From: a virus
IMG/VR virus record: IMGVR_UViG_3300009495_000004
Reading direction: 5' to 3' (one strand)
DNA length: 33,271 nucleotides
Shown here: one piece after another, positions 1-33,271 of the stretch
How the letters are laid out: each line of letters begins with the position of its first letter
Position numbering within the stretch: position 1 is the stretch's first letter
Translations under genes and position numbers: made by a program
Notes under the pieces: generated by a model
Told to the model about the DNA's origin: nothing
The model's input: the letters and a program-made list of their open reading frames with translations, nothing else
Database searches by the model: none

Positions 1-116
1 AATGGAATAACTGTTTTTAGTGCAACTAATGCTTATGGTCAATTAGCTTTTGCTGATGGAACAGGTACAAACGACCAATATAAAGGGTTAATACAATATG
101 CACACCCAGACGATTC
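1..116. repeat. Terminal direct repeat, copy 1, identical to 33156..33271 (contig-end overlap of a circular or circularly permuted genome)
   Basis: Read by eye: aatggaataactgtttttagtgcaactaatgc...cacccagacgattc is present at both window ends, 116/116 nt. The repeat lies inside an open reading frame. Confidence 0.9.
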
Positions 117-1638
117 AATGAGGCTATTTACTGCAAATACAGAAAGAATGCGTATAGACAGTTCTGGAAACGTAGGAATTGGAACTATATCAGCAACATC
201 AAGTTCAAAAGTAACAATACAAGCACAAGGTGTAAATGGCTCTGATGAAACTGCTTTAGTTTTAAGAAATTATTCAGCAAGTCCTTTTACAGGGTATGTA
301 ACAACAGAATATGAAATTGGAACTATTAATATTGCAGAAATTTCTGCTCGTAGAATTGATATTAATAATGGAGAATTAATATTTAGAACCAAACAATCAG
401 GAACAATTACTGATGCTTTAACAATAGACAGTTCAGGAAACGTAGGAATAGGAACTACTGACCCTGAACAAAAACTTCACGTTGAAGGTGCTTCTATTAC
501 TGTAAATAGAGGAAATGATGACAGTTCTATAGCATTTCAAAATTCAACAAGTAATGCAACTTGGCGAATTGGTAGAGATTATTCAAATAGTGAAGCATTA
601 ACTTTTGCATATTCAGCAACTGATTATCCTTCGTTAACAGGAAATGGTTTAATATCTATTGATACTTCAGGAAACGTAGGAATAGGAGTTAGTACAGTTA
701 ATAATCCCTTTCCTTATCAAGCAGCGTTACAAGTAGGAGATACAAGTACAGCTACAAATAATGGTTTAATAACAATAGGTAGTGGAACAACAGGTTCTGG
801 AGATATATATTTTGCAGATGGAACTTCAGGTGGTTCACAATATAAAGGTTTTGTTTCATATAAACATAATGGCGATTATTTAGCATTTGGTACTGCTGAA
901 ACAACAAGAATGATAATAGACAGTTCAGGTATCGTAAAAATATTTACTACTGGGGGAACAAGCGAGAAAACATATTCAGCAACAGCAGGTTTACAATTAT
1001 ATTCACAACAAAGCGATGCAGGTTCTCCTTTTACAAAAACATCTGATATTGTAGCAAATGGAGATGGTACTGTTCCAAGTGAATTAAGAATGTTTACTAA
1101 AGCAAGTGGAAGTTCAACTCCTACAGAAAGAATGCGTATAACATCTGGGGGGGATGTTTTATTTGGTACTACAGGTACACCAAACGGAACTTCTGTTTAT
1201 GGAAGTGCTTTTACTGATGAAACTTCAAATAGGATGATATTAAGAATGGCATCATCTACAACAGGAGATGTAAATTTGGTACTGTTTTATAATGGAAATG
1301 GATTAGTAGGTAAAATTCAAACAAGTGGTTCTGCAACATCTTATATTACATCTTCTGATTATAGATTAAAAGAAGATTTACAAGATTTTAATGGACTTGA
1401 CAAAGTTTCTAAAATACCTGTTTATGACTTTAAATGGAAAACAGATGAAAGCAGAAGTTATGGAGTAATGGCTCACGAACTGCAAGAAGTTTTACCTCAA
1501 GCAGTTTCAGGAGAAAAAGATGCAGAAGAAATGCAAGGTGTTGATTACTCTAAAATAGTTCCATTATTAGTTAAGTCAATACAAGAACTAAAAGCAGAAG
1601 TAGACAAATTGAAACAAGAATGTAAATGTAAAAATTAG
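1..1638 (+). CDS. Tail fibre protein, C-terminal part (5'-partial in the window; continues from 30363..33155 across the circular junction; joined gene 4431 nt, 1476 aa)
   Basis: Frame 1 is open from nt 1 (NGITVFSATNAYGQLAFADGTGTNDQYKGLIQYAHPDDSMRLF...) and is in phase with the open frame at the 3' end. It contains repeated (M)RIDSSGNVGIGT modules. The C-terminal SSDYRLKEDL...GVMAHELQEVLP...VDYSKIVPLLVKSIQELK resembles the peptidase S74 intramolecular-chaperone domain of phage fibres/spikes (about 1351..1638). Confidence 0.85.
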   Translation, partial: NGITVFSATNAYGQLAFADGTGTNDQYKGLIQYAHPDDSMRLFTANTERMRIDSSGNVGIGTISATSSSKVTIQAQGVNGSDETALVLRNYSASPFTGYVTTEYEIGTINIAEISARRIDINNGELIFRTKQSGTITDALTIDSSGNVGIGTTDPEQKLHVEGASITVNRGNDDSSIAFQNSTSNATWRIGRDYSNSEALTFAYSATDYPSLTGNGLISIDTSGNVGIGVSTVNNPFPYQAALQVGDTSTATNNGLITIGSGTTGSGDIYFADGTSGGSQYKGFVSYKHNGDYLAFGTAETTRMIIDSSGIVKIFTTGGTSEKTYSATAGLQLYSQQSDAGSPFTKTSDIVANGDGTVPSELRMFTKASGSSTPTERMRITSGGDVLFGTTGTPNGTSVYGSAFTDETSNRMILRMASSTTGDVNLVLFYNGNGLVGKIQTSGSATSYITSSDYRLKEDLQDFNGLDKVSKIPVYDFKWKTDESRSYGVMAHELQEVLPQAVSGEKDAEEMQGVDYSKIVPLLVKSIQELKAEVDKLKQECKCKN

Positions 1639-1670
1639 TATATTTATATCTTAATCATAAAATTAATAAA

Positions 1671-1904
1671 ATGTCAAAAATTACAAAAGAAGAATTAAAA
1701 GAATTACAAGAACAACAAGGTAAGCTAAATGCTATTAAACACGACATCGGTTTATTAAGCACACAAATACATAGCTTAAACCATATGTACGCTGATGAAA
1801 TTTCTAAACAAGAAGAAAGTAAAAAATCATTAGAAGAAAAATATGGTAAAATAAACATAGACCTAAAGGATGGGTCGTATGAAGAAATTAAAGAAAAAGA
1901 ATAA
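1671..1904 (+). CDS. Hypothetical protein, 77 aa, Lys/Glu-rich, probably coiled-coil
   Basis: ORF track. It is tightly packed between the fibre gene and the lysis genes, and its stop overlaps the next ATG (TAATG). No recognisable motif. Confidence 0.5.
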   Translation: MSKITKEELKELQEQQGKLNAIKHDIGLLSTQIHSLNHMYADEISKQEESKKSLEEKYGKINIDLKDGSYEEIKEKE

Positions 1905-2074
1905 TGAGTTTTCAGGATATGAAATTGTATGTAATGAATTTATCAGCGTTTACGTTAAGCTTTACTAATATAGATATGGCTTTAAAAATCATATTGCTTG
2001 CAGTTACTATCCTGTACACAACTCACAAATGGTATTTAATGTATGAAGAAAATAAGCGAAAACATAAGTTATAA
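1904..2074 (+). CDS. Small membrane protein (56 aa), candidate holin/antiholin
   Basis: Not in the ORF track (<60 aa). Its ATG overlaps the upstream stop as TAATG (1902..1906). The protein is MSFQDMKLYVMNLSAFTLSFTNIDMALKIILLAVTILYTTHKWYLMYEENKRKHKL, with a hydrophobic helix and a charged C-terminus. It overlaps the start of the endolysin gene. Confidence 0.45.
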   Translation: MSFQDMKLYVMNLSAFTLSFTNIDMALKIILLAVTILYTTHKWYLMYEENKRKHKL

Positions 2075-2513
2075 GGAAGCAACTTATTCTTTAACTGCTA
2101 AACAATTAGGTATTTCTAATAAGCCTAAAAAAGAGCATTTAGAAAATATGGAACTTTTAGCAGAAAAAGTATTTCAACCATTAAGAGAATGGGTAGGCGG
2201 TCCTATCAAAATAAATAGTTTTTATCGTTCAGAAGAATTAAATTCAAGAATTAACGGAGCATCAAAAACATCAGCTCATTTAGTTGGACAGGCTATTGAT
2301 ATTACAACAATGGGCAAGAAAACAAATAAAGAAATGTTTGATTATATTATCGAAAATTTAGATTTTGACCAAGTTATTTCTGAATACCCAATTAAAGGAG
2401 AGCCACAATGGATTCACGTTTCTTACGTTAGTAAAAAAGATAATCGTAAACAGGCATTAGAAATTAGAAGAAAAGGCAAATACTATACTTATACAGGCTG
2501 CAAAAATTGTTAA
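2043..2513 (+). CDS. Endolysin, peptidase M15 family (VanY / L-Ala-D-Glu peptidase type zinc peptidase)
   Basis: SFYRSEELNSRINGASKTSAHLVGQAIDI (H-x6-D) and PQWIHVSY supply the three zinc ligands typical of M15 phage endolysins. The gene is flanked by small membrane-protein genes. Confidence 0.85.
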   Translation: MKKISENISYKEATYSLTAKQLGISNKPKKEHLENMELLAEKVFQPLREWVGGPIKINSFYRSEELNSRINGASKTSAHLVGQAIDITTMGKKTNKEMFDYIIENLDFDQVISEYPIKGEPQWIHVSYVSKKDNRKQALEIRRKGKYYTYTGCKNC

Positions 2514-2659
2514 TGAGATTTGAGTTTGCAATTATTGAAAGATTTTTAATAGGGCCTTTATTAGGTTTTAGTTATTATGGAAAAGAATATAAAAAAGATT
2601 TTGAAGAATTAAATATCTATATAATTTTTATTGTGTTACATTTTAAATTTTATAATTAA
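2513..2659 (+). CDS. Small hydrophobic ORF (48 aa), possible lysis accessory protein
   Basis: Not in the ORF track. TAATG overlaps occur at both ends (2511..2515 and 2657..2661). The protein is MRFEFAIIERFLIGPLLGFSYYGKEYKKDFEELNIYIIFIVLHFKFYN. Confidence 0.35.
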   Translation: MRFEFAIIERFLIGPLLGFSYYGKEYKKDFEELNIYIIFIVLHFKFYN

Positions 2660-3066
2660 TGAAAAAAATATTTGCTAAATTATTTGGGGGTTCAGGAATA
2701 AGTATTGCTGAAAAATTATCTAATATAATAGGCAATCACGTTTTTAGTAAAGAAGAACAAGCGAGGTTTGAAAAGGAAATGGAAGAAGTTTTTATTAAAG
2801 CAGAAATTGATTTAGAAAAAGAAATTAGTTTAAGACACCAAAACGATATGGTTTCGGATAGTTGGTTAAGCAAGAATATAAGACCTTTATTAACTATATT
2901 CTCTCTAATACTTTATACAATATTTTCTATTACAGATGGCAATATTGGTAATTTTAACATACAAGACAATTACGTTTCTATGTTAGGCCAAATTGTTATA
3001 ATGAGTTTAGGATTTTATTTTACTTCAAGGGGTATAGAAAAAACTGCATCTATTTTAAAAAAGTAA
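2659..3066 (+). CDS. Holin-like membrane protein (135 aa)
   Basis: An N-terminal soluble part is followed by DSWLSKNIRPLLTIFSLILYTIFSI and QIVIMSLGFYFTS hydrophobic helices. From memory it resembles the 3-TM GTA-type holin family. Its position next to the endolysin supports the call. Confidence 0.55.
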   Translation: MKKIFAKLFGGSGISIAEKLSNIIGNHVFSKEEQARFEKEMEEVFIKAEIDLEKEISLRHQNDMVSDSWLSKNIRPLLTIFSLILYTIFSITDGNIGNFNIQDNYVSMLGQIVIMSLGFYFTSRGIEKTASILKK

Positions 3067-3167
3067 AATATTTTTTTATATATTTAGAAAGCTAAAAGCA
3101 AAACTTACACAACCTAATAAAGATGGACGGTGTTTGGATCAGGCAATTAAAAAAATAAATTTTTAGA

Positions 3168-3235
3168 GGCTTTTTCTTTCTTTTTGTTTTTATTTTCTTT
3201 TGGGGATTTGTTTGTTTTTTGTTTTTGTTTGTTTT
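3168..3235 (+). repeat. T/G-only low-complexity tract with reiterated TTTG in the lysis-to-early intergenic region
   Basis: ggctttttctttctttttgtttttattttcttttggggatttgtttgttttttgtttttgtttgtttt contains only two A residues in 68 nt and at least six TTTG units. It lies in the longest non-coding gap (3067..3257). Confidence 0.6.
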
Positions 3236-3257
3236 AGTTAATATTTTATTTATATAA

Positions 3258-3650
3258 ATGAAAAAAATATCTCGAAAAAATATAGTTAAAAGACTTGATA
3301 CTGTATTCAGTTTATATATAAGACTTAGAGAAGCAAAAGATGAAATGGTTGAATGTTTTACTTGTGGTAAAATAAGCCATTATAAAAAAAATATGCAATG
3401 TGGACATTTTCAATCTCGATCATCTTATTCAACTCGTTGGGATCCTACAAATTGTCAAGTTCAGTGCTATGGTTGTAATGTTATGCAACAAGGAAGACAA
3501 TATGTATTTGGATTAAATTTAGAAAAAAAATATGGCGATGGGGTTGCAGAGGATTTATTAATTAAATCTAAACAAACTGTAAAATATAGTAATGAAGATC
3601 TTAAAGAAATGATTTTATATTACAATAATTTGGTAAATCAATTATTATAA
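3258..3650 (+). CDS. ninG: NinG/Rap-like recombination endonuclease
   Basis: FSLYIRLR...ECFTCGK...MQCGHFQSR...RWDPTNCQVQCYGCN matches the Cys/His pattern of the lambda NinG family. Confidence 0.7.
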   Translation: MKKISRKNIVKRLDTVFSLYIRLREAKDEMVECFTCGKISHYKKNMQCGHFQSRSSYSTRWDPTNCQVQCYGCNVMQQGRQYVFGLNLEKKYGDGVAEDLLIKSKQTVKYSNEDLKEMILYYNNLVNQLL

Positions 3651-3688
3651 TTATATTTGAATGTGTTCTGTTTCGTTTTGTAGAAAAG

Positions 3689-3716
3689 AGGGTTAATTTA
3701 TATTAGCCCTTTTTTT
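3689..3716 (+). terminator. Rho-independent terminator
   Basis: A 9-bp stem agggttaat/attagccct (one G-U pair) with a 4-nt loop ttat, followed by T6. Confidence 0.7.
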
Positions 3717-3763
3717 ATTGATTTATTTTTTATATATTTGTTTTAAATATAAAATATATATAA

Positions 3764-3964
3764 ATGGAAAGAACAATAACTTACGAGGAGCATTATGTTC
3801 AAGTTGGTTTTTATCAATCAATTATTAAGCAAAAAGAAAAAGAAGTAAACGATTTAAGAGATCAACTTAAACTATCTAATGATTTATTAAAAAAATCAAA
3901 AGGCATAATTGAAACAGTAAAAGCTAAATTAGAAGTAACTCAACAAAACAGAATAGTAATATGA
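3764..3964 (+). CDS. Hypothetical protein, 66 aa, coiled-coil-like
   Basis: ORF track. A TATATTTG element lies at 3733..3740 upstream. ATGA overlap with the next gene. Confidence 0.5.
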   Translation: MERTITYEEHYVQVGFYQSIIKQKEKEVNDLRDQLKLSNDLLKKSKGIIETVKAKLEVTQQNRIVI

Positions 3965-4473
3965 AACAAAATATTTACTCTAAATTATATAAATTACAAA
4001 GTGAACTTGGATCAATTAGTAAAGATGCAACTAACCCTTTTTATAAATCAAAGTATTTTGATATTAATTCTTTAATAGGCCAATTAAAGCCATTATTAGA
4101 AAAACATAATCTTTTATTATTGCAGCCAATAACAGATAATCAAGTTAGAAGTATTATTTTTGATTTAGATGGTGGATCTGTTGAATCCTCTATGCCTTTA
4201 CCAAATGATTTAGATGCTCAAAAACTTGGATCCGCAATTACTTATTTTAGGCGATATACTTTGCAAAGTTTATTAGCTTTACAAGCGATTGATGATGATG
4301 GCAATTTAGCTATTAAAAAAAAAAGCAAACCTAAGTTAATAAATAACACACCTCAGTTTAAAAATGCATTAGATGCTATGAGCAAAGGCAAAACAATAAA
4401 CGATATAAAAGAGCATTATATTATAACTCAAGACATTGAAAATAAATTATTAAATTTTAAAATAGATGAATAA
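3961..4473 (+). CDS. erf: ERF-family single-strand annealing protein (recombinase)
   Basis: KDATNPFYKSKYFDINSLIGQLKPLLEKHNL and LGSAITYFRRYTLQSLLAL match the conserved ERF motifs. Confidence 0.65.
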   Translation: MKQNIYSKLYKLQSELGSISKDATNPFYKSKYFDINSLIGQLKPLLEKHNLLLLQPITDNQVRSIIFDLDGGSVESSMPLPNDLDAQKLGSAITYFRRYTLQSLLALQAIDDDGNLAIKKKSKPKLINNTPQFKNALDAMSKGKTINDIKEHYIITQDIENKLLNFKIDE

Positions 4474-4594
4474 ATTAAATGCAGCTTTATTGTTGAAACT
4501 AAGTCAAAAAGACAAAGATTATTTAACTGAAAAAGCAAAAGAAAAAAGAATGTCCTTATCAGGATATATAAGAAATGAATTATTAAACAATTAA
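4466..4594 (+). CDS. Small ribbon-helix-helix (CopG/MobC-like) protein, 42 aa, paralogue 1
   Basis: Not in the ORF track. The protein is MNKLNAALLLKLSQKDKDYLTEKAKEKRMSLSGYIRNELLNN, with an RHH beta-strand/helix pattern. Its 3' end is identical to that of the next ORF. Confidence 0.5.
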   Translation: MNKLNAALLLKLSQKDKDYLTEKAKEKRMSLSGYIRNELLNN

Positions 4595-4596
4595 AT

Positions 4597-4740
4597 ATGG
4601 AAGAAATTAATCAATTAAATTATAATGAAACTATTCATCTTAAAGTTACTAAAGAAGATAAACAGATTATAAGAAATAAAGCTAAAGCAAAAAGAATGAC
4701 AATGAATAGTTATATCAGAAACGAATTATTAAACAATTAA
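4597..4740 (+). CDS. Small ribbon-helix-helix (CopG/MobC-like) protein, 47 aa, paralogue 2
   Basis: Not in the ORF track. The protein is MEEINQLNYNETIHLKVTKEDKQIIRNKAKAKRMTMNSYIRNELLNN. It shares ...KRM.(L/M).(G/S)YIRNELLNN* with 4466..4594. Confidence 0.5.
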   Translation: MEEINQLNYNETIHLKVTKEDKQIIRNKAKAKRMTMNSYIRNELLNN

Positions 4741-4751
4741 ATATATAAAAT

Positions 4752-5042
4752 ATGGGAGCAATTATTAAAGCAAGTATAAGGGTAGATAAACTACCTAAAG
4801 AAAAATTTATTAAAGGAAAAGATGGTGCGGTTTATTATAACCTAACTATCTCTGTCAATGATGACACAAGATACGGAAATAACGTAGCTATAATGGATTC
4901 ACAAACTAAAGAGGAAAGAGAGGCTAAAGCTCAAAAAACTTATTTAGGCAACGGTAAAGTTGTTTGGCATAACGAAATTATAAAGTTAGCTGAGAGACAA
5001 GAAGAAGTTGTTGAATCTAATAATGATGATTTACCTTTTTAA
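4752..5042 (+). CDS. Small SSB-like protein (96 aa) with an acidic DDLPF C-terminal tip
   Basis: The C-terminus ...EEVVESNNDDLPF mimics the DDDIPF protein-interaction tail of bacterial SSB. The gene sits in the recombination module next to ERF. Confidence 0.5.
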   Translation: MGAIIKASIRVDKLPKEKFIKGKDGAVYYNLTISVNDDTRYGNNVAIMDSQTKEEREAKAQKTYLGNGKVVWHNEIIKLAERQEEVVESNNDDLPF

Positions 5043-5084
5043 TATTATACTACTATTGGAGAGATAGTTTAATATTATTTAATT

Positions 5085-5114
5085 AAGGGGGTAATTTTTA
5101 CCTCCTTTTTTTTT
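5085..5114 (+). terminator. Rho-independent terminator
   Basis: Stem aaggggg/cctcctt (one G-U pair) with loop taattttta, followed by a long T run (5106..5114). Confidence 0.65.
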
Positions 5115-5225
5115 ATGAAAAAATTAACAGACAAACAAATTAAAGCAAATAATAGAATTAGAAAACATTATTTTAAGGTTGAAAAAAAATATAATTTGCA
5201 TAAGAAAAAATAATATATTTAGTAA

Positions 5226-6074
5226 ATGCAATTAAGACTTGACGAAAAACAGACAATACAATATTTAACAATGCAAGCTATTGAAGAAGATTGCAAAATT
5301 GATGCTAAAAAAACAATTGAATATCCACCCGTAGCATTATCTTTAGGAGAAAAATTAATAAAATCATCAAAGGGAGATCTTTTGCTTCCGATACCTATTG
5401 GAACTTACGGCAACTTTTCTGTTGTAAGCGCACCCCCTAAAACCAAAAAAACTTTTTTTATATCCTTATTAGCCTCAGTTTATTTAGGCAAAAAAAATAT
5501 ATTTGGAGGCAATATAAAAGGCCACAGAGAAGATAAAAACTTAATTCATATTGATACTGAGCAAGGCAAATGGCACGCTCAAAAATGTTTTAAAAGGGCC
5601 TTAGATATGAATGATTCGGATTATTCAGAATTTTATTATACTTTTGGATTAAGAACATTAAATTACAAAACAAGAATTGAGTTCATTGAGTATTGTTTAG
5701 AGCATAAAGTTAAAAATACAGGCTTATTAATTATTGACGGCATTGCTGATTTAGTTTCAGATGTTAATAATATTGAGGAATCTAATGCTTGTATTCAAAA
5801 AATTATGGAATGGTCGTCAAATTATAAATGCCATATAATTTGTGTTATTCATTCAAACTTTGGATCCGATAAAATGACAGGACACCTTGGATCATTTATA
5901 GAAAAAAAGACAGAAACTCAAATTCAATTAGAAGCAAACACAGTAAATAAAGAATGGGTAACAGTAAAATGTAAAAGAAGCAGAGGATTCTCATTTGATA
6001 CGTTTAGTTTTAAAGTTAACGAAATAGGATTGCCTGAAATAATAGGGGACCTATACGACCCACTTAAAAATTAA
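5226..6074 (+). CDS. RecA-fold ATPase, RepA/DnaB-C-terminal (AAA_25-like), probable replicative helicase or helicase loader
   Basis: A deviant Walker A (SAPPKTKKTFFISLLA), a Walker B (GLLIIDGIADLV) and HIICVIHSN. The size and position fit a replication ATPase. Confidence 0.5.
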   Translation: MQLRLDEKQTIQYLTMQAIEEDCKIDAKKTIEYPPVALSLGEKLIKSSKGDLLLPIPIGTYGNFSVVSAPPKTKKTFFISLLASVYLGKKNIFGGNIKGHREDKNLIHIDTEQGKWHAQKCFKRALDMNDSDYSEFYYTFGLRTLNYKTRIEFIEYCLEHKVKNTGLLIIDGIADLVSDVNNIEESNACIQKIMEWSSNYKCHIICVIHSNFGSDKMTGHLGSFIEKKTETQIQLEANTVNKEWVTVKCKRSRGFSFDTFSFKVNEIGLPEIIGDLYDPLKN

Positions 6075-6089
6075 ATATGATTAAAAGTT

Positions 6090-6560
6090 TTGTTATCTAA
6101 AATTTTCCAAAAACATAAAATTTGGATTGATATTGTATCTTCCTTTGGTTGTAACAAAGATACTGCAGAAGATATAGTTCAAGAAATGTATATTAAAATA
6201 CAAAGAAATCTTAATAATGGTTTAGATATTAATTATGATGATGATTATAATTACTTCTATATTTTTAAAACTCTTAAAAGTATGTTTTTAGATTTAAAAA
6301 GAAAAGAAGCTAAAATAATTATACTTAACATTGATGATCAAATTTCATATTTTAATGATAATTATGATGTTAATTATCAAGCTTCATATAATAAAGTTCT
6401 TAAAGAATTAAATAAATTATATTGGTATGATAAAAAAGTTTATCAATTATTAGAGGGCAACGAATCAGTTGCAAAACTATCAAGAAAGACAAATATTCCT
6501 TACCACTCGTTATATAATACATATAGGAAAGTTTTAGAAAGATTAAAAAAAGTAATATGA
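6090..6560 (+). CDS. Sigma-70/ECF-like RNA polymerase sigma factor (TTG start)
   Basis: A region-2-like TAEDIVQEMYIKIQ and a C-terminal HTH VAKLSRKTNIPYHSLYNTYRKVLERLKK. The frame opens only after the tga at 6078..6080, and the first in-frame ATG is 32 codons in. TTG at 6090 is therefore the likely start. Confidence 0.5.
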   Translation: MLSKIFQKHKIWIDIVSSFGCNKDTAEDIVQEMYIKIQRNLNNGLDINYDDDYNYFYIFKTLKSMFLDLKRKEAKIIILNIDDQISYFNDNYDVNYQASYNKVLKELNKLYWYDKKVYQLLEGNESVAKLSRKTNIPYHSLYNTYRKVLERLKKVI

Positions 6561-6691
6561 AATTAGGAGATTTAGTTTATTATTTTACAAAATACACAGG
6601 CATACGATACATTTATAAAAAAATTAATCCTGATTGCGAGTGCGATAAAAGGCGCAAAAAATGGAATGATATAAAAATTAAAAGATGGTAA
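6557..6691 (+). CDS. Small basic ORF, 44 aa
   Basis: Not in the ORF track. ATGA-type overlap with the sigma gene stop, and its own stop overlaps the next ATG. The protein is MKLGDLVYYFTKYTGIRYIYKKINPDCECDKRRKKWNDIKIKRW. Confidence 0.35.
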   Translation: MKLGDLVYYFTKYTGIRYIYKKINPDCECDKRRKKWNDIKIKRW

Positions 6692-6891
6692 AATTTAGTA
6701 AAGATGATTACAATAAATGGCTTGAGTTTCGACAATCAAACAATGACTTACAAAACAGAGAGTATAAACTTTTGTGCAAGTTGCACTCAAAATATTACAA
6801 GCATCCTATACATTATCCCTGCACCTGTTCTCTCCATACAATAAATAAATGGATAAAAGAATTAAACTCAATATTTGATAATGGGAATTGA
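6685..6891 (+). CDS. Hypothetical protein, 68 aa
   Basis: ORF track. Contains a Cys/His-containing segment, HPIHYPCTCSLH. Confidence 0.45.
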   Translation: MVKFSKDDYNKWLEFRQSNNDLQNREYKLLCKLHSKYYKHPIHYPCTCSLHTINKWIKELNSIFDNGN

Positions 6892-7294
6892 ATCTATTAA
6901 AAAACTTGAGCAGGCTGTTGTAAAATTTATGAATTTTGATGGCTGGGATCTTGAGTGGACTGGAGATGGTTTTAAACATTATGATGCTTGCGGTTTTACA
7001 AGAAAAGGCAAACCTTGTGTTATTGAAATGAAATTTAGAAATAAATACTATGAGGAGAAAATGCTTGAGAAATTTAAATATGATGCTTTAATGAAGATGG
7101 ATCCAGAGGTTGTAAAATTATATTTCGTTAATGATCCTAAAGGCAATTTTTTATATTGGTTAAATAAAATAAAACTTCCAAAAGAAACTAAAATGTATTG
7201 TCCTGATACAACAATGTGGACAAAGAAAAGATTATTAAAACCTGTTTATTTATTAAAAGAAAATCAAGCAAGCAAAATAAATTTGAATATCTAA
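6875..7294 (+). CDS. Hypothetical protein, possible PD-(D/E)XK (VRR-NUC-like) nuclease
   Basis: HYDACGF...KPCVIEMKFR gives a D...ExK arrangement. This is weak, motif-only evidence. Confidence 0.3.
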   Translation: MIMGIESIKKLEQAVVKFMNFDGWDLEWTGDGFKHYDACGFTRKGKPCVIEMKFRNKYYEEKMLEKFKYDALMKMDPEVVKLYFVNDPKGNFLYWLNKIKLPKETKMYCPDTTMWTKKRLLKPVYLLKENQASKINLNI

Positions 7295-7328
7295 TATATA
7301 TTTTATATATTTAATGAAAATATAAATT

Positions 7329-7514
7329 ATGACGAAATTAGGAAAATACAAAACAAATTTAACTTTATTAGGAAATTGGGTATATAGTTATAGCACCCAC
7401 GTAGCAACTATTGAAGACAATAAACTTATTCAGTTAGGTTATTGGTCGCAAACAACTCAAAAGCATATTAATTATGTAGCTAAGGAACTTGATTTAGATT
7501 TAATAAATGAATAA
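7329..7514 (+). CDS. Hypothetical protein, 61 aa
   Basis: ORF track. Compact spacing, and overlaps the next gene. Confidence 0.45.
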   Translation: MTKLGKYKTNLTLLGNWVYSYSTHVATIEDNKLIQLGYWSQTTQKHINYVAKELDLDLINE

Positions 7515-7824
7515 AGATATTGCTAAACAACTTAAAGAATTTAGCATTATAGTTAAAAATAGATATTCTAATCAAAACAGGGCAAATAACTTTAATAACG
7601 AAACTTTTGAGGTACAAGAAATAATACCTACAAGCGATCATTCAGCAACGATTATATTTGAAAAAAATACAAATAAGAGATGTGCTATGTTTTTTTATTA
7701 TATACCAAGACAAAAAAAATGGCATTATTTTGTTCCAACTGATTCACATATAAACGGAATGAATTGTTTTGCAAATCAAAAAATAGAAGTTGAAAGACAT
7801 AATTATAAATATAATTTTAAATAA
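7507..7824 (+). CDS. Hypothetical protein, 105 aa
   Basis: ORF track. No recognisable motif. Confidence 0.5.
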   Translation: MNKDIAKQLKEFSIIVKNRYSNQNRANNFNNETFEVQEIIPTSDHSATIIFEKNTNKRCAMFFYYIPRQKKWHYFVPTDSHINGMNCFANQKIEVERHNYKYNFK

Positions 7825-7830
7825 ATAAAA

Positions 7831-8040
7831 ATGGGACATACACCACACGCATTTGAAAATCAGATTTTTAATCATTATAGAGAAAAGGCAAAAGAAATAA
7901 ATTTAGCAATTGAATTATTAGTTGAGCATAATTACACAGTAGTTGATTTGCAAGGGCAAATTATAAATAAAGAAACTATACACAATGACAAACAGCCTAT
8001 TATTTCTTCCCCACGATATAAAAAAATAAATAAAGAATGA
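7831..8040 (+). CDS. Hypothetical protein, 69 aa
   Basis: ORF track. ATGA overlap with the exonuclease gene. Confidence 0.45.
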   Translation: MGHTPHAFENQIFNHYREKAKEINLAIELLVEHNYTVVDLQGQIINKETIHNDKQPIISSPRYKKINKE

Positions 8041-8750
8041 TTTTATTATTTGACGCAGACAGCTTAGTTTTTGCAAGTTGTTATAGGCCAAAAACAGATG
8101 ATATAGAAAATATTTTTTATACTGATATTGCTGATTCAATTAATAAATTTGATGAGCAATTTATGAAAATAGTTAATGATCTTGAAGAAAAATACGAGAT
8201 AGAAAAGGTTATTACTTTTAATGGTTGCAAAGGCAACTTTAGAAAAAAACTATCTAAAAATTATAAAGCTAATAGAAAAAAACAAACACTCCCACCTCTG
8301 TTACACCCTATGCACGATTACGTAAAAAAAACATACGAGAGCAAATTTGCTTATGGTATTGAGACAGATGATATGGTTGCAAGGTATTGGTTTGAATTAT
8401 CAAATCAGTTTGGCAGGGATAATGTAATGATCATATCAATAGATAAAGATTATAAACAATTTCCAGCCTTAATTTATAATTATCATTATAAACATAAAAC
8501 GATTCTTGATATATCAGAAGATGAAGCATTATATAATTTTTATGAGCAAATGATAGTTGGCGACACAGCAGACAACGTAAATTTCTTTAAAGGCAAGGGG
8601 GTTAAGTTTGCACAAAAATATTTTAAAGATTGCTCTACTAAATATCAATACACAAAAAAACTTTATGAATTATTTAAAAAACAATATAAAAGCAAAGCAA
8701 AATTAAAGTATATTGAATGTTTTAATCTTTTAAAATTATTAACAGAATGA
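8037..8750 (+). CDS. 5'-3' exonuclease / flap endonuclease (FEN, PIN-like)
   Basis: Acidic motifs LLFDADSLVF, YKANRK, GIETDDMV, ISIDKDYKQ and GDTADNVNFFKGKG are typical of T5 D15 / Pol I 5'-nuclease family proteins. Confidence 0.8.
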   Translation: MILLFDADSLVFASCYRPKTDDIENIFYTDIADSINKFDEQFMKIVNDLEEKYEIEKVITFNGCKGNFRKKLSKNYKANRKKQTLPPLLHPMHDYVKKTYESKFAYGIETDDMVARYWFELSNQFGRDNVMIISIDKDYKQFPALIYNYHYKHKTILDISEDEALYNFYEQMIVGDTADNVNFFKGKGVKFAQKYFKDCSTKYQYTKKLYELFKKQYKSKAKLKYIECFNLLKLLTE

Positions 8751-8860
8751 GAAAAAAATTAAAAAATAAAAAAATTAAATTTATAGCTTGTAATGAATTT
8801 GATCAAACTTATATTTGGCATAAAACAAATAAAGGAGGCAAAACAAAAAGATCAAAATAA
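8747..8860 (+). CDS. Small basic ORF, 37 aa (low support)
   Basis: Not in the ORF track. ATGA overlap with the FEN stop. The protein is MRKKLKNKKIKFIACNEFDQTYIWHKTNKGGKTKRSK. Confidence 0.25.
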   Translation: MRKKLKNKKIKFIACNEFDQTYIWHKTNKGGKTKRSK

Positions 8861-8881
8861 ATTTGTCTTTTAAAAAAAAAT

Positions 8882-8897
8882 AATTATTACGTTATAT
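8882..8897 (+). promoter_or_regulatory. CGTTATAT box (AATTATTACGTTATAT), candidate phage-specific promoter in front of the modification/terminase operon
   Basis: The 16-mer is identical to 24022..24037. The C of the core lies 10 nt upstream of the ATG at 8900. Confidence 0.4.
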
Positions 8898-8899
8898 AT

Positions 8900-9430
8900 A
8901 TGAAAGCTATAAAAATTAAAGTATCAGAAATAAAATCAAATTTAAATAATCCTCGATTAATTAAAGATCAAAAATTTAGCAAATTAGTTGAAAGCATCAA
9001 AGAATTTCCTAAAATGATGAATTTAAGACCGATAGTAGTTGATGAGAATAATGTTATATTGGGTGGCAATATGAGATTTAAAGCCTCAATAAAAGCAGGT
9101 TTTAAAGAAGTTTATGTGTTAAGGGCTGAGGATTTAACTGATAAACAAAAAAAAGAATTTATTATAAAAGACAATGTAGGTTTTGGAGAATGGGATTGGG
9201 ATATATTAGCGAATCAATTTGAAAACTCAGATCTTAACGAATGGGGTTTAGATGTTTGGGACACTAAAGATATTGATCTTGATGATTTCTTTTCTGATGA
9301 TATGGAAGATAAAGAAGAAACAAATAAAATAATTTTAGAGTATAATGAAAAAGATTATAATTTTGTAATAGATCAATTAAACAAAAAAGAGGGAAGCAAA
9401 GAAGATATTATATTTAATTTATTAAAATAG
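8900..9430 (+). CDS. ParB N-terminal (ParB/Srx-fold) domain protein
   Basis: IKVSEIKSNLNNPR...LRPIVVDENNVILGGNMRFKASIKAGF matches the ParB-like nuclease domain core (GG.hR..A). The C-terminal half is acidic. The gene lies immediately upstream of dpdA. Confidence 0.65.
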   Translation: MKAIKIKVSEIKSNLNNPRLIKDQKFSKLVESIKEFPKMMNLRPIVVDENNVILGGNMRFKASIKAGFKEVYVLRAEDLTDKQKKEFIIKDNVGFGEWDWDILANQFENSDLNEWGLDVWDTKDIDLDDFFSDDMEDKEETNKIILEYNEKDYNFVIDQLNKKEGSKEDIIFNLLK

Positions 9431-9433
9431 ATA

Positions 9434-10303
9434 ATGCAAATTTATATATGCATTCGAGGACCTTTGTCTCCTCTCTGGAAAACATTAATGAAATTATATT
9501 TATCAGGAGCAACGACAGCAGGCAATATAAAAAACTATTGGAAAGAAGCAATGAAAGTATATTTAGCAGGTGGCAATTCTGGTTATAAATGGGCAGGGGA
9601 TTACAACGAATTAATCCAAACTCATAAACCATTAATTCTTGAAAGTTACTTTTATTTAAAAGGACAAGATGAATGGATATTAAATCTTAGACCTTTTTTT
9701 AAAGATTTCTTACTTGACTCAGGAGCTTTTACTTATTTAAATGGTTTAAAAGAATCTCCTGATTGGGATCGTTATATTGAAAATTATGCTGAATTTATTA
9801 ATAAACACAAGATTGATTTATTTATTGAATTAGATATTGATAGTGTTGTAGGTATTAAAGAGGTTGAAAGATTAAGAAATAAATTAGAGAGATTAACTAA
9901 TAAAAAAAGTATTCCTGTTTGGCATAAAAGTAGAGGCTTAGATTATTGGCATAAAATGGTAAAAGAATATGATTATGTTTCTATAGGCGGTATAGTAACT
10001 AAAGAGATTAAACAAAATGAATACGATATATTTTCTTTATTATTAAGAATAGCAAGAGAGAATAATTGTAAAGTTCACGGATTAGGTTTTACAAATTTAA
10101 AAGGTTTACAAAAATATAAGTTTTATTCTGTTGACTCTACTGCTTGGGTTTATGGTAATAGAGGGGGGTTTTTATATTTATTTAAAAATAATACCCTAAC
10201 AAAAATAGAGCCAAAGGGCAAAAGATTAAAAGGAAGAAAAGGCGCATTGCATAATTTTACAGAATGGTTAAAGTTTAGCCAATACGCAGAAAACAATTTA
10301 TAA
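9434..10303 (+). CDS. dpdA: DpdA-type DNA-guanine transglycosylase (TGT superfamily)
   Basis: PLILESYFYL and FLLDSGAFTYL motifs are as in phage/bacterial DpdA. The gene sits directly upstream of queC-queD-queE-folE. The start is uncertain (ATG at 9434, 9488 or 9551). Confidence 0.7.
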   Translation: MQIYICIRGPLSPLWKTLMKLYLSGATTAGNIKNYWKEAMKVYLAGGNSGYKWAGDYNELIQTHKPLILESYFYLKGQDEWILNLRPFFKDFLLDSGAFTYLNGLKESPDWDRYIENYAEFINKHKIDLFIELDIDSVVGIKEVERLRNKLERLTNKKSIPVWHKSRGLDYWHKMVKEYDYVSIGGIVTKEIKQNEYDIFSLLLRIARENNCKVHGLGFTNLKGLQKYKFYSVDSTAWVYGNRGGFLYLFKNNTLTKIEPKGKRLKGRKGALHNFTEWLKFSQYAENNL

Positions 10304-10969
10304 ATGAAAAAAGCATTAGTATTATTATCAGGAGGGCAAGACTCAACAACTTGTTTGTATTGGGCCAATAAACATTTTGATTATGTAGAGGCCATAGGTT
10401 TTGATTATGGACAAAGCCATAAACAAGAATTAAAACAGGCTAAAAAAATATCATCAAGATTAAATATAAAATATAAAATATTTGACATAAAAGGTTTGTT
10501 AGCATCATCATCATTAACAGAACATTCAGATCATTCGAAAGCATCTTACATTGATGATAGTTTGCCGGCATCTTTTACATCAGGCAGGAATATACTATTT
10601 TTAACTATTGCAGCAAGTTATGGAGCAGAGCAAGGAATTAATGATTTAATTACAGGAGTTTGCCAAACAGATTATAGTGGCTATCCTGATTGTAGAAAAA
10701 CAACTATTGATTCATTACAAACTACTTTATCTTTAGGCTTAGGTGCAGGAGATTATAGGATCCATACACCTTTAATGTATTTAGATAAAGCAGAAACTTG
10801 GAAAATGGCAAATGATTTAAATTGTTTAGATATTATTATAAATGACACATTAACTGATTACAATGGCGATATGACAAAAAACGAATGGGGTTATGGAAAT
10901 AAAGATAATCCTGCAACAGAGCTTAGAGTAAAAGGTTTTTATATAGCTAAAGAAAAAGGTTGGATATGA
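10304..10969 (+). CDS. queC: 7-cyano-7-deazaguanine synthase QueC homologue (lacks the zinc-cysteine cluster)
   Basis: A PP-loop LLSGGQDSTTCL, GRNILFL, ITGVCQTDYSGYPDCR and HTPLMYLDKAETW align well with B. subtilis QueC. The C-terminal Cys ligands are replaced. Confidence 0.9.
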   Translation: MKKALVLLSGGQDSTTCLYWANKHFDYVEAIGFDYGQSHKQELKQAKKISSRLNIKYKIFDIKGLLASSSLTEHSDHSKASYIDDSLPASFTSGRNILFLTIAASYGAEQGINDLITGVCQTDYSGYPDCRKTTIDSLQTTLSLGLGAGDYRIHTPLMYLDKAETWKMANDLNCLDIIINDTLTDYNGDMTKNEWGYGNKDNPATELRVKGFYIAKEKGWI

Positions 10970-11373
10970 AAATTGAAAAGAAATATTATTTTTATGCAGG
11001 CCACAGAAATAAAACTGCAGGAGAAAAATGCGGGAGATTACACGGCCATACTTATGATGTTAAATGCGTATTTAATTTTGATACAATGGTAAATGGCGTT
11101 ACAATGTTATTTAGCGATATTGACAAAAAAGTAGAGCCAATAATAAAATACTATGATCATTATTTTATATTATGGAATGAGGATCCACTTTGCGATATAT
11201 TAAAATTTGCAAATGAGCCATACAGAGAAGTTCCTTTTGAATCATCTGCAGAGAATATGGCAATATGGTTATTCAATAGAATCAAAAACGAAGCTAAGAT
11301 GCCAATTGAAAGAATAGAATTAGCTGAAACAAAAACAAGTAAAATAATATATGAGCCAAAAATTAGCGATTAG
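10960..11373 (+). CDS. queD: 6-carboxy-5,6,7,8-tetrahydropterin synthase QueD
   Basis: FYAGHRN...CGRLHGHTYDV is the canonical PTPS/QueD zinc/catalytic motif. The size (137 aa) fits. Confidence 0.9.
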   Translation: MDMKIEKKYYFYAGHRNKTAGEKCGRLHGHTYDVKCVFNFDTMVNGVTMLFSDIDKKVEPIIKYYDHYFILWNEDPLCDILKFANEPYREVPFESSAENMAIWLFNRIKNEAKMPIERIELAETKTSKIIYEPKISD

Positions 11374-12082
11374 CGAGGTATTTTACTCAATCCAAGGAGA
11401 GGGTAAGACTGTTGGGATCCCAAGTGTATTTGTTAGGCTTGGAGGTTGTAATTTAATGTGCGGAGGAATGGGAACTCAATTCGATGGAGAGTTACATAAC
11501 GGAGCAGAATTTAGATGCGATACAATAGAGGTATGGATGAAAGCAACCTCAAAAAATGTTAATGAAATATTAGATAAAGAATGTATAGAAGCAATAAAAC
11601 AAGGCGCTCACATTATTTTAACAGGTGGGGAACCAACAATGCAACAAAAAGGTTTAGAAGAGTTTATGAAATACGTTTACCAAGAAGTTAATCCTTTTGC
11701 TTATTTTGAAGTAGAAACTAACGGAACAATAATGCCTAACGAATATTTATTACTTAATATTGATTTATGGAATTGTAGTCCTAAACTTTTAAATTCAGGT
11801 AATGATAGGGCAATGACATTTAAACCAGAGATTATAAAAGAACTTAATAAACATAACTCAATTTTTAAATTTGTCATAAACGATTTAAAAGAATGGAATG
11901 AGGTTAAAGAGCTTTATTATGATATAGTAGATAAAAATAAAATATATTTAATGCCTGCAGGAGAAAATCAAGATCTACTAAATGAGAATAAATTAAATGT
12001 TGTAGAGTTAGCAATAAAAAATTATGTTAATTTCACAACAAGGTTACATATAGAAATTTGGAATAAAAAAACAGGAGTTTAA
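11351..12082 (+). CDS. queE: 7-carboxy-7-deazaguanine synthase QueE (radical SAM)
   Basis: EVFYSIQGEG...SVFVRLGGCNLMC...RCDT and ILTGGEPTM are QueE hallmarks. The Cys motif is split. Confidence 0.85.
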   Translation: MSQKLAISEVFYSIQGEGKTVGIPSVFVRLGGCNLMCGGMGTQFDGELHNGAEFRCDTIEVWMKATSKNVNEILDKECIEAIKQGAHIILTGGEPTMQQKGLEEFMKYVYQEVNPFAYFEVETNGTIMPNEYLLLNIDLWNCSPKLLNSGNDRAMTFKPEIIKELNKHNSIFKFVINDLKEWNEVKELYYDIVDKNKIYLMPAGENQDLLNENKLNVVELAIKNYVNFTTRLHIEIWNKKTGV

Positions 12083-12181
12083 TTATGGAAATTATAAAAC
12101 ACATTTTAGGATTTTGCGAGCATTCGCATCACATTAACATCTTTACAATATTTATTGTATTATTATTAATCAAATTAATTT

Positions 12182-13021
12182 ATGGAAAAAAGTTACGTAA
12201 GTTGGGAGGTCGTTTATGATCGCTTAAAAACTATACTTGAGAATACACCAAAGGATAAAACATTTTTTGGAGTGCCAAGAGGAGGGCAAATAGTATCAGG
12301 AATGACAGGTAGAGCAGTTGATAAAATAGAAGATGCTGATATTATAATTGATGATCTTATTGATAGCGGTGCAACTGAATTAAAATATAAAAAATATGAC
12401 AAACCTTTTGTTGCTTTAATTGATAAAAGAATTGAGCTACAAAATCAATGGTTAGTTTTTCCTTGGGAGGTTAAAGAAAAAGATACAGATGAAACTGTAG
12501 AAGATAATATCACAAGACTCTTACAATACTTTGGAGAAGATGTTACAAGAGAGGGATTAAGAGAAACACCTAAAAGATATGTTAAATTTTTTAAAGAGTT
12601 TTTAAATCCACCTAAATGGAATTGCACATCATTTGAGGGCGAGGGCTACGATGAAATGATAATACAAAAAAATATTCCTTTTCATTCTTTATGCGAACAT
12701 CATATAGCACCTTTCTTTGGCAAGGGCCACATTGCTTATATACCAAATAAAAAGATAGTAGGATTATCTAAATTGGCAAGAACTCTTGAAACATATTCAA
12801 GGCGATTACAAAATCAAGAAAGAATAACAACTCAGGTAGCAGAGTTTCTTTGGAATGAATTAGATCCAAAGGGGGTTGCCGTATCATTAACCGCAGTGCA
12901 TATGTGTATGGAAATGAGAGGAGTAAAAAAACATAATACTCAAACAACTACAAATAAATTGTTAGGAAAATTTAAAGAGGATTCTGTTGTTAGAAATGAA
13001 TTTTTAAGCTCAATAAGATGA
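12182..13021 (+). CDS. folE: Fusion protein: N-terminal Gpt-like phosphoribosyltransferase domain plus GTP cyclohydrolase I (FolE)
   Basis: Residues 1-97 (YVSWEVVYDRL...VPRGGQIVSG...ADIIIDDLIDSGATE...WLVFPWEV) parallel E. coli Gpt (YIVTWDML...VSRGGLVPG...FIVIDDLVDTGGT...WIEQPWDM). Residues from about 100 to 279 carry SLCEHHIAPFFGKGHIAYIP...VGLSKLAR...RLQNQERIT from FolE. Confidence 0.85.
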   Translation: MEKSYVSWEVVYDRLKTILENTPKDKTFFGVPRGGQIVSGMTGRAVDKIEDADIIIDDLIDSGATELKYKKYDKPFVALIDKRIELQNQWLVFPWEVKEKDTDETVEDNITRLLQYFGEDVTREGLRETPKRYVKFFKEFLNPPKWNCTSFEGEGYDEMIIQKNIPFHSLCEHHIAPFFGKGHIAYIPNKKIVGLSKLARTLETYSRRLQNQERITTQVAEFLWNELDPKGVAVSLTAVHMCMEMRGVKKHNTQTTTNKLLGKFKEDSVVRNEFLSSIR

Positions 13022-13374
13022 ACAAAACCGAACATAGTAAAAAAGCATTATTAGAAGCATTAGAAAAGAGCTTAGGGGTTGTAACAACAGCTTGTAAAAA
13101 AACTGAGATAGGAAGAACAACTTATTACGATTGGTATAATAATGATGAGTCTTTTAAAAAGAAAGTTGATGATCTACAAAATGTTGCATTAGATTTTGCT
13201 GAGAGCCAATTGCATAAACAAATATCTGAAAACTCAACAGCTGCAACAATTTTTTATCTTAAAACAAAAGGCAAGAAAAGAGGCTATATTGAAAGACAAG
13301 AAATAACAGGAGCAGACGGAATGCCAACTAACTTTCAAATTGAGATAATTGATAAAACCGAAGATTCAGACTAA
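13018..13374 (+). CDS. terS: Terminase small subunit
   Basis: An N-terminal HTH-like GVVTTACKKTEIGRTTYYDWY and AATIFYLKTKGKKRGY are typical of small terminase proteins. ATGA overlap with folE and a 26-nt overlap with terL. Confidence 0.65.
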   Translation: MNKTEHSKKALLEALEKSLGVVTTACKKTEIGRTTYYDWYNNDESFKKKVDDLQNVALDFAESQLHKQISENSTAATIFYLKTKGKKRGYIERQEITGADGMPTNFQIEIIDKTEDSD

Positions 13375-14512
13375 TATTGTTTATAAGCATTTAGTAAATA
13401 GCAATAAAAAAATAATAGTTGAGCAGGGCGGAACTCGATCAGGAAAGACATATAATATTCTTCTTTATATAATTTTTCATTATTGTATTAATAATAGAAA
13501 TAAAATAATAACTATTTGCCGTAAAACATTTCCAAGTTTAAGAGCAACAGTATTAAGAGATTTTTTACAGATATTAAATCAACATCAAATATACAGAGAG
13601 GATTTTCATAACAAATCAAATAGCGAGTATAATCTTTTTGGCAACTTAGTTGAATTTACATCGTTAGATCAATCGCAAAAAATTAGAGGAAGAAAAAGAG
13701 ATCTACTTTTTATTAATGAGGGAAATGAATTATATATTGATGACTGGAGACAATTAATCTTTAGAACACAAGAAAGAGTTATATTAGATTTTAACCCCTC
13801 AGATGAGTATCATTGGATATATGATCAAGTTCTTACAAGAGAAGATTGCGATTTTTATAAGACAACTTATTTAGATAACCCTTTTTTAGAGGATATTATA
13901 AAACTTGAGATTGAGAGATTAAAAGAAACAGATGATCAGTATTGGCAAATTTATGGATTAGGCGAGAGAGCAACGAGCATCAATACAATTTTTAAATATG
14001 TTGAGATAAATAAAATACCAGATGATGCGAAGTTTATTAGTTATGGCGCAGATGCAGGATTTACAAATGATCCTTCAACTTTAGTTAGTGTTTATATTAA
14101 AGATTATAATTTATATATTAAAGAGCATCTATATAGAACAATGATGACAACACTTGATATACATAAAACATTTAAAGAGGTTGGGATCCAAAGACAACAG
14201 ATCTATTTTGATTCAGCAGAACCTCGCTTAATTGCTGAATTGCGTAGAATGGGTTGGAATATATTTCCAAGTTTAAAAGGCAAAGATTCAGTTAATGCCG
14301 GAATTGATTTATTAAAAAGATATAAGATTCATATTACATCTGATTCAAAAAATGCTATTCAAGAGTTTAGAAATTATAAATGGAAACAAGATAGAACAGG
14401 AAATTTAACTAACATTCCTGAGGATAAAAATAACCACATTACAGACGCAGTGCGTTACGCAACTTATTCAATACTATCAAGACCTAATTTTGGAAGATAT
14501 GCCATACAATAA
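13349..14512 (+). CDS. terL: Terminase large subunit (PBSX/XtmB-like), non-ATG (TTG) start
   Basis: Walker A EQGGTRSGKTY, Walker B-like DLLFINEGNE, and the nuclease-domain motif GADAGFTNDPS. There is no in-frame ATG upstream of Walker A, so TTG at 13349 or a nearby non-ATG codon must initiate. Confidence 0.85.
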   Translation: MIKPKIQTNIVYKHLVNSNKKIIVEQGGTRSGKTYNILLYIIFHYCINNRNKIITICRKTFPSLRATVLRDFLQILNQHQIYREDFHNKSNSEYNLFGNLVEFTSLDQSQKIRGRKRDLLFINEGNELYIDDWRQLIFRTQERVILDFNPSDEYHWIYDQVLTREDCDFYKTTYLDNPFLEDIIKLEIERLKETDDQYWQIYGLGERATSINTIFKYVEINKIPDDAKFISYGADAGFTNDPSTLVSVYIKDYNLYIKEHLYRTMMTTLDIHKTFKEVGIQRQQIYFDSAEPRLIAELRRMGWNIFPSLKGKDSVNAGIDLLKRYKIHITSDSKNAIQEFRNYKWKQDRTGNLTNIPEDKNNHITDAVRYATYSILSRPNFGRYAIQ

Positions 14513-14633
14513 ACAATGTAAAAAATGCGATAATGATTACGTTTACATAGGTTCTGCTCAAAATGGTTTTATTTGGTTATGTAAAAAATGTAATTATTTA
14601 GAATGGGCGCCGGATCCTGACAAGATAAATTAA
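14499..14633 (+). CDS. Small zinc-ribbon protein, 44 aa
   Basis: Not in the ORF track. The protein is MPYNKQCKKCDNDYVYIGSAQNGFIWLCKKCNYLEWAPDPDKIN with two CxxC pairs. It overlaps the terL 3' end by 14 nt. Confidence 0.4.
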   Translation: MPYNKQCKKCDNDYVYIGSAQNGFIWLCKKCNYLEWAPDPDKIN

Positions 14634-14634
14634 G

Positions 14635-14666
14635 TTTGTATATTAAATATATTATATATATATTTG
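14635..14666 (+). promoter_or_regulatory. Bacteroidota-type sigma-A promoter: TTTG (-33), 20-nt spacer, TATATTTG (-7)
   Basis: TTTG at 14635..14638 and TATATTTG at 14659..14666. The element is intergenic, 28 nt upstream of the ATG at 14694. Confidence 0.6.
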
Positions 14667-14693
14667 TTATATCATTAATCAAAACTTAATAAA

Positions 14694-14846
14694 ATGAAAC
14701 TAACTTTCGAAGATAACTCAGCTTTAATAGATGTTGAATCAACTTTAAAAATGCTATTAACAGCAGAAAATTTAAGGCCATACCAAAAAGAATGGGTGGT
14801 TAAATCTTATAAAAACATTGCAAACTTTAGGTATCAACATTCTTAA
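14694..14846 (+). CDS. Hypothetical protein, 50 aa
   Basis: Not in the ORF track. It is the first ORF after the promoter, and its stop lies 3 nt before the next ATG. The protein is MKLTFEDNSALIDVESTLKMLLTAENLRPYQKEWVVKSYKNIANFRYQHS. Confidence 0.45.
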   Translation: MKLTFEDNSALIDVESTLKMLLTAENLRPYQKEWVVKSYKNIANFRYQHS

Positions 14847-14849
14847 ATT

Positions 14850-15146
14850 ATGACAGATAAAAAAAAATTAGCTAATGCTATCTTTTTAATAAGAGATTTG
14901 AAAAAACAATTAAAAGAAGCTAAAGAATATAAATTTGGAAAAACTACTTACATACACGAAACTTCTAATCTATATTGTAGCGATGGCGAAATGCATATAG
15001 GCTACGGAGATGACAAATGGTTAATATATAACACAGATCAATTATTTAAAGATCTTCCTTTTATAATTAATCAAGTTGTTAAAGAAAATGATAAAATGCA
15101 AAAAATGTATTTAGATAATATTAAAACAGAATTAAAATTATTATAA
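14850..15146 (+). CDS. Hypothetical protein, 98 aa
   Basis: ORF track. Its last stop-codon base is the first base of the next ATG. Confidence 0.5.
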   Translation: MTDKKKLANAIFLIRDLKKQLKEAKEYKFGKTTYIHETSNLYCSDGEMHIGYGDDKWLIYNTDQLFKDLPFIINQVVKENDKMQKMYLDNIKTELKLL

Positions 15147-15343
15147 TGAAAGTAAATAGAGTTTATAAAATTGTTAGGCCAATGAGAAAATTTGGCAATC
15201 TATTAAAAGATATATTAAACCCATCAGATTCAATTCATTTTTGGGTAAGAGTTAAAGAAAAAACTATTAGCAAAGAAGAAAAAGAAAACATTATATTTAG
15301 CGTTATTGAACTTTTAAACAACAGAATTAAAATTGATGAATAA
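15146..15343 (+). CDS. Hypothetical protein, 65 aa
   Basis: ORF track. Overlaps both neighbouring genes. Confidence 0.45.
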   Translation: MKVNRVYKIVRPMRKFGNLLKDILNPSDSIHFWVRVKEKTISKEEKENIIFSVIELLNNRIKIDE

Positions 15344-15617
15344 AATACAAAACACTAAAGATCTTTCTTTTTACAATAACTCAATATTATTTACTAAACT
15401 TTTAAATAAAAAAGTAAATGATAATATAGATGACAAAGAGTTAATTATAATGCAAGAACTATTAATTGATATATTCTTTTATGTAAACAACTTGCAAACT
15501 CATTTAGCGAATTGCAAAATGATGAATAGCAAATTTAGAGAACAACGTAATGATGCATTGCTTATAGCTGATGAATTAAGAGATGAAATAGAATGGAATG
15601 AAAATAATGTTATTTAA
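15333..15617 (+). CDS. Hypothetical protein, 94 aa
   Basis: ORF track. No recognisable motif. Confidence 0.5.
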   Translation: MMNKIQNTKDLSFYNNSILFTKLLNKKVNDNIDDKELIIMQELLIDIFFYVNNLQTHLANCKMMNSKFREQRNDALLIADELRDEIEWNENNVI

Positions 15618-15649
15618 TTTGGTAGTTATATATTTTATATATATATTTG
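15618..15649 (+). promoter_or_regulatory. Bacteroidota-type sigma-A promoter: TTTG, 20-nt spacer, TATATTTG
   Basis: TTTG at 15618..15621 and TATATTTG at 15642..15649. The geometry is the same as at 14635..14666. The element is intergenic, upstream of the ATG at 15690. Confidence 0.6.
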
Positions 15650-15689
15650 TTGTATATTAATAATTAAGTTAATATAAAAACAAAACAAA

Positions 15690-15875
15690 ATGAAAAAGAA
15701 TTTAATTTTTTACAAACACAAATTGTTTCAAAACACAGATGACAAAGATGAAACTTGGTACGAACTTGTATGGTTTACAGATTATGGAACTAAAAATCAA
15801 GAAATACAAACTAAAAGTTTTGATACTGTGAAACAAGCAGAGAAATTTATACAATTTCAAGAGAACTTAATTTAA
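15690..15875 (+). CDS. Hypothetical protein, 61 aa
   Basis: ORF track. It is the first gene after the second host-type promoter. Confidence 0.45.
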   Translation: MKKNLIFYKHKLFQNTDDKDETWYELVWFTDYGTKNQEIQTKSFDTVKQAEKFIQFQENLI

Positions 15876-15909
15876 TATAAAAATTTAATAATTTTTTAAA
15901 ATTTAACAA

Positions 15910-16143
15910 ATGAAACAAATAAAATTTAATTACGATTCAAAAACTATATTAATTAAAAAAGATAAAGAAATAAAAGAAGATATAGAAACTTGTAAAAATA
16001 TATTGTCAGATTTAGAACAGCTAATTATTGTTAGAAAAAAAGAAGACGCTGAAAATCAAAAATGGTGGGATGATAGAAAAAAGTTTACTAATGATTGGAT
16101 GAGTTTAATAGATAAATTAAACGATAAATTAATTGAAAAATAA
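15910..16143 (+). CDS. Hypothetical protein, 77 aa, Lys/Glu/Asp-rich
   Basis: ORF track. Followed by the GC-rich element. Confidence 0.45.
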   Translation: MKQIKFNYDSKTILIKKDKEIKEDIETCKNILSDLEQLIIVRKKEDAENQKWWDDRKKFTNDWMSLIDKLNDKLIEK

Positions 16144-16155
16144 ATTAACTTAACA

Positions 16156-16246
16156 GGGGGGTCGACAAAACAATCAAGGTGGATAGCTATAAGGTGTACA
16201 ACTTTTAACCACTGCAACGGGGCAGGAGAGCCAGAACAGACCCCCC
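16156..16246 (+). ncRNA. GC-rich structured element of unknown class (candidate ncRNA / structured 5' leader / protein-binding DNA site)
   Basis: A perfect 8-bp closing inverted repeat, GGGGGGTC (16156..16163) with GACCCCCC (16239..16246). Internal palindromes GTCGAC, ATAGCTAT and TGTACA, plus a CTGC-aacggg-GCAG hairpin. G+C is far above the surrounding sequence. The element is intergenic, and the strand assignment is only by context. Confidence 0.35.
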
Positions 16247-16262
16247 ATATTAAATATAAAAT

Positions 16263-16529
16263 ATGAAACAAATATCAAATAGCATAGTAGTAGAATACGA
16301 ACATTTCCTTTTAGAGGTTGATTATGATTGGAGAAAAGGACACGCAGGAGATTATTATAATGCTCCTGAGCCAAACGAAACAGATATTAAAAAAGTAATA
16401 GTAACAGGTTATATAAATGATGATGGCAGTATCGAGGATTTAGATACAGAGGTTGAATTTGAGATGTATGATTTATCTAAAAAACATATATTAGAAGAAA
16501 TAGAATATGATGTTGAAAGTTTAATGTAA
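16263..16529 (+). CDS. Strongly acidic small protein, 88 aa (23 Asp+Glu)
   Basis: ORF track. Contains ...GYINDDGSIEDLDTEVEFEMYDLSKKHILEEIEYDVESLM. A terminator follows. Confidence 0.55.
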   Translation: MKQISNSIVVEYEHFLLEVDYDWRKGHAGDYYNAPEPNETDIKKVIVTGYINDDGSIEDLDTEVEFEMYDLSKKHILEEIEYDVESLM

Positions 16530-16553
16530 AAATTAGTTTGTTTTGTTTAAATT

Positions 16554-16583
16554 AGGTGTTTAGAAATAAGCACCTTTTTTTTT
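16554..16583 (+). terminator. Rho-independent terminator
   Basis: Stem aggtgt/gcacct (one G-U pair) with a 10-nt loop, followed by T9. Confidence 0.7.
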
Positions 16584-16602
16584 GATTAAATTTTTAAATT
16601 AA

Positions 16603-16613
16603 ATTCGTTATAT
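16603..16613 (+). promoter_or_regulatory. CGTTATAT box (ATTCGTTATAT), candidate phage-specific promoter
   Basis: The core C at 16606 is 12 nt upstream of the ATG at 16618. The site lies just after a terminator. AATTCGTTATATA(A/G)GTATG is shared with 27177..27195. Confidence 0.4.
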
Positions 16614-16617
16614 AAGT

Positions 16618-17268
16618 ATGGAATTAAAACTTAATATACCAACTAAACTAAGTGAAATAACTTTAAGACAGTATAAAAAGTTTATTGAGATAGGAAAAAT
16701 AAATCAGGATCCTACGTTTATACAGGGCAAGATGATTGAAATCTTTTGTGGTGTAAGCCATAAATTTGCAACATTAATGAAATATAGTGATGTTGAAGAA
16801 ATTACAGGAGATATTAATAAATTATTGTTACAACAGCCTAATTTAGTAACAACATTTAAATTAAACGGAATTGAATATGGTTTTATTCCTGATTTAGATA
16901 ATATGACTTTAGGCGAATATATTGACATTGATACTTATACAGGAGAATATGATAATATAGAGGTTGCAATGAATGTTCTTTACAGGCCCATAATTAAAAA
17001 AATTAAAAACAAATATATTATTGAAGATTACAATCCAAAGAATAAAGATCTTATTTTGGATATGCCAATGGATGCGGTTGTAAGCTCATTATTTTTTTTT
17101 CTGAATTTAGGACTGGAGTTGTCAGAAATTACCCTGAGTTATTTAACGAATCCCAAGAAAATTCACTTGGAGGAGTACAAAATTTTGCAAGAAAATATGG
17201 ATGGTATCAGTCGCTTTTTGCCCTATCTGGAGGAAACATTACAAGAATTAAAAATATCACTGAATTAA
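16618..17268 (+). CDS. Tail-assembly-chaperone-like protein, frame-0 product (216 aa)
   Basis: ORF track. FKLNGIEYGFIPDLDNMTLGEYIDIDTY is reminiscent of gpG-type chaperones. The gene contains the T9 slippery run. Confidence 0.45.
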   Translation: MELKLNIPTKLSEITLRQYKKFIEIGKINQDPTFIQGKMIEIFCGVSHKFATLMKYSDVEEITGDINKLLLQQPNLVTTFKLNGIEYGFIPDLDNMTLGEYIDIDTYTGEYDNIEVAMNVLYRPIIKKIKNKYIIEDYNPKNKDLILDMPMDAVVSSLFFFLNLGLELSEITLSYLTNPKKIHLEEYKILQENMDGISRFLPYLEETLQELKISLN

Positions 17269-17354
17269 GTTTTCACGAATGTTTTTTAATGTTAGCATTT
17301 ATGAAAGATAAAAATGATTTAGAACATCAACAAATGAAAAAAAATTTTAAATGA
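16618..17354 (+). CDS. Predicted -1 frameshift (G-T-like) product: 16618..17100 joined to 17100..17354, about 245 aa
   Basis: The -1 frame is open for 85 codons from the T9 run and ends in a TGA that overlaps the next ATG (ATGA at 17351..17354). Alternatively, a one-base homopolymer error hides a single ORF. Confidence 0.4.
17092..17100 (+). promoter_or_regulatory. Slippery homopolymer T9 (T_TTT_TTT in frame 0), candidate programmed -1 frameshift site
   Basis: tta ttt ttt ttt ctg in frame 0. Both frames are open downstream. Confidence 0.45.
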
Positions 17355-17821
17355 GCCAACAAGGAAGTAGAGCATTTTATCAAGTAACTGAAACTTTAAA
17401 ATCTCAGTTATTAAATGACATAAACGTAAACACTGTAACTACGGGAGATATTACACAAGTTGATTTACAAAAGCAAACGATCTTTCCATTATCGCACATT
17501 ATAATAAATAACGTAAGCCAAGAGGATGGTGTATTAAGATTTAATGTAAGCATCTTGTCTATGGATATAGTAAACCAAAGCAAAGAAATAACTGCTGATT
17601 TATTTGAGGGCAATAATAATTTACAAGATATTTTAAATACTCAACTATCTGTTGTAAATAAAGTCATTCAAGTATTAAGAGGCGGAACTTTACATCAAGA
17701 TGCTTACCAATTAGATGGCAATCCTAATATAGAGCCGTTTTACGATAGGTTTGAGAACGAATTAGCAGGTTGGACTGCATCAATGGATGTTTTGATCTAT
17801 AACGACATTAAAATCTGTTAA
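17351..17821 (+). CDS. Virion structural protein, possible neck/tail-completion protein (156 aa)
   Basis: ORF track. Position in the structural operon. A weak resemblance to tail-terminator/completion proteins, from pattern only. Confidence 0.35.
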   Translation: MSQQGSRAFYQVTETLKSQLLNDINVNTVTTGDITQVDLQKQTIFPLSHIIINNVSQEDGVLRFNVSILSMDIVNQSKEITADLFEGNNNLQDILNTQLSVVNKVIQVLRGGTLHQDAYQLDGNPNIEPFYDRFENELAGWTASMDVLIYNDIKIC

Positions 17822-18408
17822 TGGATCTAAAAGAGATAAATAAAATATTTAAAGACTTTGGCAATTATATGGTTGCTGAGAGTCAAAAGAATCTTAAAAA
17901 AGATGGTAAAGGTAATGGGCCTTTGTATAACTCAATAAGTTATAAAGTAAAAGAAGAATCTAACAAAGTTATATTTGATTTTTATATGGAGGATTACGGG
18001 CTTTTCCAAGATCAAGGTGTAAAAGGTGCAGATCCTAAAAAGCTTAGCCCTAACGCTAAATTAACAGGACAACAAGCACCCAACTCGCCTTTTAAATTTG
18101 GAAGCGGTAGCTCTAAAGGAAATTGGAAAGATTTTGTTAGAAGTGTATCAAGTTGGGCACAAATTAAAAATATTAGATTAAGACAATACACTTACAAAGA
18201 TGGCAAAAAGAAATCTACAGGAAAATTTGCTAAAGGGAATTACGAATCAATAGGCCAAATTATAGCAAGTAATATTTATAATAGAGGATTAAAACCATCA
18301 TTTTTTTATACTAAACCTTTTAACTATGCATTTGAAAACTTACCTAAAGAATTATTTGATGGTTTCGCAGTAGATTTTATAGATGCAATAAAAACAGAAA
18401 AACAATAA
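17821..18408 (+). CDS. HK97 gp10-like head-tail joining protein (195 aa)
   Basis: AESQKNLKKDGKGNGPLYNSISYKV...FYMEDYGLFQDQGVKG resembles the gp10-family motif (TG.L..SI...YA.yvE.G). Confidence 0.4.
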   Translation: MDLKEINKIFKDFGNYMVAESQKNLKKDGKGNGPLYNSISYKVKEESNKVIFDFYMEDYGLFQDQGVKGADPKKLSPNAKLTGQQAPNSPFKFGSGSSKGNWKDFVRSVSSWAQIKNIRLRQYTYKDGKKKSTGKFAKGNYESIGQIIASNIYNRGLKPSFFYTKPFNYAFENLPKELFDGFAVDFIDAIKTEKQ

Positions 18409-18409
18409 A

Positions 18410-19390
18410 ATGGCAGCAATAGCATTAAGAAGCCCTCAATATAAATCATTAGTAGCTGGAGCAAATTCAGTTTATGCTTTATGTACGATTAAAATTGGAG
18501 GTGTTTTAAAATATACATTAAGAAAAGAAGTAGCACCAACTGAAACGGTAATTTTTGAAATTGCAGAATTATGTAGGGATTTTTTAAGCATAACATTTGA
18601 TGGAACTTATACTGCACAAACATTAACAATTCAAACAGAAATAATAGCTTACGATTCAAGCGATGGTTTAGTAAATTCAACAGGAGACATAGACGATATT
18701 GGATATGATGCTTATGGAACTTTTATGGAAGGTGCAAATCCAACAGTACCTTTTGGAAGTGTACCTGATACATTATTCACAAGAAAACCTTATCCATCTT
18801 CTCAAGGAGATATTTATGTTCCATATGGTTATGCAGGTGTAGTACCAGGCATTAAAACAAATTTAAATATGGAATATTATTCTTATAATGGAACTGATAA
18901 TGCAATTCAAGGTACAACAATGGGTGTTCAAGTTAATATACATAGAATAGATTGCACTAAATATGGGAACGGTCATAAAGTTACTTTTGTAAATAAGTTC
19001 GGAGCTTTACAAGATATTTGGTTTTTCTTAAAATCAGTTAATACAACAAGCAAAAGGCAAGAGCAATTTCAAAGAAATATTATAAATGGAACTACTTATG
19101 ATGTTAATACTCATACTAAACAAGTTTTTAATACAATAGCTAATCAAAGTATAACTTTAAGTTCTGGTTACTATCCTGAGTGGGCAAATCAATGGTTTGA
19201 ACAATTATTATTATCAGAACAAGTTTGGTTAACAAGAAATAAATTATATGACAGAACTGACCAAACAGAGGTTGTTCCTGTTAATGTTAGTAAAAGTAGT
19301 ATGATTCAAAAAACATCAGTAAACGATAGATTAATAGATTATACATTTGACTTTGAATTATCAGCAGATTATATAAATAACATACGATAA
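18410..19390 (+). CDS. Virion structural protein (326 aa), tail or baseplate candidate
   Basis: ORF track. Relatively GC-rich codon usage like other structural genes. No confident family assignment. Confidence 0.4.
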   Translation: MAAIALRSPQYKSLVAGANSVYALCTIKIGGVLKYTLRKEVAPTETVIFEIAELCRDFLSITFDGTYTAQTLTIQTEIIAYDSSDGLVNSTGDIDDIGYDAYGTFMEGANPTVPFGSVPDTLFTRKPYPSSQGDIYVPYGYAGVVPGIKTNLNMEYYSYNGTDNAIQGTTMGVQVNIHRIDCTKYGNGHKVTFVNKFGALQDIWFFLKSVNTTSKRQEQFQRNIINGTTYDVNTHTKQVFNTIANQSITLSSGYYPEWANQWFEQLLLSEQVWLTRNKLYDRTDQTEVVPVNVSKSSMIQKTSVNDRLIDYTFDFELSADYINNIR

Positions 19391-19406
19391 CATAGAAATA
19401 ACATAG

Positions 19407-21920
19407 ATGCAAAAATTACAATTATATGTTAATGATCAAAGAGTAGATTTATTCAAAGATGAGCAAGTTTCTTTTAATCAATCAATTCAAAACATAAAAG
19501 ACCCTGCGAAAATATTTACAGAGTTCACTCAAACATTTACAATACCAGCATCTAAAACTAATAATATAATTTTTCAACATTATTATAATTATGATATTCA
19601 AGATGGTTTTGATGCAAGAGATAAAGTAGAAGCATTAATCGAATTAAATAATATAACTTTTCAAAGAGGTTACGTAACATTAACAGGAACTGAATTAAAA
19701 AATAATCAAATTTATGCTTATAAAATAACATTCTTTGGTAAAACAGTAAACTTAAAAGATGTATTAAGAGATGACAAACTTTCTGCATTATCTTCTTTAT
19801 CCTCGTTAAATTTAGATTATGATTCAGCAACAGTAAAGTTTAAATTGCAAAACTCAGGAGATATAATATGCCCTTTGATAACCTCTGGAGAAAAAAGAGG
19901 AGATTTAAATTTTTCAAGATTATTTTATAACTCAAATTCATTAACAGGCAATGATGGGAATTTAGCAGTTGGTGGTGGTTTTAGACACGGTGTTTATTGG
20001 AAAGACTTAAAATATGCTATAAGAATTAGCAAGGTTATAGAAGCAATTCAAACCGATTATAATATAGATTTTACTGATGATTTTTTTAATGATAATAATG
20101 CAGAGTTTTATAATCTTTATTTATGGCTTCATCGAAAAAAAGGAGATGTTCAACCTGCGGCACAAATAACAACTTTTCCAACTGAGGTTACAGGTTTTCC
20201 TTTAACTGATATTTCAGACCCTGATAAGACTATAATGTTAGGAACATCAGCATTAAATGTATTTAATTCTTGCAATCCTTACGGGGGAACGCCTTGCGGA
20301 ACTACAGGTAATACATCTTTGCCTACTGTTCAAACCGAATTAGTTTTAAATGTTAGTGGTTCGAATCCTTCTCCTTATAATGTTATAATCAATAGAAATG
20401 GTATTGTTTGGGCAACTTTTACAAATCAAACAGGCAATTCAACATTTGATAGAACAGATTTTCCAAATACAATGGACGAGGGAAGTTACACTGTTACTAT
20501 AGAAGTTAGTTCAAATATGACATTTTCAGATATTACTTGGAATCTTGCAGGTGTTTTTAATGGGACACCTTGGACAAATCAATATATTTTAGCACCAACA
20601 GGTGGTTTTCCAGCATCTGCTACTTTTGAATTTATTATTCAACAACAAATACCAGAAATTAAAATTTTAGATTTCTTAACAGGCTTATTTAAAATGTTTA
20701 ATCTTACTGCTTACTATGTTAGTAATGCTCAAGACCCTGATTATGATAAAATAAAAGTTCAAAGATTATCTGAGTTTTATGCAGATGGAACAACTTATGA
20801 TATAAGCCAATACGTAAATACTAATAAAAGCCAAGTTAATGTTGCTTTGCCTTATAAAGAAATTGATTTTGGTTATATGGGAACAGGAACATTACTCGCT
20901 TTACAATATGAGCAATTAACAGGCAAAAAATGGGGTGCAGATTCATTTATTGGAAATAATAGTATAGGCAATAATTTTACAGGACCTAACCCTACTTATA
21001 AAGTTGCAATTCCATTTGAGCATATGCAGTTTGAAAGATTAATTGACCAATCTGCAACTGTATCTTTTCCATCAAATATTACTACTATACAATATGGATA
21101 TTTTGCTGATGATAATCAGGATGCTTACATTGGTTCTCCTCTTTTATTTTATCCTATAAGACAAATAGCAAGTAGCGATACAGATATAAGTTTTTTAAAT
21201 GATTTAGCAGGTAACTCAGCTTCAACAAGTACTTTAAGTTCTTATAATATACCAAGCAATAGTTTAAGTATCAATTCAACGACAAGTAAAATAAATATTA
21301 ATTTCTTTCCTGAGTCTAATGAATATGGTTCACAATCAAATCCTCCTGATAATGATTTTACAGAAACCTTATTTGAAAAAAACTATTTTAATTATATACA
21401 AGATATTTTTAATGGCAAAAGAAGATTAATAAAAGTTGAAGCAAATCTACCTTTAAACATTATTAAAAACCTTAAAATGAACGATAAGGTTACTATAAAT
21501 AATCAAAATTTTAAATTAAACACTTTACAAACTAATTTAATAACAGGAAAAAGCAGTTTAGAAATATTAAACGAATTGGAATCAGATAGTTTTACTCTAA
21601 GTTTATATTATAGCTTAAATGGAACACCTTGTCCAACAAACTCAAGTAGAACATTAGTTACAGTTTATTCAGATACTGCAAGTATAACATTTGGTTCACA
21701 AAACGGAACTCAAACCATTGGCAAATTATATGAAAATAAAGAGTTAACTGTATATGCTCCGACAGGTAGATATGGTTATGGAGGAACAGGAAGCAAATAT
21801 GATTATTGGAATAAAATAAATTATACCCCTACTGCTCCATCTTTATTATTAGAGGGTTGGTGGCAATCTGAATTTGAAAATGCTACAGGAGAGTGGCCTA
21901 AACAATGCAGTGGTTCTTAA
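19407..21920 (+). CDS. Large virion structural protein (837 aa), tail tip/baseplate or receptor-binding candidate
   Basis: ORF track. Supported by size, position and Asn/Ser/Thr-rich composition. No confident family assignment. Confidence 0.4.
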   Translation: MQKLQLYVNDQRVDLFKDEQVSFNQSIQNIKDPAKIFTEFTQTFTIPASKTNNIIFQHYYNYDIQDGFDARDKVEALIELNNITFQRGYVTLTGTELKNNQIYAYKITFFGKTVNLKDVLRDDKLSALSSLSSLNLDYDSATVKFKLQNSGDIICPLITSGEKRGDLNFSRLFYNSNSLTGNDGNLAVGGGFRHGVYWKDLKYAIRISKVIEAIQTDYNIDFTDDFFNDNNAEFYNLYLWLHRKKGDVQPAAQITTFPTEVTGFPLTDISDPDKTIMLGTSALNVFNSCNPYGGTPCGTTGNTSLPTVQTELVLNVSGSNPSPYNVIINRNGIVWATFTNQTGNSTFDRTDFPNTMDEGSYTVTIEVSSNMTFSDITWNLAGVFNGTPWTNQYILAPTGGFPASATFEFIIQQQIPEIKILDFLTGLFKMFNLTAYYVSNAQDPDYDKIKVQRLSEFYADGTTYDISQYVNTNKSQVNVALPYKEIDFGYMGTGTLLALQYEQLTGKKWGADSFIGNNSIGNNFTGPNPTYKVAIPFEHMQFERLIDQSATVSFPSNITTIQYGYFADDNQDAYIGSPLLFYPIRQIASSDTDISFLNDLAGNSASTSTLSSYNIPSNSLSINSTTSKININFFPESNEYGSQSNPPDNDFTETLFEKNYFNYIQDIFNGKRRLIKVEANLPLNIIKNLKMNDKVTINNQNFKLNTLQTNLITGKSSLEILNELESDSFTLSLYYSLNGTPCPTNSSRTLVTVYSDTASITFGSQNGTQTIGKLYENKELTVYAPTGRYGYGGTGSKYDYWNKINYTPTAPSLLLEGWWQSEFENATGEWPKQCSGS

Positions 21921-21929
21921 AATAAAATT

Positions 21930-22064
21930 ATGATTAAAGAAATTATTAGTCTTTTAAAATATGTTGATAGCGATTCAGAAAACATTAAAATTGCTAAGGG
22001 CAAAAATAAACTTGCAACAAATTGGAAAGAGGCATACAAACAAATTAAAGAGGGAATAAAATGA
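21930..22064 (+). CDS. Small ORF, 44 aa
   Basis: Not in the ORF track. ATGA overlap with the next gene. The protein is MIKEIISLLKYVDSDSENIKIAKGKNKLATNWKEAYKQIKEGIK. Confidence 0.4.
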   Translation: MIKEIISLLKYVDSDSENIKIAKGKNKLATNWKEAYKQIKEGIK

Positions 22065-24007
22065 AAATAAAAGCTATACAGATAAGCGCTGAAACTAAAG
22101 AGGCTCAAAAAAGATTAGAAGCAATAAATCTTACTTTAGAACAACAAGAAGACTTGCTCAATGATATTCAAAGAGAAATAGAAAAGATTGAGGATTTAAG
22201 AGATAAAACAGACCCTAAAGATTTAAACAGAATAAAAGAATATAACGAGGAGATAAAAAAACAGGAGAAATTTCTTAAAAGAACTAAAACAAGAATAACT
22301 GAACAAAGACAAGCAAGAACAAAAGAAAACAAAGCAGTTAAAGAAAGCATAAAAGAACAAAGAGATTATGGAGGAGTTTTAGGAATTATTGACAAACAAA
22401 CAGGGGGTCTTATTAGTTCTTTTCAAGGTTTTACAACAAGCATAGGGGGTGCAACAAAAGGTTTAAAAGCAATGCGTATTGCATTTATAGCAACAGGGGT
22501 TGGTGCCTTTGTTATTGCTATAACATCTTTAGTTGCAGCATTTACTCAAAGTGAAGAAGGACAAGAAAAATTACAAAGAGGTTTAAAAATGTTAGGAGCA
22601 GTTGTAAAGCAAGTAATGGACTCATTTGCTGATTTAGGCGAGGGTATTATTGAAGCAGTTACAAACCCTAAAAAAGCATTAGAAGATTTAGGTAGCGGTA
22701 TATTAAAGTTTTTAAAAAATCCAATAGATACTGTTGTAGGCGCTTTTAAAGATGCTAAAGAATCAGCAACTAATTTTATTGAGGAAACTAAAAAGGAAGT
22801 TCTTGCAATGGATGAGATTACAAAAGCAAGACAAAAAGCACATCATATTGAAAGAGATTTACAAATTGAAAGAGCAAAAGCCAATAGAGAAATAAACGAT
22901 ATAAGATTACAAGCTGAGGACAGAGAGAATAAAACTGCTGCCGAAAGAATTGTTTTATTAAGAAAAGCACAAAAAATAGAAGAAGAAATAACACAAAAAG
23001 AAATAGATGCCAAAACTCTTTTAATTGAGGCTCAAGAAAAAGAAATGGCTCAAGGCAAGAACACTATCCAAGACAAAGATAAACTTGCAAAGATGCAAGC
23101 AGAGTTAATAAACTTAGATACTAAAAAACTTAGAAGCCAAAGACTATTACAAACTCAAATAACCACTGCAATAAGAGAAGAGCAAAGAATTAAAGATGAG
23201 AAAATAAAAGAGGATGAAGCTAAACTTCAAGAACAAGCACAGAAAGATGCTGATATGATTCTAAAAGCATTTAGCGATGAACAAAAAAGATTGCAAGGCT
23301 TAAAAGATATTAAAGATAATTTTGAAGCAATGGTTGCAGAGGAGAATGCTATCAAAGAGGAAGAAAAAGCAATACTTGAAAAAGAAAAAGCATTGAAAGA
23401 ACTTGATGATTTAAATGCAACAGAAGAACAAAAAGCAGCAATAGTAGCTTATTGGGATAATCAAATATTGATAGGTAAAAAGAAAGATACTGATGCCGAA
23501 ACAAAACTCAACGAGGATGTTACAAAAGCTAAATTAGATATTGCAAAAAGAAGTATGGCATTAATTGGAGAATTAGCAGGTAGGGGAAGCAAAATAGGTA
23601 AAGCAATGGCAATAGGACAAGCAACTATCTCAGGAATTGAGGGTGTTCAAAATGCTTATTCAACGGCACAAAAGAGTCCGATAACTGCTTTATTTCCTGC
23701 ATATCCAATTATACAAGCAGGTTTAGCAGGAGCATTTAGTGCTTTGCAAATTAAAAAGATAGCCTCTACTAAAGCCGATGGTAAAGGAGCAATGCCTACA
23801 CCAAATGTAAGTGGTGGAGGAGGTGGAGCACCTGCAATGCCATCAGCACCGCCTGCATTTAATGTAGTAGGCCAAGGAGGAACAAGCCAATTAGCAAATG
23901 CTATCGGATCTCGCGAGAGTAGGCCAACAAGAGCATACGTTGTAAGCAATGATGTTACAACTGCACAGGGGTTAGAAAGAAATATTGTAGAGGGAGCAAC
24001 GATATAA
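22061..24007 (+). CDS. Tape-measure-like protein (648 aa)
   Basis: Long Lys/Glu coiled-coil stretches, a hydrophobic segment MRIAFIATGVGAFVIAITSLVAAF, and a C-terminal AMAIGQATISGIEGVQNAYSTAQ...IIQAGLAGAFSALQ plus a Gly/Pro-rich tail. These are typical of TMPs, although a podovirus internal-protein role cannot be excluded. Confidence 0.5.
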   Translation: MKIKAIQISAETKEAQKRLEAINLTLEQQEDLLNDIQREIEKIEDLRDKTDPKDLNRIKEYNEEIKKQEKFLKRTKTRITEQRQARTKENKAVKESIKEQRDYGGVLGIIDKQTGGLISSFQGFTTSIGGATKGLKAMRIAFIATGVGAFVIAITSLVAAFTQSEEGQEKLQRGLKMLGAVVKQVMDSFADLGEGIIEAVTNPKKALEDLGSGILKFLKNPIDTVVGAFKDAKESATNFIEETKKEVLAMDEITKARQKAHHIERDLQIERAKANREINDIRLQAEDRENKTAAERIVLLRKAQKIEEEITQKEIDAKTLLIEAQEKEMAQGKNTIQDKDKLAKMQAELINLDTKKLRSQRLLQTQITTAIREEQRIKDEKIKEDEAKLQEQAQKDADMILKAFSDEQKRLQGLKDIKDNFEAMVAEENAIKEEEKAILEKEKALKELDDLNATEEQKAAIVAYWDNQILIGKKKDTDAETKLNEDVTKAKLDIAKRSMALIGELAGRGSKIGKAMAIGQATISGIEGVQNAYSTAQKSPITALFPAYPIIQAGLAGAFSALQIKKIASTKADGKGAMPTPNVSGGGGGAPAMPSAPPAFNVVGQGGTSQLANAIGSRESRPTRAYVVSNDVTTAQGLERNIVEGATI

Positions 24008-24021
24008 ATACAAATTAAAAA

Positions 24022-24037
24022 AATTATTACGTTATAT
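24022..24037 (+). promoter_or_regulatory. CGTTATAT box (AATTATTACGTTATAT), candidate phage-specific promoter
   Basis: The 16-mer is identical to 8882..8897. The core C at 24030 is 12 nt upstream of the ATG at 24042. Confidence 0.4.
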
Positions 24038-24041
24038 TATT

Positions 24042-24641
24042 ATGAGAATTATAGAATTAATTTTAGATGAAGAACAAGAAGAAACAGGAGTTGAGGCAAT
24101 AAGCATTGTTGAAAATCCTGCAATAGAAGAAGATTTTATTGCTTTAAAAAGTGATGAAATAAAACTCGCAGAAATATCAAAAGATAAAAAATTATTAATG
24201 GGAGCTTTGCTTGTGCCAAATAAACCTATTTACAGAAAAACAGGAAAAGAGGAATATTATATTTACTTTAGCAAAGAAACAATTTCTAAAGCATCTCAAT
24301 TATATTTAAAAAATGGAAATCAAAATAATTCAACATTAGAACATCAACACGAATTAAGTGGATTAACATTAGTTGAATCTTGGATAGTAGAGGATAAAGA
24401 AAAAGATAAAAGCAGATTATATAATATGAATGTGCCTATTGGAACTTGGATGGGAACTGTAAAAGTAAATAATGAAGAAGTTTGGAATGAATATATAAAA
24501 ACAAATAAAGTAAAAGGTTTTAGTATTGAGGGATATTTTGCTGATAAAATGGAGGGTCCAAAAGAATCAGTAGAAGAAAAGATGGAGATAGAAAATAGCA
24601 AACTAATTCAATCAATAAAAGAAATTCTTAATGCGAATTAA
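24042..24641 (+). CDS. XkdF-like putative prohead serine protease
   Basis: GVEAISIVENPAIEEDFIALK, LLMGALLVPNKPIYRK, YIYFSKETISKASQLYLKNG, STLEHQ and LVESWIVED follow the XkdF-family pattern. The gene lies upstream of the scaffold and capsid genes. Confidence 0.65.
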   Translation: MRIIELILDEEQEETGVEAISIVENPAIEEDFIALKSDEIKLAEISKDKKLLMGALLVPNKPIYRKTGKEEYYIYFSKETISKASQLYLKNGNQNNSTLEHQHELSGLTLVESWIVEDKEKDKSRLYNMNVPIGTWMGTVKVNNEEVWNEYIKTNKVKGFSIEGYFADKMEGPKESVEEKMEIENSKLIQSIKEILNAN

Positions 24642-24810
24642 AAAAAGAAGAAATTTAGGGCCAGGATCCAGAGGTTATATTGCAGCAAGAAGCTCGCAAA
24701 ACGGAGGTCAAAGAGGTTGCTTATGTCCTCAAGAAAATACATATTCAAGAGAATGTTGTGATGGCTCAATTTGGGCGCAAGGCATTGGATCTATAACAAG
24801 AATAACTTGA
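24631..24810 (+). CDS. Small basic Cys-rich ORF, 59 aa
   Basis: Just under the ORF-track cutoff. It overlaps the protease 3' end. The protein is MRIKKRRNLGPGSRGYIAARSSQNGGQRGCLCPQENTYSRECCDGSIWAQGIGSITRIT. The region is locally GC-richer. Confidence 0.4.
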   Translation: MRIKKRRNLGPGSRGYIAARSSQNGGQRGCLCPQENTYSRECCDGSIWAQGIGSITRIT

Positions 24811-24834
24811 AAATACAAAATTAAAATTAATCCA

Positions 24835-24842
24835 CGTTATAT
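24835..24842 (+). promoter_or_regulatory. CGTTATAT box upstream of the scaffold/capsid genes
   Basis: ccACGTTATATAaataattATG. The core C is 16 nt upstream of the ATG at 24851. Confidence 0.35.
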
Positions 24843-24850
24843 AAATAATT

Positions 24851-25501
24851 ATGAAATCAACTGAAATGTTAAACCAAATCAAGACACTTTTAAACATAGA
24901 AGTAAAGCTTGAAGAATTAAAATTAGAAAACGGAACTATAGTAGAGTCTGATTCTTTTGAGAAAGGAAAAGAAATATTTATTAAAACAGAGGATGAGCGT
25001 GTTGCTTTACCTGTTGGAGAATATATTCTTGAGGATTCAAGACTTTTAGTTATTGAAGAAGAAGGGCTTATTGCAGATCTAAGAGAAGTTTCTGATGAAG
25101 TTCCTGAGAAAGAAGAAATTACTGAGGACTTAGAAAACAAAGAAGACGAATATGAGGATGATGGCAAAGAAGCTGATGTTCAAGATTGGGAGGGTATGGA
25201 AAAAAGAATTAAAAATCTTGAAGATGCTATTGCTGATTTAAAAGGAGATAAAGAAAGCAAAATGGAGGATGAAGAAGTTGAGATGGAAGAAGAAGCATCA
25301 AGACAACCTAAATCAAGAACTATTAAAGAAGAATTTAATGAAGTTGAGGATAAAGTAAAAGAAGAATTATCACAACCATCAGCAGAACCTATAAAACATA
25401 GTCCTGAGGCAAAAGAGAGTAAAAAAGTTAAAGGATTTTTATATTCTCAAAGAAGAGTAGGAACTGCATTAGACAGAGTTTTAGCAAGATTAAATAAATA
25501 A
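24851..25501 (+). CDS. Scaffolding protein (acidic, 216 aa)
   Basis: Very Glu/Asp/Lys-rich and predicted helical. It lies between the protease and the major capsid gene. Confidence 0.6.
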   Translation: MKSTEMLNQIKTLLNIEVKLEELKLENGTIVESDSFEKGKEIFIKTEDERVALPVGEYILEDSRLLVIEEEGLIADLREVSDEVPEKEEITEDLENKEDEYEDDGKEADVQDWEGMEKRIKNLEDAIADLKGDKESKMEDEEVEMEEEASRQPKSRTIKEEFNEVEDKVKEELSQPSAEPIKHSPEAKESKKVKGFLYSQRRVGTALDRVLARLNK

Positions 25502-25524
25502 AATAAATAAATAAAAAAAAAAAA

Positions 25525-26499
25525 ATGAGTAATTTAAAAAAAGTAAATTTAGCAACTACTGTAAACGTAACGACTACTTACGCAGGTGAGTTCGCAGGAG
25601 ATTATATAGCTGCGGCGCTTCTTTCAGCAAGTACAATTAATGATGGGGGTATTACAGTAAAGGATAACATTAGTTATAAGGAAGTAATTAAACAACTTGA
25701 TACATCAGCATTAGTTCAACCAGCTTCTTGTGATTTTGATCCAACGTCAACAATTACATTAACTGAGAGAATTATACAACCTACAGAGTTACAAGTTAAC
25801 TTACAATTATGTAAAAAAGACTTTGTAAGCGATTGGGAAAGCCAACAAATGGGATACGGATTAAGTCAAGGTTTGCCTCCAAAATTCTCTGATTTCTTAA
25901 TAGCTCACGTTGCTGCTAAAGTTTCACAATCAACTGAATTAAATATTTGGAGAGGAGATACTGCTGCAGGAACAAATAATTCTTTTGATGGGTTTGAAAA
26001 ACTAATTGCTGCTTCTGCTGCTGCCGGAGATATTCCAGCAGGTCAACAAATTGCTGCAGGTGTTATAACTGCTGCAAATGTAATAGGGGAATTACAAAAA
26101 GTTGTGGCTGCTATACCAAATACTTTGTATGGTAAAGATGGACTTAGAATTTATGTTCCAAGCTCAGTTGCTAAATTTTATGTTCAAGCACTTGGTGGAT
26201 TCTCTGTTGCTGCAACATCTAACGCAGGGGTTGACAACAAAGGAACACAATGGTGGAATAATGGATCTCTTACAATAGATGGAGTTCAAATATTTGTTTG
26301 TCCGGGAATGAGCGACAATAAAATGTATGCTGCTGAGGTTTCGAACTTATACTTTGGAACAGGTTTACTAAATAACAATCAAGAAATAAGAGTTCTTGAT
26401 ATGGTAGATTTAGATGGATCAAATAACGTAAGAATGATAATGAGGTTTACTTCTGGGGTACAATTCGGAATTGCATCTGACATCGTTGAATACGCTTAA
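25525..26499 (+). CDS. Major capsid protein
   Basis: Supported by position after the scaffold gene, 324 aa, Ala/Gly-rich composition with GC-richer codons, an A-rich leader and a hairpin terminator downstream. Fold family was not verified. Confidence 0.7.
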   Translation: MSNLKKVNLATTVNVTTTYAGEFAGDYIAAALLSASTINDGGITVKDNISYKEVIKQLDTSALVQPASCDFDPTSTITLTERIIQPTELQVNLQLCKKDFVSDWESQQMGYGLSQGLPPKFSDFLIAHVAAKVSQSTELNIWRGDTAAGTNNSFDGFEKLIAASAAAGDIPAGQQIAAGVITAANVIGELQKVVAAIPNTLYGKDGLRIYVPSSVAKFYVQALGGFSVAATSNAGVDNKGTQWWNNGSLTIDGVQIFVCPGMSDNKMYAAEVSNLYFGTGLLNNNQEIRVLDMVDLDGSNNVRMIMRFTSGVQFGIASDIVEYA

Positions 26500-26513
26500 T
26501 ATTAACTAAAATT

Positions 26514-26550
26514 AGGGTAGGTGGGATAAAACTTATCTACCCTTATTTAT
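26514..26550 (+). terminator. Hairpin terminator after the capsid gene (weak U tract)
   Basis: A 7-bp stem agggtag/ctaccct with a 16-nt loop, followed by tatttat. Confidence 0.5.
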
Positions 26551-26568
26551 AAAAAAAATTAAATAACT

Positions 26569-27099
26569 ATGGCTTGTACAGTATCAACAGGAAGAAGTTT
26601 ACCCTGCAAAAGTGCCTTTGGTGGAATAAAAACAATTTATTTTGCTGATTTTGGTGGATTAACAGGATTAACTTTCACGGACGGAAAAGTGTCCGCATTT
26701 ACTGGAAGTGTTTCAGGTTGGACTAAATGGGATGTTAAAGGAAATTCCAATTTAGAAACAACAGTAACTTCTTCAAGAGAAAATGGAACTACTTTTTATA
26801 CACAAACTTTAAATGCTACATTTACTTATTTAGATGCTGCAACTCAAAATGAATTGCAAGTTGTTGCAGTTGGAAGACCCTATGTTGCCGTAGAAGATTA
26901 TTACGGAAATGTATTTCTTTGTGGTTTTGAAAATGGAATGGAATTGACTTCTGGAACAACAGTGACTGGATCAGCTCCCGGAGATCTTTCAGGATTTACT
27001 ATTGTGATGGAGGGAATGGAAGAAACAGCGCCTTATTTTTTAAGCAGTGCTGCTTTATTGACTCCAATTGATGCAGATATTATTGACCCAACTGCATAA
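26569..27099 (+). CDS. Abundant virion protein candidate (176 aa), major tail or head-decoration candidate
   Basis: The gene is bracketed by two terminators as its own unit and has capsid-like codon usage. No confident family assignment. Confidence 0.4.
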   Translation: MACTVSTGRSLPCKSAFGGIKTIYFADFGGLTGLTFTDGKVSAFTGSVSGWTKWDVKGNSNLETTVTSSRENGTTFYTQTLNATFTYLDAATQNELQVVAVGRPYVAVEDYYGNVFLCGFENGMELTSGTTVTGSAPGDLSGFTIVMEGMEETAPYFLSSAALLTPIDADIIDPTA

Positions 27100-27120
27100 T
27101 ATATTATATATTTAAAATTA

Positions 27121-27146
27121 AGCATCCTTAGGGGTGCTTTTTTTTT
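27121..27146 (+). terminator. Rho-independent terminator
   Basis: Stem agcatcc/gggtgct (one G-U pair) with loop ttag, followed by T9. Confidence 0.7.
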
Positions 27147-27177
27147 GAGTTTACATTTCTACAAAATAACTTAATTA

Positions 27178-27188
27178 ATTCGTTATAT
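27178..27188 (+). promoter_or_regulatory. CGTTATAT box (ATTCGTTATAT), candidate phage-specific promoter
   Basis: The core C at 27181 is 12 nt upstream of the ATG at 27193. The site follows a terminator. Confidence 0.4.
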
Positions 27189-27192
27189 AGGT

Positions 27193-27621
27193 ATGATTGT
27201 ATTTAATACAAATAATACTGCTCAAACATTTAAAGTAATTCCAAGAATATACGGGAATGAGTTTACGATGTCTATTAGAGATGATAGCACTGATATTCCT
27301 GTTTTTTATGAGATTAATAATGCAGTTATATCAGGAAATTATTTAACCTTTCATCAAGCTTTTAATCCTGTTTTAGTTGAGGGACATTTTTATGATGTTA
27401 GATTTTATGTTGATTATAATTATTGGAATACTAATTATCAATTATGGGAGAATGATAATAGTTTTTGGAATATAGATAGAACAACAGATGCAACTTTATT
27501 TAGAGATAGAATATTTTGCACTGATCAACAGATTGATCAAATGGAAGATGAATATTACGATTTAAATTTGGGAGTTTATAAAACTTTTAATTCCTTTGAC
27601 AACACATACAAGGTATTTTAA
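27193..27621 (+). CDS. Hypothetical virion-module protein, 142 aa, aromatic/Asn-rich
   Basis: ORF track. No recognisable motif. Confidence 0.45.
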   Translation: MIVFNTNNTAQTFKVIPRIYGNEFTMSIRDDSTDIPVFYEINNAVISGNYLTFHQAFNPVLVEGHFYDVRFYVDYNYWNTNYQLWENDNSFWNIDRTTDATLFRDRIFCTDQQIDQMEDEYYDLNLGVYKTFNSFDNTYKVF

Positions 27622-27623
27622 TT

Positions 27624-29771
27624 ATGAAAAAAAATAGAAATAGAGATAGTTTAGGTAGATTTGCAAAAAACAGATCTGAATTTAGTTTTGTTAATTTAGC
27701 TACTTATACATCTCCTGAGATTTTAGAGGTTAAAAATAGAGATTGGGTACAATATGGCGCAGATAATAATTATTTTCAGTTCTTAATAGATCGTTACAAC
27801 GGATCTCCAACTAATAACGCTTGTGTTAACGGCATATCTCAACAAATATATGGTAAAGGTCTAAACGCAACTGATTCGAGCAGAAAACCTGATCAATATG
27901 CTCAAATGATTACTTTATTGAAGCCTGAAATGGTACAAAAGGTTTGTTATGATTTAAAATTAATGGGCCAAGCTGCAATACAAGTTATATATAATAAAGC
28001 AAGAACTAAAGTTTCTGTTTGCGAGCATTTTCCAATTGAAACATTAAGAGCAGAAAAAGCCAATGAAGATGGAGATATTAAAGGTTATTATTATTGGAAT
28101 GATTGGCCAACTATAAAACCATCTGATAAACCTCTTAGAATACCTGCATTTGGAACAAGCAAAGAGAATATAGAAATACTTTACATAAAACCATATAAAG
28201 CAGGGTTTTACTACTACTCTCCTGTTGATTATCAAGGTGGCTTGCAATATTGCGAACTTGAAGAAGAAATATCTAATTACCATCTTAATAATATTATGCA
28301 AGGCCTCGCTCCAAGTATGCTTATTAATTTTAACAATGGAACGCCAAATCAAGAACAAAGAGAATTAATAGAGCAACGTATTGCACAAAAATTTTCAGGT
28401 AGTTCAAATGCAGGTAAATTCATACTTGCTTTTAATGACAATAAAGAAAGTCAAGCTGAAATAACGCCTGTTCAATTAAGCGATGCATCAGAACAATATA
28501 AATTTTTAAGCACAGAATCACAATCAAAAATATTAGTTGCTCATAGAGTTGTTTCTCCAATGTTATTAGGAATAAAAGATTCAACAGGATTAGGAAATAA
28601 TGCTGATGAAATAAAAACGGCATCTTTATTAATGGATAATACTGTTATAAGGCCATTTCAGGAGCTTTTAATAAAATCCTTTGATCAAATACTCGCAATC
28701 AATGATATTGCTTTAAACCTATATTTTATTACGTTACAGCCATTAGAATTTACTGAGGTTGATAAGGATATACAAGATAAAGAAGATATTGAGGAAGAAA
28801 CAGGGGTTGAAATGGAAAAGTTTAGTCTTAAAATGATTGATGGCAAAAGAGCCTATAAAACAAAAGAGGAGGCTGAAAAAATAGCAATTGAAAAAGGTTG
28901 CTCTGGATCCCACGAACACGAGGTTGGTGGCGAGATCTGGTTTATGCCCTGCGAGAATCACGAGAATTTAAAAAAATCTCCTTGTTGGGATGGTTACAGA
29001 CAAGATGGTTGGAAGATGATTGATGGAAAAAGAAGACCTAATTGCGTTAAAGCTAAATCAAAATTATCAGAAGAAGAAGTTGCTGTTGTTTTAGGATCGC
29101 TTGGAGAGAGTGCAACTAAAATGGGCAATGATTATGTTTTTGTTGATGAGGTTGGAGAGGATGATAATATTGACAATGAGGATTGGGCAAATTATTTAAT
29201 AAAAGAAAAAAAATCAACATTAAGCAAAATTAAAGATATTTTAGGTTTAAAAAGCGCATCTGAAAAAAATGTTGGAAGTGTAAAAGATGGATCTGCTTTT
29301 AGTTCTTTAGATTCAAAAAATGGTTTATATAAAATACGTTATAAATATTCAAATGGAATAGGTTATTCTACAACTGAGAAATCAAGGCCATTTTGTCAAG
29401 AAATGATAAAATTATCTAATAGCGGTTTAGTATGGAGATTAGAAGATATTGACAATGCAAGTTTTGGCAAATTAGTTGTTGAAAATGGTAAGGGTATTAG
29501 AAAAGATGAAAAAGTTAATACTGATTTTAGACACGAACCTGAAATGCCTTATAATATCTTTGAGTTAAAAGGAGGAGTTTATTGTCAGCATCGTTGGGTA
29601 AAGGTATTGTATAGGTTAGAAAGTAATACAGAGGTATCTGAAAATTTAGATAATTATAAAAAAGTAAGAAGCATACCTAAATACGCTCAAAAAAACCCTA
29701 AGGGATCAGATTTAGCTAAAAAACCAACTGATAAACAAGACGGAAGAGGAGTTTATCCAAAAATAAAATAA
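27624..29771 (+). CDS. Portal protein fused to a C-terminal MuF/SPP1 gp7-like head-morphogenesis domain (715 aa)
   Basis: The N-terminal part, about 380 aa (WVQYGADNNYFQFLIDRYNGSPTNNACVNGISQQIYGKGL...), is portal-like. A central Cys/His-rich insertion carries two MIDGKR repeats. The C-terminal RPFCQEMIKLS...FELKGGVYCQHRWV is MuF-like. Confidence 0.55.
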   Translation: MKKNRNRDSLGRFAKNRSEFSFVNLATYTSPEILEVKNRDWVQYGADNNYFQFLIDRYNGSPTNNACVNGISQQIYGKGLNATDSSRKPDQYAQMITLLKPEMVQKVCYDLKLMGQAAIQVIYNKARTKVSVCEHFPIETLRAEKANEDGDIKGYYYWNDWPTIKPSDKPLRIPAFGTSKENIEILYIKPYKAGFYYYSPVDYQGGLQYCELEEEISNYHLNNIMQGLAPSMLINFNNGTPNQEQRELIEQRIAQKFSGSSNAGKFILAFNDNKESQAEITPVQLSDASEQYKFLSTESQSKILVAHRVVSPMLLGIKDSTGLGNNADEIKTASLLMDNTVIRPFQELLIKSFDQILAINDIALNLYFITLQPLEFTEVDKDIQDKEDIEEETGVEMEKFSLKMIDGKRAYKTKEEAEKIAIEKGCSGSHEHEVGGEIWFMPCENHENLKKSPCWDGYRQDGWKMIDGKRRPNCVKAKSKLSEEEVAVVLGSLGESATKMGNDYVFVDEVGEDDNIDNEDWANYLIKEKKSTLSKIKDILGLKSASEKNVGSVKDGSAFSSLDSKNGLYKIRYKYSNGIGYSTTEKSRPFCQEMIKLSNSGLVWRLEDIDNASFGKLVVENGKGIRKDEKVNTDFRHEPEMPYNIFELKGGVYCQHRWVKVLYRLESNTEVSENLDNYKKVRSIPKYAQKNPKGSDLAKKPTDKQDGRGVYPKIK

Positions 29772-29773
29772 TT

Positions 29774-30286
29774 ATGGCAACACCTTTATTTATAAATAGA
29801 ACAGATTTAACTCGCAATTCTATAATTGATGGAAATGTAGATACGGCTAAGTTTATATATTTTATTAAAATATCTCAAACTATTCATATACAGAATTTTT
29901 TAGGAACTGAGTTATACCAAAAATTTGAGCAGTTAATAACAGCAGGAACTTTAACTGAGGTTGATAATCCAAACTATTATAATTTAATGGTAACTCACAT
30001 TCAACCTATGTTAATATGGTATGCTCAAGTTGATTATATTCCTTTTGCTGCTTATCAAATAAAAAACGGAGGAGTATTCAAACATACATCTGAAAATAGC
30101 GAATCAGCAACAAAAGATGAATTAGATTATTTAGTTGCTAAAGCAAGAGAATACGCAGAATATTATACAAGAAGATTTATAGATTATATGAATTTTAATC
30201 AAAATTTATTTCCTGAGTATTATTCAAATAGCAATGACGACATAGATCCATCGCAAGATGCAATTTTTAATGGCTGGGTATTATGA
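29774..30286 (+). CDS. Possible head-tail connector (gp6-like) protein, 170 aa
   Basis: The N-terminal TDLTRNSIIDGNVDTAKFIYFIKISQTIHIQNFLGTELYQKF resembles connector/adaptor family patterns. Position is between the portal and fibre genes. Confidence 0.3.
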   Translation: MATPLFINRTDLTRNSIIDGNVDTAKFIYFIKISQTIHIQNFLGTELYQKFEQLITAGTLTEVDNPNYYNLMVTHIQPMLIWYAQVDYIPFAAYQIKNGGVFKHTSENSESATKDELDYLVAKAREYAEYYTRRFIDYMNFNQNLFPEYYSNSNDDIDPSQDAIFNGWVL

Positions 30287-30362
30287 GATATAAACCAAAA
30301 GAGAAAAATATTAAAAAACTTAAAATGTTTTTAAAAAAACAAAAAAACAATAAAAAATAATT

Positions 30363-33271
30363 ATGGCAACTTTATATAATACAAAAATTTCCGAAACTTA
30401 TACAGGTTTAATAAAGTCTATTGATAATTTAGCATTAACTGCATCTTTAAAAGAATTAACAGATGGATCAGGATCCTCAACAGGAATATTTTTAAATACT
30501 TCAGGAGATTTTAAAGTTACATCAATATTAGAATTTGGATCTTTAAAAGACACAGGCGAGAATATTATTATAAGCAAGTTTGTAGATGCTGCTGATGGTA
30601 TAGGGAACAACGACAACGATACGACAATACCAACAACTGCAGCAATAATTGATTACGTTGCAGCTCAAATTACTATAGAAGATTTAGATTTTACAGGAGA
30701 TACAGGATCTGGACAAATAGATTTAGATTCTCAAATATTTGCAATTGGGGGAACAACTAATGAAATAACAACAGTGGCCTCAGGACAATCAATAACATTT
30801 TCTTTAGATTCTACAGGTGTTAATTTGCCTGACAATTCAACTGCTATTACACAAACAGCAGGAGATAATTCAACTAAAATAGCGACAACTTCTTATGTTG
30901 ATACTTTAGATGCAGCATCTGATTTAGATATAACAGATGGAACAAATACAGGAGATGTAAACCTTAACACACAATCTTTAAGCATCTTAGGAACTACAAA
31001 CGAAATTGAGAGCGTTGTAAGTGGGCAAAGCGTTACAATTGGTTTACCATCAACTATTAATACTAATTTAGTTGGTAACGTAACAGGCAATTTAACAGGC
31101 GATGTGGTTGGCGATTTAACAGGAAATGTAACTTCAACTTCGGTATTAGCAAATGGAGTTACTGCTACAACTCAATCTTCAAGCGATGATTCAACAAAGG
31201 TTGCGACAACTGCTTATGTAAAAGGTTTAAATAATGCAAGCGACTTAGATTTCACAACAGACTCTGGAAGTGGAGCAGTTGTTTTAAACTCTGAAACATT
31301 AAGTGTGGTTGGAACAACAAATGAAATAATAACATCAGCACAACCTCTTGATGGACAAGTAATACAAATAGGTTTACCAAGTACAATAAATGTTAATTTA
31401 CAAGGAAACGTTACGGGGAATGTAACAGGAAATTTAACAGGTAATGTTACAGGAGATTTAACAGGCAATTCAGCAGGTACTCACACAGGTGCAGTTATAG
31501 GCAACGTAACAGGAAATGTAACAGGAGACCTAACAGGAAATGCAGATACGGCAACTGCTTGGGAAACTGCAAGAGATTTATCAGTAACAGGACAAGCATC
31601 TGCTACTATTACAGGTGTTGATGGAACATCAAATGTAAGTGCATCAATTACTTTAGATAATAACTCTGTAACAAGTAAAGTATTAACAGGTTTGCCTACT
31701 CCAGCTGCTTCAAGCGTTTTAGCAACAGATTCTATTGTTCAAGGTATAGGTAAACTACAATCTCAAATAAATGGCTTAGCGGGAGGCTTACGATTTATGG
31801 GAAGTTGGGATGCTACTAATAATAATCCAAGTTTATCATCTGGTGGTGGAGAAGCAACATCTGGAACAACTACATCAACAACTGCTAATAAATTAGTAGA
31901 TAGTTCAGCAAGTTTTTTAACAACAGTAACAGTAGGCGACCAAGTTATTAATCAAGTAGATGGGCAAAATGCATTAGTATCTAACGTAGATAGTGACACA
32001 ACTCTTTCTTTAGATAATGATATAATGGTTAGTGGGGAGGCTTATACAATAGACAATAGTCCTTTTATAACTCAAGGCCATTATTATGTTGTAAATGTTG
32101 GTGGAACAACGGCTTTAAATGGCATATCGAATTGGAGTGTTGGCGATTGGGTTATTGCAGGTGCAAATAATGAATGGACAAAATTAGATCATACTCAAAT
32201 TGATGGAACAGGAACAGGAGATGCTAACGATGGTAATATACCAAGATTTACTGCATCAAACATTATAGGAGATTCTATAATAAGAGAAACAGGAGGTAAT
32301 TTAATAACAGTATCAGGAACTTTAAGTACAACAGGAAATTTAAATGCTCAGGGAGATTTTGCTATAAACACAGATAAATTTACTACTCAAGCATCAACAG
32401 GTAATACTGCTTTTGCAGGAGATTTAGCAATCAATACAAATAAGTTTACTGTAAATGCTACAAGTGGAAATACAGCAATAGCAGGAGATGTAACTGCTAC
32501 ACAATACAATGTAAGCAACACATCAGGATATTTAGTTCGTGAAGATACAGGTTCAGGTTATGGTTTGTTTAAAAGTTCAACTACAAATATTGGAATAGCA
32601 TCAAATGGTAATGTAGCTTTAAATTTTGATAGTTCGAGCAACGCAACTTTTGCAGGAAATTTAACTGCAGTAAGAGGAATTTTTAATTCTGGAACAACAA
32701 ACAATGTAGCATCTTTTACAAGTACAGATGCAACTGCGAAATTACAATGTGTAGATAATGTAGGGCTTGTTAATTTTGGTGCAAATGGCGATGATTTTAT
32801 TGTACAACCTGCAGGAGGAACTACTCAATTTACAGTAGGAAGTTCATCTTCAACTTTTGCAGGAACAGTTACTGCACCAGAACTTCGTTTACAAGGAACA
32901 GGTACAACATATCTTAATATCGGAAATAATACTACAGGTTCAGCATCAAGTGATGGAGCAAGTATAGGTTATTTTACAGGGCAAAGTTCTTTACAAATTG
33001 TTCAAAGAGAAAATGATGCTATGGTTTTTTCAACTAATAATTCAGAATCAATGCGTATAGACAGTTCAGGAAACGTAGGAATTGCTTGGTCATCTCCATC
33101 TGATTTTACAAGTGTTAATGCAGATAATTTAGTTGTAGGTTCTGGAATTGGTAGTAATGGAATAACTGTTTTTAGTGCAACTAATGCTTATGGTCAATTA
33201 GCTTTTGCTGATGGAACAGGTACAAACGACCAATATAAAGGGTTAATACAATATGCACACCCAGACGATTC
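30363..33271 (+). CDS. Tail fibre protein, N-terminal part (3'-partial; no stop before the window end; continues at nt 117 after the 116-nt overlap)
   Basis: Translated by hand in frame 3 with no stop codon from the ATG at 30363 to 33271. Three tandem repeats of about 100 aa contain D(N/D)STK(I/V)ATT(S/A)YV. There are GN(V/L)TG pentapeptide runs, TATAWETARDL, and SMRIDSSGNVGIAW near the end. The ORF track omits it because it lacks a stop. Confidence 0.85.
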   Translation, partial: MATLYNTKISETYTGLIKSIDNLALTASLKELTDGSGSSTGIFLNTSGDFKVTSILEFGSLKDTGENIIISKFVDAADGIGNNDNDTTIPTTAAIIDYVAAQITIEDLDFTGDTGSGQIDLDSQIFAIGGTTNEITTVASGQSITFSLDSTGVNLPDNSTAITQTAGDNSTKIATTSYVDTLDAASDLDITDGTNTGDVNLNTQSLSILGTTNEIESVVSGQSVTIGLPSTINTNLVGNVTGNLTGDVVGDLTGNVTSTSVLANGVTATTQSSSDDSTKVATTAYVKGLNNASDLDFTTDSGSGAVVLNSETLSVVGTTNEIITSAQPLDGQVIQIGLPSTINVNLQGNVTGNVTGNLTGNVTGDLTGNSAGTHTGAVIGNVTGNVTGDLTGNADTATAWETARDLSVTGQASATITGVDGTSNVSASITLDNNSVTSKVLTGLPTPAASSVLATDSIVQGIGKLQSQINGLAGGLRFMGSWDATNNNPSLSSGGGEATSGTTTSTTANKLVDSSASFLTTVTVGDQVINQVDGQNALVSNVDSDTTLSLDNDIMVSGEAYTIDNSPFITQGHYYVVNVGGTTALNGISNWSVGDWVIAGANNEWTKLDHTQIDGTGTGDANDGNIPRFTASNIIGDSIIRETGGNLITVSGTLSTTGNLNAQGDFAINTDKFTTQASTGNTAFAGDLAINTNKFTVNATSGNTAIAGDVTATQYNVSNTSGYLVREDTGSGYGLFKSSTTNIGIASNGNVALNFDSSSNATFAGNLTAVRGIFNSGTTNNVASFTSTDATAKLQCVDNVGLVNFGANGDDFIVQPAGGTTQFTVGSSSSTFAGTVTAPELRLQGTGTTYLNIGNNTTGSASSDGASIGYFTGQSSLQIVQRENDAMVFSTNNSESMRIDSSGNVGIAWSSPSDFTSVNADNLVVGSGIGSNGITVFSATNAYGQLAFADGTGTNDQYKGLIQYAHPDD
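33156..33271. repeat. Terminal direct repeat, copy 2 (identical to 1..116)
   Basis: 116/116 nt identity with the window start. It is in phase with the fibre reading frame on both sides. Confidence 0.9.

Follow-up and report, generated by a model that had tools for sequence, protein, structure and literature searches.

A predicted 7-deazaguanine DNA-modification block upstream of the terminase genes in a small, uncultured marine phage

[quoted passage not shown] The window analysed here is the whole of IMG/VR record IMGVR_UViG_3300009495_000004 (33,271 nucleotides), which is closed on itself by a terminal overlap of 116 nt to give a complete circular genome of 33,155 bp. Six ORFs on the + strand between 8900 and 13021 encode, in order, a ParB-like protein, a DpdA-type DNA-guanine transglycosylase, QueC, QueD, QueE and FolE (Table 1; the folE ORF, 12182-13021, is listed by domain). 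Profile searches agree with the identity given to each of the six in an earlier note on this DNA, the motif strings cited there (LLDSGAFTY, SGGQDS, CGRLHGHTY and CEHHIAPFFG) are all found in the translations, and the four enzymes of the whole GTP-to-preQ0 route, FolE, QueD, QueE and QueC, are all confirmed by profiles. The order ParB-DpdA-QueC-QueD-QueE-FolE-(TerS)-TerL recurs in related viral contigs with DpdA identities of 46-100%, and was found again in dozens of uncultured marine phages. The block is a further example of a known system and not a new one, because Mycobacterium phage Rosebush already has the same layout. The pathway family had rightly been described as known from other phages, and the arrangement is not an unusual one, the gene order being that of Rosebush gp1-gp7.

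We consider it probable that this is a counter-defence module which swaps some of the guanines in the double-stranded DNA of the phage itself for 7-cyano-7-deazaguanine (dPreQ0). FolE, QueD, QueE and QueC would convert GTP to the free base preQ0. DpdA, which is small, has the TGT fold and lacks a zinc site, would then put preQ0 in the place of guanine once the DNA has been replicated, by the mechanism with two aspartates that is known from bacterial DpdA and the tRNA transglycosylases. The ParB-like protein would be a nucleotide-binding DNA clamp or loader with a role equivalent to that of DpdB for bacterial DpdA. Joint transcription of the block with terS and terL, driven by CGTTATAT, would place the modification on DNA about to be packaged.

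Table 1. Features of the block and the adjoining terminase genes, with the matches on which each assignment is based
Feature	Position	Strand	Evidence or remark
CGTTATAT box	8890..8897	+	2 nt 5' of the ParB ATG; candidate phage promoter element at the putative start of the transcription unit
ParB N-terminal-domain protein, 176 aa	8900..9430	+	PF02195 E 1e-5; PHROG 620 (ParB_N) E 8e-28
DpdA-type DNA-guanine transglycosylase, 289 aa	9434..10303	+	PHROG 887 'queuine tRNA-ribosyltransferase' E 4.6e-50
QueC (7-cyano-7-deazaguanine synthase), form without the four zinc-binding cysteines	10304..10969	+	PF06508 E 8e-59; TIGR00364 197.8 > cut-off 150.3
QueD (6-carboxytetrahydropterin synthase)	10960..11373	+	QueD/PTPS PF01242 E 4e-23; PHROG 2389
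QueE (radical-SAM 7-carboxy-7-deazaguanine synthase)	11351..12082	+	PHROG 2076 E 2e-55
Hydrophobic ORF, 44 aa	12085..12219	+	created by the 97-nt insertion; uses the ancestral folE ATG and AGGAG
FolE N-terminal domain, truncated xanthine-guanine phosphoribosyltransferase-like, ~100 aa	12182..12481	+	weak sequence matches to XGPRT structures
GTP cyclohydrolase I (FolE) domain	12482..13021	+	PF01227 E 2.5e-64, residues 107-278; TIGR00063 201.8 > cut-off 181.6
Small terminase subunit (terS)	13018..13374	+	PHROG 4044 and PHROG 309 'terminase small subunit'; position conserved in relatives
Large terminase subunit (terL), PBSX type	13349..14512	+	TIGR01547 139.7 > cut-off 105; PF04466 and PF17288 match

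Intergenic gaps are at most 3 nt throughout 8900-12082, from 12085 to 14633 there are overlaps only, and a scan of 7800-15000 found no terminator-like sites. The earlier description of six abutting or overlapping genes holds for most of the block and fails at the queE/folE junction, where position 12082 is the last of queE and 12182 the first of folE. The ATGA shared by the folE stop and the terS start is present at 13018-13021, as had been reported, and the coupling to the terminase genes is upheld; the CGTTATAT box is likewise in place before the block. Eight copies of the box occur against 0.94 expected (at least 8 in 0 of 100 shuffles). Five of the eight lie 2-8 nt before ATGs (at 8900, 16618, 24042, 24851 and 27193), and the box is retained 5' of parB in the close relatives L004, L006 and L009 despite diverging flanks. 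A scan for sigma-70 promoters gave 51 sites against 46.6 expected and carries no information on promoters here. The block, terS and terL appear to be read as one unit from this phage-specific element.

The core of DpdA runs from near M41, and residues 1-55 consist of tandem 'MxhYLAG' units. Its AlphaFold model (pLDDT 81) is confident over residues 60-289 and gives 34 Foldseek matches at E <= 1e-3, nearly all of them tRNA-guanine transglycosylases. The NCBIfam and PADLOC DpdA models match weakly and locally. It had been asked earlier whether this protein would fail TGT/DpdA profiles; it did not, matching PHROG 887 and having a TGT-like fold. Six residues show no variation (D95, S96, G97, A98, D234 and S235) and four more vary very little (F99, D134, D136 and H164); in an alignment with bacterial DpdA (7ui4) the conserved residues fall on its DCGAF and SIDST motifs.

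The 5' neighbour of DpdA carries the nucleotide-binding motif GxxRxxA as G56-N-M-R59-F-K-A62 (among the proteins partnered with DpdA G56 is conserved in 60/60, R59 in 59/60 and A62 in 54/60), and its best sequence matches in the PDB are Spo0J/ParB structures. This gene lies directly 5' of DpdA in 43-45 of 48 clusters, counts that represent non-independent events since the synteny of the marine contigs is partly inherited; it is retained in all five assessable clusters without any que genes, and the pairing is seen in three further distant phage lineages. No ParB-DpdA fusion was found among the best 150 family representatives. Judged from these neighbourhoods, the ParB-like gene is the tightest partner of DpdA, in parallel to bacterial DpdA/DpdB, and its product is most likely a DpdA accessory subunit. 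The ParB-superfamily ATPase DpdB is required by bacterial DpdA in vitro (PMC10164549), and ORF1 of phage CRB2 was suggested earlier as a dpdB homologue (PMC6392294).

A possible but unlikely alternative is that the ParB-like protein is unrelated to base exchange and serves packaging or genome handling, as a ParB-like nuclease or a DNA-binding helper of terminase, and adjoins DpdA merely since both head the late operon. ParB-like or 'ParB nuclease' genes do lie near packaging genes at the genome end elsewhere (Lactobacillus phages phiLdb and c5, nt 105-465), and in clusters without que genes the ParB-DpdA pair is still ~1 kb 5' of terL. When que genes are present, however, ParB keeps to DpdA at ~3.6 kb from terS and is not beside the terminase; the two genes overlap in most clusters, with a modal overlap of 4 nt; and overlapping pairs remote from terminase genes occur in Fusobacterium phage phiFN37 and Campylobacter phage CC_R7, with no terminase within 5-7 kb. 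The nearest relatives of the ParB domain, moreover, are ParB domains fused to phage DNA methyltransferases. Some phage DpdAs function without a ParB partner (PMC6884629), which would also fit a packaging role. By comparison with these phages, ParB is not universally required for DpdA, because the DpdA of phage 9g by itself inserts preQ0 in E. coli and the Queuovirinae achieve 16-32% replacement (PMC6884629, PMC10484667) with a ParB gene absent from the DpdA neighbourhood.

The nature of the base depends in part on QueC. Alignment to B. subtilis QueC (3bl5) places non-cysteine residues at all four Cys positions, and the cysteine-free tail is found in 120/120 close homologues. The idea that this form is a phage oddity was rejected, as it is the normal chromosomal QueC in many Bacteroidota, Rhodothermota and Planctomycetota. 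QueF lies within 5 kb of the chromosomal gene in 34 of 80 loci, usually adjacent, and adjoins the same QueC type in the sister phage L092. Since QueF has preQ0 as its substrate, this association suggests that the cysteine-free QueC most likely yields preQ0. Of the products named in the earlier note, dPreQ0 thus stands, and the reservation that the QueC variant might lead to dADG is weakened by the chromosomal QueC-QueF loci.

Genes for QueF, Gat-QueC, ArcS, DpdC-like proteins and DpdL/M/N were not found in the 33,155-bp genome, and Pfam and PHROG scans of the remaining ORFs gave no candidates for QueF, amidotransferase, ArcS, DpdC/DUF6884 or methyl- or formyltransferases. Because the window is a closed, complete genome this absence holds genome-wide, extending what had been claimed for QueF, Gat-QueC, ArcS, DpdC and the methyl- and formyltransferases. 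About 15 small ORFs have no detectable family in these scans, and an unrecognised tailoring enzyme may therefore be among them. It is quite unlikely that the final base is another 7-deazaguanine (dADG, dCDG or an unknown derivative), which would arise if the QueC reaction went no further than the amide, if DpdA favoured a different substrate, or if a small ORF or host enzyme tailored the base. Precedents are the promiscuous DpdA2 of VH7D, which inserts preQ1, preQ0 and CDG, the 'QueC*' ADG synthase proposed for Campylobacter phages (both PMC10516641), and low levels of dADG in Rosebush and nt-1 DNA (PMC6884629). The module also varies in relatives, QueF being inserted in L092 and unknown genes replacing QueC in L094. 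Against this, the occurrence of the same QueC type beside QueF, in cellular queuosine clusters and in L092, is sensible only if preQ0 is made; the complete genome is without DpdC/DUF6884, amidotransferase or QueF; and the gene set is that of phages measured to contain mainly dPreQ0 (PMC6884629).

The QueD ORF opens with TTG at 10960, and the likely start is the in-frame ATG at 10966, which would overlap the queC stop as ATGA. The CxxxHGH motif, present as CGRLHGH, sets QueD apart from the decarboxylase DpdL, which has LxxxHRH (PMC10516641). The QueE cluster motif is Cx3Cx18C; the loop has exactly three cysteines in all relatives, with variable spacing, and the NCBIfam QueE models are the best scoring for this protein, yet fall below their own cut-offs. 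The gap between queE and folE is due to a 97-nt insertion (12088-12184) restricted to the window, L004 and L005; L006, L009 and L011 do not have it, and their queE stop and folE start overlap. By cutting folE off from its ancestral start signals the insertion could lower FolE output. The FolE N-terminal domain lacks 27-45 central residues relative to XGPRT structures, its AlphaFold model (pLDDT 92.5) has H. pylori XGHPRT (7kl7) as the top Foldseek match, and no variation is seen in its VPRGG and IIDDLIDSGAT loops across 30 homologues. In L092 and L094 this PRTase-like domain is encoded by a gene of its own, located between queE and folE.

That the block instead boosts or rewires host queuosine tRNA modification, as an auxiliary metabolic function that leaves the phage DNA unmodified, is highly improbable: the transglycosylase does belong to the TGT superfamily, and an action on host tRNA was once suggested for phages whose preQ0 genes come without a recognisable DpdA (PMC6884629), but this protein falls in the phage DpdA family PHROG 887, matched no family in a Pfam search (tRNA-guanine transglycosylase included), lacks the zinc subdomain of TGTs as do other phage DpdAs, and is paired with a DNA-binding ParB domain, while tested members of the gene set modify DNA (PMC6884629, PMC10516641).

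Among cultured phages the closest DpdA (42% identity) is that of phiFN37, in the cluster ParB-DpdA-DUF6884-YhhQ. A ParB-like gene overlaps the start of this DpdA, and its product is 30% identical to the ParB of the window. Its cluster is not beside the terminase and is without preQ0 synthesis genes, having instead a homologue of a preQ0 transporter and a DUF6884/YaaA-like protein that may be an analogue of DpdC; its predicted strategy is salvage, possibly giving dADG. For the window's ParB domain the greatest similarity is to the ParB domain at the N-terminus of phage 'DNA modification methylases', and a ParBc protein, of role stated as unknown, often neighbours the cytosine carboxymethyltransferase CmoX (PMC12783734). 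Here, by contrast, ParB is partnered with a transglycosylase that exchanges bases, and each is encoded by its own gene, the genes overlapping.

The DpdA of Salmonella Montevideo, likewise a DNA transglycosylase of TGT fold, shares the catalytic Asp pair and the Phe gate, and an adjacent gene encodes the ParB-superfamily NTPase that works with it (PMC10164549). Bacterial DpdA is larger, with a CxCxxC...H zinc site and an Ins8 domain, and modifies ~1 in 1000 nucleotides within a restriction-modification system; DpdC and restriction genes are absent near the window ParB. Bacterial DpdB is DndB-like with a DGQQR motif, whereas the window ParB has GNMR (GxxRxxA) and does not match the PADLOC DpdB model.

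The Queuovirinae and their relatives (Escherichia phages CAjan and 9g, Pseudomonas phages iggy and NP1) make and insert preQ0 by means of the same five enzymes, their DpdA being in the same broad family (CAjan 26.6% identity, E 1e-10, tblastn), and the FolE of NP1 and PaMx25 has an N-terminal PRTase-like extension as in the window. Their genes are ordered differently (queE-queC-queD-folE-dpdA) and adjoin those for DNA polymerase and clamp, at a distance from the terminase (PMC10484667); no ParB gene neighbours them, and some members carry Gat-QueC, leading to dG+.

The nearest parallel in layout is Rosebush (cluster B2; also CRB2 ORF1-5), whose gp1-gp7 run in the same seven-gene order from ParB-like to terminase, with similar stop/start overlaps and the block directly 5' of the terminase (PMC10484667). 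The proteins have diverged strongly, DpdA being 29% identical to that of the window over 178 residues. Rosebush gp1 is ParB-like (PHROG 723, E 4e-65), with T in place of the motif arginine, and its similarity to the window ParB is visible only via profiles. Rosebush QueC retains the zinc cysteines that the window QueC is without, its FolE (191 aa) has no match to the PRTase-like N-domain, and host phylum and GC content differ, as does the terminase, which in the window is split into terS and terL. The DNA of Rosebush carries dPreQ0 at ~25-28% of G (PMC6884629, PMC10484667).

All of the long ORFs between nucleotides 8900 and 13021 lie on the + strand, and together they make up a new marine example of the 7-deazaguanine module found in Mycobacterium phage Rosebush. 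Replacement of guanine by 7-deazaguanines enables phages to escape restriction enzymes and some CRISPR nucleases. An earlier note, made from the sequence alone, had recognized six genes here, and each of these identities was borne out by profile searches (see table). The peptide strings which it quoted were all found in the block, folE and terS are indeed joined by an ATGA at 13018-13021, and the box which it placed before the block, CGTTATAT, is located at 8890-8897, 2 nt upstream of the first ATG. Its observation is thus confirmed and its interpretation supported.

Features of the 7-deazaguanine block and the adjoining terminase genes
Feature	Coordinates	Strand	Evidence
ParB-like protein, 176 aa	8900-9430	+	PHROG 620, E = 8e-28
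DpdA-type protein, 289 aa	9434-10303	+	PHROG 887, E = 4.6e-50
QueC	10304-10969	+	PF06508, E = 8e-59; TIGR00364, 197.8 (cut-off 150.3)
QueD	10960-11373	+	PF01242, E = 4e-23, 82.1 bits (cut-off 22.4); CxxxHGH
QueE	11351-12082	+	PHROG 2076, E = 2e-55, full length
FolE protein, 279 aa	12182-13021	+	TIGR00063, 201.8 (cut-off 181.6)
terS	13018-13374		
terL, PBSX-type	13349-14512		

The window begins and ends with the same 116 nt (1-116 and 33156-33271), which indicates a closed, circular assembly of 33,155 bp. One ORF of >970 aa, tail-fibre-like and beginning at approximately 30363, is cut by the end of the window and resumes in frame in the ORF which ends at 1638. A nucleotide search against 50,697 phage records gave no matches, and this virus has no close cultured relative; neither tRNA genes nor Rfam families were found in the window. 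Using Pfam and PHROG the other ORFs were shown to include a tail fibre, endolysin, holin, NinG, Erf, an AAA protein and a 5'-3' exonuclease, in addition to an XkdF-type protease, a portal and several unknown structural proteins. The same scans revealed no DNA polymerase among the remaining ORFs. Nor was a primase detected in the phage, its replication and recombination genes (1-8750) being Erf, NinG, an AAA_25 protein and the 5'-3' exonuclease. The detected genes are all on one strand, and the cumulative GC skew climbs across the whole window. The earlier note had seen no tailoring enzymes, and the genome-wide scans agree: no QueF, glutamine amidotransferase, ArcS, DpdC/DUF6884 or DpdL/M/N was found in the remaining ORFs, a result limited by some 15 small ORFs which belong to no family. 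Since the genome is closed, this absence holds for the whole phage. The product of the module is most likely dPreQ0.

The DpdA family is large, with 4739 homologs at E ≤ 1e-5 and 6175 cluster representatives at E ≤ 1e-3. The earlier note had let its reading depend on the resemblance of this protein to TGT/DpdA profiles, and the PHROG 887 match extends over residues 37-259. Solved structures are barely reached by sequence, a search against PDB chains having given only a chance-level match and a 13-sequence profile having reached the bacterial DpdA structure 7ui4 at only E = 0.62, so that a comparison of folds was needed. An AlphaFold model built from 44 homologs (pLDDT 81, with residues 60-289 confident) gave 34 Foldseek matches in the PDB at E ≤ 1e-3; these are nearly all tRNA-guanine transglycosylases (TM approximately 0.46-0.51), and a TGT-like TIM-barrel fold is predicted from this model. 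The family shows no variation at D95, S96, G97, A98, D234 and S235 and almost none at F99, D134, D136 and H164, and these motifs can be aligned with DCGAFTY and SIDST in 7ui4. In the bacterial enzyme D95 acts as general acid/base, F99 as a gate and D256 as the nucleophile (PMC10164549). Judged against D95, F99, D130, H181 and D256 of that enzyme, the catalytic aspartates and the base-binding Phe/Asp/His appear to be present in the window protein, which is a putative guanine/preQ0 exchange enzyme acting on dsDNA. Its score with the bacterial DpdA equivalog NF041059 is 20.8 bits versus a cut-off of 200, and of the structural zinc site CxCxxCx22H, which the bacterial enzyme combines with an Ins8 domain, the CxCxxC motif is absent, there being two cysteines in total. 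This motif is likewise missing from the DpdA proteins of Rosebush, Pseudomonas phage NP1, Fusobacterium phage phiFN37 and Campylobacter phage CC_R7, so that its absence is normal for a phage-type, as opposed to bacterial, DpdA and is no peculiarity of this virus.

Residues 1-55 of DpdA (9434-9600), a region of low model confidence, consist of tandem units of approximately 20 aa (M-x-[ILV]-[YH]-[ILV]-A-G). Homologs possess one to five copies, and 246 of 267 units, internal ones among them, begin with Met. Most family members begin at the last unit, which corresponds to M41 in the window, and similar "hLHLAG" units occur at both ends of the Rosebush protein. They could represent alternative starts or a partner-binding peptide.

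QueC scores above its family cut-off and carries the SGGxDS motif (PP-loop SGGQDS, residues 9-14). In alignment with the B. subtilis structure (3bl5) all four zinc cysteines are replaced by other residues. The cysteine-free tail (TLTDYNG...NEWGYG...NPAT) is common to 120/120 of the closest homologs; within the same phage module 50 loci have the cysteine-free protein and 23 a different, cysteine-bearing type, while at L037, L038 and L046 (three of the related loci) the scaffold of the cysteine-free protein is found with cysteines (TCYNG...WGYGCGECPAC). This variant had led the earlier note to consider dADG as a possible product. A scan of one genome per prokaryotic species revealed cysteine-free QueC on contigs of up to 7.7 Mb in many Bacteroidota, Rhodothermota, Planctomycetota, Poribacteria, Ignavibacteria and Myxococcota, among them Spirosoma, Rhodocytophaga, Cesiribacter, Salinivenus, Longimonas, Pirellulaceae and others. 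The chromosomal form (genome loci L101, L113, L123, L140, L149 and others) reads HTDYNG...NEWGYG.LDNPAS, with D, N, N and S/T at the ligand positions. QueF lies within 5 kb of it at 34 of 80 genome loci, usually adjacent, as exemplified by the QueF/QueD-QueC-QueE arrangement in Spirosoma spitsbergense, and QueF also adjoins the cysteine-free QueC of the sister phage L092. Since QueF reduces preQ0, these neighbouring cysteine-free QueCs must make preQ0, and their presence in chromosomal queuosine clusters means that the zinc site is not universal to functional QueC. The dADG suggestion consequently loses most of its force. The proposed ADG synthase "QueC*" was also considered for the window protein, and was rejected on the chromosomal, QueF-linked occurrence of the tail in many bacteria. 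The phage has probably acquired a host-type QueC; the cysteine-free protein is a normal cellular form and gives no sign of a new product, which corrects a tempting over-reading.

The QueD ORF is open from 10960, and an in-frame ATG at 10966 would overlap the queC stop as ATGA. Its score with the TIGR03367 equivalog is 60.8, below the cut-off of 89.25. The motif CxxxHGH, of which the cysteine is essential, distinguishes QueD from the decarboxylase DpdL, which has LxxxHRH (PMC10516641), and the window protein combines this motif (CGRLHGH) with the PTPS profile. For QueE the NCBIfam QueE equivalogs are the best matches but fall below their cut-offs (72 vs 260). Cysteines C33, C37 and C56 form a Cx3Cx18C cluster loop (residues 33-57, 11447-11521), which contains an insertion of approximately 16 residues relative to the usual CxxxCxxC. 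Exactly three cysteines were found in 43/43 distinct loop variants of the relatives, including CxxxCxxC and Cx5Cx7C, and the window protein possesses both the three-cysteine 4Fe-4S loop and the family profile of QueE.

The cyclohydrolase occupies residues 107-278 of the FolE protein (PF01227, E = 2.5e-64), and similarity to xanthine-guanine phosphoribosyltransferases is seen in residues 1-100. For this N-terminal domain the best structural match to the AlphaFold model (pLDDT 92.5) is H. pylori XGHPRT. To judge from its sequence it carries the PPi (VPRGG) and PRPP-binding (IIDDLIDSGAT) loops of type I purine phosphoribosyltransferases, which are invariant or nearly so in 30 homologs. At about 100 aa versus 150 it lacks some 27 central residues compared with XGPRT, and some 45 compared with 1vdm; the complete type I core, with its central strands and flexible catalytic loop, was not found in residues 1-100. 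We regard it as a putative phosphoribosyltransferase from which the catalytic loop region is missing. Ten of 35 clusters have this domain fused to FolE, as do Pseudomonas phages NP1 and PaMx25, where it has apparently gone unremarked; at L092 and L094, another related locus, it has a gene of its own, invariably placed between those for QueE and FolE. One possible function is to return towards GTP the guanine which DpdA sets free; another is regulatory, through binding of PRPP or of a guanine nucleotide.

Between 8900 and 14633 the genes which do not overlap are separated by only 0-3 nt, the exception being the queE-folE interval, which is bridged by a 44-aa ORF. Relatives with 76-93% DpdA identity have the stop of queE overlapping the start of folE. 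This strain, to which L004 and L005 from other samples also belong, carries a 97-nt insertion just after the ancestral folE ATG. This ATG and its AGGAG now open the 44-aa hydrophobic ORF MEIIKHILGFCEHSHHINIFTIFIVLLLIKLIYGKKLRKLGGRL (12085-12219), which terminates 38 nt inside folE, and folE itself now starts at 12182, at a new ATG which no obvious ribosome-binding site precedes. The insertion is no obvious repeat element, a second copy having been found neither in the window nor in any fetched locus.

No terminator-like sites were found in 7800-15000, and a scan for sigma-70 promoters was uninformative. CGTTATAT is present in eight copies versus 0.94 expected, at 8890, 16606, 24030, 24835 and 27181, and on the - strand at 6508, 9770 and 22240. 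Five copies sit 2-8 nt before start codons, behind an A/T-rich stretch, and three of these five have TACAAA approximately 20 nt upstream; those at 16606 and 27181 follow terminator-like hairpin-plus-T-run sequences. Close relatives retain the copy before parB, with divergent flanks, and more distant relatives have Bacteroidetes-type TAnnTTTG elements at the same position. CGTTATAT looks like a phage promoter giving rise to leaderless or very short-leader mRNAs, and we infer, as the earlier note proposed, that parB is the first gene of a unit which reaches into terS and terL.

The ParB-like protein falls just below the cut-off for ParB_N (PF02195, 25.7 vs 26.3 bits). Its GxxRxxA motif (G56-N-M-R59-F-K-A62) is kept in 54-60 of 60 distinct partner proteins, and we assign it to the ParB/Srx N-terminal domain as a putative NTP-binding protein. 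The protein is most closely related to ParB domains which form fusions with phage DNA methyltransferases. In all, 88 viral or metagenomic loci carrying relatives at 46-100% identity were annotated with the window's own proteins and reduced to 56 DpdA clusters at 90% identity, 48 of which have at least 600 nt of upstream sequence. In 43 of these 48 a ParB-like ORF ends between -34 and +234 nt from the DpdA start, most commonly overlapping it by 4 nt. Of the five exceptions, two are artefacts of this rule, L012 having a split DpdA (in three pieces, 6511-8106) and L058 having QueC between ParB and DpdA. Six clusters lack que genes, and the ParB-DpdA pair is kept in all five with enough upstream sequence. 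Overlapping pairs also occur far from the terminase in phiFN37 and CC_R7 (L095, 1499-2744). The CC_R7 genes are annotated as "DNA binding protein" and "hypothetical protein", the latter matching PHROG 887 (E = 3e-12) and the DpdA profile (hhalign probability 96.6%); a tblastn search of phage records for a link between this protein and other Campylobacter phage DpdA3 proteins matched CC_R7 alone. In four distant phage lineages no gene accompanies DpdA more faithfully than the ParB-like gene, which persists where the que genes have been lost. The best 150 of 6175 family representatives contained no ParB-DpdA fusions, which would be Rosetta-stone evidence. Another phage DNA-modifying enzyme has been described with a comparable, equally unexplained ParBc association (PMC12783734).

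The phiFN37 locus (L001; 3093-3599, 6558-8867 and 9961-10449) contains three ParB-like genes within 7 kb, one of which adjoins a PAPS-reductase-like gene while another overlaps dpdA. After the pair in this phage come a DUF6884 protein weakly similar to YaaA/DUF328, the family of DpdC, and then a YhhQ-type preQ0 transporter, a layout which suggests a salvage-based dADG pathway.

Bacterial DpdA requires DpdB, a DndB-like ATPase of the ParB superfamily, in vitro (PMC10164549), and ORF1 of the Rosebush-related phage CRB2 has been suggested as a possible dpdB homolog (PMC6392294). The window ParB is not a member of the DpdB family, though it may work in a DpdB-like manner: a PADLOC search gave no DpdB match at E ≤ 0.1, the best hit being the ParB domain of a type II methyltransferase, and it has GGNMR instead of the DpdB motif DGQQR. 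ParB probably serves DpdA as DpdB serves the bacterial enzyme. Several phage DpdAs were inactive when expressed alone in E. coli (PMC10516641), which would be explained if ParB were needed for efficient insertion. In E. coli the DpdA of 9g inserts some preQ0 on its own (PMC6884629), and such a requirement is therefore not universal. On a more far-reaching reading the protein would be a nucleotide-gated DNA clamp, a general loading or processivity partner for many phage DpdAs, and a non-homologous stand-in for DpdB in viruses ranging from mycobacteriophages to phages of Campylobacter, Fusobacterium and marine Flavobacteriia. The miniature guanine-PRTase-like domain on FolE would trap guanine set free by DpdA, or act as a sensor of PRPP or GMP, and return the guanine to preQ0 synthesis. 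That the module, with these two parts, is a self-contained, closed-loop base-exchange machine is a tentative proposal which we consider rather unlikely; both parts are missing from current models of phage 7-deazaguanine modification.

Marine samples proved rich in DpdA homologs, and one was located in a Polaribacter MAG; the Rosebush-type layout abounds among uncultured marine phages whose hosts are probably Flavobacteriia. QueC, QueE and FolE are present in 24 of the 35 clusters with enough downstream sequence, and TerL follows in 17 of the 35. Several loci depart from this plan. In L092 QueF (3961-4362) is inserted between DpdA and QueC, which predicts a dPreQ1 modification; L094 (3413-4716) has proteins of 116 and 318 aa, of unknown family, in the place expected for QueC; L093 (3775-5065) has two QueC paralogs in tandem; and L013 (3890-5526) a tandem pair of DpdA-like ORFs.

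Among characterized phages the Queuovirinae (CAjan, 9g, iggy and NP1) possess the same enzymes as the window, but in another gene order, in a block which adjoins polymerase and clamp genes and has no ParB neighbour. In NP1 (L002, 7291-9182) the dpdA stop abuts or overlaps the gene for a "putative replicative clamp", which is followed by the DNA polymerase; one may speculate that without ParB, DpdA is coupled here to a different ring-shaped DNA-binding protein. In architecture Rosebush is the closest parallel. Its gp1-gp7 are ParB-like (gp1; PHROG 723, E = 4e-65), DpdA, QueC, QueD, QueE, FolE and terminase, with overlapping stops and starts, and this gene order and its position upstream of the terminase have been pointed out before (PMC10484667). 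Rosebush DNA carries dPreQ0 at roughly a quarter of its G residues (PMC6884629; PMC10484667). Because gene set, order and position are those of Rosebush the window adds little to the basic picture; its moderate interest lies in how widely ParB and DpdA are paired, in the PRTase-like domain and in the N-terminal repeats of DpdA, within a module which remains of the kind known from Rosebush.

What the first reader, a model, noticed from the sequence alone, without database searches (positions are those of the whole stretch)
12182..13021. Gpt-like phosphoribosyltransferase domain fused to GTP cyclohydrolase I: possible guanine-recycling loop
The first 97 or so residues of the FolE ORF align block-by-block with E. 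coli xanthine-guanine PRTase. The blocks are YVSWEVV / YIVTWDM, VPRGGQIVSG / VSRGGLVPGA, the PRPP loop IIIDDLIDSGAT / IVIDDLVDTGGT, and WLVFPWEV / WIEQPWDM. The hood region is shortened. This domain is joined in one frame to a canonical FolE domain. DpdA-type transglycosylation releases free guanine from DNA. A guanine PRTase tethered to the first enzyme of the deazaguanine pathway could convert that excised guanine to GMP, then GTP via host kinases, and feed it back into preQ0 synthesis. I do not recall this fusion being described.
Basis: partly seen in the sequence, partly recalled or inferred. Interest (0 to 1): 0.65.

Follow-up and report, generated by a model that had tools for sequence, protein, structure and literature searches.

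The report
Mini guanine-PRTase-like domain fused to phage FolE
A marine phage's first enzyme for making modified DNA bases (FolE) carries a stripped-down, roughly 96-residue copy of a purine-salvage enzyme at its front end; this partnership recurs in hundreds of phages, I found no paper describing it, and its role (guanine recycling or control of FolE) is still untested.

Summary
ORF 12182-13021 (+) is one 279-aa protein. It has a Gpt (xanthine-guanine PRTase)-like domain (res 1-96), an acidic linker (97-106) and an intact FolE domain (107-279).

A family profile of the N-domain matches XGPRT structures over their whole length (E 9e-8 to 3e-6). AlphaFold2 folds the domain confidently (pLDDT 92.6), and Foldseek returns purine PRTases. 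The PPi loop, PRPP loop, Lys82 and Trp90 are 85-100% conserved in 101 diverse relatives.

The domain lacks about 27 residues that hold the catalytic flexible loop, and about 11 residues of the hood.

The fusion is not an artefact:
- 79 of 80 IMG/VR loci are fused.
- More than 120 protein clusters cover the full length.
- 35 cultured-phage records carry it (Pseudomonas NP1/PaMx25, Vibrio VpKK5 and others), annotated only as "GTP cyclohydrolase".
- Where it is a separate gene, it lies immediately upstream of folE.
- It always lies among 7-deazaguanine (Que) pathway genes, with dpdA nearby wherever the flanks reach far enough.

I found no paper describing it.

Function is unresolved. My estimates are guanine + PRPP -> GMP salvage about 0.4, a ligand-sensing regulator of FolE about 0.3, and a deazapurine PRTase about 0.1. 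I class it as a new variant of a known kind, of moderate interest.

The parts
12182..13021 (+). Whole gene: mini-PRT-FolE fusion, 279 aa plus stop
   Evidence: Single ORF. Full-length homologues in more than 120 90%-identity clusters. 79 of 80 IMG/VR loci are fused.
12182..12469 (+). Gpt-like minimal type I PRT domain, res 1-96
   Evidence: Profile against PDB XGPRT, E 8.7e-8. AF2 pLDDT 92.6. Foldseek returns purine PRTases. PHROG 8995 'phosphoribosyl transferase', E 3.6e-6.
12272..12286 (+). PPi loop VPRGG (R33-G34-G35, aligned to Gpt R37-G38-G39)
   Evidence: Alignment. Conservation in 101 non-redundant relatives: R 85 (+11 K), G 97, G 101.
12341..12376 (+). PRPP loop IIIDDLIDSGAT (D57, D58, D61, S62, G63, T65, aligned to Gpt D88, D89, D92, T93, G94, T96)
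   Evidence: Out of 101: D57/D58 99, D61 91 (+7 E), G63 98, T65 100.
12425..12427 (+). Lys82, aligned to Gpt Lys115 (6-oxo contact in 6-oxopurine PRTases; that role is from my own knowledge)
   Evidence: Alignment. K 89 + R 7 of 101.
12449..12469 (+). Hood remnant WLVFPWE (W90 aligned to Gpt W134, the base-stacking Trp; P94-W95-E96 aligned to P138-W139-D140)
   Evidence: Out of 101: W90 93, P94 100, W95 93, E96 93.
12470..12499 (+). Acidic flexible linker VKEKDTDETV, res 97-106
   Evidence: pLDDT below 50 at res 100-103 in the full-length model. Lowest conservation of the three segments, mean 57%.
12500..12535 (+). Helix EDNITRLLQYFG (FolE helix 1). The same D-x3-R-x2-Q helix follows many stand-alone mini-PRTs.
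   Evidence: Helix 106-116 in the model. D108, R112 and Q115 are at least 90% conserved across fused and stand-alone proteins. Tails listed.
12500..13018 (+). GTP cyclohydrolase I (FolE) domain, res 107-279
   Evidence: PF01227 E 2.5e-64. TIGR00063 above cutoff. Foldseek 1wm9 E 3e-20, TMt 0.83.
12692..12703 (+). FolE zinc/catalytic motif CEHH, res 171-174
   Evidence: Sequence. The assignment to the zinc site is from my knowledge of FolE.
12899..12922 (+). FolE motif HMCMEMRG, res 240-247 (second zinc Cys)
   Evidence: Sequence. The assignment is from my knowledge of FolE.
8900..9430 (+). Context: ParB-like protein
   Evidence: PF02195 and PHROG 620. Detected in 49 of the 80 related loci, mainly the longer ones; short contigs lack the upstream flank.
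9434..10303 (+). Context: DpdA (DNA deazaguanine transglycosylase)
   Evidence: PHROG 887, E 4.6e-50.
10304..10969 (+). Context: QueC
   Evidence: PF06508, E 8e-59.
10960..11373 (+). Context: QueD
   Evidence: PF01242, E 3.9e-23.
11351..12082 (+). Context: QueE (radical SAM)
   Evidence: PF13353 and PF04055. Matches QueE of relatives.
13018..14512 (+). Context: small and large terminase subunits directly downstream

Best explanation
What is shown: the gene encodes a two-domain protein. The C-terminal domain is an ordinary, intact GTP cyclohydrolase I, which opens the preQ0 pathway (GTP -> H2NTP). The N-terminal 96 residues are a minimal type I phosphoribosyltransferase domain derived from the Gpt (xanthine-guanine PRTase) lineage. 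It keeps the PPi loop, the Asp-Asp Mg/ribose site, the Asp aligned to the catalytic base, the 5'-phosphate loop, the Lys aligned to the 6-oxo contact and the stacking Trp. It has lost the flexible catalytic loop and part of the hood. It is a dedicated partner of phage FolE: fused to it, or encoded just upstream of it, in 7-deazaguanine DNA-modification clusters.

What is inferred (favoured mechanism): the domain binds a 6-oxopurine (guanine) and PRPP and makes GMP. Host Gmk and Ndk would then return GMP to GTP. This would salvage the guanine that DpdA excises from DNA, and guanine from host nucleic-acid breakdown. It would top up the GTP that FolE consumes. It would also remove free guanine, which could compete with preQ0 in the DpdA exchange reaction.
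For: - Whole-length profile match to XGPRT, the best family in the PDB, and to NCBIfam xanthine PRTase.
- Confident PRT-like fold.
- Near-invariant conservation, across 101 relatives under 70% identical, of residues that matter for chemistry and not only for binding: D57/D58 99/101, D61 91 (+7 E), R33-G34-G35 85-101, T65 100, K82 89, W90 93.
- Strict linkage to the pathway. 79 of 80 IMG/VR loci are fused and 1 is adjacent, with QueD/QueE around them and DpdA wherever the upstream flank is long enough. All 5 MAG loci lie in Que clusters. In every stand-alone locus that extends downstream (L003, L006, L009) the gene lies between queD/queE and folE; L005 is a fusion broken by an in-frame TGA, and L008 is cut at the contig end.
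- The fusion is conserved from Bacteroidota-type marine phages to Queuovirinae of Pseudomonas and Vibrio.
- Some relatives are fused instead to other nucleotide or deazapurine enzymes: a PTPS-like domain, a second full PRTase, a MazG-like tail.
- PRTases are proven members of deazapurine gene clusters (TubE; PMC6112128).
- DpdA is a base-exchange enzyme that replaces guanine (PMC6884629).
Against: - The ~27-residue hairpin carrying the flexible loop (with the Ser-Tyr dipeptide in Gpt/HGPRT) is absent in the whole family. In characterised 6-oxopurine PRTases this loop closes over the transition state (PMC11089518). At about 96 residues this would be far smaller than any known active PRTase.
- The domain scores far below the Pfam and NCBIfam cutoffs.
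- Hosts normally have their own Hpt/Gpt.
- GMP is not FolE's substrate, so tethering gives no direct channelling.
- The domain is tied to FolE, not to DpdA.
- No biochemical data exist for any member.
Confidence: 0.4

Rival explanations
1. Ligand-sensing regulatory domain. The mini-PRT no longer catalyses. It binds a guanine nucleotide, PRPP or (p)ppGpp in the old active site and tunes FolE activity to the purine pool, so that the phage does not drain GTP needed for replication. This would be analogous to PRT-fold regulators (PurR, PyrR) and to N-terminal/GFRP control of animal GTP cyclohydrolase I (these comparisons are from my own knowledge).
For: - The catalytic flexible loop is lost while every ligand-contact residue is retained.
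- The domain is always physically or genetically joined to FolE.
- Many stand-alone forms keep a FolE-helix-1-like D-x3-R-x2-Q helix. The separate FolE next to them has a different helix 1, which suggests a docking element.
- A PRT-like protein with bound ppGpp is among the fold matches (5vog).
Against: - D61, aligned to the catalytic base, and the Mg-binding Asp pair are conserved as strongly as in enzymes.
- Fusions of the same domain to other enzymes fit an enzyme as well as a sensor.
- No inter-domain contact could be examined (full-length pTM 0.57, coordinates not available).
Confidence: 0.3
2. 7-deazapurine phosphoribosyltransferase. Like TubE (CDG + PRPP) or the proposed ToyH, the domain would attach CDG, preQ0 or another 7-deazaguanine base to PRPP. 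That would give a nucleotide route to modified DNA, or a way to hold or detoxify the base.
For: - TubE is an experimentally shown CDG-PRPP transferase encoded with GCH I, QueD and QueE homologues (PMC6112128).
- The mini-PRT always lies inside Que clusters.
- One relative is fused to a PTPS/QueD-like domain.
Against: - The clusters encode DpdA, which uses the free base, so a PRTase would compete for it.
- The domain is Gpt-like. Hpt structures score far worse (E about 0.08 and weaker). No TubE or ToyH sequence was available to compare.
- The conserved Asp aligned to the N7-contacting base (D61) has no partner in a 7-deaza base (inference).
Confidence: 0.1
3. Catalytically dead structural or assembly appendage. 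A relic PRT fold kept only for the solubility, oligomerisation or localisation of FolE.
For: Loss of the loop and hood segments. The domain evolves faster than FolE (mean pairwise identity 67% vs 85%).
Against: A relic would not keep the PPi loop, PRPP loop, Lys and Trp at 85-100% across sequences that are otherwise 40-50% identical. It would also not persist as a separate gene.
Confidence: 0.07
4. Assembly or annotation artefact. There are really two genes, joined here by a sequencing error.
For: One related contig has an in-frame TGA inside the fusion (L005). The PaMx25 record annotates two genes.
Against: - The identical protein occurs on 13 contigs, and full-length homologues form more than 120 clusters.
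- 79 of 80 independent viral contigs have one frame.
- PaMx25 in fact has an intact 297-aa ORF; the split is a mis-annotation.
Confidence: 0.01

Closest known systems
E. coli / Yersinia xanthine-guanine phosphoribosyltransferase (Gpt, XGPRT; PDB 1a95, 1nul, 6kp5)
   Same: Best sequence-profile match over the whole domain. Same order of elements: N-terminal strand with Trp, PPi loop RGG, PRPP loop DDxxD[ST]GxT, Lys, and W...PW[ED] hood motif.
   Different: 96 vs 152 residues. It lacks about 27 residues (beta-hairpin plus flexible loop with Ser-Tyr) and about 11 hood residues. It scores 19 bits against a 138-bit family cutoff. It is fused to, or paired with, FolE. It is effectively phage-restricted: only 5 pattern-limited hits in about 185,000 species genomes, all on MAG contigs with Que genes.
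GTP cyclohydrolase I FolE (T. thermophilus 1wm9, human GCH1, E. coli 1gtp)
   Same: The C-terminal 173 residues are a canonical FolE by sequence, motifs and predicted fold.
   Different: Carries an N-terminal nucleotide-enzyme-like domain. Animal GCH1 is instead regulated by a separate protein (GFRP) and a short N-peptide (my own knowledge).
TubE / ToyH, PRTases of tubercidin and toyocamycin gene clusters
   Same: A purine-type PRTase encoded together with GCH I, QueD and QueE homologues. TubE is a proven CDG-PRPP transferase (PMC6112128).
   Different: These are full-length (~194 aa), separate genes in Streptomyces antibiotic pathways that have no DpdA.
Gat-QueC fusion of phage 9g-type clusters
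   Same: Another accessory domain fused to a preQ0-pathway enzyme in phage deazaguanine clusters. Its presence changes the pathway output (PMC6884629).
   Different: Different enzyme and different domain. The Gat-QueC role (dG+ formation) is established; the mini-PRT role is not.
PHROG 8995 'phosphoribosyl transferase'
   Same: The only phage-family hit for the N-domain (E 3.6e-6, res 54-98).
   Different: The match covers only the C-terminal half of the domain. The family name is an annotation, not a tested function.

Membership tests
Type I phosphoribosyltransferase fold (PF00156 superfamily) | PRPP-binding motif: two acidic residues, then [ST]-G-x-T, which binds the 5'-phosphate | tested here: met
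   IIIDDLIDSGAT at res 54-65, aligned to Gpt 85-96. D57/D58 99/101, G63 98, T65 100.
Type I phosphoribosyltransferase fold (PF00156 superfamily) | PPi loop after the first core strand | tested here: met
   VPRGG at res 31-35, aligned to Gpt SRGG 36-39. G35 invariant.
Type I phosphoribosyltransferase fold (PF00156 superfamily) | Alpha/beta core fold resembling solved PRTases | tested here: met
   AF2 pLDDT 92.6. Top Foldseek hits are HGXPRT and XGHPRT, prob 1.00, TMq 0.53-0.59, E 2-3e-3. Similarity is only moderate because of the deletions.
Type I phosphoribosyltransferase fold (PF00156 superfamily) | Flexible catalytic loop (loop II) that closes over the active site | tested here: not met
   A gap of about 27 residues opposite Gpt 51-78 in the profile alignment. 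In the model only res 42-53 link helix 34-41 to strand 54-60.
Type I phosphoribosyltransferase fold (PF00156 superfamily) | Pfam model hit above the gathering score | tested here: not met
   No PF00156 hit at E <= 1 for the domain or the whole protein.
Type I phosphoribosyltransferase fold (PF00156 superfamily) | Base + PRPP -> nucleoside monophosphate activity | not testable with these tools
   Needs an enzyme assay.
Xanthine-guanine PRTase (Gpt; NCBIfam NF006613) | Score at or above the curated cutoff (138 bits) | tested here: not met
   19.2 bits, E 6.7e-4.
Xanthine-guanine PRTase (Gpt; NCBIfam NF006613) | 6-oxopurine contacts: Lys115 and stacking Trp134 (roles from my own knowledge) | tested here: met
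   K82 and W90 align to them and are 89-93% conserved.
Xanthine-guanine PRTase (Gpt; NCBIfam NF006613) | Complete hood subdomain | tested here: not met
   About 11 residues are missing opposite Gpt ~120-130.
GTP cyclohydrolase I, FolE (PF01227 / TIGR00063) | Model hits above curated cutoffs | tested here: met
   PF01227 216 bits vs 27. TIGR00063 201.8 vs 181.6, NF006826 210 vs 162.
GTP cyclohydrolase I, FolE (PF01227 / TIGR00063) | Zinc/catalytic Cys-x-His-His and second Cys motifs | tested here: met
   CEHH at 171-174 and HMCMEMRG at 240-247 are present. The assignment to the zinc site is from my knowledge of FolE.
GTP cyclohydrolase I, FolE (PF01227 / TIGR00063) | T-fold monomer structure | tested here: met
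   Foldseek 1wm9 E 3.3e-20, TMt 0.83, 44% identity.
Deazapurine PRTases (TubE / ToyH) | Sequence relatedness and CDG/preQ0 specificity | not tested
Only the literature description was read.

The most novel reading that the evidence does not exclude
The ~96-residue domain is the smallest active purine PRTase known. It works without its own flexible loop because the FolE decamer, or the conserved D-x3-R-x2-Q helix that always follows it, closes the active site. It would then be active only when docked on FolE. This would form a guanine -> GMP -> GTP -> preQ0 recycling unit that also pulls the DpdA exchange reaction forward by removing the excised guanine.
Probability: 0.2. Interest if true: 0.8.

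Novelty: new variant of a known kind. Interest (0 to 1): 0.55.

Why it matters
[quoted passage not shown] This work points to one more conserved component. It has been hidden inside genes annotated simply as "GTP cyclohydrolase", or mis-annotated as in PaMx25.

If the domain is an enzyme, it closes a guanine loop and explains how phages sustain a pathway that costs one GTP per modified base. It would also redefine the minimal PRTase catalytic unit.

If it is a sensor, it would be the first allosteric control element known for a phage base-modification pathway, to my knowledge.

Either answer is directly testable in tractable cultured phages (NP1/PaMx25 on PAO1, VpKK5-like Vibrio phages) and in E. 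coli K-12.

Tried and rejected
- Single-sequence Pfam search of the N-domain found nothing. Single-sequence PDB and NCBIfam hits were only marginal. A family profile was needed.
- tblastn with this window's N-domain found only 7 Vibrio phage records. The NP1 N-domain as query found 35 records.
- The search for related loci with the 48-sequence alignment A1 failed because no stretch was conserved enough. The 10-sequence alignment A3 worked.
- Foldseek with the full-length model returned only FolE structures, so the N-domain was modelled separately.
- Frameshift or two-gene artefact: rejected.
- The 44-aa ORF at 12085-12219, which overlaps the start codon: it is not conserved in relatives, where queE abuts the fusion gene directly. 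I do not treat it as part of the system.
- A regex count of the post-PRT helix motif was too strict to be useful. I relied on the alignment columns and the listed tails instead.
- Model coordinates are not exposed, so contacts between the domain and the helix or FolE could not be measured.
- Ten literature searches and six papers read found no description of the domain. Subscription-only papers were not searchable.
Full report
**1. What is there**

Window 12182-13021 (+) is one uninterrupted ORF of 279 codons. Residues 107-278 are a canonical GTP cyclohydrolase I:
- Pfam PF01227, E 2.5e-64.
- TIGR00063 folE, 201.8 bits against a 181.6-bit cutoff.
- The predicted structure superposes on solved FolE structures (1wm9 E 3e-20, TMt 0.83, 44% identity).
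- The CEHH (171-174) and HMCMEMRG (240-247) motifs are present.

The window is a complete 33.3-kb uncultivated virus record. The gene sits in this order: ParB-like (8900), DpdA (9434), QueC (10304), QueD (10960), QueE (11351), this gene, TerS (13018), TerL (13349).

**2. The N-terminal domain**

Single-sequence searches give only hints:
- No Pfam hit.
- PHROG 8995 'phosphoribosyl transferase', E 3.6e-6.
- PDB purine PRTases, E 0.02-0.2.
- NCBIfam xanthine PRTase, E 6.7e-4, far below its cutoff.

A search of 1.8 billion representative proteins with residues 1-101 found 398 relatives at E <= 1e-3. A 48-sequence profile of the domain (A1) matches XGPRT structures from end to end (6kp5 E 8.7e-8; E. 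coli 1a95 E 2.7e-6). This beats every other PDB family; Hpt scores E about 0.08.

The residue mapping is:
- R33-G34-G35 to Gpt R37-G38-G39 (PPi loop).
- D57-D58 to D88-D89.
- D61 to D92.
- S62-G63-x-T65 to T93-G94-G95-T96 (5'-phosphate loop).
- K82 to K115.
- W90 to W134.
- P94-W95-E96 to P138-W139-D140.

Among 101 relatives under 70% identical, these positions are 85-100% conserved, while overall identity is about 40-50%. AlphaFold2 models the domain alone at pLDDT 92.6, pTM 0.83. Foldseek's best PDB hits are purine PRTases (S. solfataricus HGXPRT, H. pylori XGHPRT; prob 1.00, TMq 0.53-0.59).

So the likeness to Gpt is real and not chance.

**3.

The alignment shows two deletions relative to Gpt. 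The other removes about 27 residues (Gpt ~51-78). That is the beta-hairpin carrying the flexible catalytic loop and its Ser-Tyr dipeptide.

In characterised 6-oxopurine PRTases this large mobile loop sequesters the active site from solvent at the transition state (PMC11089518). The whole family lacks it. Membership in the PRT fold is therefore supported, but a defining catalytic element is absent.

**4. The fusion is genuine, old and widespread**

- The identical protein occurs on 13 contigs. More than 120 clusters (at 90% identity) cover the full length at 73-100% identity, mostly from marine metagenomes.
- IMG/VR holds 244 confirmed relatives. Of the best 80 loci, 79 have the two domains in one frame and 1 has them as adjacent genes. 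QueD, QueE and TerL surround them, and DpdA too wherever the contig reaches far enough upstream.
- In about 185,000 species-representative genomes, a pattern-limited scan found only five loci. All are MAG contigs carrying Que genes. Four show the mini-PRT fused to FolE, and in the fifth (L091) only the mini-PRT was detected. The domain is effectively phage-restricted.
- The same architecture exists in 35 cultured-phage records. These include Pseudomonas phages NP1 (gp36, 297 aa), PaMx25, JG012 and Quinobequin-P09, Vibrio phage VpKK5 (gp32, 300 aa), and Stenotrophomonas, Xanthomonas, Sphingomonas and Variovorax phages. Where the records are annotated, the gene is named only as GTP cyclohydrolase.
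- In PaMx25 the intact 297-aa ORF is mis-annotated as a wrong-frame hypothetical protein plus a truncated folE.
- About 392 phage records have a FolE match, so roughly a tenth carry the detectable N-domain. None of the 35 is an Escherichia phage.

**5. Stand-alone forms**

Of 180 sequences examined, 61 are mini-PRT + FolE and 119 have the mini-PRT without FolE. Many of the latter are 100-165 aa, and some are contig-end fragments.

In each locus that extends downstream, the separate gene lies between queD/queE and a separate folE:
- L003, overlapping folE by 14 nt.
- L006.
- L009.
- L005 is really a fusion interrupted by an in-frame TGA.
- L008 is cut at the contig end.

Many stand-alone proteins keep, after an acidic linker, a helix with the pattern D-x3-R-x2-Q. 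This corresponds to FolE helix 1 of the fusion (EDNITRLLQ). The separate FolE next to them has a different helix 1. This suggests the helix belongs to the mini-PRT module and may be the element that couples it to FolE.

A few relatives are fused to other partners:
- A PTPS/QueD-like domain (P0128, a weak Pfam hit at E 0.033).
- A second full-length PF00156 PRTase (P0236).
- DUF6378 (P0245).
- A MazG-like tail, judged by eye (P0230).
- One fusion has an intein inside FolE (P0174).

**6. How it most likely works**

Shown: a Gpt-derived domain, with its ligand site under strong purifying selection, is tied to the first enzyme of the phage preQ0 pathway.

Inferred, in order of preference:

(a) Guanine (6-oxopurine) + PRPP -> GMP salvage, about 0.4. 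This fits the conservation of chemistry-relevant residues: the Asp pair, D61 (aligned to the N7-contacting catalytic Asp, D137 in human HGPRT) and the PPi loop. It fits the enzyme-type fusion partners. It fits the logic that DpdA releases one guanine for each preQ0 inserted, while FolE spends one GTP for each preQ0 made. Removing guanine might also favour the forward exchange. Against it are the missing flexible loop, the very small size, the lack of direct channelling (GMP is not GTP) and the usual presence of host Hpt/Gpt.

(b) A non-catalytic sensor of GMP, GTP, PRPP or (p)ppGpp that tunes FolE, about 0.3. This fits the loss of the loop with retention of the binding site, and the constant physical or genetic coupling to FolE. 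A PRT-like protein with bound ppGpp is among the fold matches (5vog).

(c) A deazapurine PRTase like TubE, which is a proven CDG-PRPP transferase encoded with GCH I, QueD and QueE homologues (PMC6112128), about 0.1. This is disfavoured. DpdA needs the free base, the domain is Gpt-like, and the conserved D61 has no N7 partner in a 7-deaza base.

(d) An inert appendage, about 0.07.

(e) An artefact, about 0.01.

The remaining ~0.1 is left for functions not considered here.

**7. Comparison with the known, and novelty**

The FolE half is an ordinary member of its family. The N-half is a new, minimal variant of the type I PRT fold, closest to Gpt. It fails the family cutoffs and lacks the flexible loop, so I do not file it as a Gpt.

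The main papers on phage deazaguanine pathways list FolE without comment on an extra domain (PMC6884629, PMC10516641, PMC10484667). Ten full-text searches found no description of a PRTase-FolE fusion or of guanine recycling in these phages. Databases recognise it only partly: PHROG 8995, and one NCBI record named 'phosphoribosyltransferase, partial'. The searchable library excludes most subscription journals, so prior mention cannot be ruled out.

**8. Limits**

- There is no biochemical evidence for any member.
- Inter-domain geometry is uncertain (full-length pTM 0.57, linker pLDDT below 50).
- The collection scans were pattern-limited, so the counts are lower bounds.

**Verdict**

This is a new variant of a known kind: of moderate interest, and readily testable in cultured phages and E. 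coli K-12.

Noticed in passing
L096 (Pseudomonas phage PaMx25, NC_041953.1) 1464-2394: The record annotates a wrong-frame 124-aa 'hypothetical protein' (gp38) plus a truncated 191-aa folE (gp37). An intact 297-aa mini-PRT-FolE ORF (1501-2394) actually exists there.
   Followed up: yes
window 12085-12219: A 44-aa hydrophobic ORF lies in a spacer of about 100 nt between queE and the fusion gene and overlaps its start by 38 nt. In most relatives queE abuts the fusion gene directly and no such ORF exists. It is probably lineage-specific or non-coding.
   Followed up: partly
L005 6001-6816: A related contig has an in-frame TGA at the Gly of the QYxGED motif inside the fusion (QYL*EDPTREGL). This could be a sequencing error, a pseudogene or a recoded stop.
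   Followed up: partly
L011-L090 (IMG/VR relatives): 53 of the 80 related clusters show DpdA, QueD, QueE or the fusion but no detectable QueC with the QueC queries used; about 37 of these are long enough to include DpdA, QueD and QueE. L003 has a 116-aa and a 318-aa gene in that position. They may make a different deazaguanine (for example via a DpdL-like decarboxylase) or carry a divergent QueC.
   Followed up: no
P0174 (422 aa, metagenomic relative): A mini-PRT-FolE fusion carries an intein (Intein_splicing and Hint domains) inserted in the FolE domain.
   Followed up: no
P0128, P0230, P0236, P0245 (metagenomic relatives): The same mini-PRT domain is fused to other partners: a PTPS/QueD-like domain (weak Pfam hit), a MazG-like tail (judged by eye), a second full-length PF00156 PRTase, and DUF6378.
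   Followed up: partly
window 8900-9430 and most related loci: A ParB-N-domain protein directly precedes DpdA here. It is detected in 49 of the 80 related loci, mainly the longer ones. It looks like a conserved member of the module.
   Followed up: partly
L003 6383-7030, L006 6537-7235, L009 5704-6396: Where the mini-PRT is a separate gene, the neighbouring FolE is a different subtype with its own long N-terminal extension. In L006 that extension has a CxxC...CxxC zinc-ribbon-like start.
   Followed up: no

What the first reader, a model, noticed from the sequence alone, without database searches (positions are those of the whole stretch)
16156..16246. 91-nt GC-rich structured island of unknown class between two small genes
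In an otherwise AT-rich genome, the 119-nt gap between 16143 and 16263 contains a segment of roughly 50% G+C. It is closed by a perfect 8-bp inverted repeat, GGGGGGTC...GACCCCCC. Inside are the palindromes GTCGAC (16161..16166), ATAGCTAT (16183..16190) and TGTACA (16195..16200), a CTGC-aacggg-GCAG hairpin (16212..16225) and a possible GGTGG/CCACT helix (16178..16182 with 16209..16213). It does not fold as a tRNA on either strand: there is no D or T arm and no GTTCRA loop. I could not match it to the purine, preQ1, THF, SRP, tmRNA or hammerhead signatures I know. It ends 16 nt before the ATG of a highly acidic protein. A cis-regulatory leader such as a riboswitch or thermosensor, a small ncRNA, or a DNA site (replication origin, pac, or recombination or protein-binding site) are all possible.
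Basis: seen in the sequence. Interest (0 to 1): 0.65.

Follow-up and report, generated by a model that had tools for sequence, protein, structure and literature searches.

The report
Conserved 91-nt structured phage RNA
The GC-rich island is a real, strongly conserved 91-nucleotide folded RNA of no known family that unrelated marine phages carry among shuffling accessory genes. It probably works as an RNA in its own right, not as a switch for the gene behind it, and its function is still unknown.

Summary
Window 16156-16246 is a 49-50% G+C island in a 29% G+C phage genome, closed by GGGGGGTC/GACCCCCC.

About 80 marine viral and metagenome contigs carry it: 39 distinct gap-free 91-nt versions, plus one divergent copy shifted by 1 nt. 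The closing stem covaries at 5 of 8 pairs. The GGUGG/CCACU stem and an inner hairpin are kept through compensatory and G-U changes that work only on the + strand.

The 67-nt core is 95% identical between copies, against 72% for the stem and linkers. The phages share as little as 30-40% TerL identity and almost no other genes.

The element has no Rfam or tRNA match. It was not found in 401 Flavobacteriaceae genomes, and a 24-nt core pattern is absent from the 185,579-species genome collection.

It sits in small-ORF islands with Bacteroidota-type promoters and terminators. It starts 2-23 nt after unrelated upstream ORFs. It lies before unrelated ORFs, or directly before a terminator with no ORF.

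The apical hexamer stays self-complementary (UGUACA, UGCGCA, UGCGUA), which hints at kissing-loop dimers.

Best reading: an autonomous phage RNA acting on a host component. The mechanism is inferred, not shown. A riboswitch, a leader for the acidic protein, a DNA site and a CRISPR-repeat mimic are all disfavoured.

The parts
16156..16246 (+). The 91-nt structured RNA element: a three-way junction closed by P1.
   Evidence: CM R1 scores it 117 bits. There are 39 distinct gap-free homologues. Covariation is shown.
16156..16163 (+). P1, 5' strand (GGGGGGUC). It pairs with 16239-16246.
   Evidence: 5 of 8 pairs show changes on both sides: GC/AU/UA at pairs 1, 2, 3 and 6, and CG/GC at pair 8. Cells paired: 96.8%.
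16239..16246 (+). P1, 3' strand (GACCCCCC).
   Evidence: G-U variants (CCCUCC, CCCCUC) are compatible only with the + strand RNA.
16164..16177 (+). J1/2, a 14-nt A-rich single strand (GACAAAACAAUCAA). It is nearly invariant from position 10 of the element onward.
   Evidence: Invariant columns in A2 and A4. No partner was found in the phage + strand or in rRNA operons.
16178..16213 (+). The P2-P3 arm. GGUGG/CCACU is at 16178-16182/16209-16213 and UA/UA at 16184-16185/16206-16207. The 5-nt bulge GCUAU follows, then AAGGU/ACUUU at 16191-16195/16201-16205.
   Evidence: UA->CG double change at pair 25-56. GU<->AU and GC<->GU one-sided changes. 99% of cells paired. RNAalifold predicts the same arm.
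16195..16200 (+). Apical self-complementary hexamer UGUACA, a candidate kissing-loop dimerisation site.
   Evidence: The variants UGCGCA (L328, L330, L331, L332) and UGCGUA (L329) stay self-complementary as RNA. 100% of cells paired, with one double change and one G-U.
16183..16190 (+). Invariant 8-nt palindrome AUAGCUAU spanning the P2/P3 internal loop.
   Evidence: Invariant in all 39 sequences. Its role is untested.
16220..16233 (+). Weak P4 hairpin: (G)RGC-ARRAGA-GCC(A).
   Evidence: There are only two invariant G-C pairs, and position 66 gives A.C in most copies. The divergent copy L151 has a perfect AUGC/GCAU stem here.
16234..16238 (+). Freely varying linker (with position 78) between P4 and P1.
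   Evidence: At least 10 sequence variants. The periphery is 72% identical between copies, against 95% for the core.
16142..16155 (+). Conserved AU-rich 5' flank AAAUUAACUUAACA, which overlaps the stop codon of the upstream ORF.
   Evidence: It is kept behind four unrelated upstream ORF families.
15618..15649 (+). Bacteroidota-type promoter TTTG-N20-TATATTTG, which starts the transcription unit holding the element.
   Evidence: Pattern match and sequence. Similar promoters lie 250-1400 nt upstream of the element in other phages.
15910..16143 (+). Upstream 77-aa ORF (no family match). Its stop codon ends 12 nt before the element.
16263..16529 (+). Downstream acidic 88-aa ORF (no family match). 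It is not a constant partner of the element.
16554..16585 (+). Intrinsic terminator that closes the unit.
   Evidence: Homologous terminators follow the element in relatives.

Best explanation
The island encodes a discrete 91-nt RNA read from the + strand.

Structure:
- An 8-bp G/C clamp (P1) closes a three-way junction.
- A 14-nt A-rich single strand leads into a long bulged arm (P2-P3) that ends in a self-complementary hexamer.
- A small purine-loop hairpin (P4) and a free linker follow.

Expression (shown): it has no promoter of its own. It is co-transcribed in short accessory ('moron') units, driven by host-type Bacteroidota promoters and closed by intrinsic terminators.

Evolution (shown): it behaves as an independent cassette. 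It is found with different upstream and downstream genes, in different places of otherwise unrelated phage genomes, and always as one copy.

Mechanism (inferred): it acts as an RNA in its own right. It is either a stable RNA or a stable domain left after the AU-rich flanks are trimmed. It most likely binds a conserved host component, because no phage protein is conserved alongside it. It may do so as a kissing-loop homodimer, and the likely role is host take-over or counter-defence. It is not a regulator dedicated to the acidic protein gene behind it.
For: Real and conserved:
- About 80 contigs carry it, giving 39 distinct versions with no indel at all.

Structure:
- 95.7% of cells are paired, against 40-55% for slid controls.
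- 7 pairs have double changes.
- The covariation score is 0.174 against 0.093 in shuffles; 0 of 500 shuffles reach it.
- RNAalifold gives the same P1, P2 and P3.

Strand:
- The 79 G-U cells on the + strand would be A.C mismatches on the - strand.
- All genes are on the + strand.

Selection on the core:
- 95% against 72% pairwise identity, Fisher p = 2e-4.
- The carrier phages have TerL identities down to 30-40%.
- The complete genomes G406 and G407 share only TerS, TerL, the endolysin/holin pair and a few small ORFs with the window.

Independence from neighbours:
- Four unrelated upstream ORF families and at least 12 downstream families.
- In L137 and in the L160/L082 type the element is followed by a terminator with no ORF.

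Transcription unit:
- Promoters; terminator.

Phage-specific:
- No CM match in 401 Flavobacteriaceae genomes.
- A 24-nt core pattern is absent from the 185,579-species collection.

Same slot in relatives:
- It holds a tRNA-Met or another structured island.

Dimer hint:
- UGUACA, UGCGCA and UGCGUA are all self-complementary.
Against: - There is no expression data.
- No partner has been identified.
- The element nearly always ends 15-20 nt before a start codon, which would also fit a cis role in translation or mRNA stability.
- The sequence diversity is narrow. P2, P3 and P4 rest on few independent changes, and part of the core invariance could reflect recent horizontal spread.
- The dimer idea rests on two variant loop types from five contigs. 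Transitions alone could give them with a probability of roughly 0.1.
- The host is only inferred, from the promoter type and distant TerL relatives.
Confidence: 0.5

Rival explanations
1. It is a cis-acting mRNA element that travels with a translation start region. The stable domain could insulate or enhance initiation of the next cistron in SD-less Bacteroidota translation. It could protect the flanking cistrons from RNases as a punctuation or stabiliser element. Or, like HK022 put RNA, it could make the transcribing RNA polymerase read through the terminator behind it.
For: - It ends 15-20 nt before an ATG in about 70 of 80 contexts and starts 2-23 nt after a stop codon.
- The 3' flank AYAUUAAAA is semi-conserved.
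- A terminator lies 16-550 nt downstream in most contexts.
- In L054 a different structured island occupies the same position between a promoter and an ATG.
- Binding to the ribosome or RNA polymerase would explain conservation without any phage partner.
Against: - Two lineages keep an intact element with no downstream ORF before the terminator.
- A stabiliser needs stems, not about 55 invariant nucleotides in loops and junctions.
- Relatives without the element have the same neighbouring genes (acid88, p216) in the same order, so those genes do not depend on it.
- The late operon behind the terminator has its own start region.
Confidence: 0.25
2. It is a new class of self-cleaving ribozyme that cuts the accessory transcript between cistrons.
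For: - It is compact and has a very conserved core, with a variable closing stem and a variable linker.
- It lies between genes in phage operons, where hammerhead, twister, pistol and hatchet ribozymes are typically found (established knowledge).
- It has no indels.
Against: - No Rfam ribozyme family matches, even at E<=10.
- No known catalytic core motif is recognisable.
- Contig ends inside the element fall at different positions, as expected for assembly breaks and not for a cleavage site.
- No biochemical data exist.
Confidence: 0.07
3. It is a riboswitch or another ligand- or temperature-sensing leader.
For: - It has a three-way junction with conserved junction nucleotides and a variable P1.
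- The phage makes preQ0-type 7-deazaguanine.
- The A-rich strand ACAAAACAA..AAGG resembles the tail of class I preQ1 aptamers (my recollection, not tested).
Against: - There is no match to preQ1-I, II or III or to any other riboswitch model.
- The element and the que cluster do not co-occur. L003/L004 have que but no element, and L005 and most carriers have the element but no que.
- There is no conserved expression platform. The downstream content varies or is absent.
- An 8-bp G/C P1 would be formed constitutively.
Confidence: 0.05
4. It is a DNA-level site: a binding site for a dimeric protein at the palindromes, a packaging or replication signal, a single-strand DNA hairpin, or a recombination joint for cassette shuffling.
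For: - It contains the palindromes GTCGAC, ATAGCTAT and TGTACA.
- In many carriers it lies near the terminase genes.
- It sits at the borders of shuffling gene cassettes.
- Contigs often break inside it.
Against: - Compensatory changes preserve pairing, not sequence. The G-T/G-U pattern is strand-specific.
- The loop variant TGCGTA is not a DNA palindrome but is self-complementary as RNA.
- There is one copy per genome, so it cannot recombine within a genome.
- Its position varies: after TerL, after the capsid gene, or upstream of ParB.
- The number of 6-nt palindromes is about what chance gives.
Confidence: 0.05
5. It is a decoy that copies a host RNA: a CRISPR repeat (RNA anti-CRISPR), a tRNA part or an rRNA segment.
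For: - It is expressed from host-type promoters among probable early accessory genes, next to a very acidic small protein.
- Cas9 is common in Flavobacteriaceae: 34 of 151 genomes.
Against: - Similarity to the 36-nt and 47-nt type II-C repeats of 14 loci is no better than for shuffled sequence.
- No 11- or 12-mer is shared with 131 Bacteroidota rRNA-operon loci.
- There is no CM hit in 401 genomes.
- It is not tRNA-like.
- Only type II-C repeats were sampled. Types VI-B, III and I were not.
Confidence: 0.04

Closest known systems
Orphan structured RNA motifs of phages and metagenomes (Rfam motifs of unknown function; the 8,495 unnamed 'DNAVirus_X' candidates from the IMG/VR intergenic screen of Fremin, Bhatt and Kyrpides 2023, PMC10690425)
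   Same: It is a short, covarying, intergenic RNA structure found by conservation in viral contigs, with no assigned function.
   Different: It matches no Rfam model. Whether it is one of the unnamed IMG/VR candidates could not be checked, because the supplements are not held. The extra points here are the extreme core conservation across unrelated phages, the cassette behaviour and the self-complementary loop.
Phage 'morons' and phage-borne tRNA genes
   Same: It lies in an insertion bounded by a host-type promoter and a terminator, between essential late genes. It is present or absent among close relatives. A relative has tRNA-Met in the same slot.
   Different: It is neither a protein gene nor a tRNA. 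It is an RNA of unknown class that shares the unit with small ORFs.
phi29 pRNA (packaging RNA)
   Same: It is a phage-encoded RNA of about 100 nt with paired 5'/3' ends, a three-way junction and loops that can pair between molecules. It often lies near the packaging genes.
   Different: It does not match the Rfam pRNA model. The loops here are self-complementary, not a left/right complementary pair. These phages use TerS/TerL terminases, not a phi29-type motor. The position is not fixed relative to the terminase.
Kissing-loop dimerisation hairpins (e.g. the retroviral DIS)
   Same: A six-base self-complementary sequence sits in an apical loop flanked by a purine. The natural variants stay self-complementary.
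   Different: The organism and context are unrelated. Dimerisation here is only inferred from two variant types.
HK022 put RNA and other cis-acting antitermination RNAs
   Same: It is a phage RNA structure that needs no phage protein, is transcribed upstream of an intrinsic terminator, and could act on a conserved host machine.
   Different: It has a different architecture (put is two stem-loops). It lies 250-1400 nt from the promoter and at the end of the unit, not the beginning. No read-through data exist.

Membership tests
tRNA / tRNA-like | Cloverleaf with D arm, anticodon arm and T arm (GTTCRA-type loop), detectable by ARAGORN | tested here: not met
   ARAGORN finds no gene in the whole window. 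The 17 nt before the 3' strand of P1 cannot form a T arm (sequence). As a positive control, ARAGORN finds tRNA-Met in L041.
Any Rfam 15 family (riboswitches, ribozymes, pRNA, SRP, tmRNA, 6S, Y RNA, r-protein leaders) | Covariance-model score at or near the family's gathering threshold | tested here: not met
   There are 0 hits at gathering score in the window. At E<=10 on 301 nt, the only hit is a meaningless SCARNA7 match of 7.9 bits.
preQ1 riboswitch (classes I-III) | Match to an aptamer model, and a location upstream of queuosine/7-deazaguanine synthesis or transport genes | tested here: not met
   No model match. The element lies 3 kb downstream of the que/dpdA block. Its presence is uncorrelated with that block among relatives.
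Riboswitch in general | A conserved aptamer coupled to an expression platform controlling a consistent set of downstream genes | tested here: not met
   The downstream genes belong to at least 12 unrelated families, or are absent. Ligand binding cannot be tested with these tools.
Self-cleaving ribozyme | Site-specific self-scission | not testable with these tools
   Only indirect evidence exists. There is no match to the hammerhead, twister, twister-sister, pistol, hatchet, hairpin or HDV models.
RNA anti-CRISPR / solitary repeat unit | Sequence and structure similarity to the CRISPR repeat of a host system | tested here: inconclusive
   Similarity to 14 Flavobacteriaceae type II-C repeats is no better than for shuffled sequence. 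The true host and the other CRISPR types were not examined.
phi29-type pRNA | Paired 5'/3' helix, three-way junction and two mutually complementary loops, in a phage with a phi29-type packaging ATPase | tested here: not met
   The helix and three-way junction are present. The loops are self-complementary, not mutually complementary. The phage has TerS/TerL. There is no Rfam pRNA hit.
Phage moron (independent accessory transcription unit) | Own promoter and terminator, insertion between conserved genes, presence/absence polymorphism | tested here: met
   The promoter is at 15618-15649 and the terminator at 16554-16585. In some relatives TerL is followed directly by p216. G406 has the same kind of island after the capsid gene.
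Integron attC / MITE-like mobile DNA | Many copies per replicon, target-site duplications or an integrase partner, and conserved end sequences rather than conserved pairing | tested here: not met
   There is one copy per genome. The immediate flanks are not duplicated. The ends covary to keep pairing.

The most novel reading that the evidence does not exclude
The element is the founding member of a new class of small phage RNAs. In this reading they self-assemble through self-complementary loops into a kissing-loop homodimer or higher oligomer. They act in trans on a conserved Bacteroidota host machine or defence system, as an RNA-only counter-defence or take-over factor traded between unrelated phages.
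Probability: 0.15. Interest if true: 0.8.

Novelty: new variant of a known kind. Interest (0 to 1): 0.58.

Why it matters
Phage accessory islands are searched for protein-coding anti-defence and take-over genes, and RNA genes in them are mostly overlooked. Here one RNA is the best-conserved sequence shared by phages that have almost nothing else in common. That points to a strong, host-directed function.

Marine Flavobacteriia are major degraders of algal-bloom carbon, and they lack Hfq, ProQ and Shine-Dalgarno-led initiation. Any well-defined RNA that acts in them is therefore useful as a handle.

The motif is small, has no indels and has clear stems. It is ready for structure probing, dimerisation assays and pull-downs. 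If it proves to be a ribozyme, a self-assembling RNA or a decoy, it would add a new class.

Tried and rejected
1. **tRNA or tmRNA.** ARAGORN finds none.
2. **Any Rfam family.** None matches.
3. **Cultured-phage homologue.** blastn of 1.3 kb against 50,697 phage records finds no match.
4. **Host-encoded copy or attP-like identity.**
   - A 24-nt core pattern is absent from 185,579 species genomes.
   - The CM finds nothing in 5 genomes and then 401 Flavobacteriaceae genomes. The best hit is one chance-level match at E = 0.09.
5. **Diverged homologues in the 80 closest TerL relatives.** The CM finds none; hits at E >= 0.5 are noise.
6. **Link to the 7-deazaguanine genes.** There is no co-occurrence.
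7. **Base-pairing target in the phage's own + strand.** No target was found for the A-rich strand or the 3' conserved block.
8. **Mimicry of, or pairing with, rRNA operons.** No shared 11- or 12-mers in 131 Bacteroidota loci.
9. **CRISPR type II-C repeat mimic.** No similarity.
10. **Stop-codon read-through or frameshift stimulator.**
    - In the window, the frame after the up77 stop is open through the whole element.
    - Spacings between stop codon and element of 2, 3, 8, 11, 13, 19 and 23 nt put other contexts in frames closed by the element's own stop triplets (read from the sequence).
    - The open frame in the window is therefore chance.
11. **Small peptide inside the element.** There is no ATG. 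The only GTG frame gives 9 codons, and the invariance is not of the synonymous-site kind.
12. **Own promoter directly upstream.** The conserved TAAYTTAAC does not fit TAnnTTTG.
13. **Host identification by spacer or prophage matches.** The last 20 kb of the window, searched against 401 Flavobacteriaceae genomes, gave only AT-rich promoter-like matches.
14. **One IMG/VR scan was wasted on a mis-typed pattern** and was repeated correctly.

Full report
**1. Observation**

The window is nearly a whole IMG/VR virus record of 33.3 kb, rated 100% complete. It has 29% G+C, and all genes are on the + strand.

Between the 77-aa ORF 15910-16143 and the acidic 88-aa ORF 16263-16529 lies a 119-nt gap. Its centre, 16156-16246, has 49-50% G+C against 12-33% around it.

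As RNA, the + strand folds to -28 kcal/mol (z = -2.5) and the - strand to -33.7 kcal/mol (z = -4.0). Single-sequence energy therefore cannot choose the strand.

ARAGORN finds no tRNA or tmRNA. Rfam 15 finds nothing at gathering score in the whole window. At E<=10 on 301 nt it finds only a meaningless 7.9-bit hit.

**2. Relatives**

No cultured phage has the region. Exact-pattern scans of IMG/VR and of metagenome contigs, followed by blastn and a covariance model, recovered the element in 44 IMG/VR contigs and about 50 metagenome contigs. All are marine by their names (TARA, Ga0..., JGI).

Some metagenome contigs are the same records as IMG/VR contigs. The copies collapse to 39 distinct 91-nt sequences plus one more divergent copy, L151. 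Not one of the 39 has an insertion or deletion.

Each of the eight virus records searched whole (three of them at least 94% complete) has exactly one copy. Among the 80 closest TerL relatives of the window phage, only one (L005) has it. A CM search finds no diverged version in the others. It is therefore a present/absent accessory feature.

**3. Structure and strand**

On the gap-free alignment, the structure P1 (1-8/84-91), P2 (23-27/54-58 plus 29-30/51-52), P3 (36-40/46-50) and P4 (66-68/75-77) gives these results:
- 95.7% of cells form standard pairs, against 40-55% when partners are slid by 1-3 columns.
- 7 pairs have changes on both sides.
- The covariation score is 0.174 against 0.093 in shuffles; 0 of 500 shuffles reach it (the earlier version is).

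Helix by helix:
- **P1** carries most of the signal. GGGGGGUC/GACCCCCC also occurs as GAGGGGUG/CACCCCUC, AGGGGAUC/GAUCCCCU, GGGGGGUG/CACCCCCC and AGAGGGUG/CACCCUCA. There are 21 end haplotypes in all.
- **P2** has one double change (UA->CG in L127/L129) and several G-U/A-U switches.
- **P3** has a G-U->G-C plus A-U->G-U shift in L108.
- **P4** is weak. It has two invariant G-C pairs, and position 66 reads A.C in most copies. Only L151, with AUGC/GCAU, supports it.

RNAalifold independently returns P1, P2 and P3.

The strand question is settled by the wobble pairs. The 79 G-U cells on the + strand would be A.C mismatches on the - strand. This fits the fact that all genes are on the + strand.

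**4. Selection**

P1 and the two linkers (columns 1-10 and 78-91) are on average 72% identical between copies. The 67-nt core is 95% identical. Variable columns number 18 of 24 in the periphery against 20 of 67 in the core (Fisher p = 2e-4).

The carriers are very different phages. Their TerL identity to the window ranges from 100% down to 30%. The complete genomes G406 and G407 share with the window only the following:
- TerS and TerL (40%);
- an M15 endolysin, a holin and the small ORF between them;
- a few other small ORFs.

The shared lysis genes suggest a common host group. The RNA is better conserved than any protein these phages share. No phage protein is conserved alongside it, so a dedicated phage-encoded partner is unlikely. 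This last step is inference.

**5. Context**

The upstream ORF ends 2-23 nt before P1 and belongs to one of four unrelated families. The next ORF starts 15-20 nt after P1 in most contexts and belongs to at least 12 unrelated families. None has a Pfam or PHROG match.

In L137 a terminator begins 16 nt after the element. In the L160/L082 type a terminator begins 60 nt after it, and no ORF lies between. The L082 type still shows the remnant of the acidic-protein start region.

In the window, Bacteroidota-type promoters (TTTG-N19-20-TAnnTTTG) lie at 14635-14666 and 15618-15649. This confirms an earlier first-stage note. An intrinsic terminator lies at 16554-16585. The transcription unit is therefore promoter, 61-aa ORF, 77-aa ORF, element, acidic ORF, terminator.

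The same layout recurs elsewhere: a promoter 250-1400 nt upstream and a terminator 16-550 nt downstream. In G406 the island sits after the major capsid gene and not after TerL. In the L113/L129 type it lies upstream of ParB.

In relatives the slot after TerL holds other things:
- tRNA-Met in L041;
- a different structured island right behind a promoter in L054, with z = -2.8 and no Rfam hit;
- small Cys-rich ORFs.

The element therefore behaves like one more cassette of a moron island, and the cassette is an RNA.

**6. What it is not**

- **Not tied to the que genes.** The phage has a DpdA/QueC/QueD/QueE/FolE block, but the block and the element do not co-occur.
- **Not host-derived, as far as tested.** There is no exact 24-mer in 185,579 species genomes and no CM hit in 401 Flavobacteriaceae genomes.
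- **No obvious pairing target.** None was found in the phage itself or in Bacteroidota rRNA operons.
- **Not a type II-C CRISPR repeat mimic**.
- **Not a read-through or frameshift signal.** The spacing to the stop codon varies in all three frames.
- **Not a multi-copy mobile DNA**.

**7. A new detail**

The apical hexamer of P3 is UGUACA in 37 sequences. It is UGCGCA in four contigs (one distinct complete sequence; the L332 copy is cut) and UGCGUA in one. All three are self-complementary as RNA, the last through G-U pairs, although TGCGTA is not a DNA palindrome.

A six-base self-complementary apical loop that stays self-complementary when it changes is what a kissing-loop homodimer would need. 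The evidence is thin. There are only two variant types, all changes are transitions, and the chance probability is roughly 0.1 by my own estimate. The invariant AUAGCUAU in the internal loop cannot be judged, because it never varies.

**8. Mechanism**

*Shown:*
- It is a + strand RNA structure under purifying selection.
- It is co-transcribed in accessory units with host-type promoters.
- It is independent of its neighbouring genes.
- It is phage-specific.

*Inferred:*
- It acts as an autonomous RNA on a conserved host component, possibly as a dimer.
- It plays a take-over or counter-defence role typical of such islands.

I give this reading 0.5. The rivals are:

| Rival | Confidence |
|---|---|
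| cis role in translation, mRNA stability or antitermination | 0.25 |
| new self-cleaving ribozyme | 0.07 |
| riboswitch | 0.05 |
| DNA site | 0.05 |
| host-RNA decoy | 0.04 |

That it is a genuine functional structured RNA at all I put at about 0.9.

**9. Novelty**

The element matches no curated family. A published screen of IMG/VR intergenic regions lists 8,495 unnamed candidate structured RNAs (PMC10690425). This motif may be among them, but the supplements are not held, so I could not check.

The kind of thing is known: an orphan structured RNA in a phage accessory island. Three points are unusual:
- the degree of core conservation across unrelated phages;
- its behaviour as an RNA cassette;
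- the self-complementary loop.

**10. Limits**

- The host was not identified beyond the promoter type and distant TerL relatives.
- Sequence diversity is narrow.
- The CM E-values are rough.

Noticed in passing
L054 7186-7320: In a TerL relative that lacks the element, the same slot holds a different GC-rich structured island. It has a 12-bp closing stem and z = -2.8. It lies right behind a TTTG-N19-TATATTTG promoter and about 17 nt before an ATG. It has no Rfam match.
   Followed up: partly
L041 7564-7639: A tRNA-Met (CAT) gene lies in the variable region after TerL in another relative. The slot therefore accepts RNA genes.
   Followed up: yes
window 14635-14666 and 15618-15649: Two intergenic Bacteroidota-type promoters (TTTG-N20-TAnnTTTG) head the two small-ORF groups between TerL and the virion genes. 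The region around 15619-15713 also gives 80-94% matches to AT-rich stretches in many Flavobacteriaceae genomes.
   Followed up: partly
window 9434-13021: A block of DpdA-like transglycosylase, QueC, QueD-size ORF, QueE and FolE genes (7-deazaguanine DNA modification) lies directly before TerS/TerL. It is present in only a few relatives (L002-L004, L024, L106).
   Followed up: partly
window 2043-3066; G406 22090-23174; G407 32380-33437: An M15 endolysin, a 50-aa ORF and a holin are among the few genes shared (28-56% identity) by otherwise unrelated carriers of the element. This suggests a common host group.
   Followed up: partly
L111, L112, L142, L157, L332 (contig ends): Five contigs end inside the element, each at a different position. 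This is as expected if assemblers break where a conserved sequence is shared by different co-occurring phages.
   Followed up: no
window 16141-16266: The frame following the TAA of the 77-aa ORF stays open through the whole element and closes at a TGA that overlaps the ATG of the acidic ORF. The spacing differs in other contexts, so this is judged to be chance.
   Followed up: yes
L003 9935-10066, L034 4050-4180, L075 4230-4345 and others: Other GC-richer islands after TerL in relatives are small Cys-rich (CxxC...CxxC) ORFs. They resemble window ORF 14490-14633 and are not RNA elements.
   Followed up: no
window 16142-16155 and 16247-16256: The AU-rich flanks AAAUUAACUUAACA and AUAUUAAAUA are semi-conserved in all contexts. 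Each contains UUAA and could extend P1 by a weak 4-bp helix across an internal loop. They may mark processing sites.
   Followed up: no
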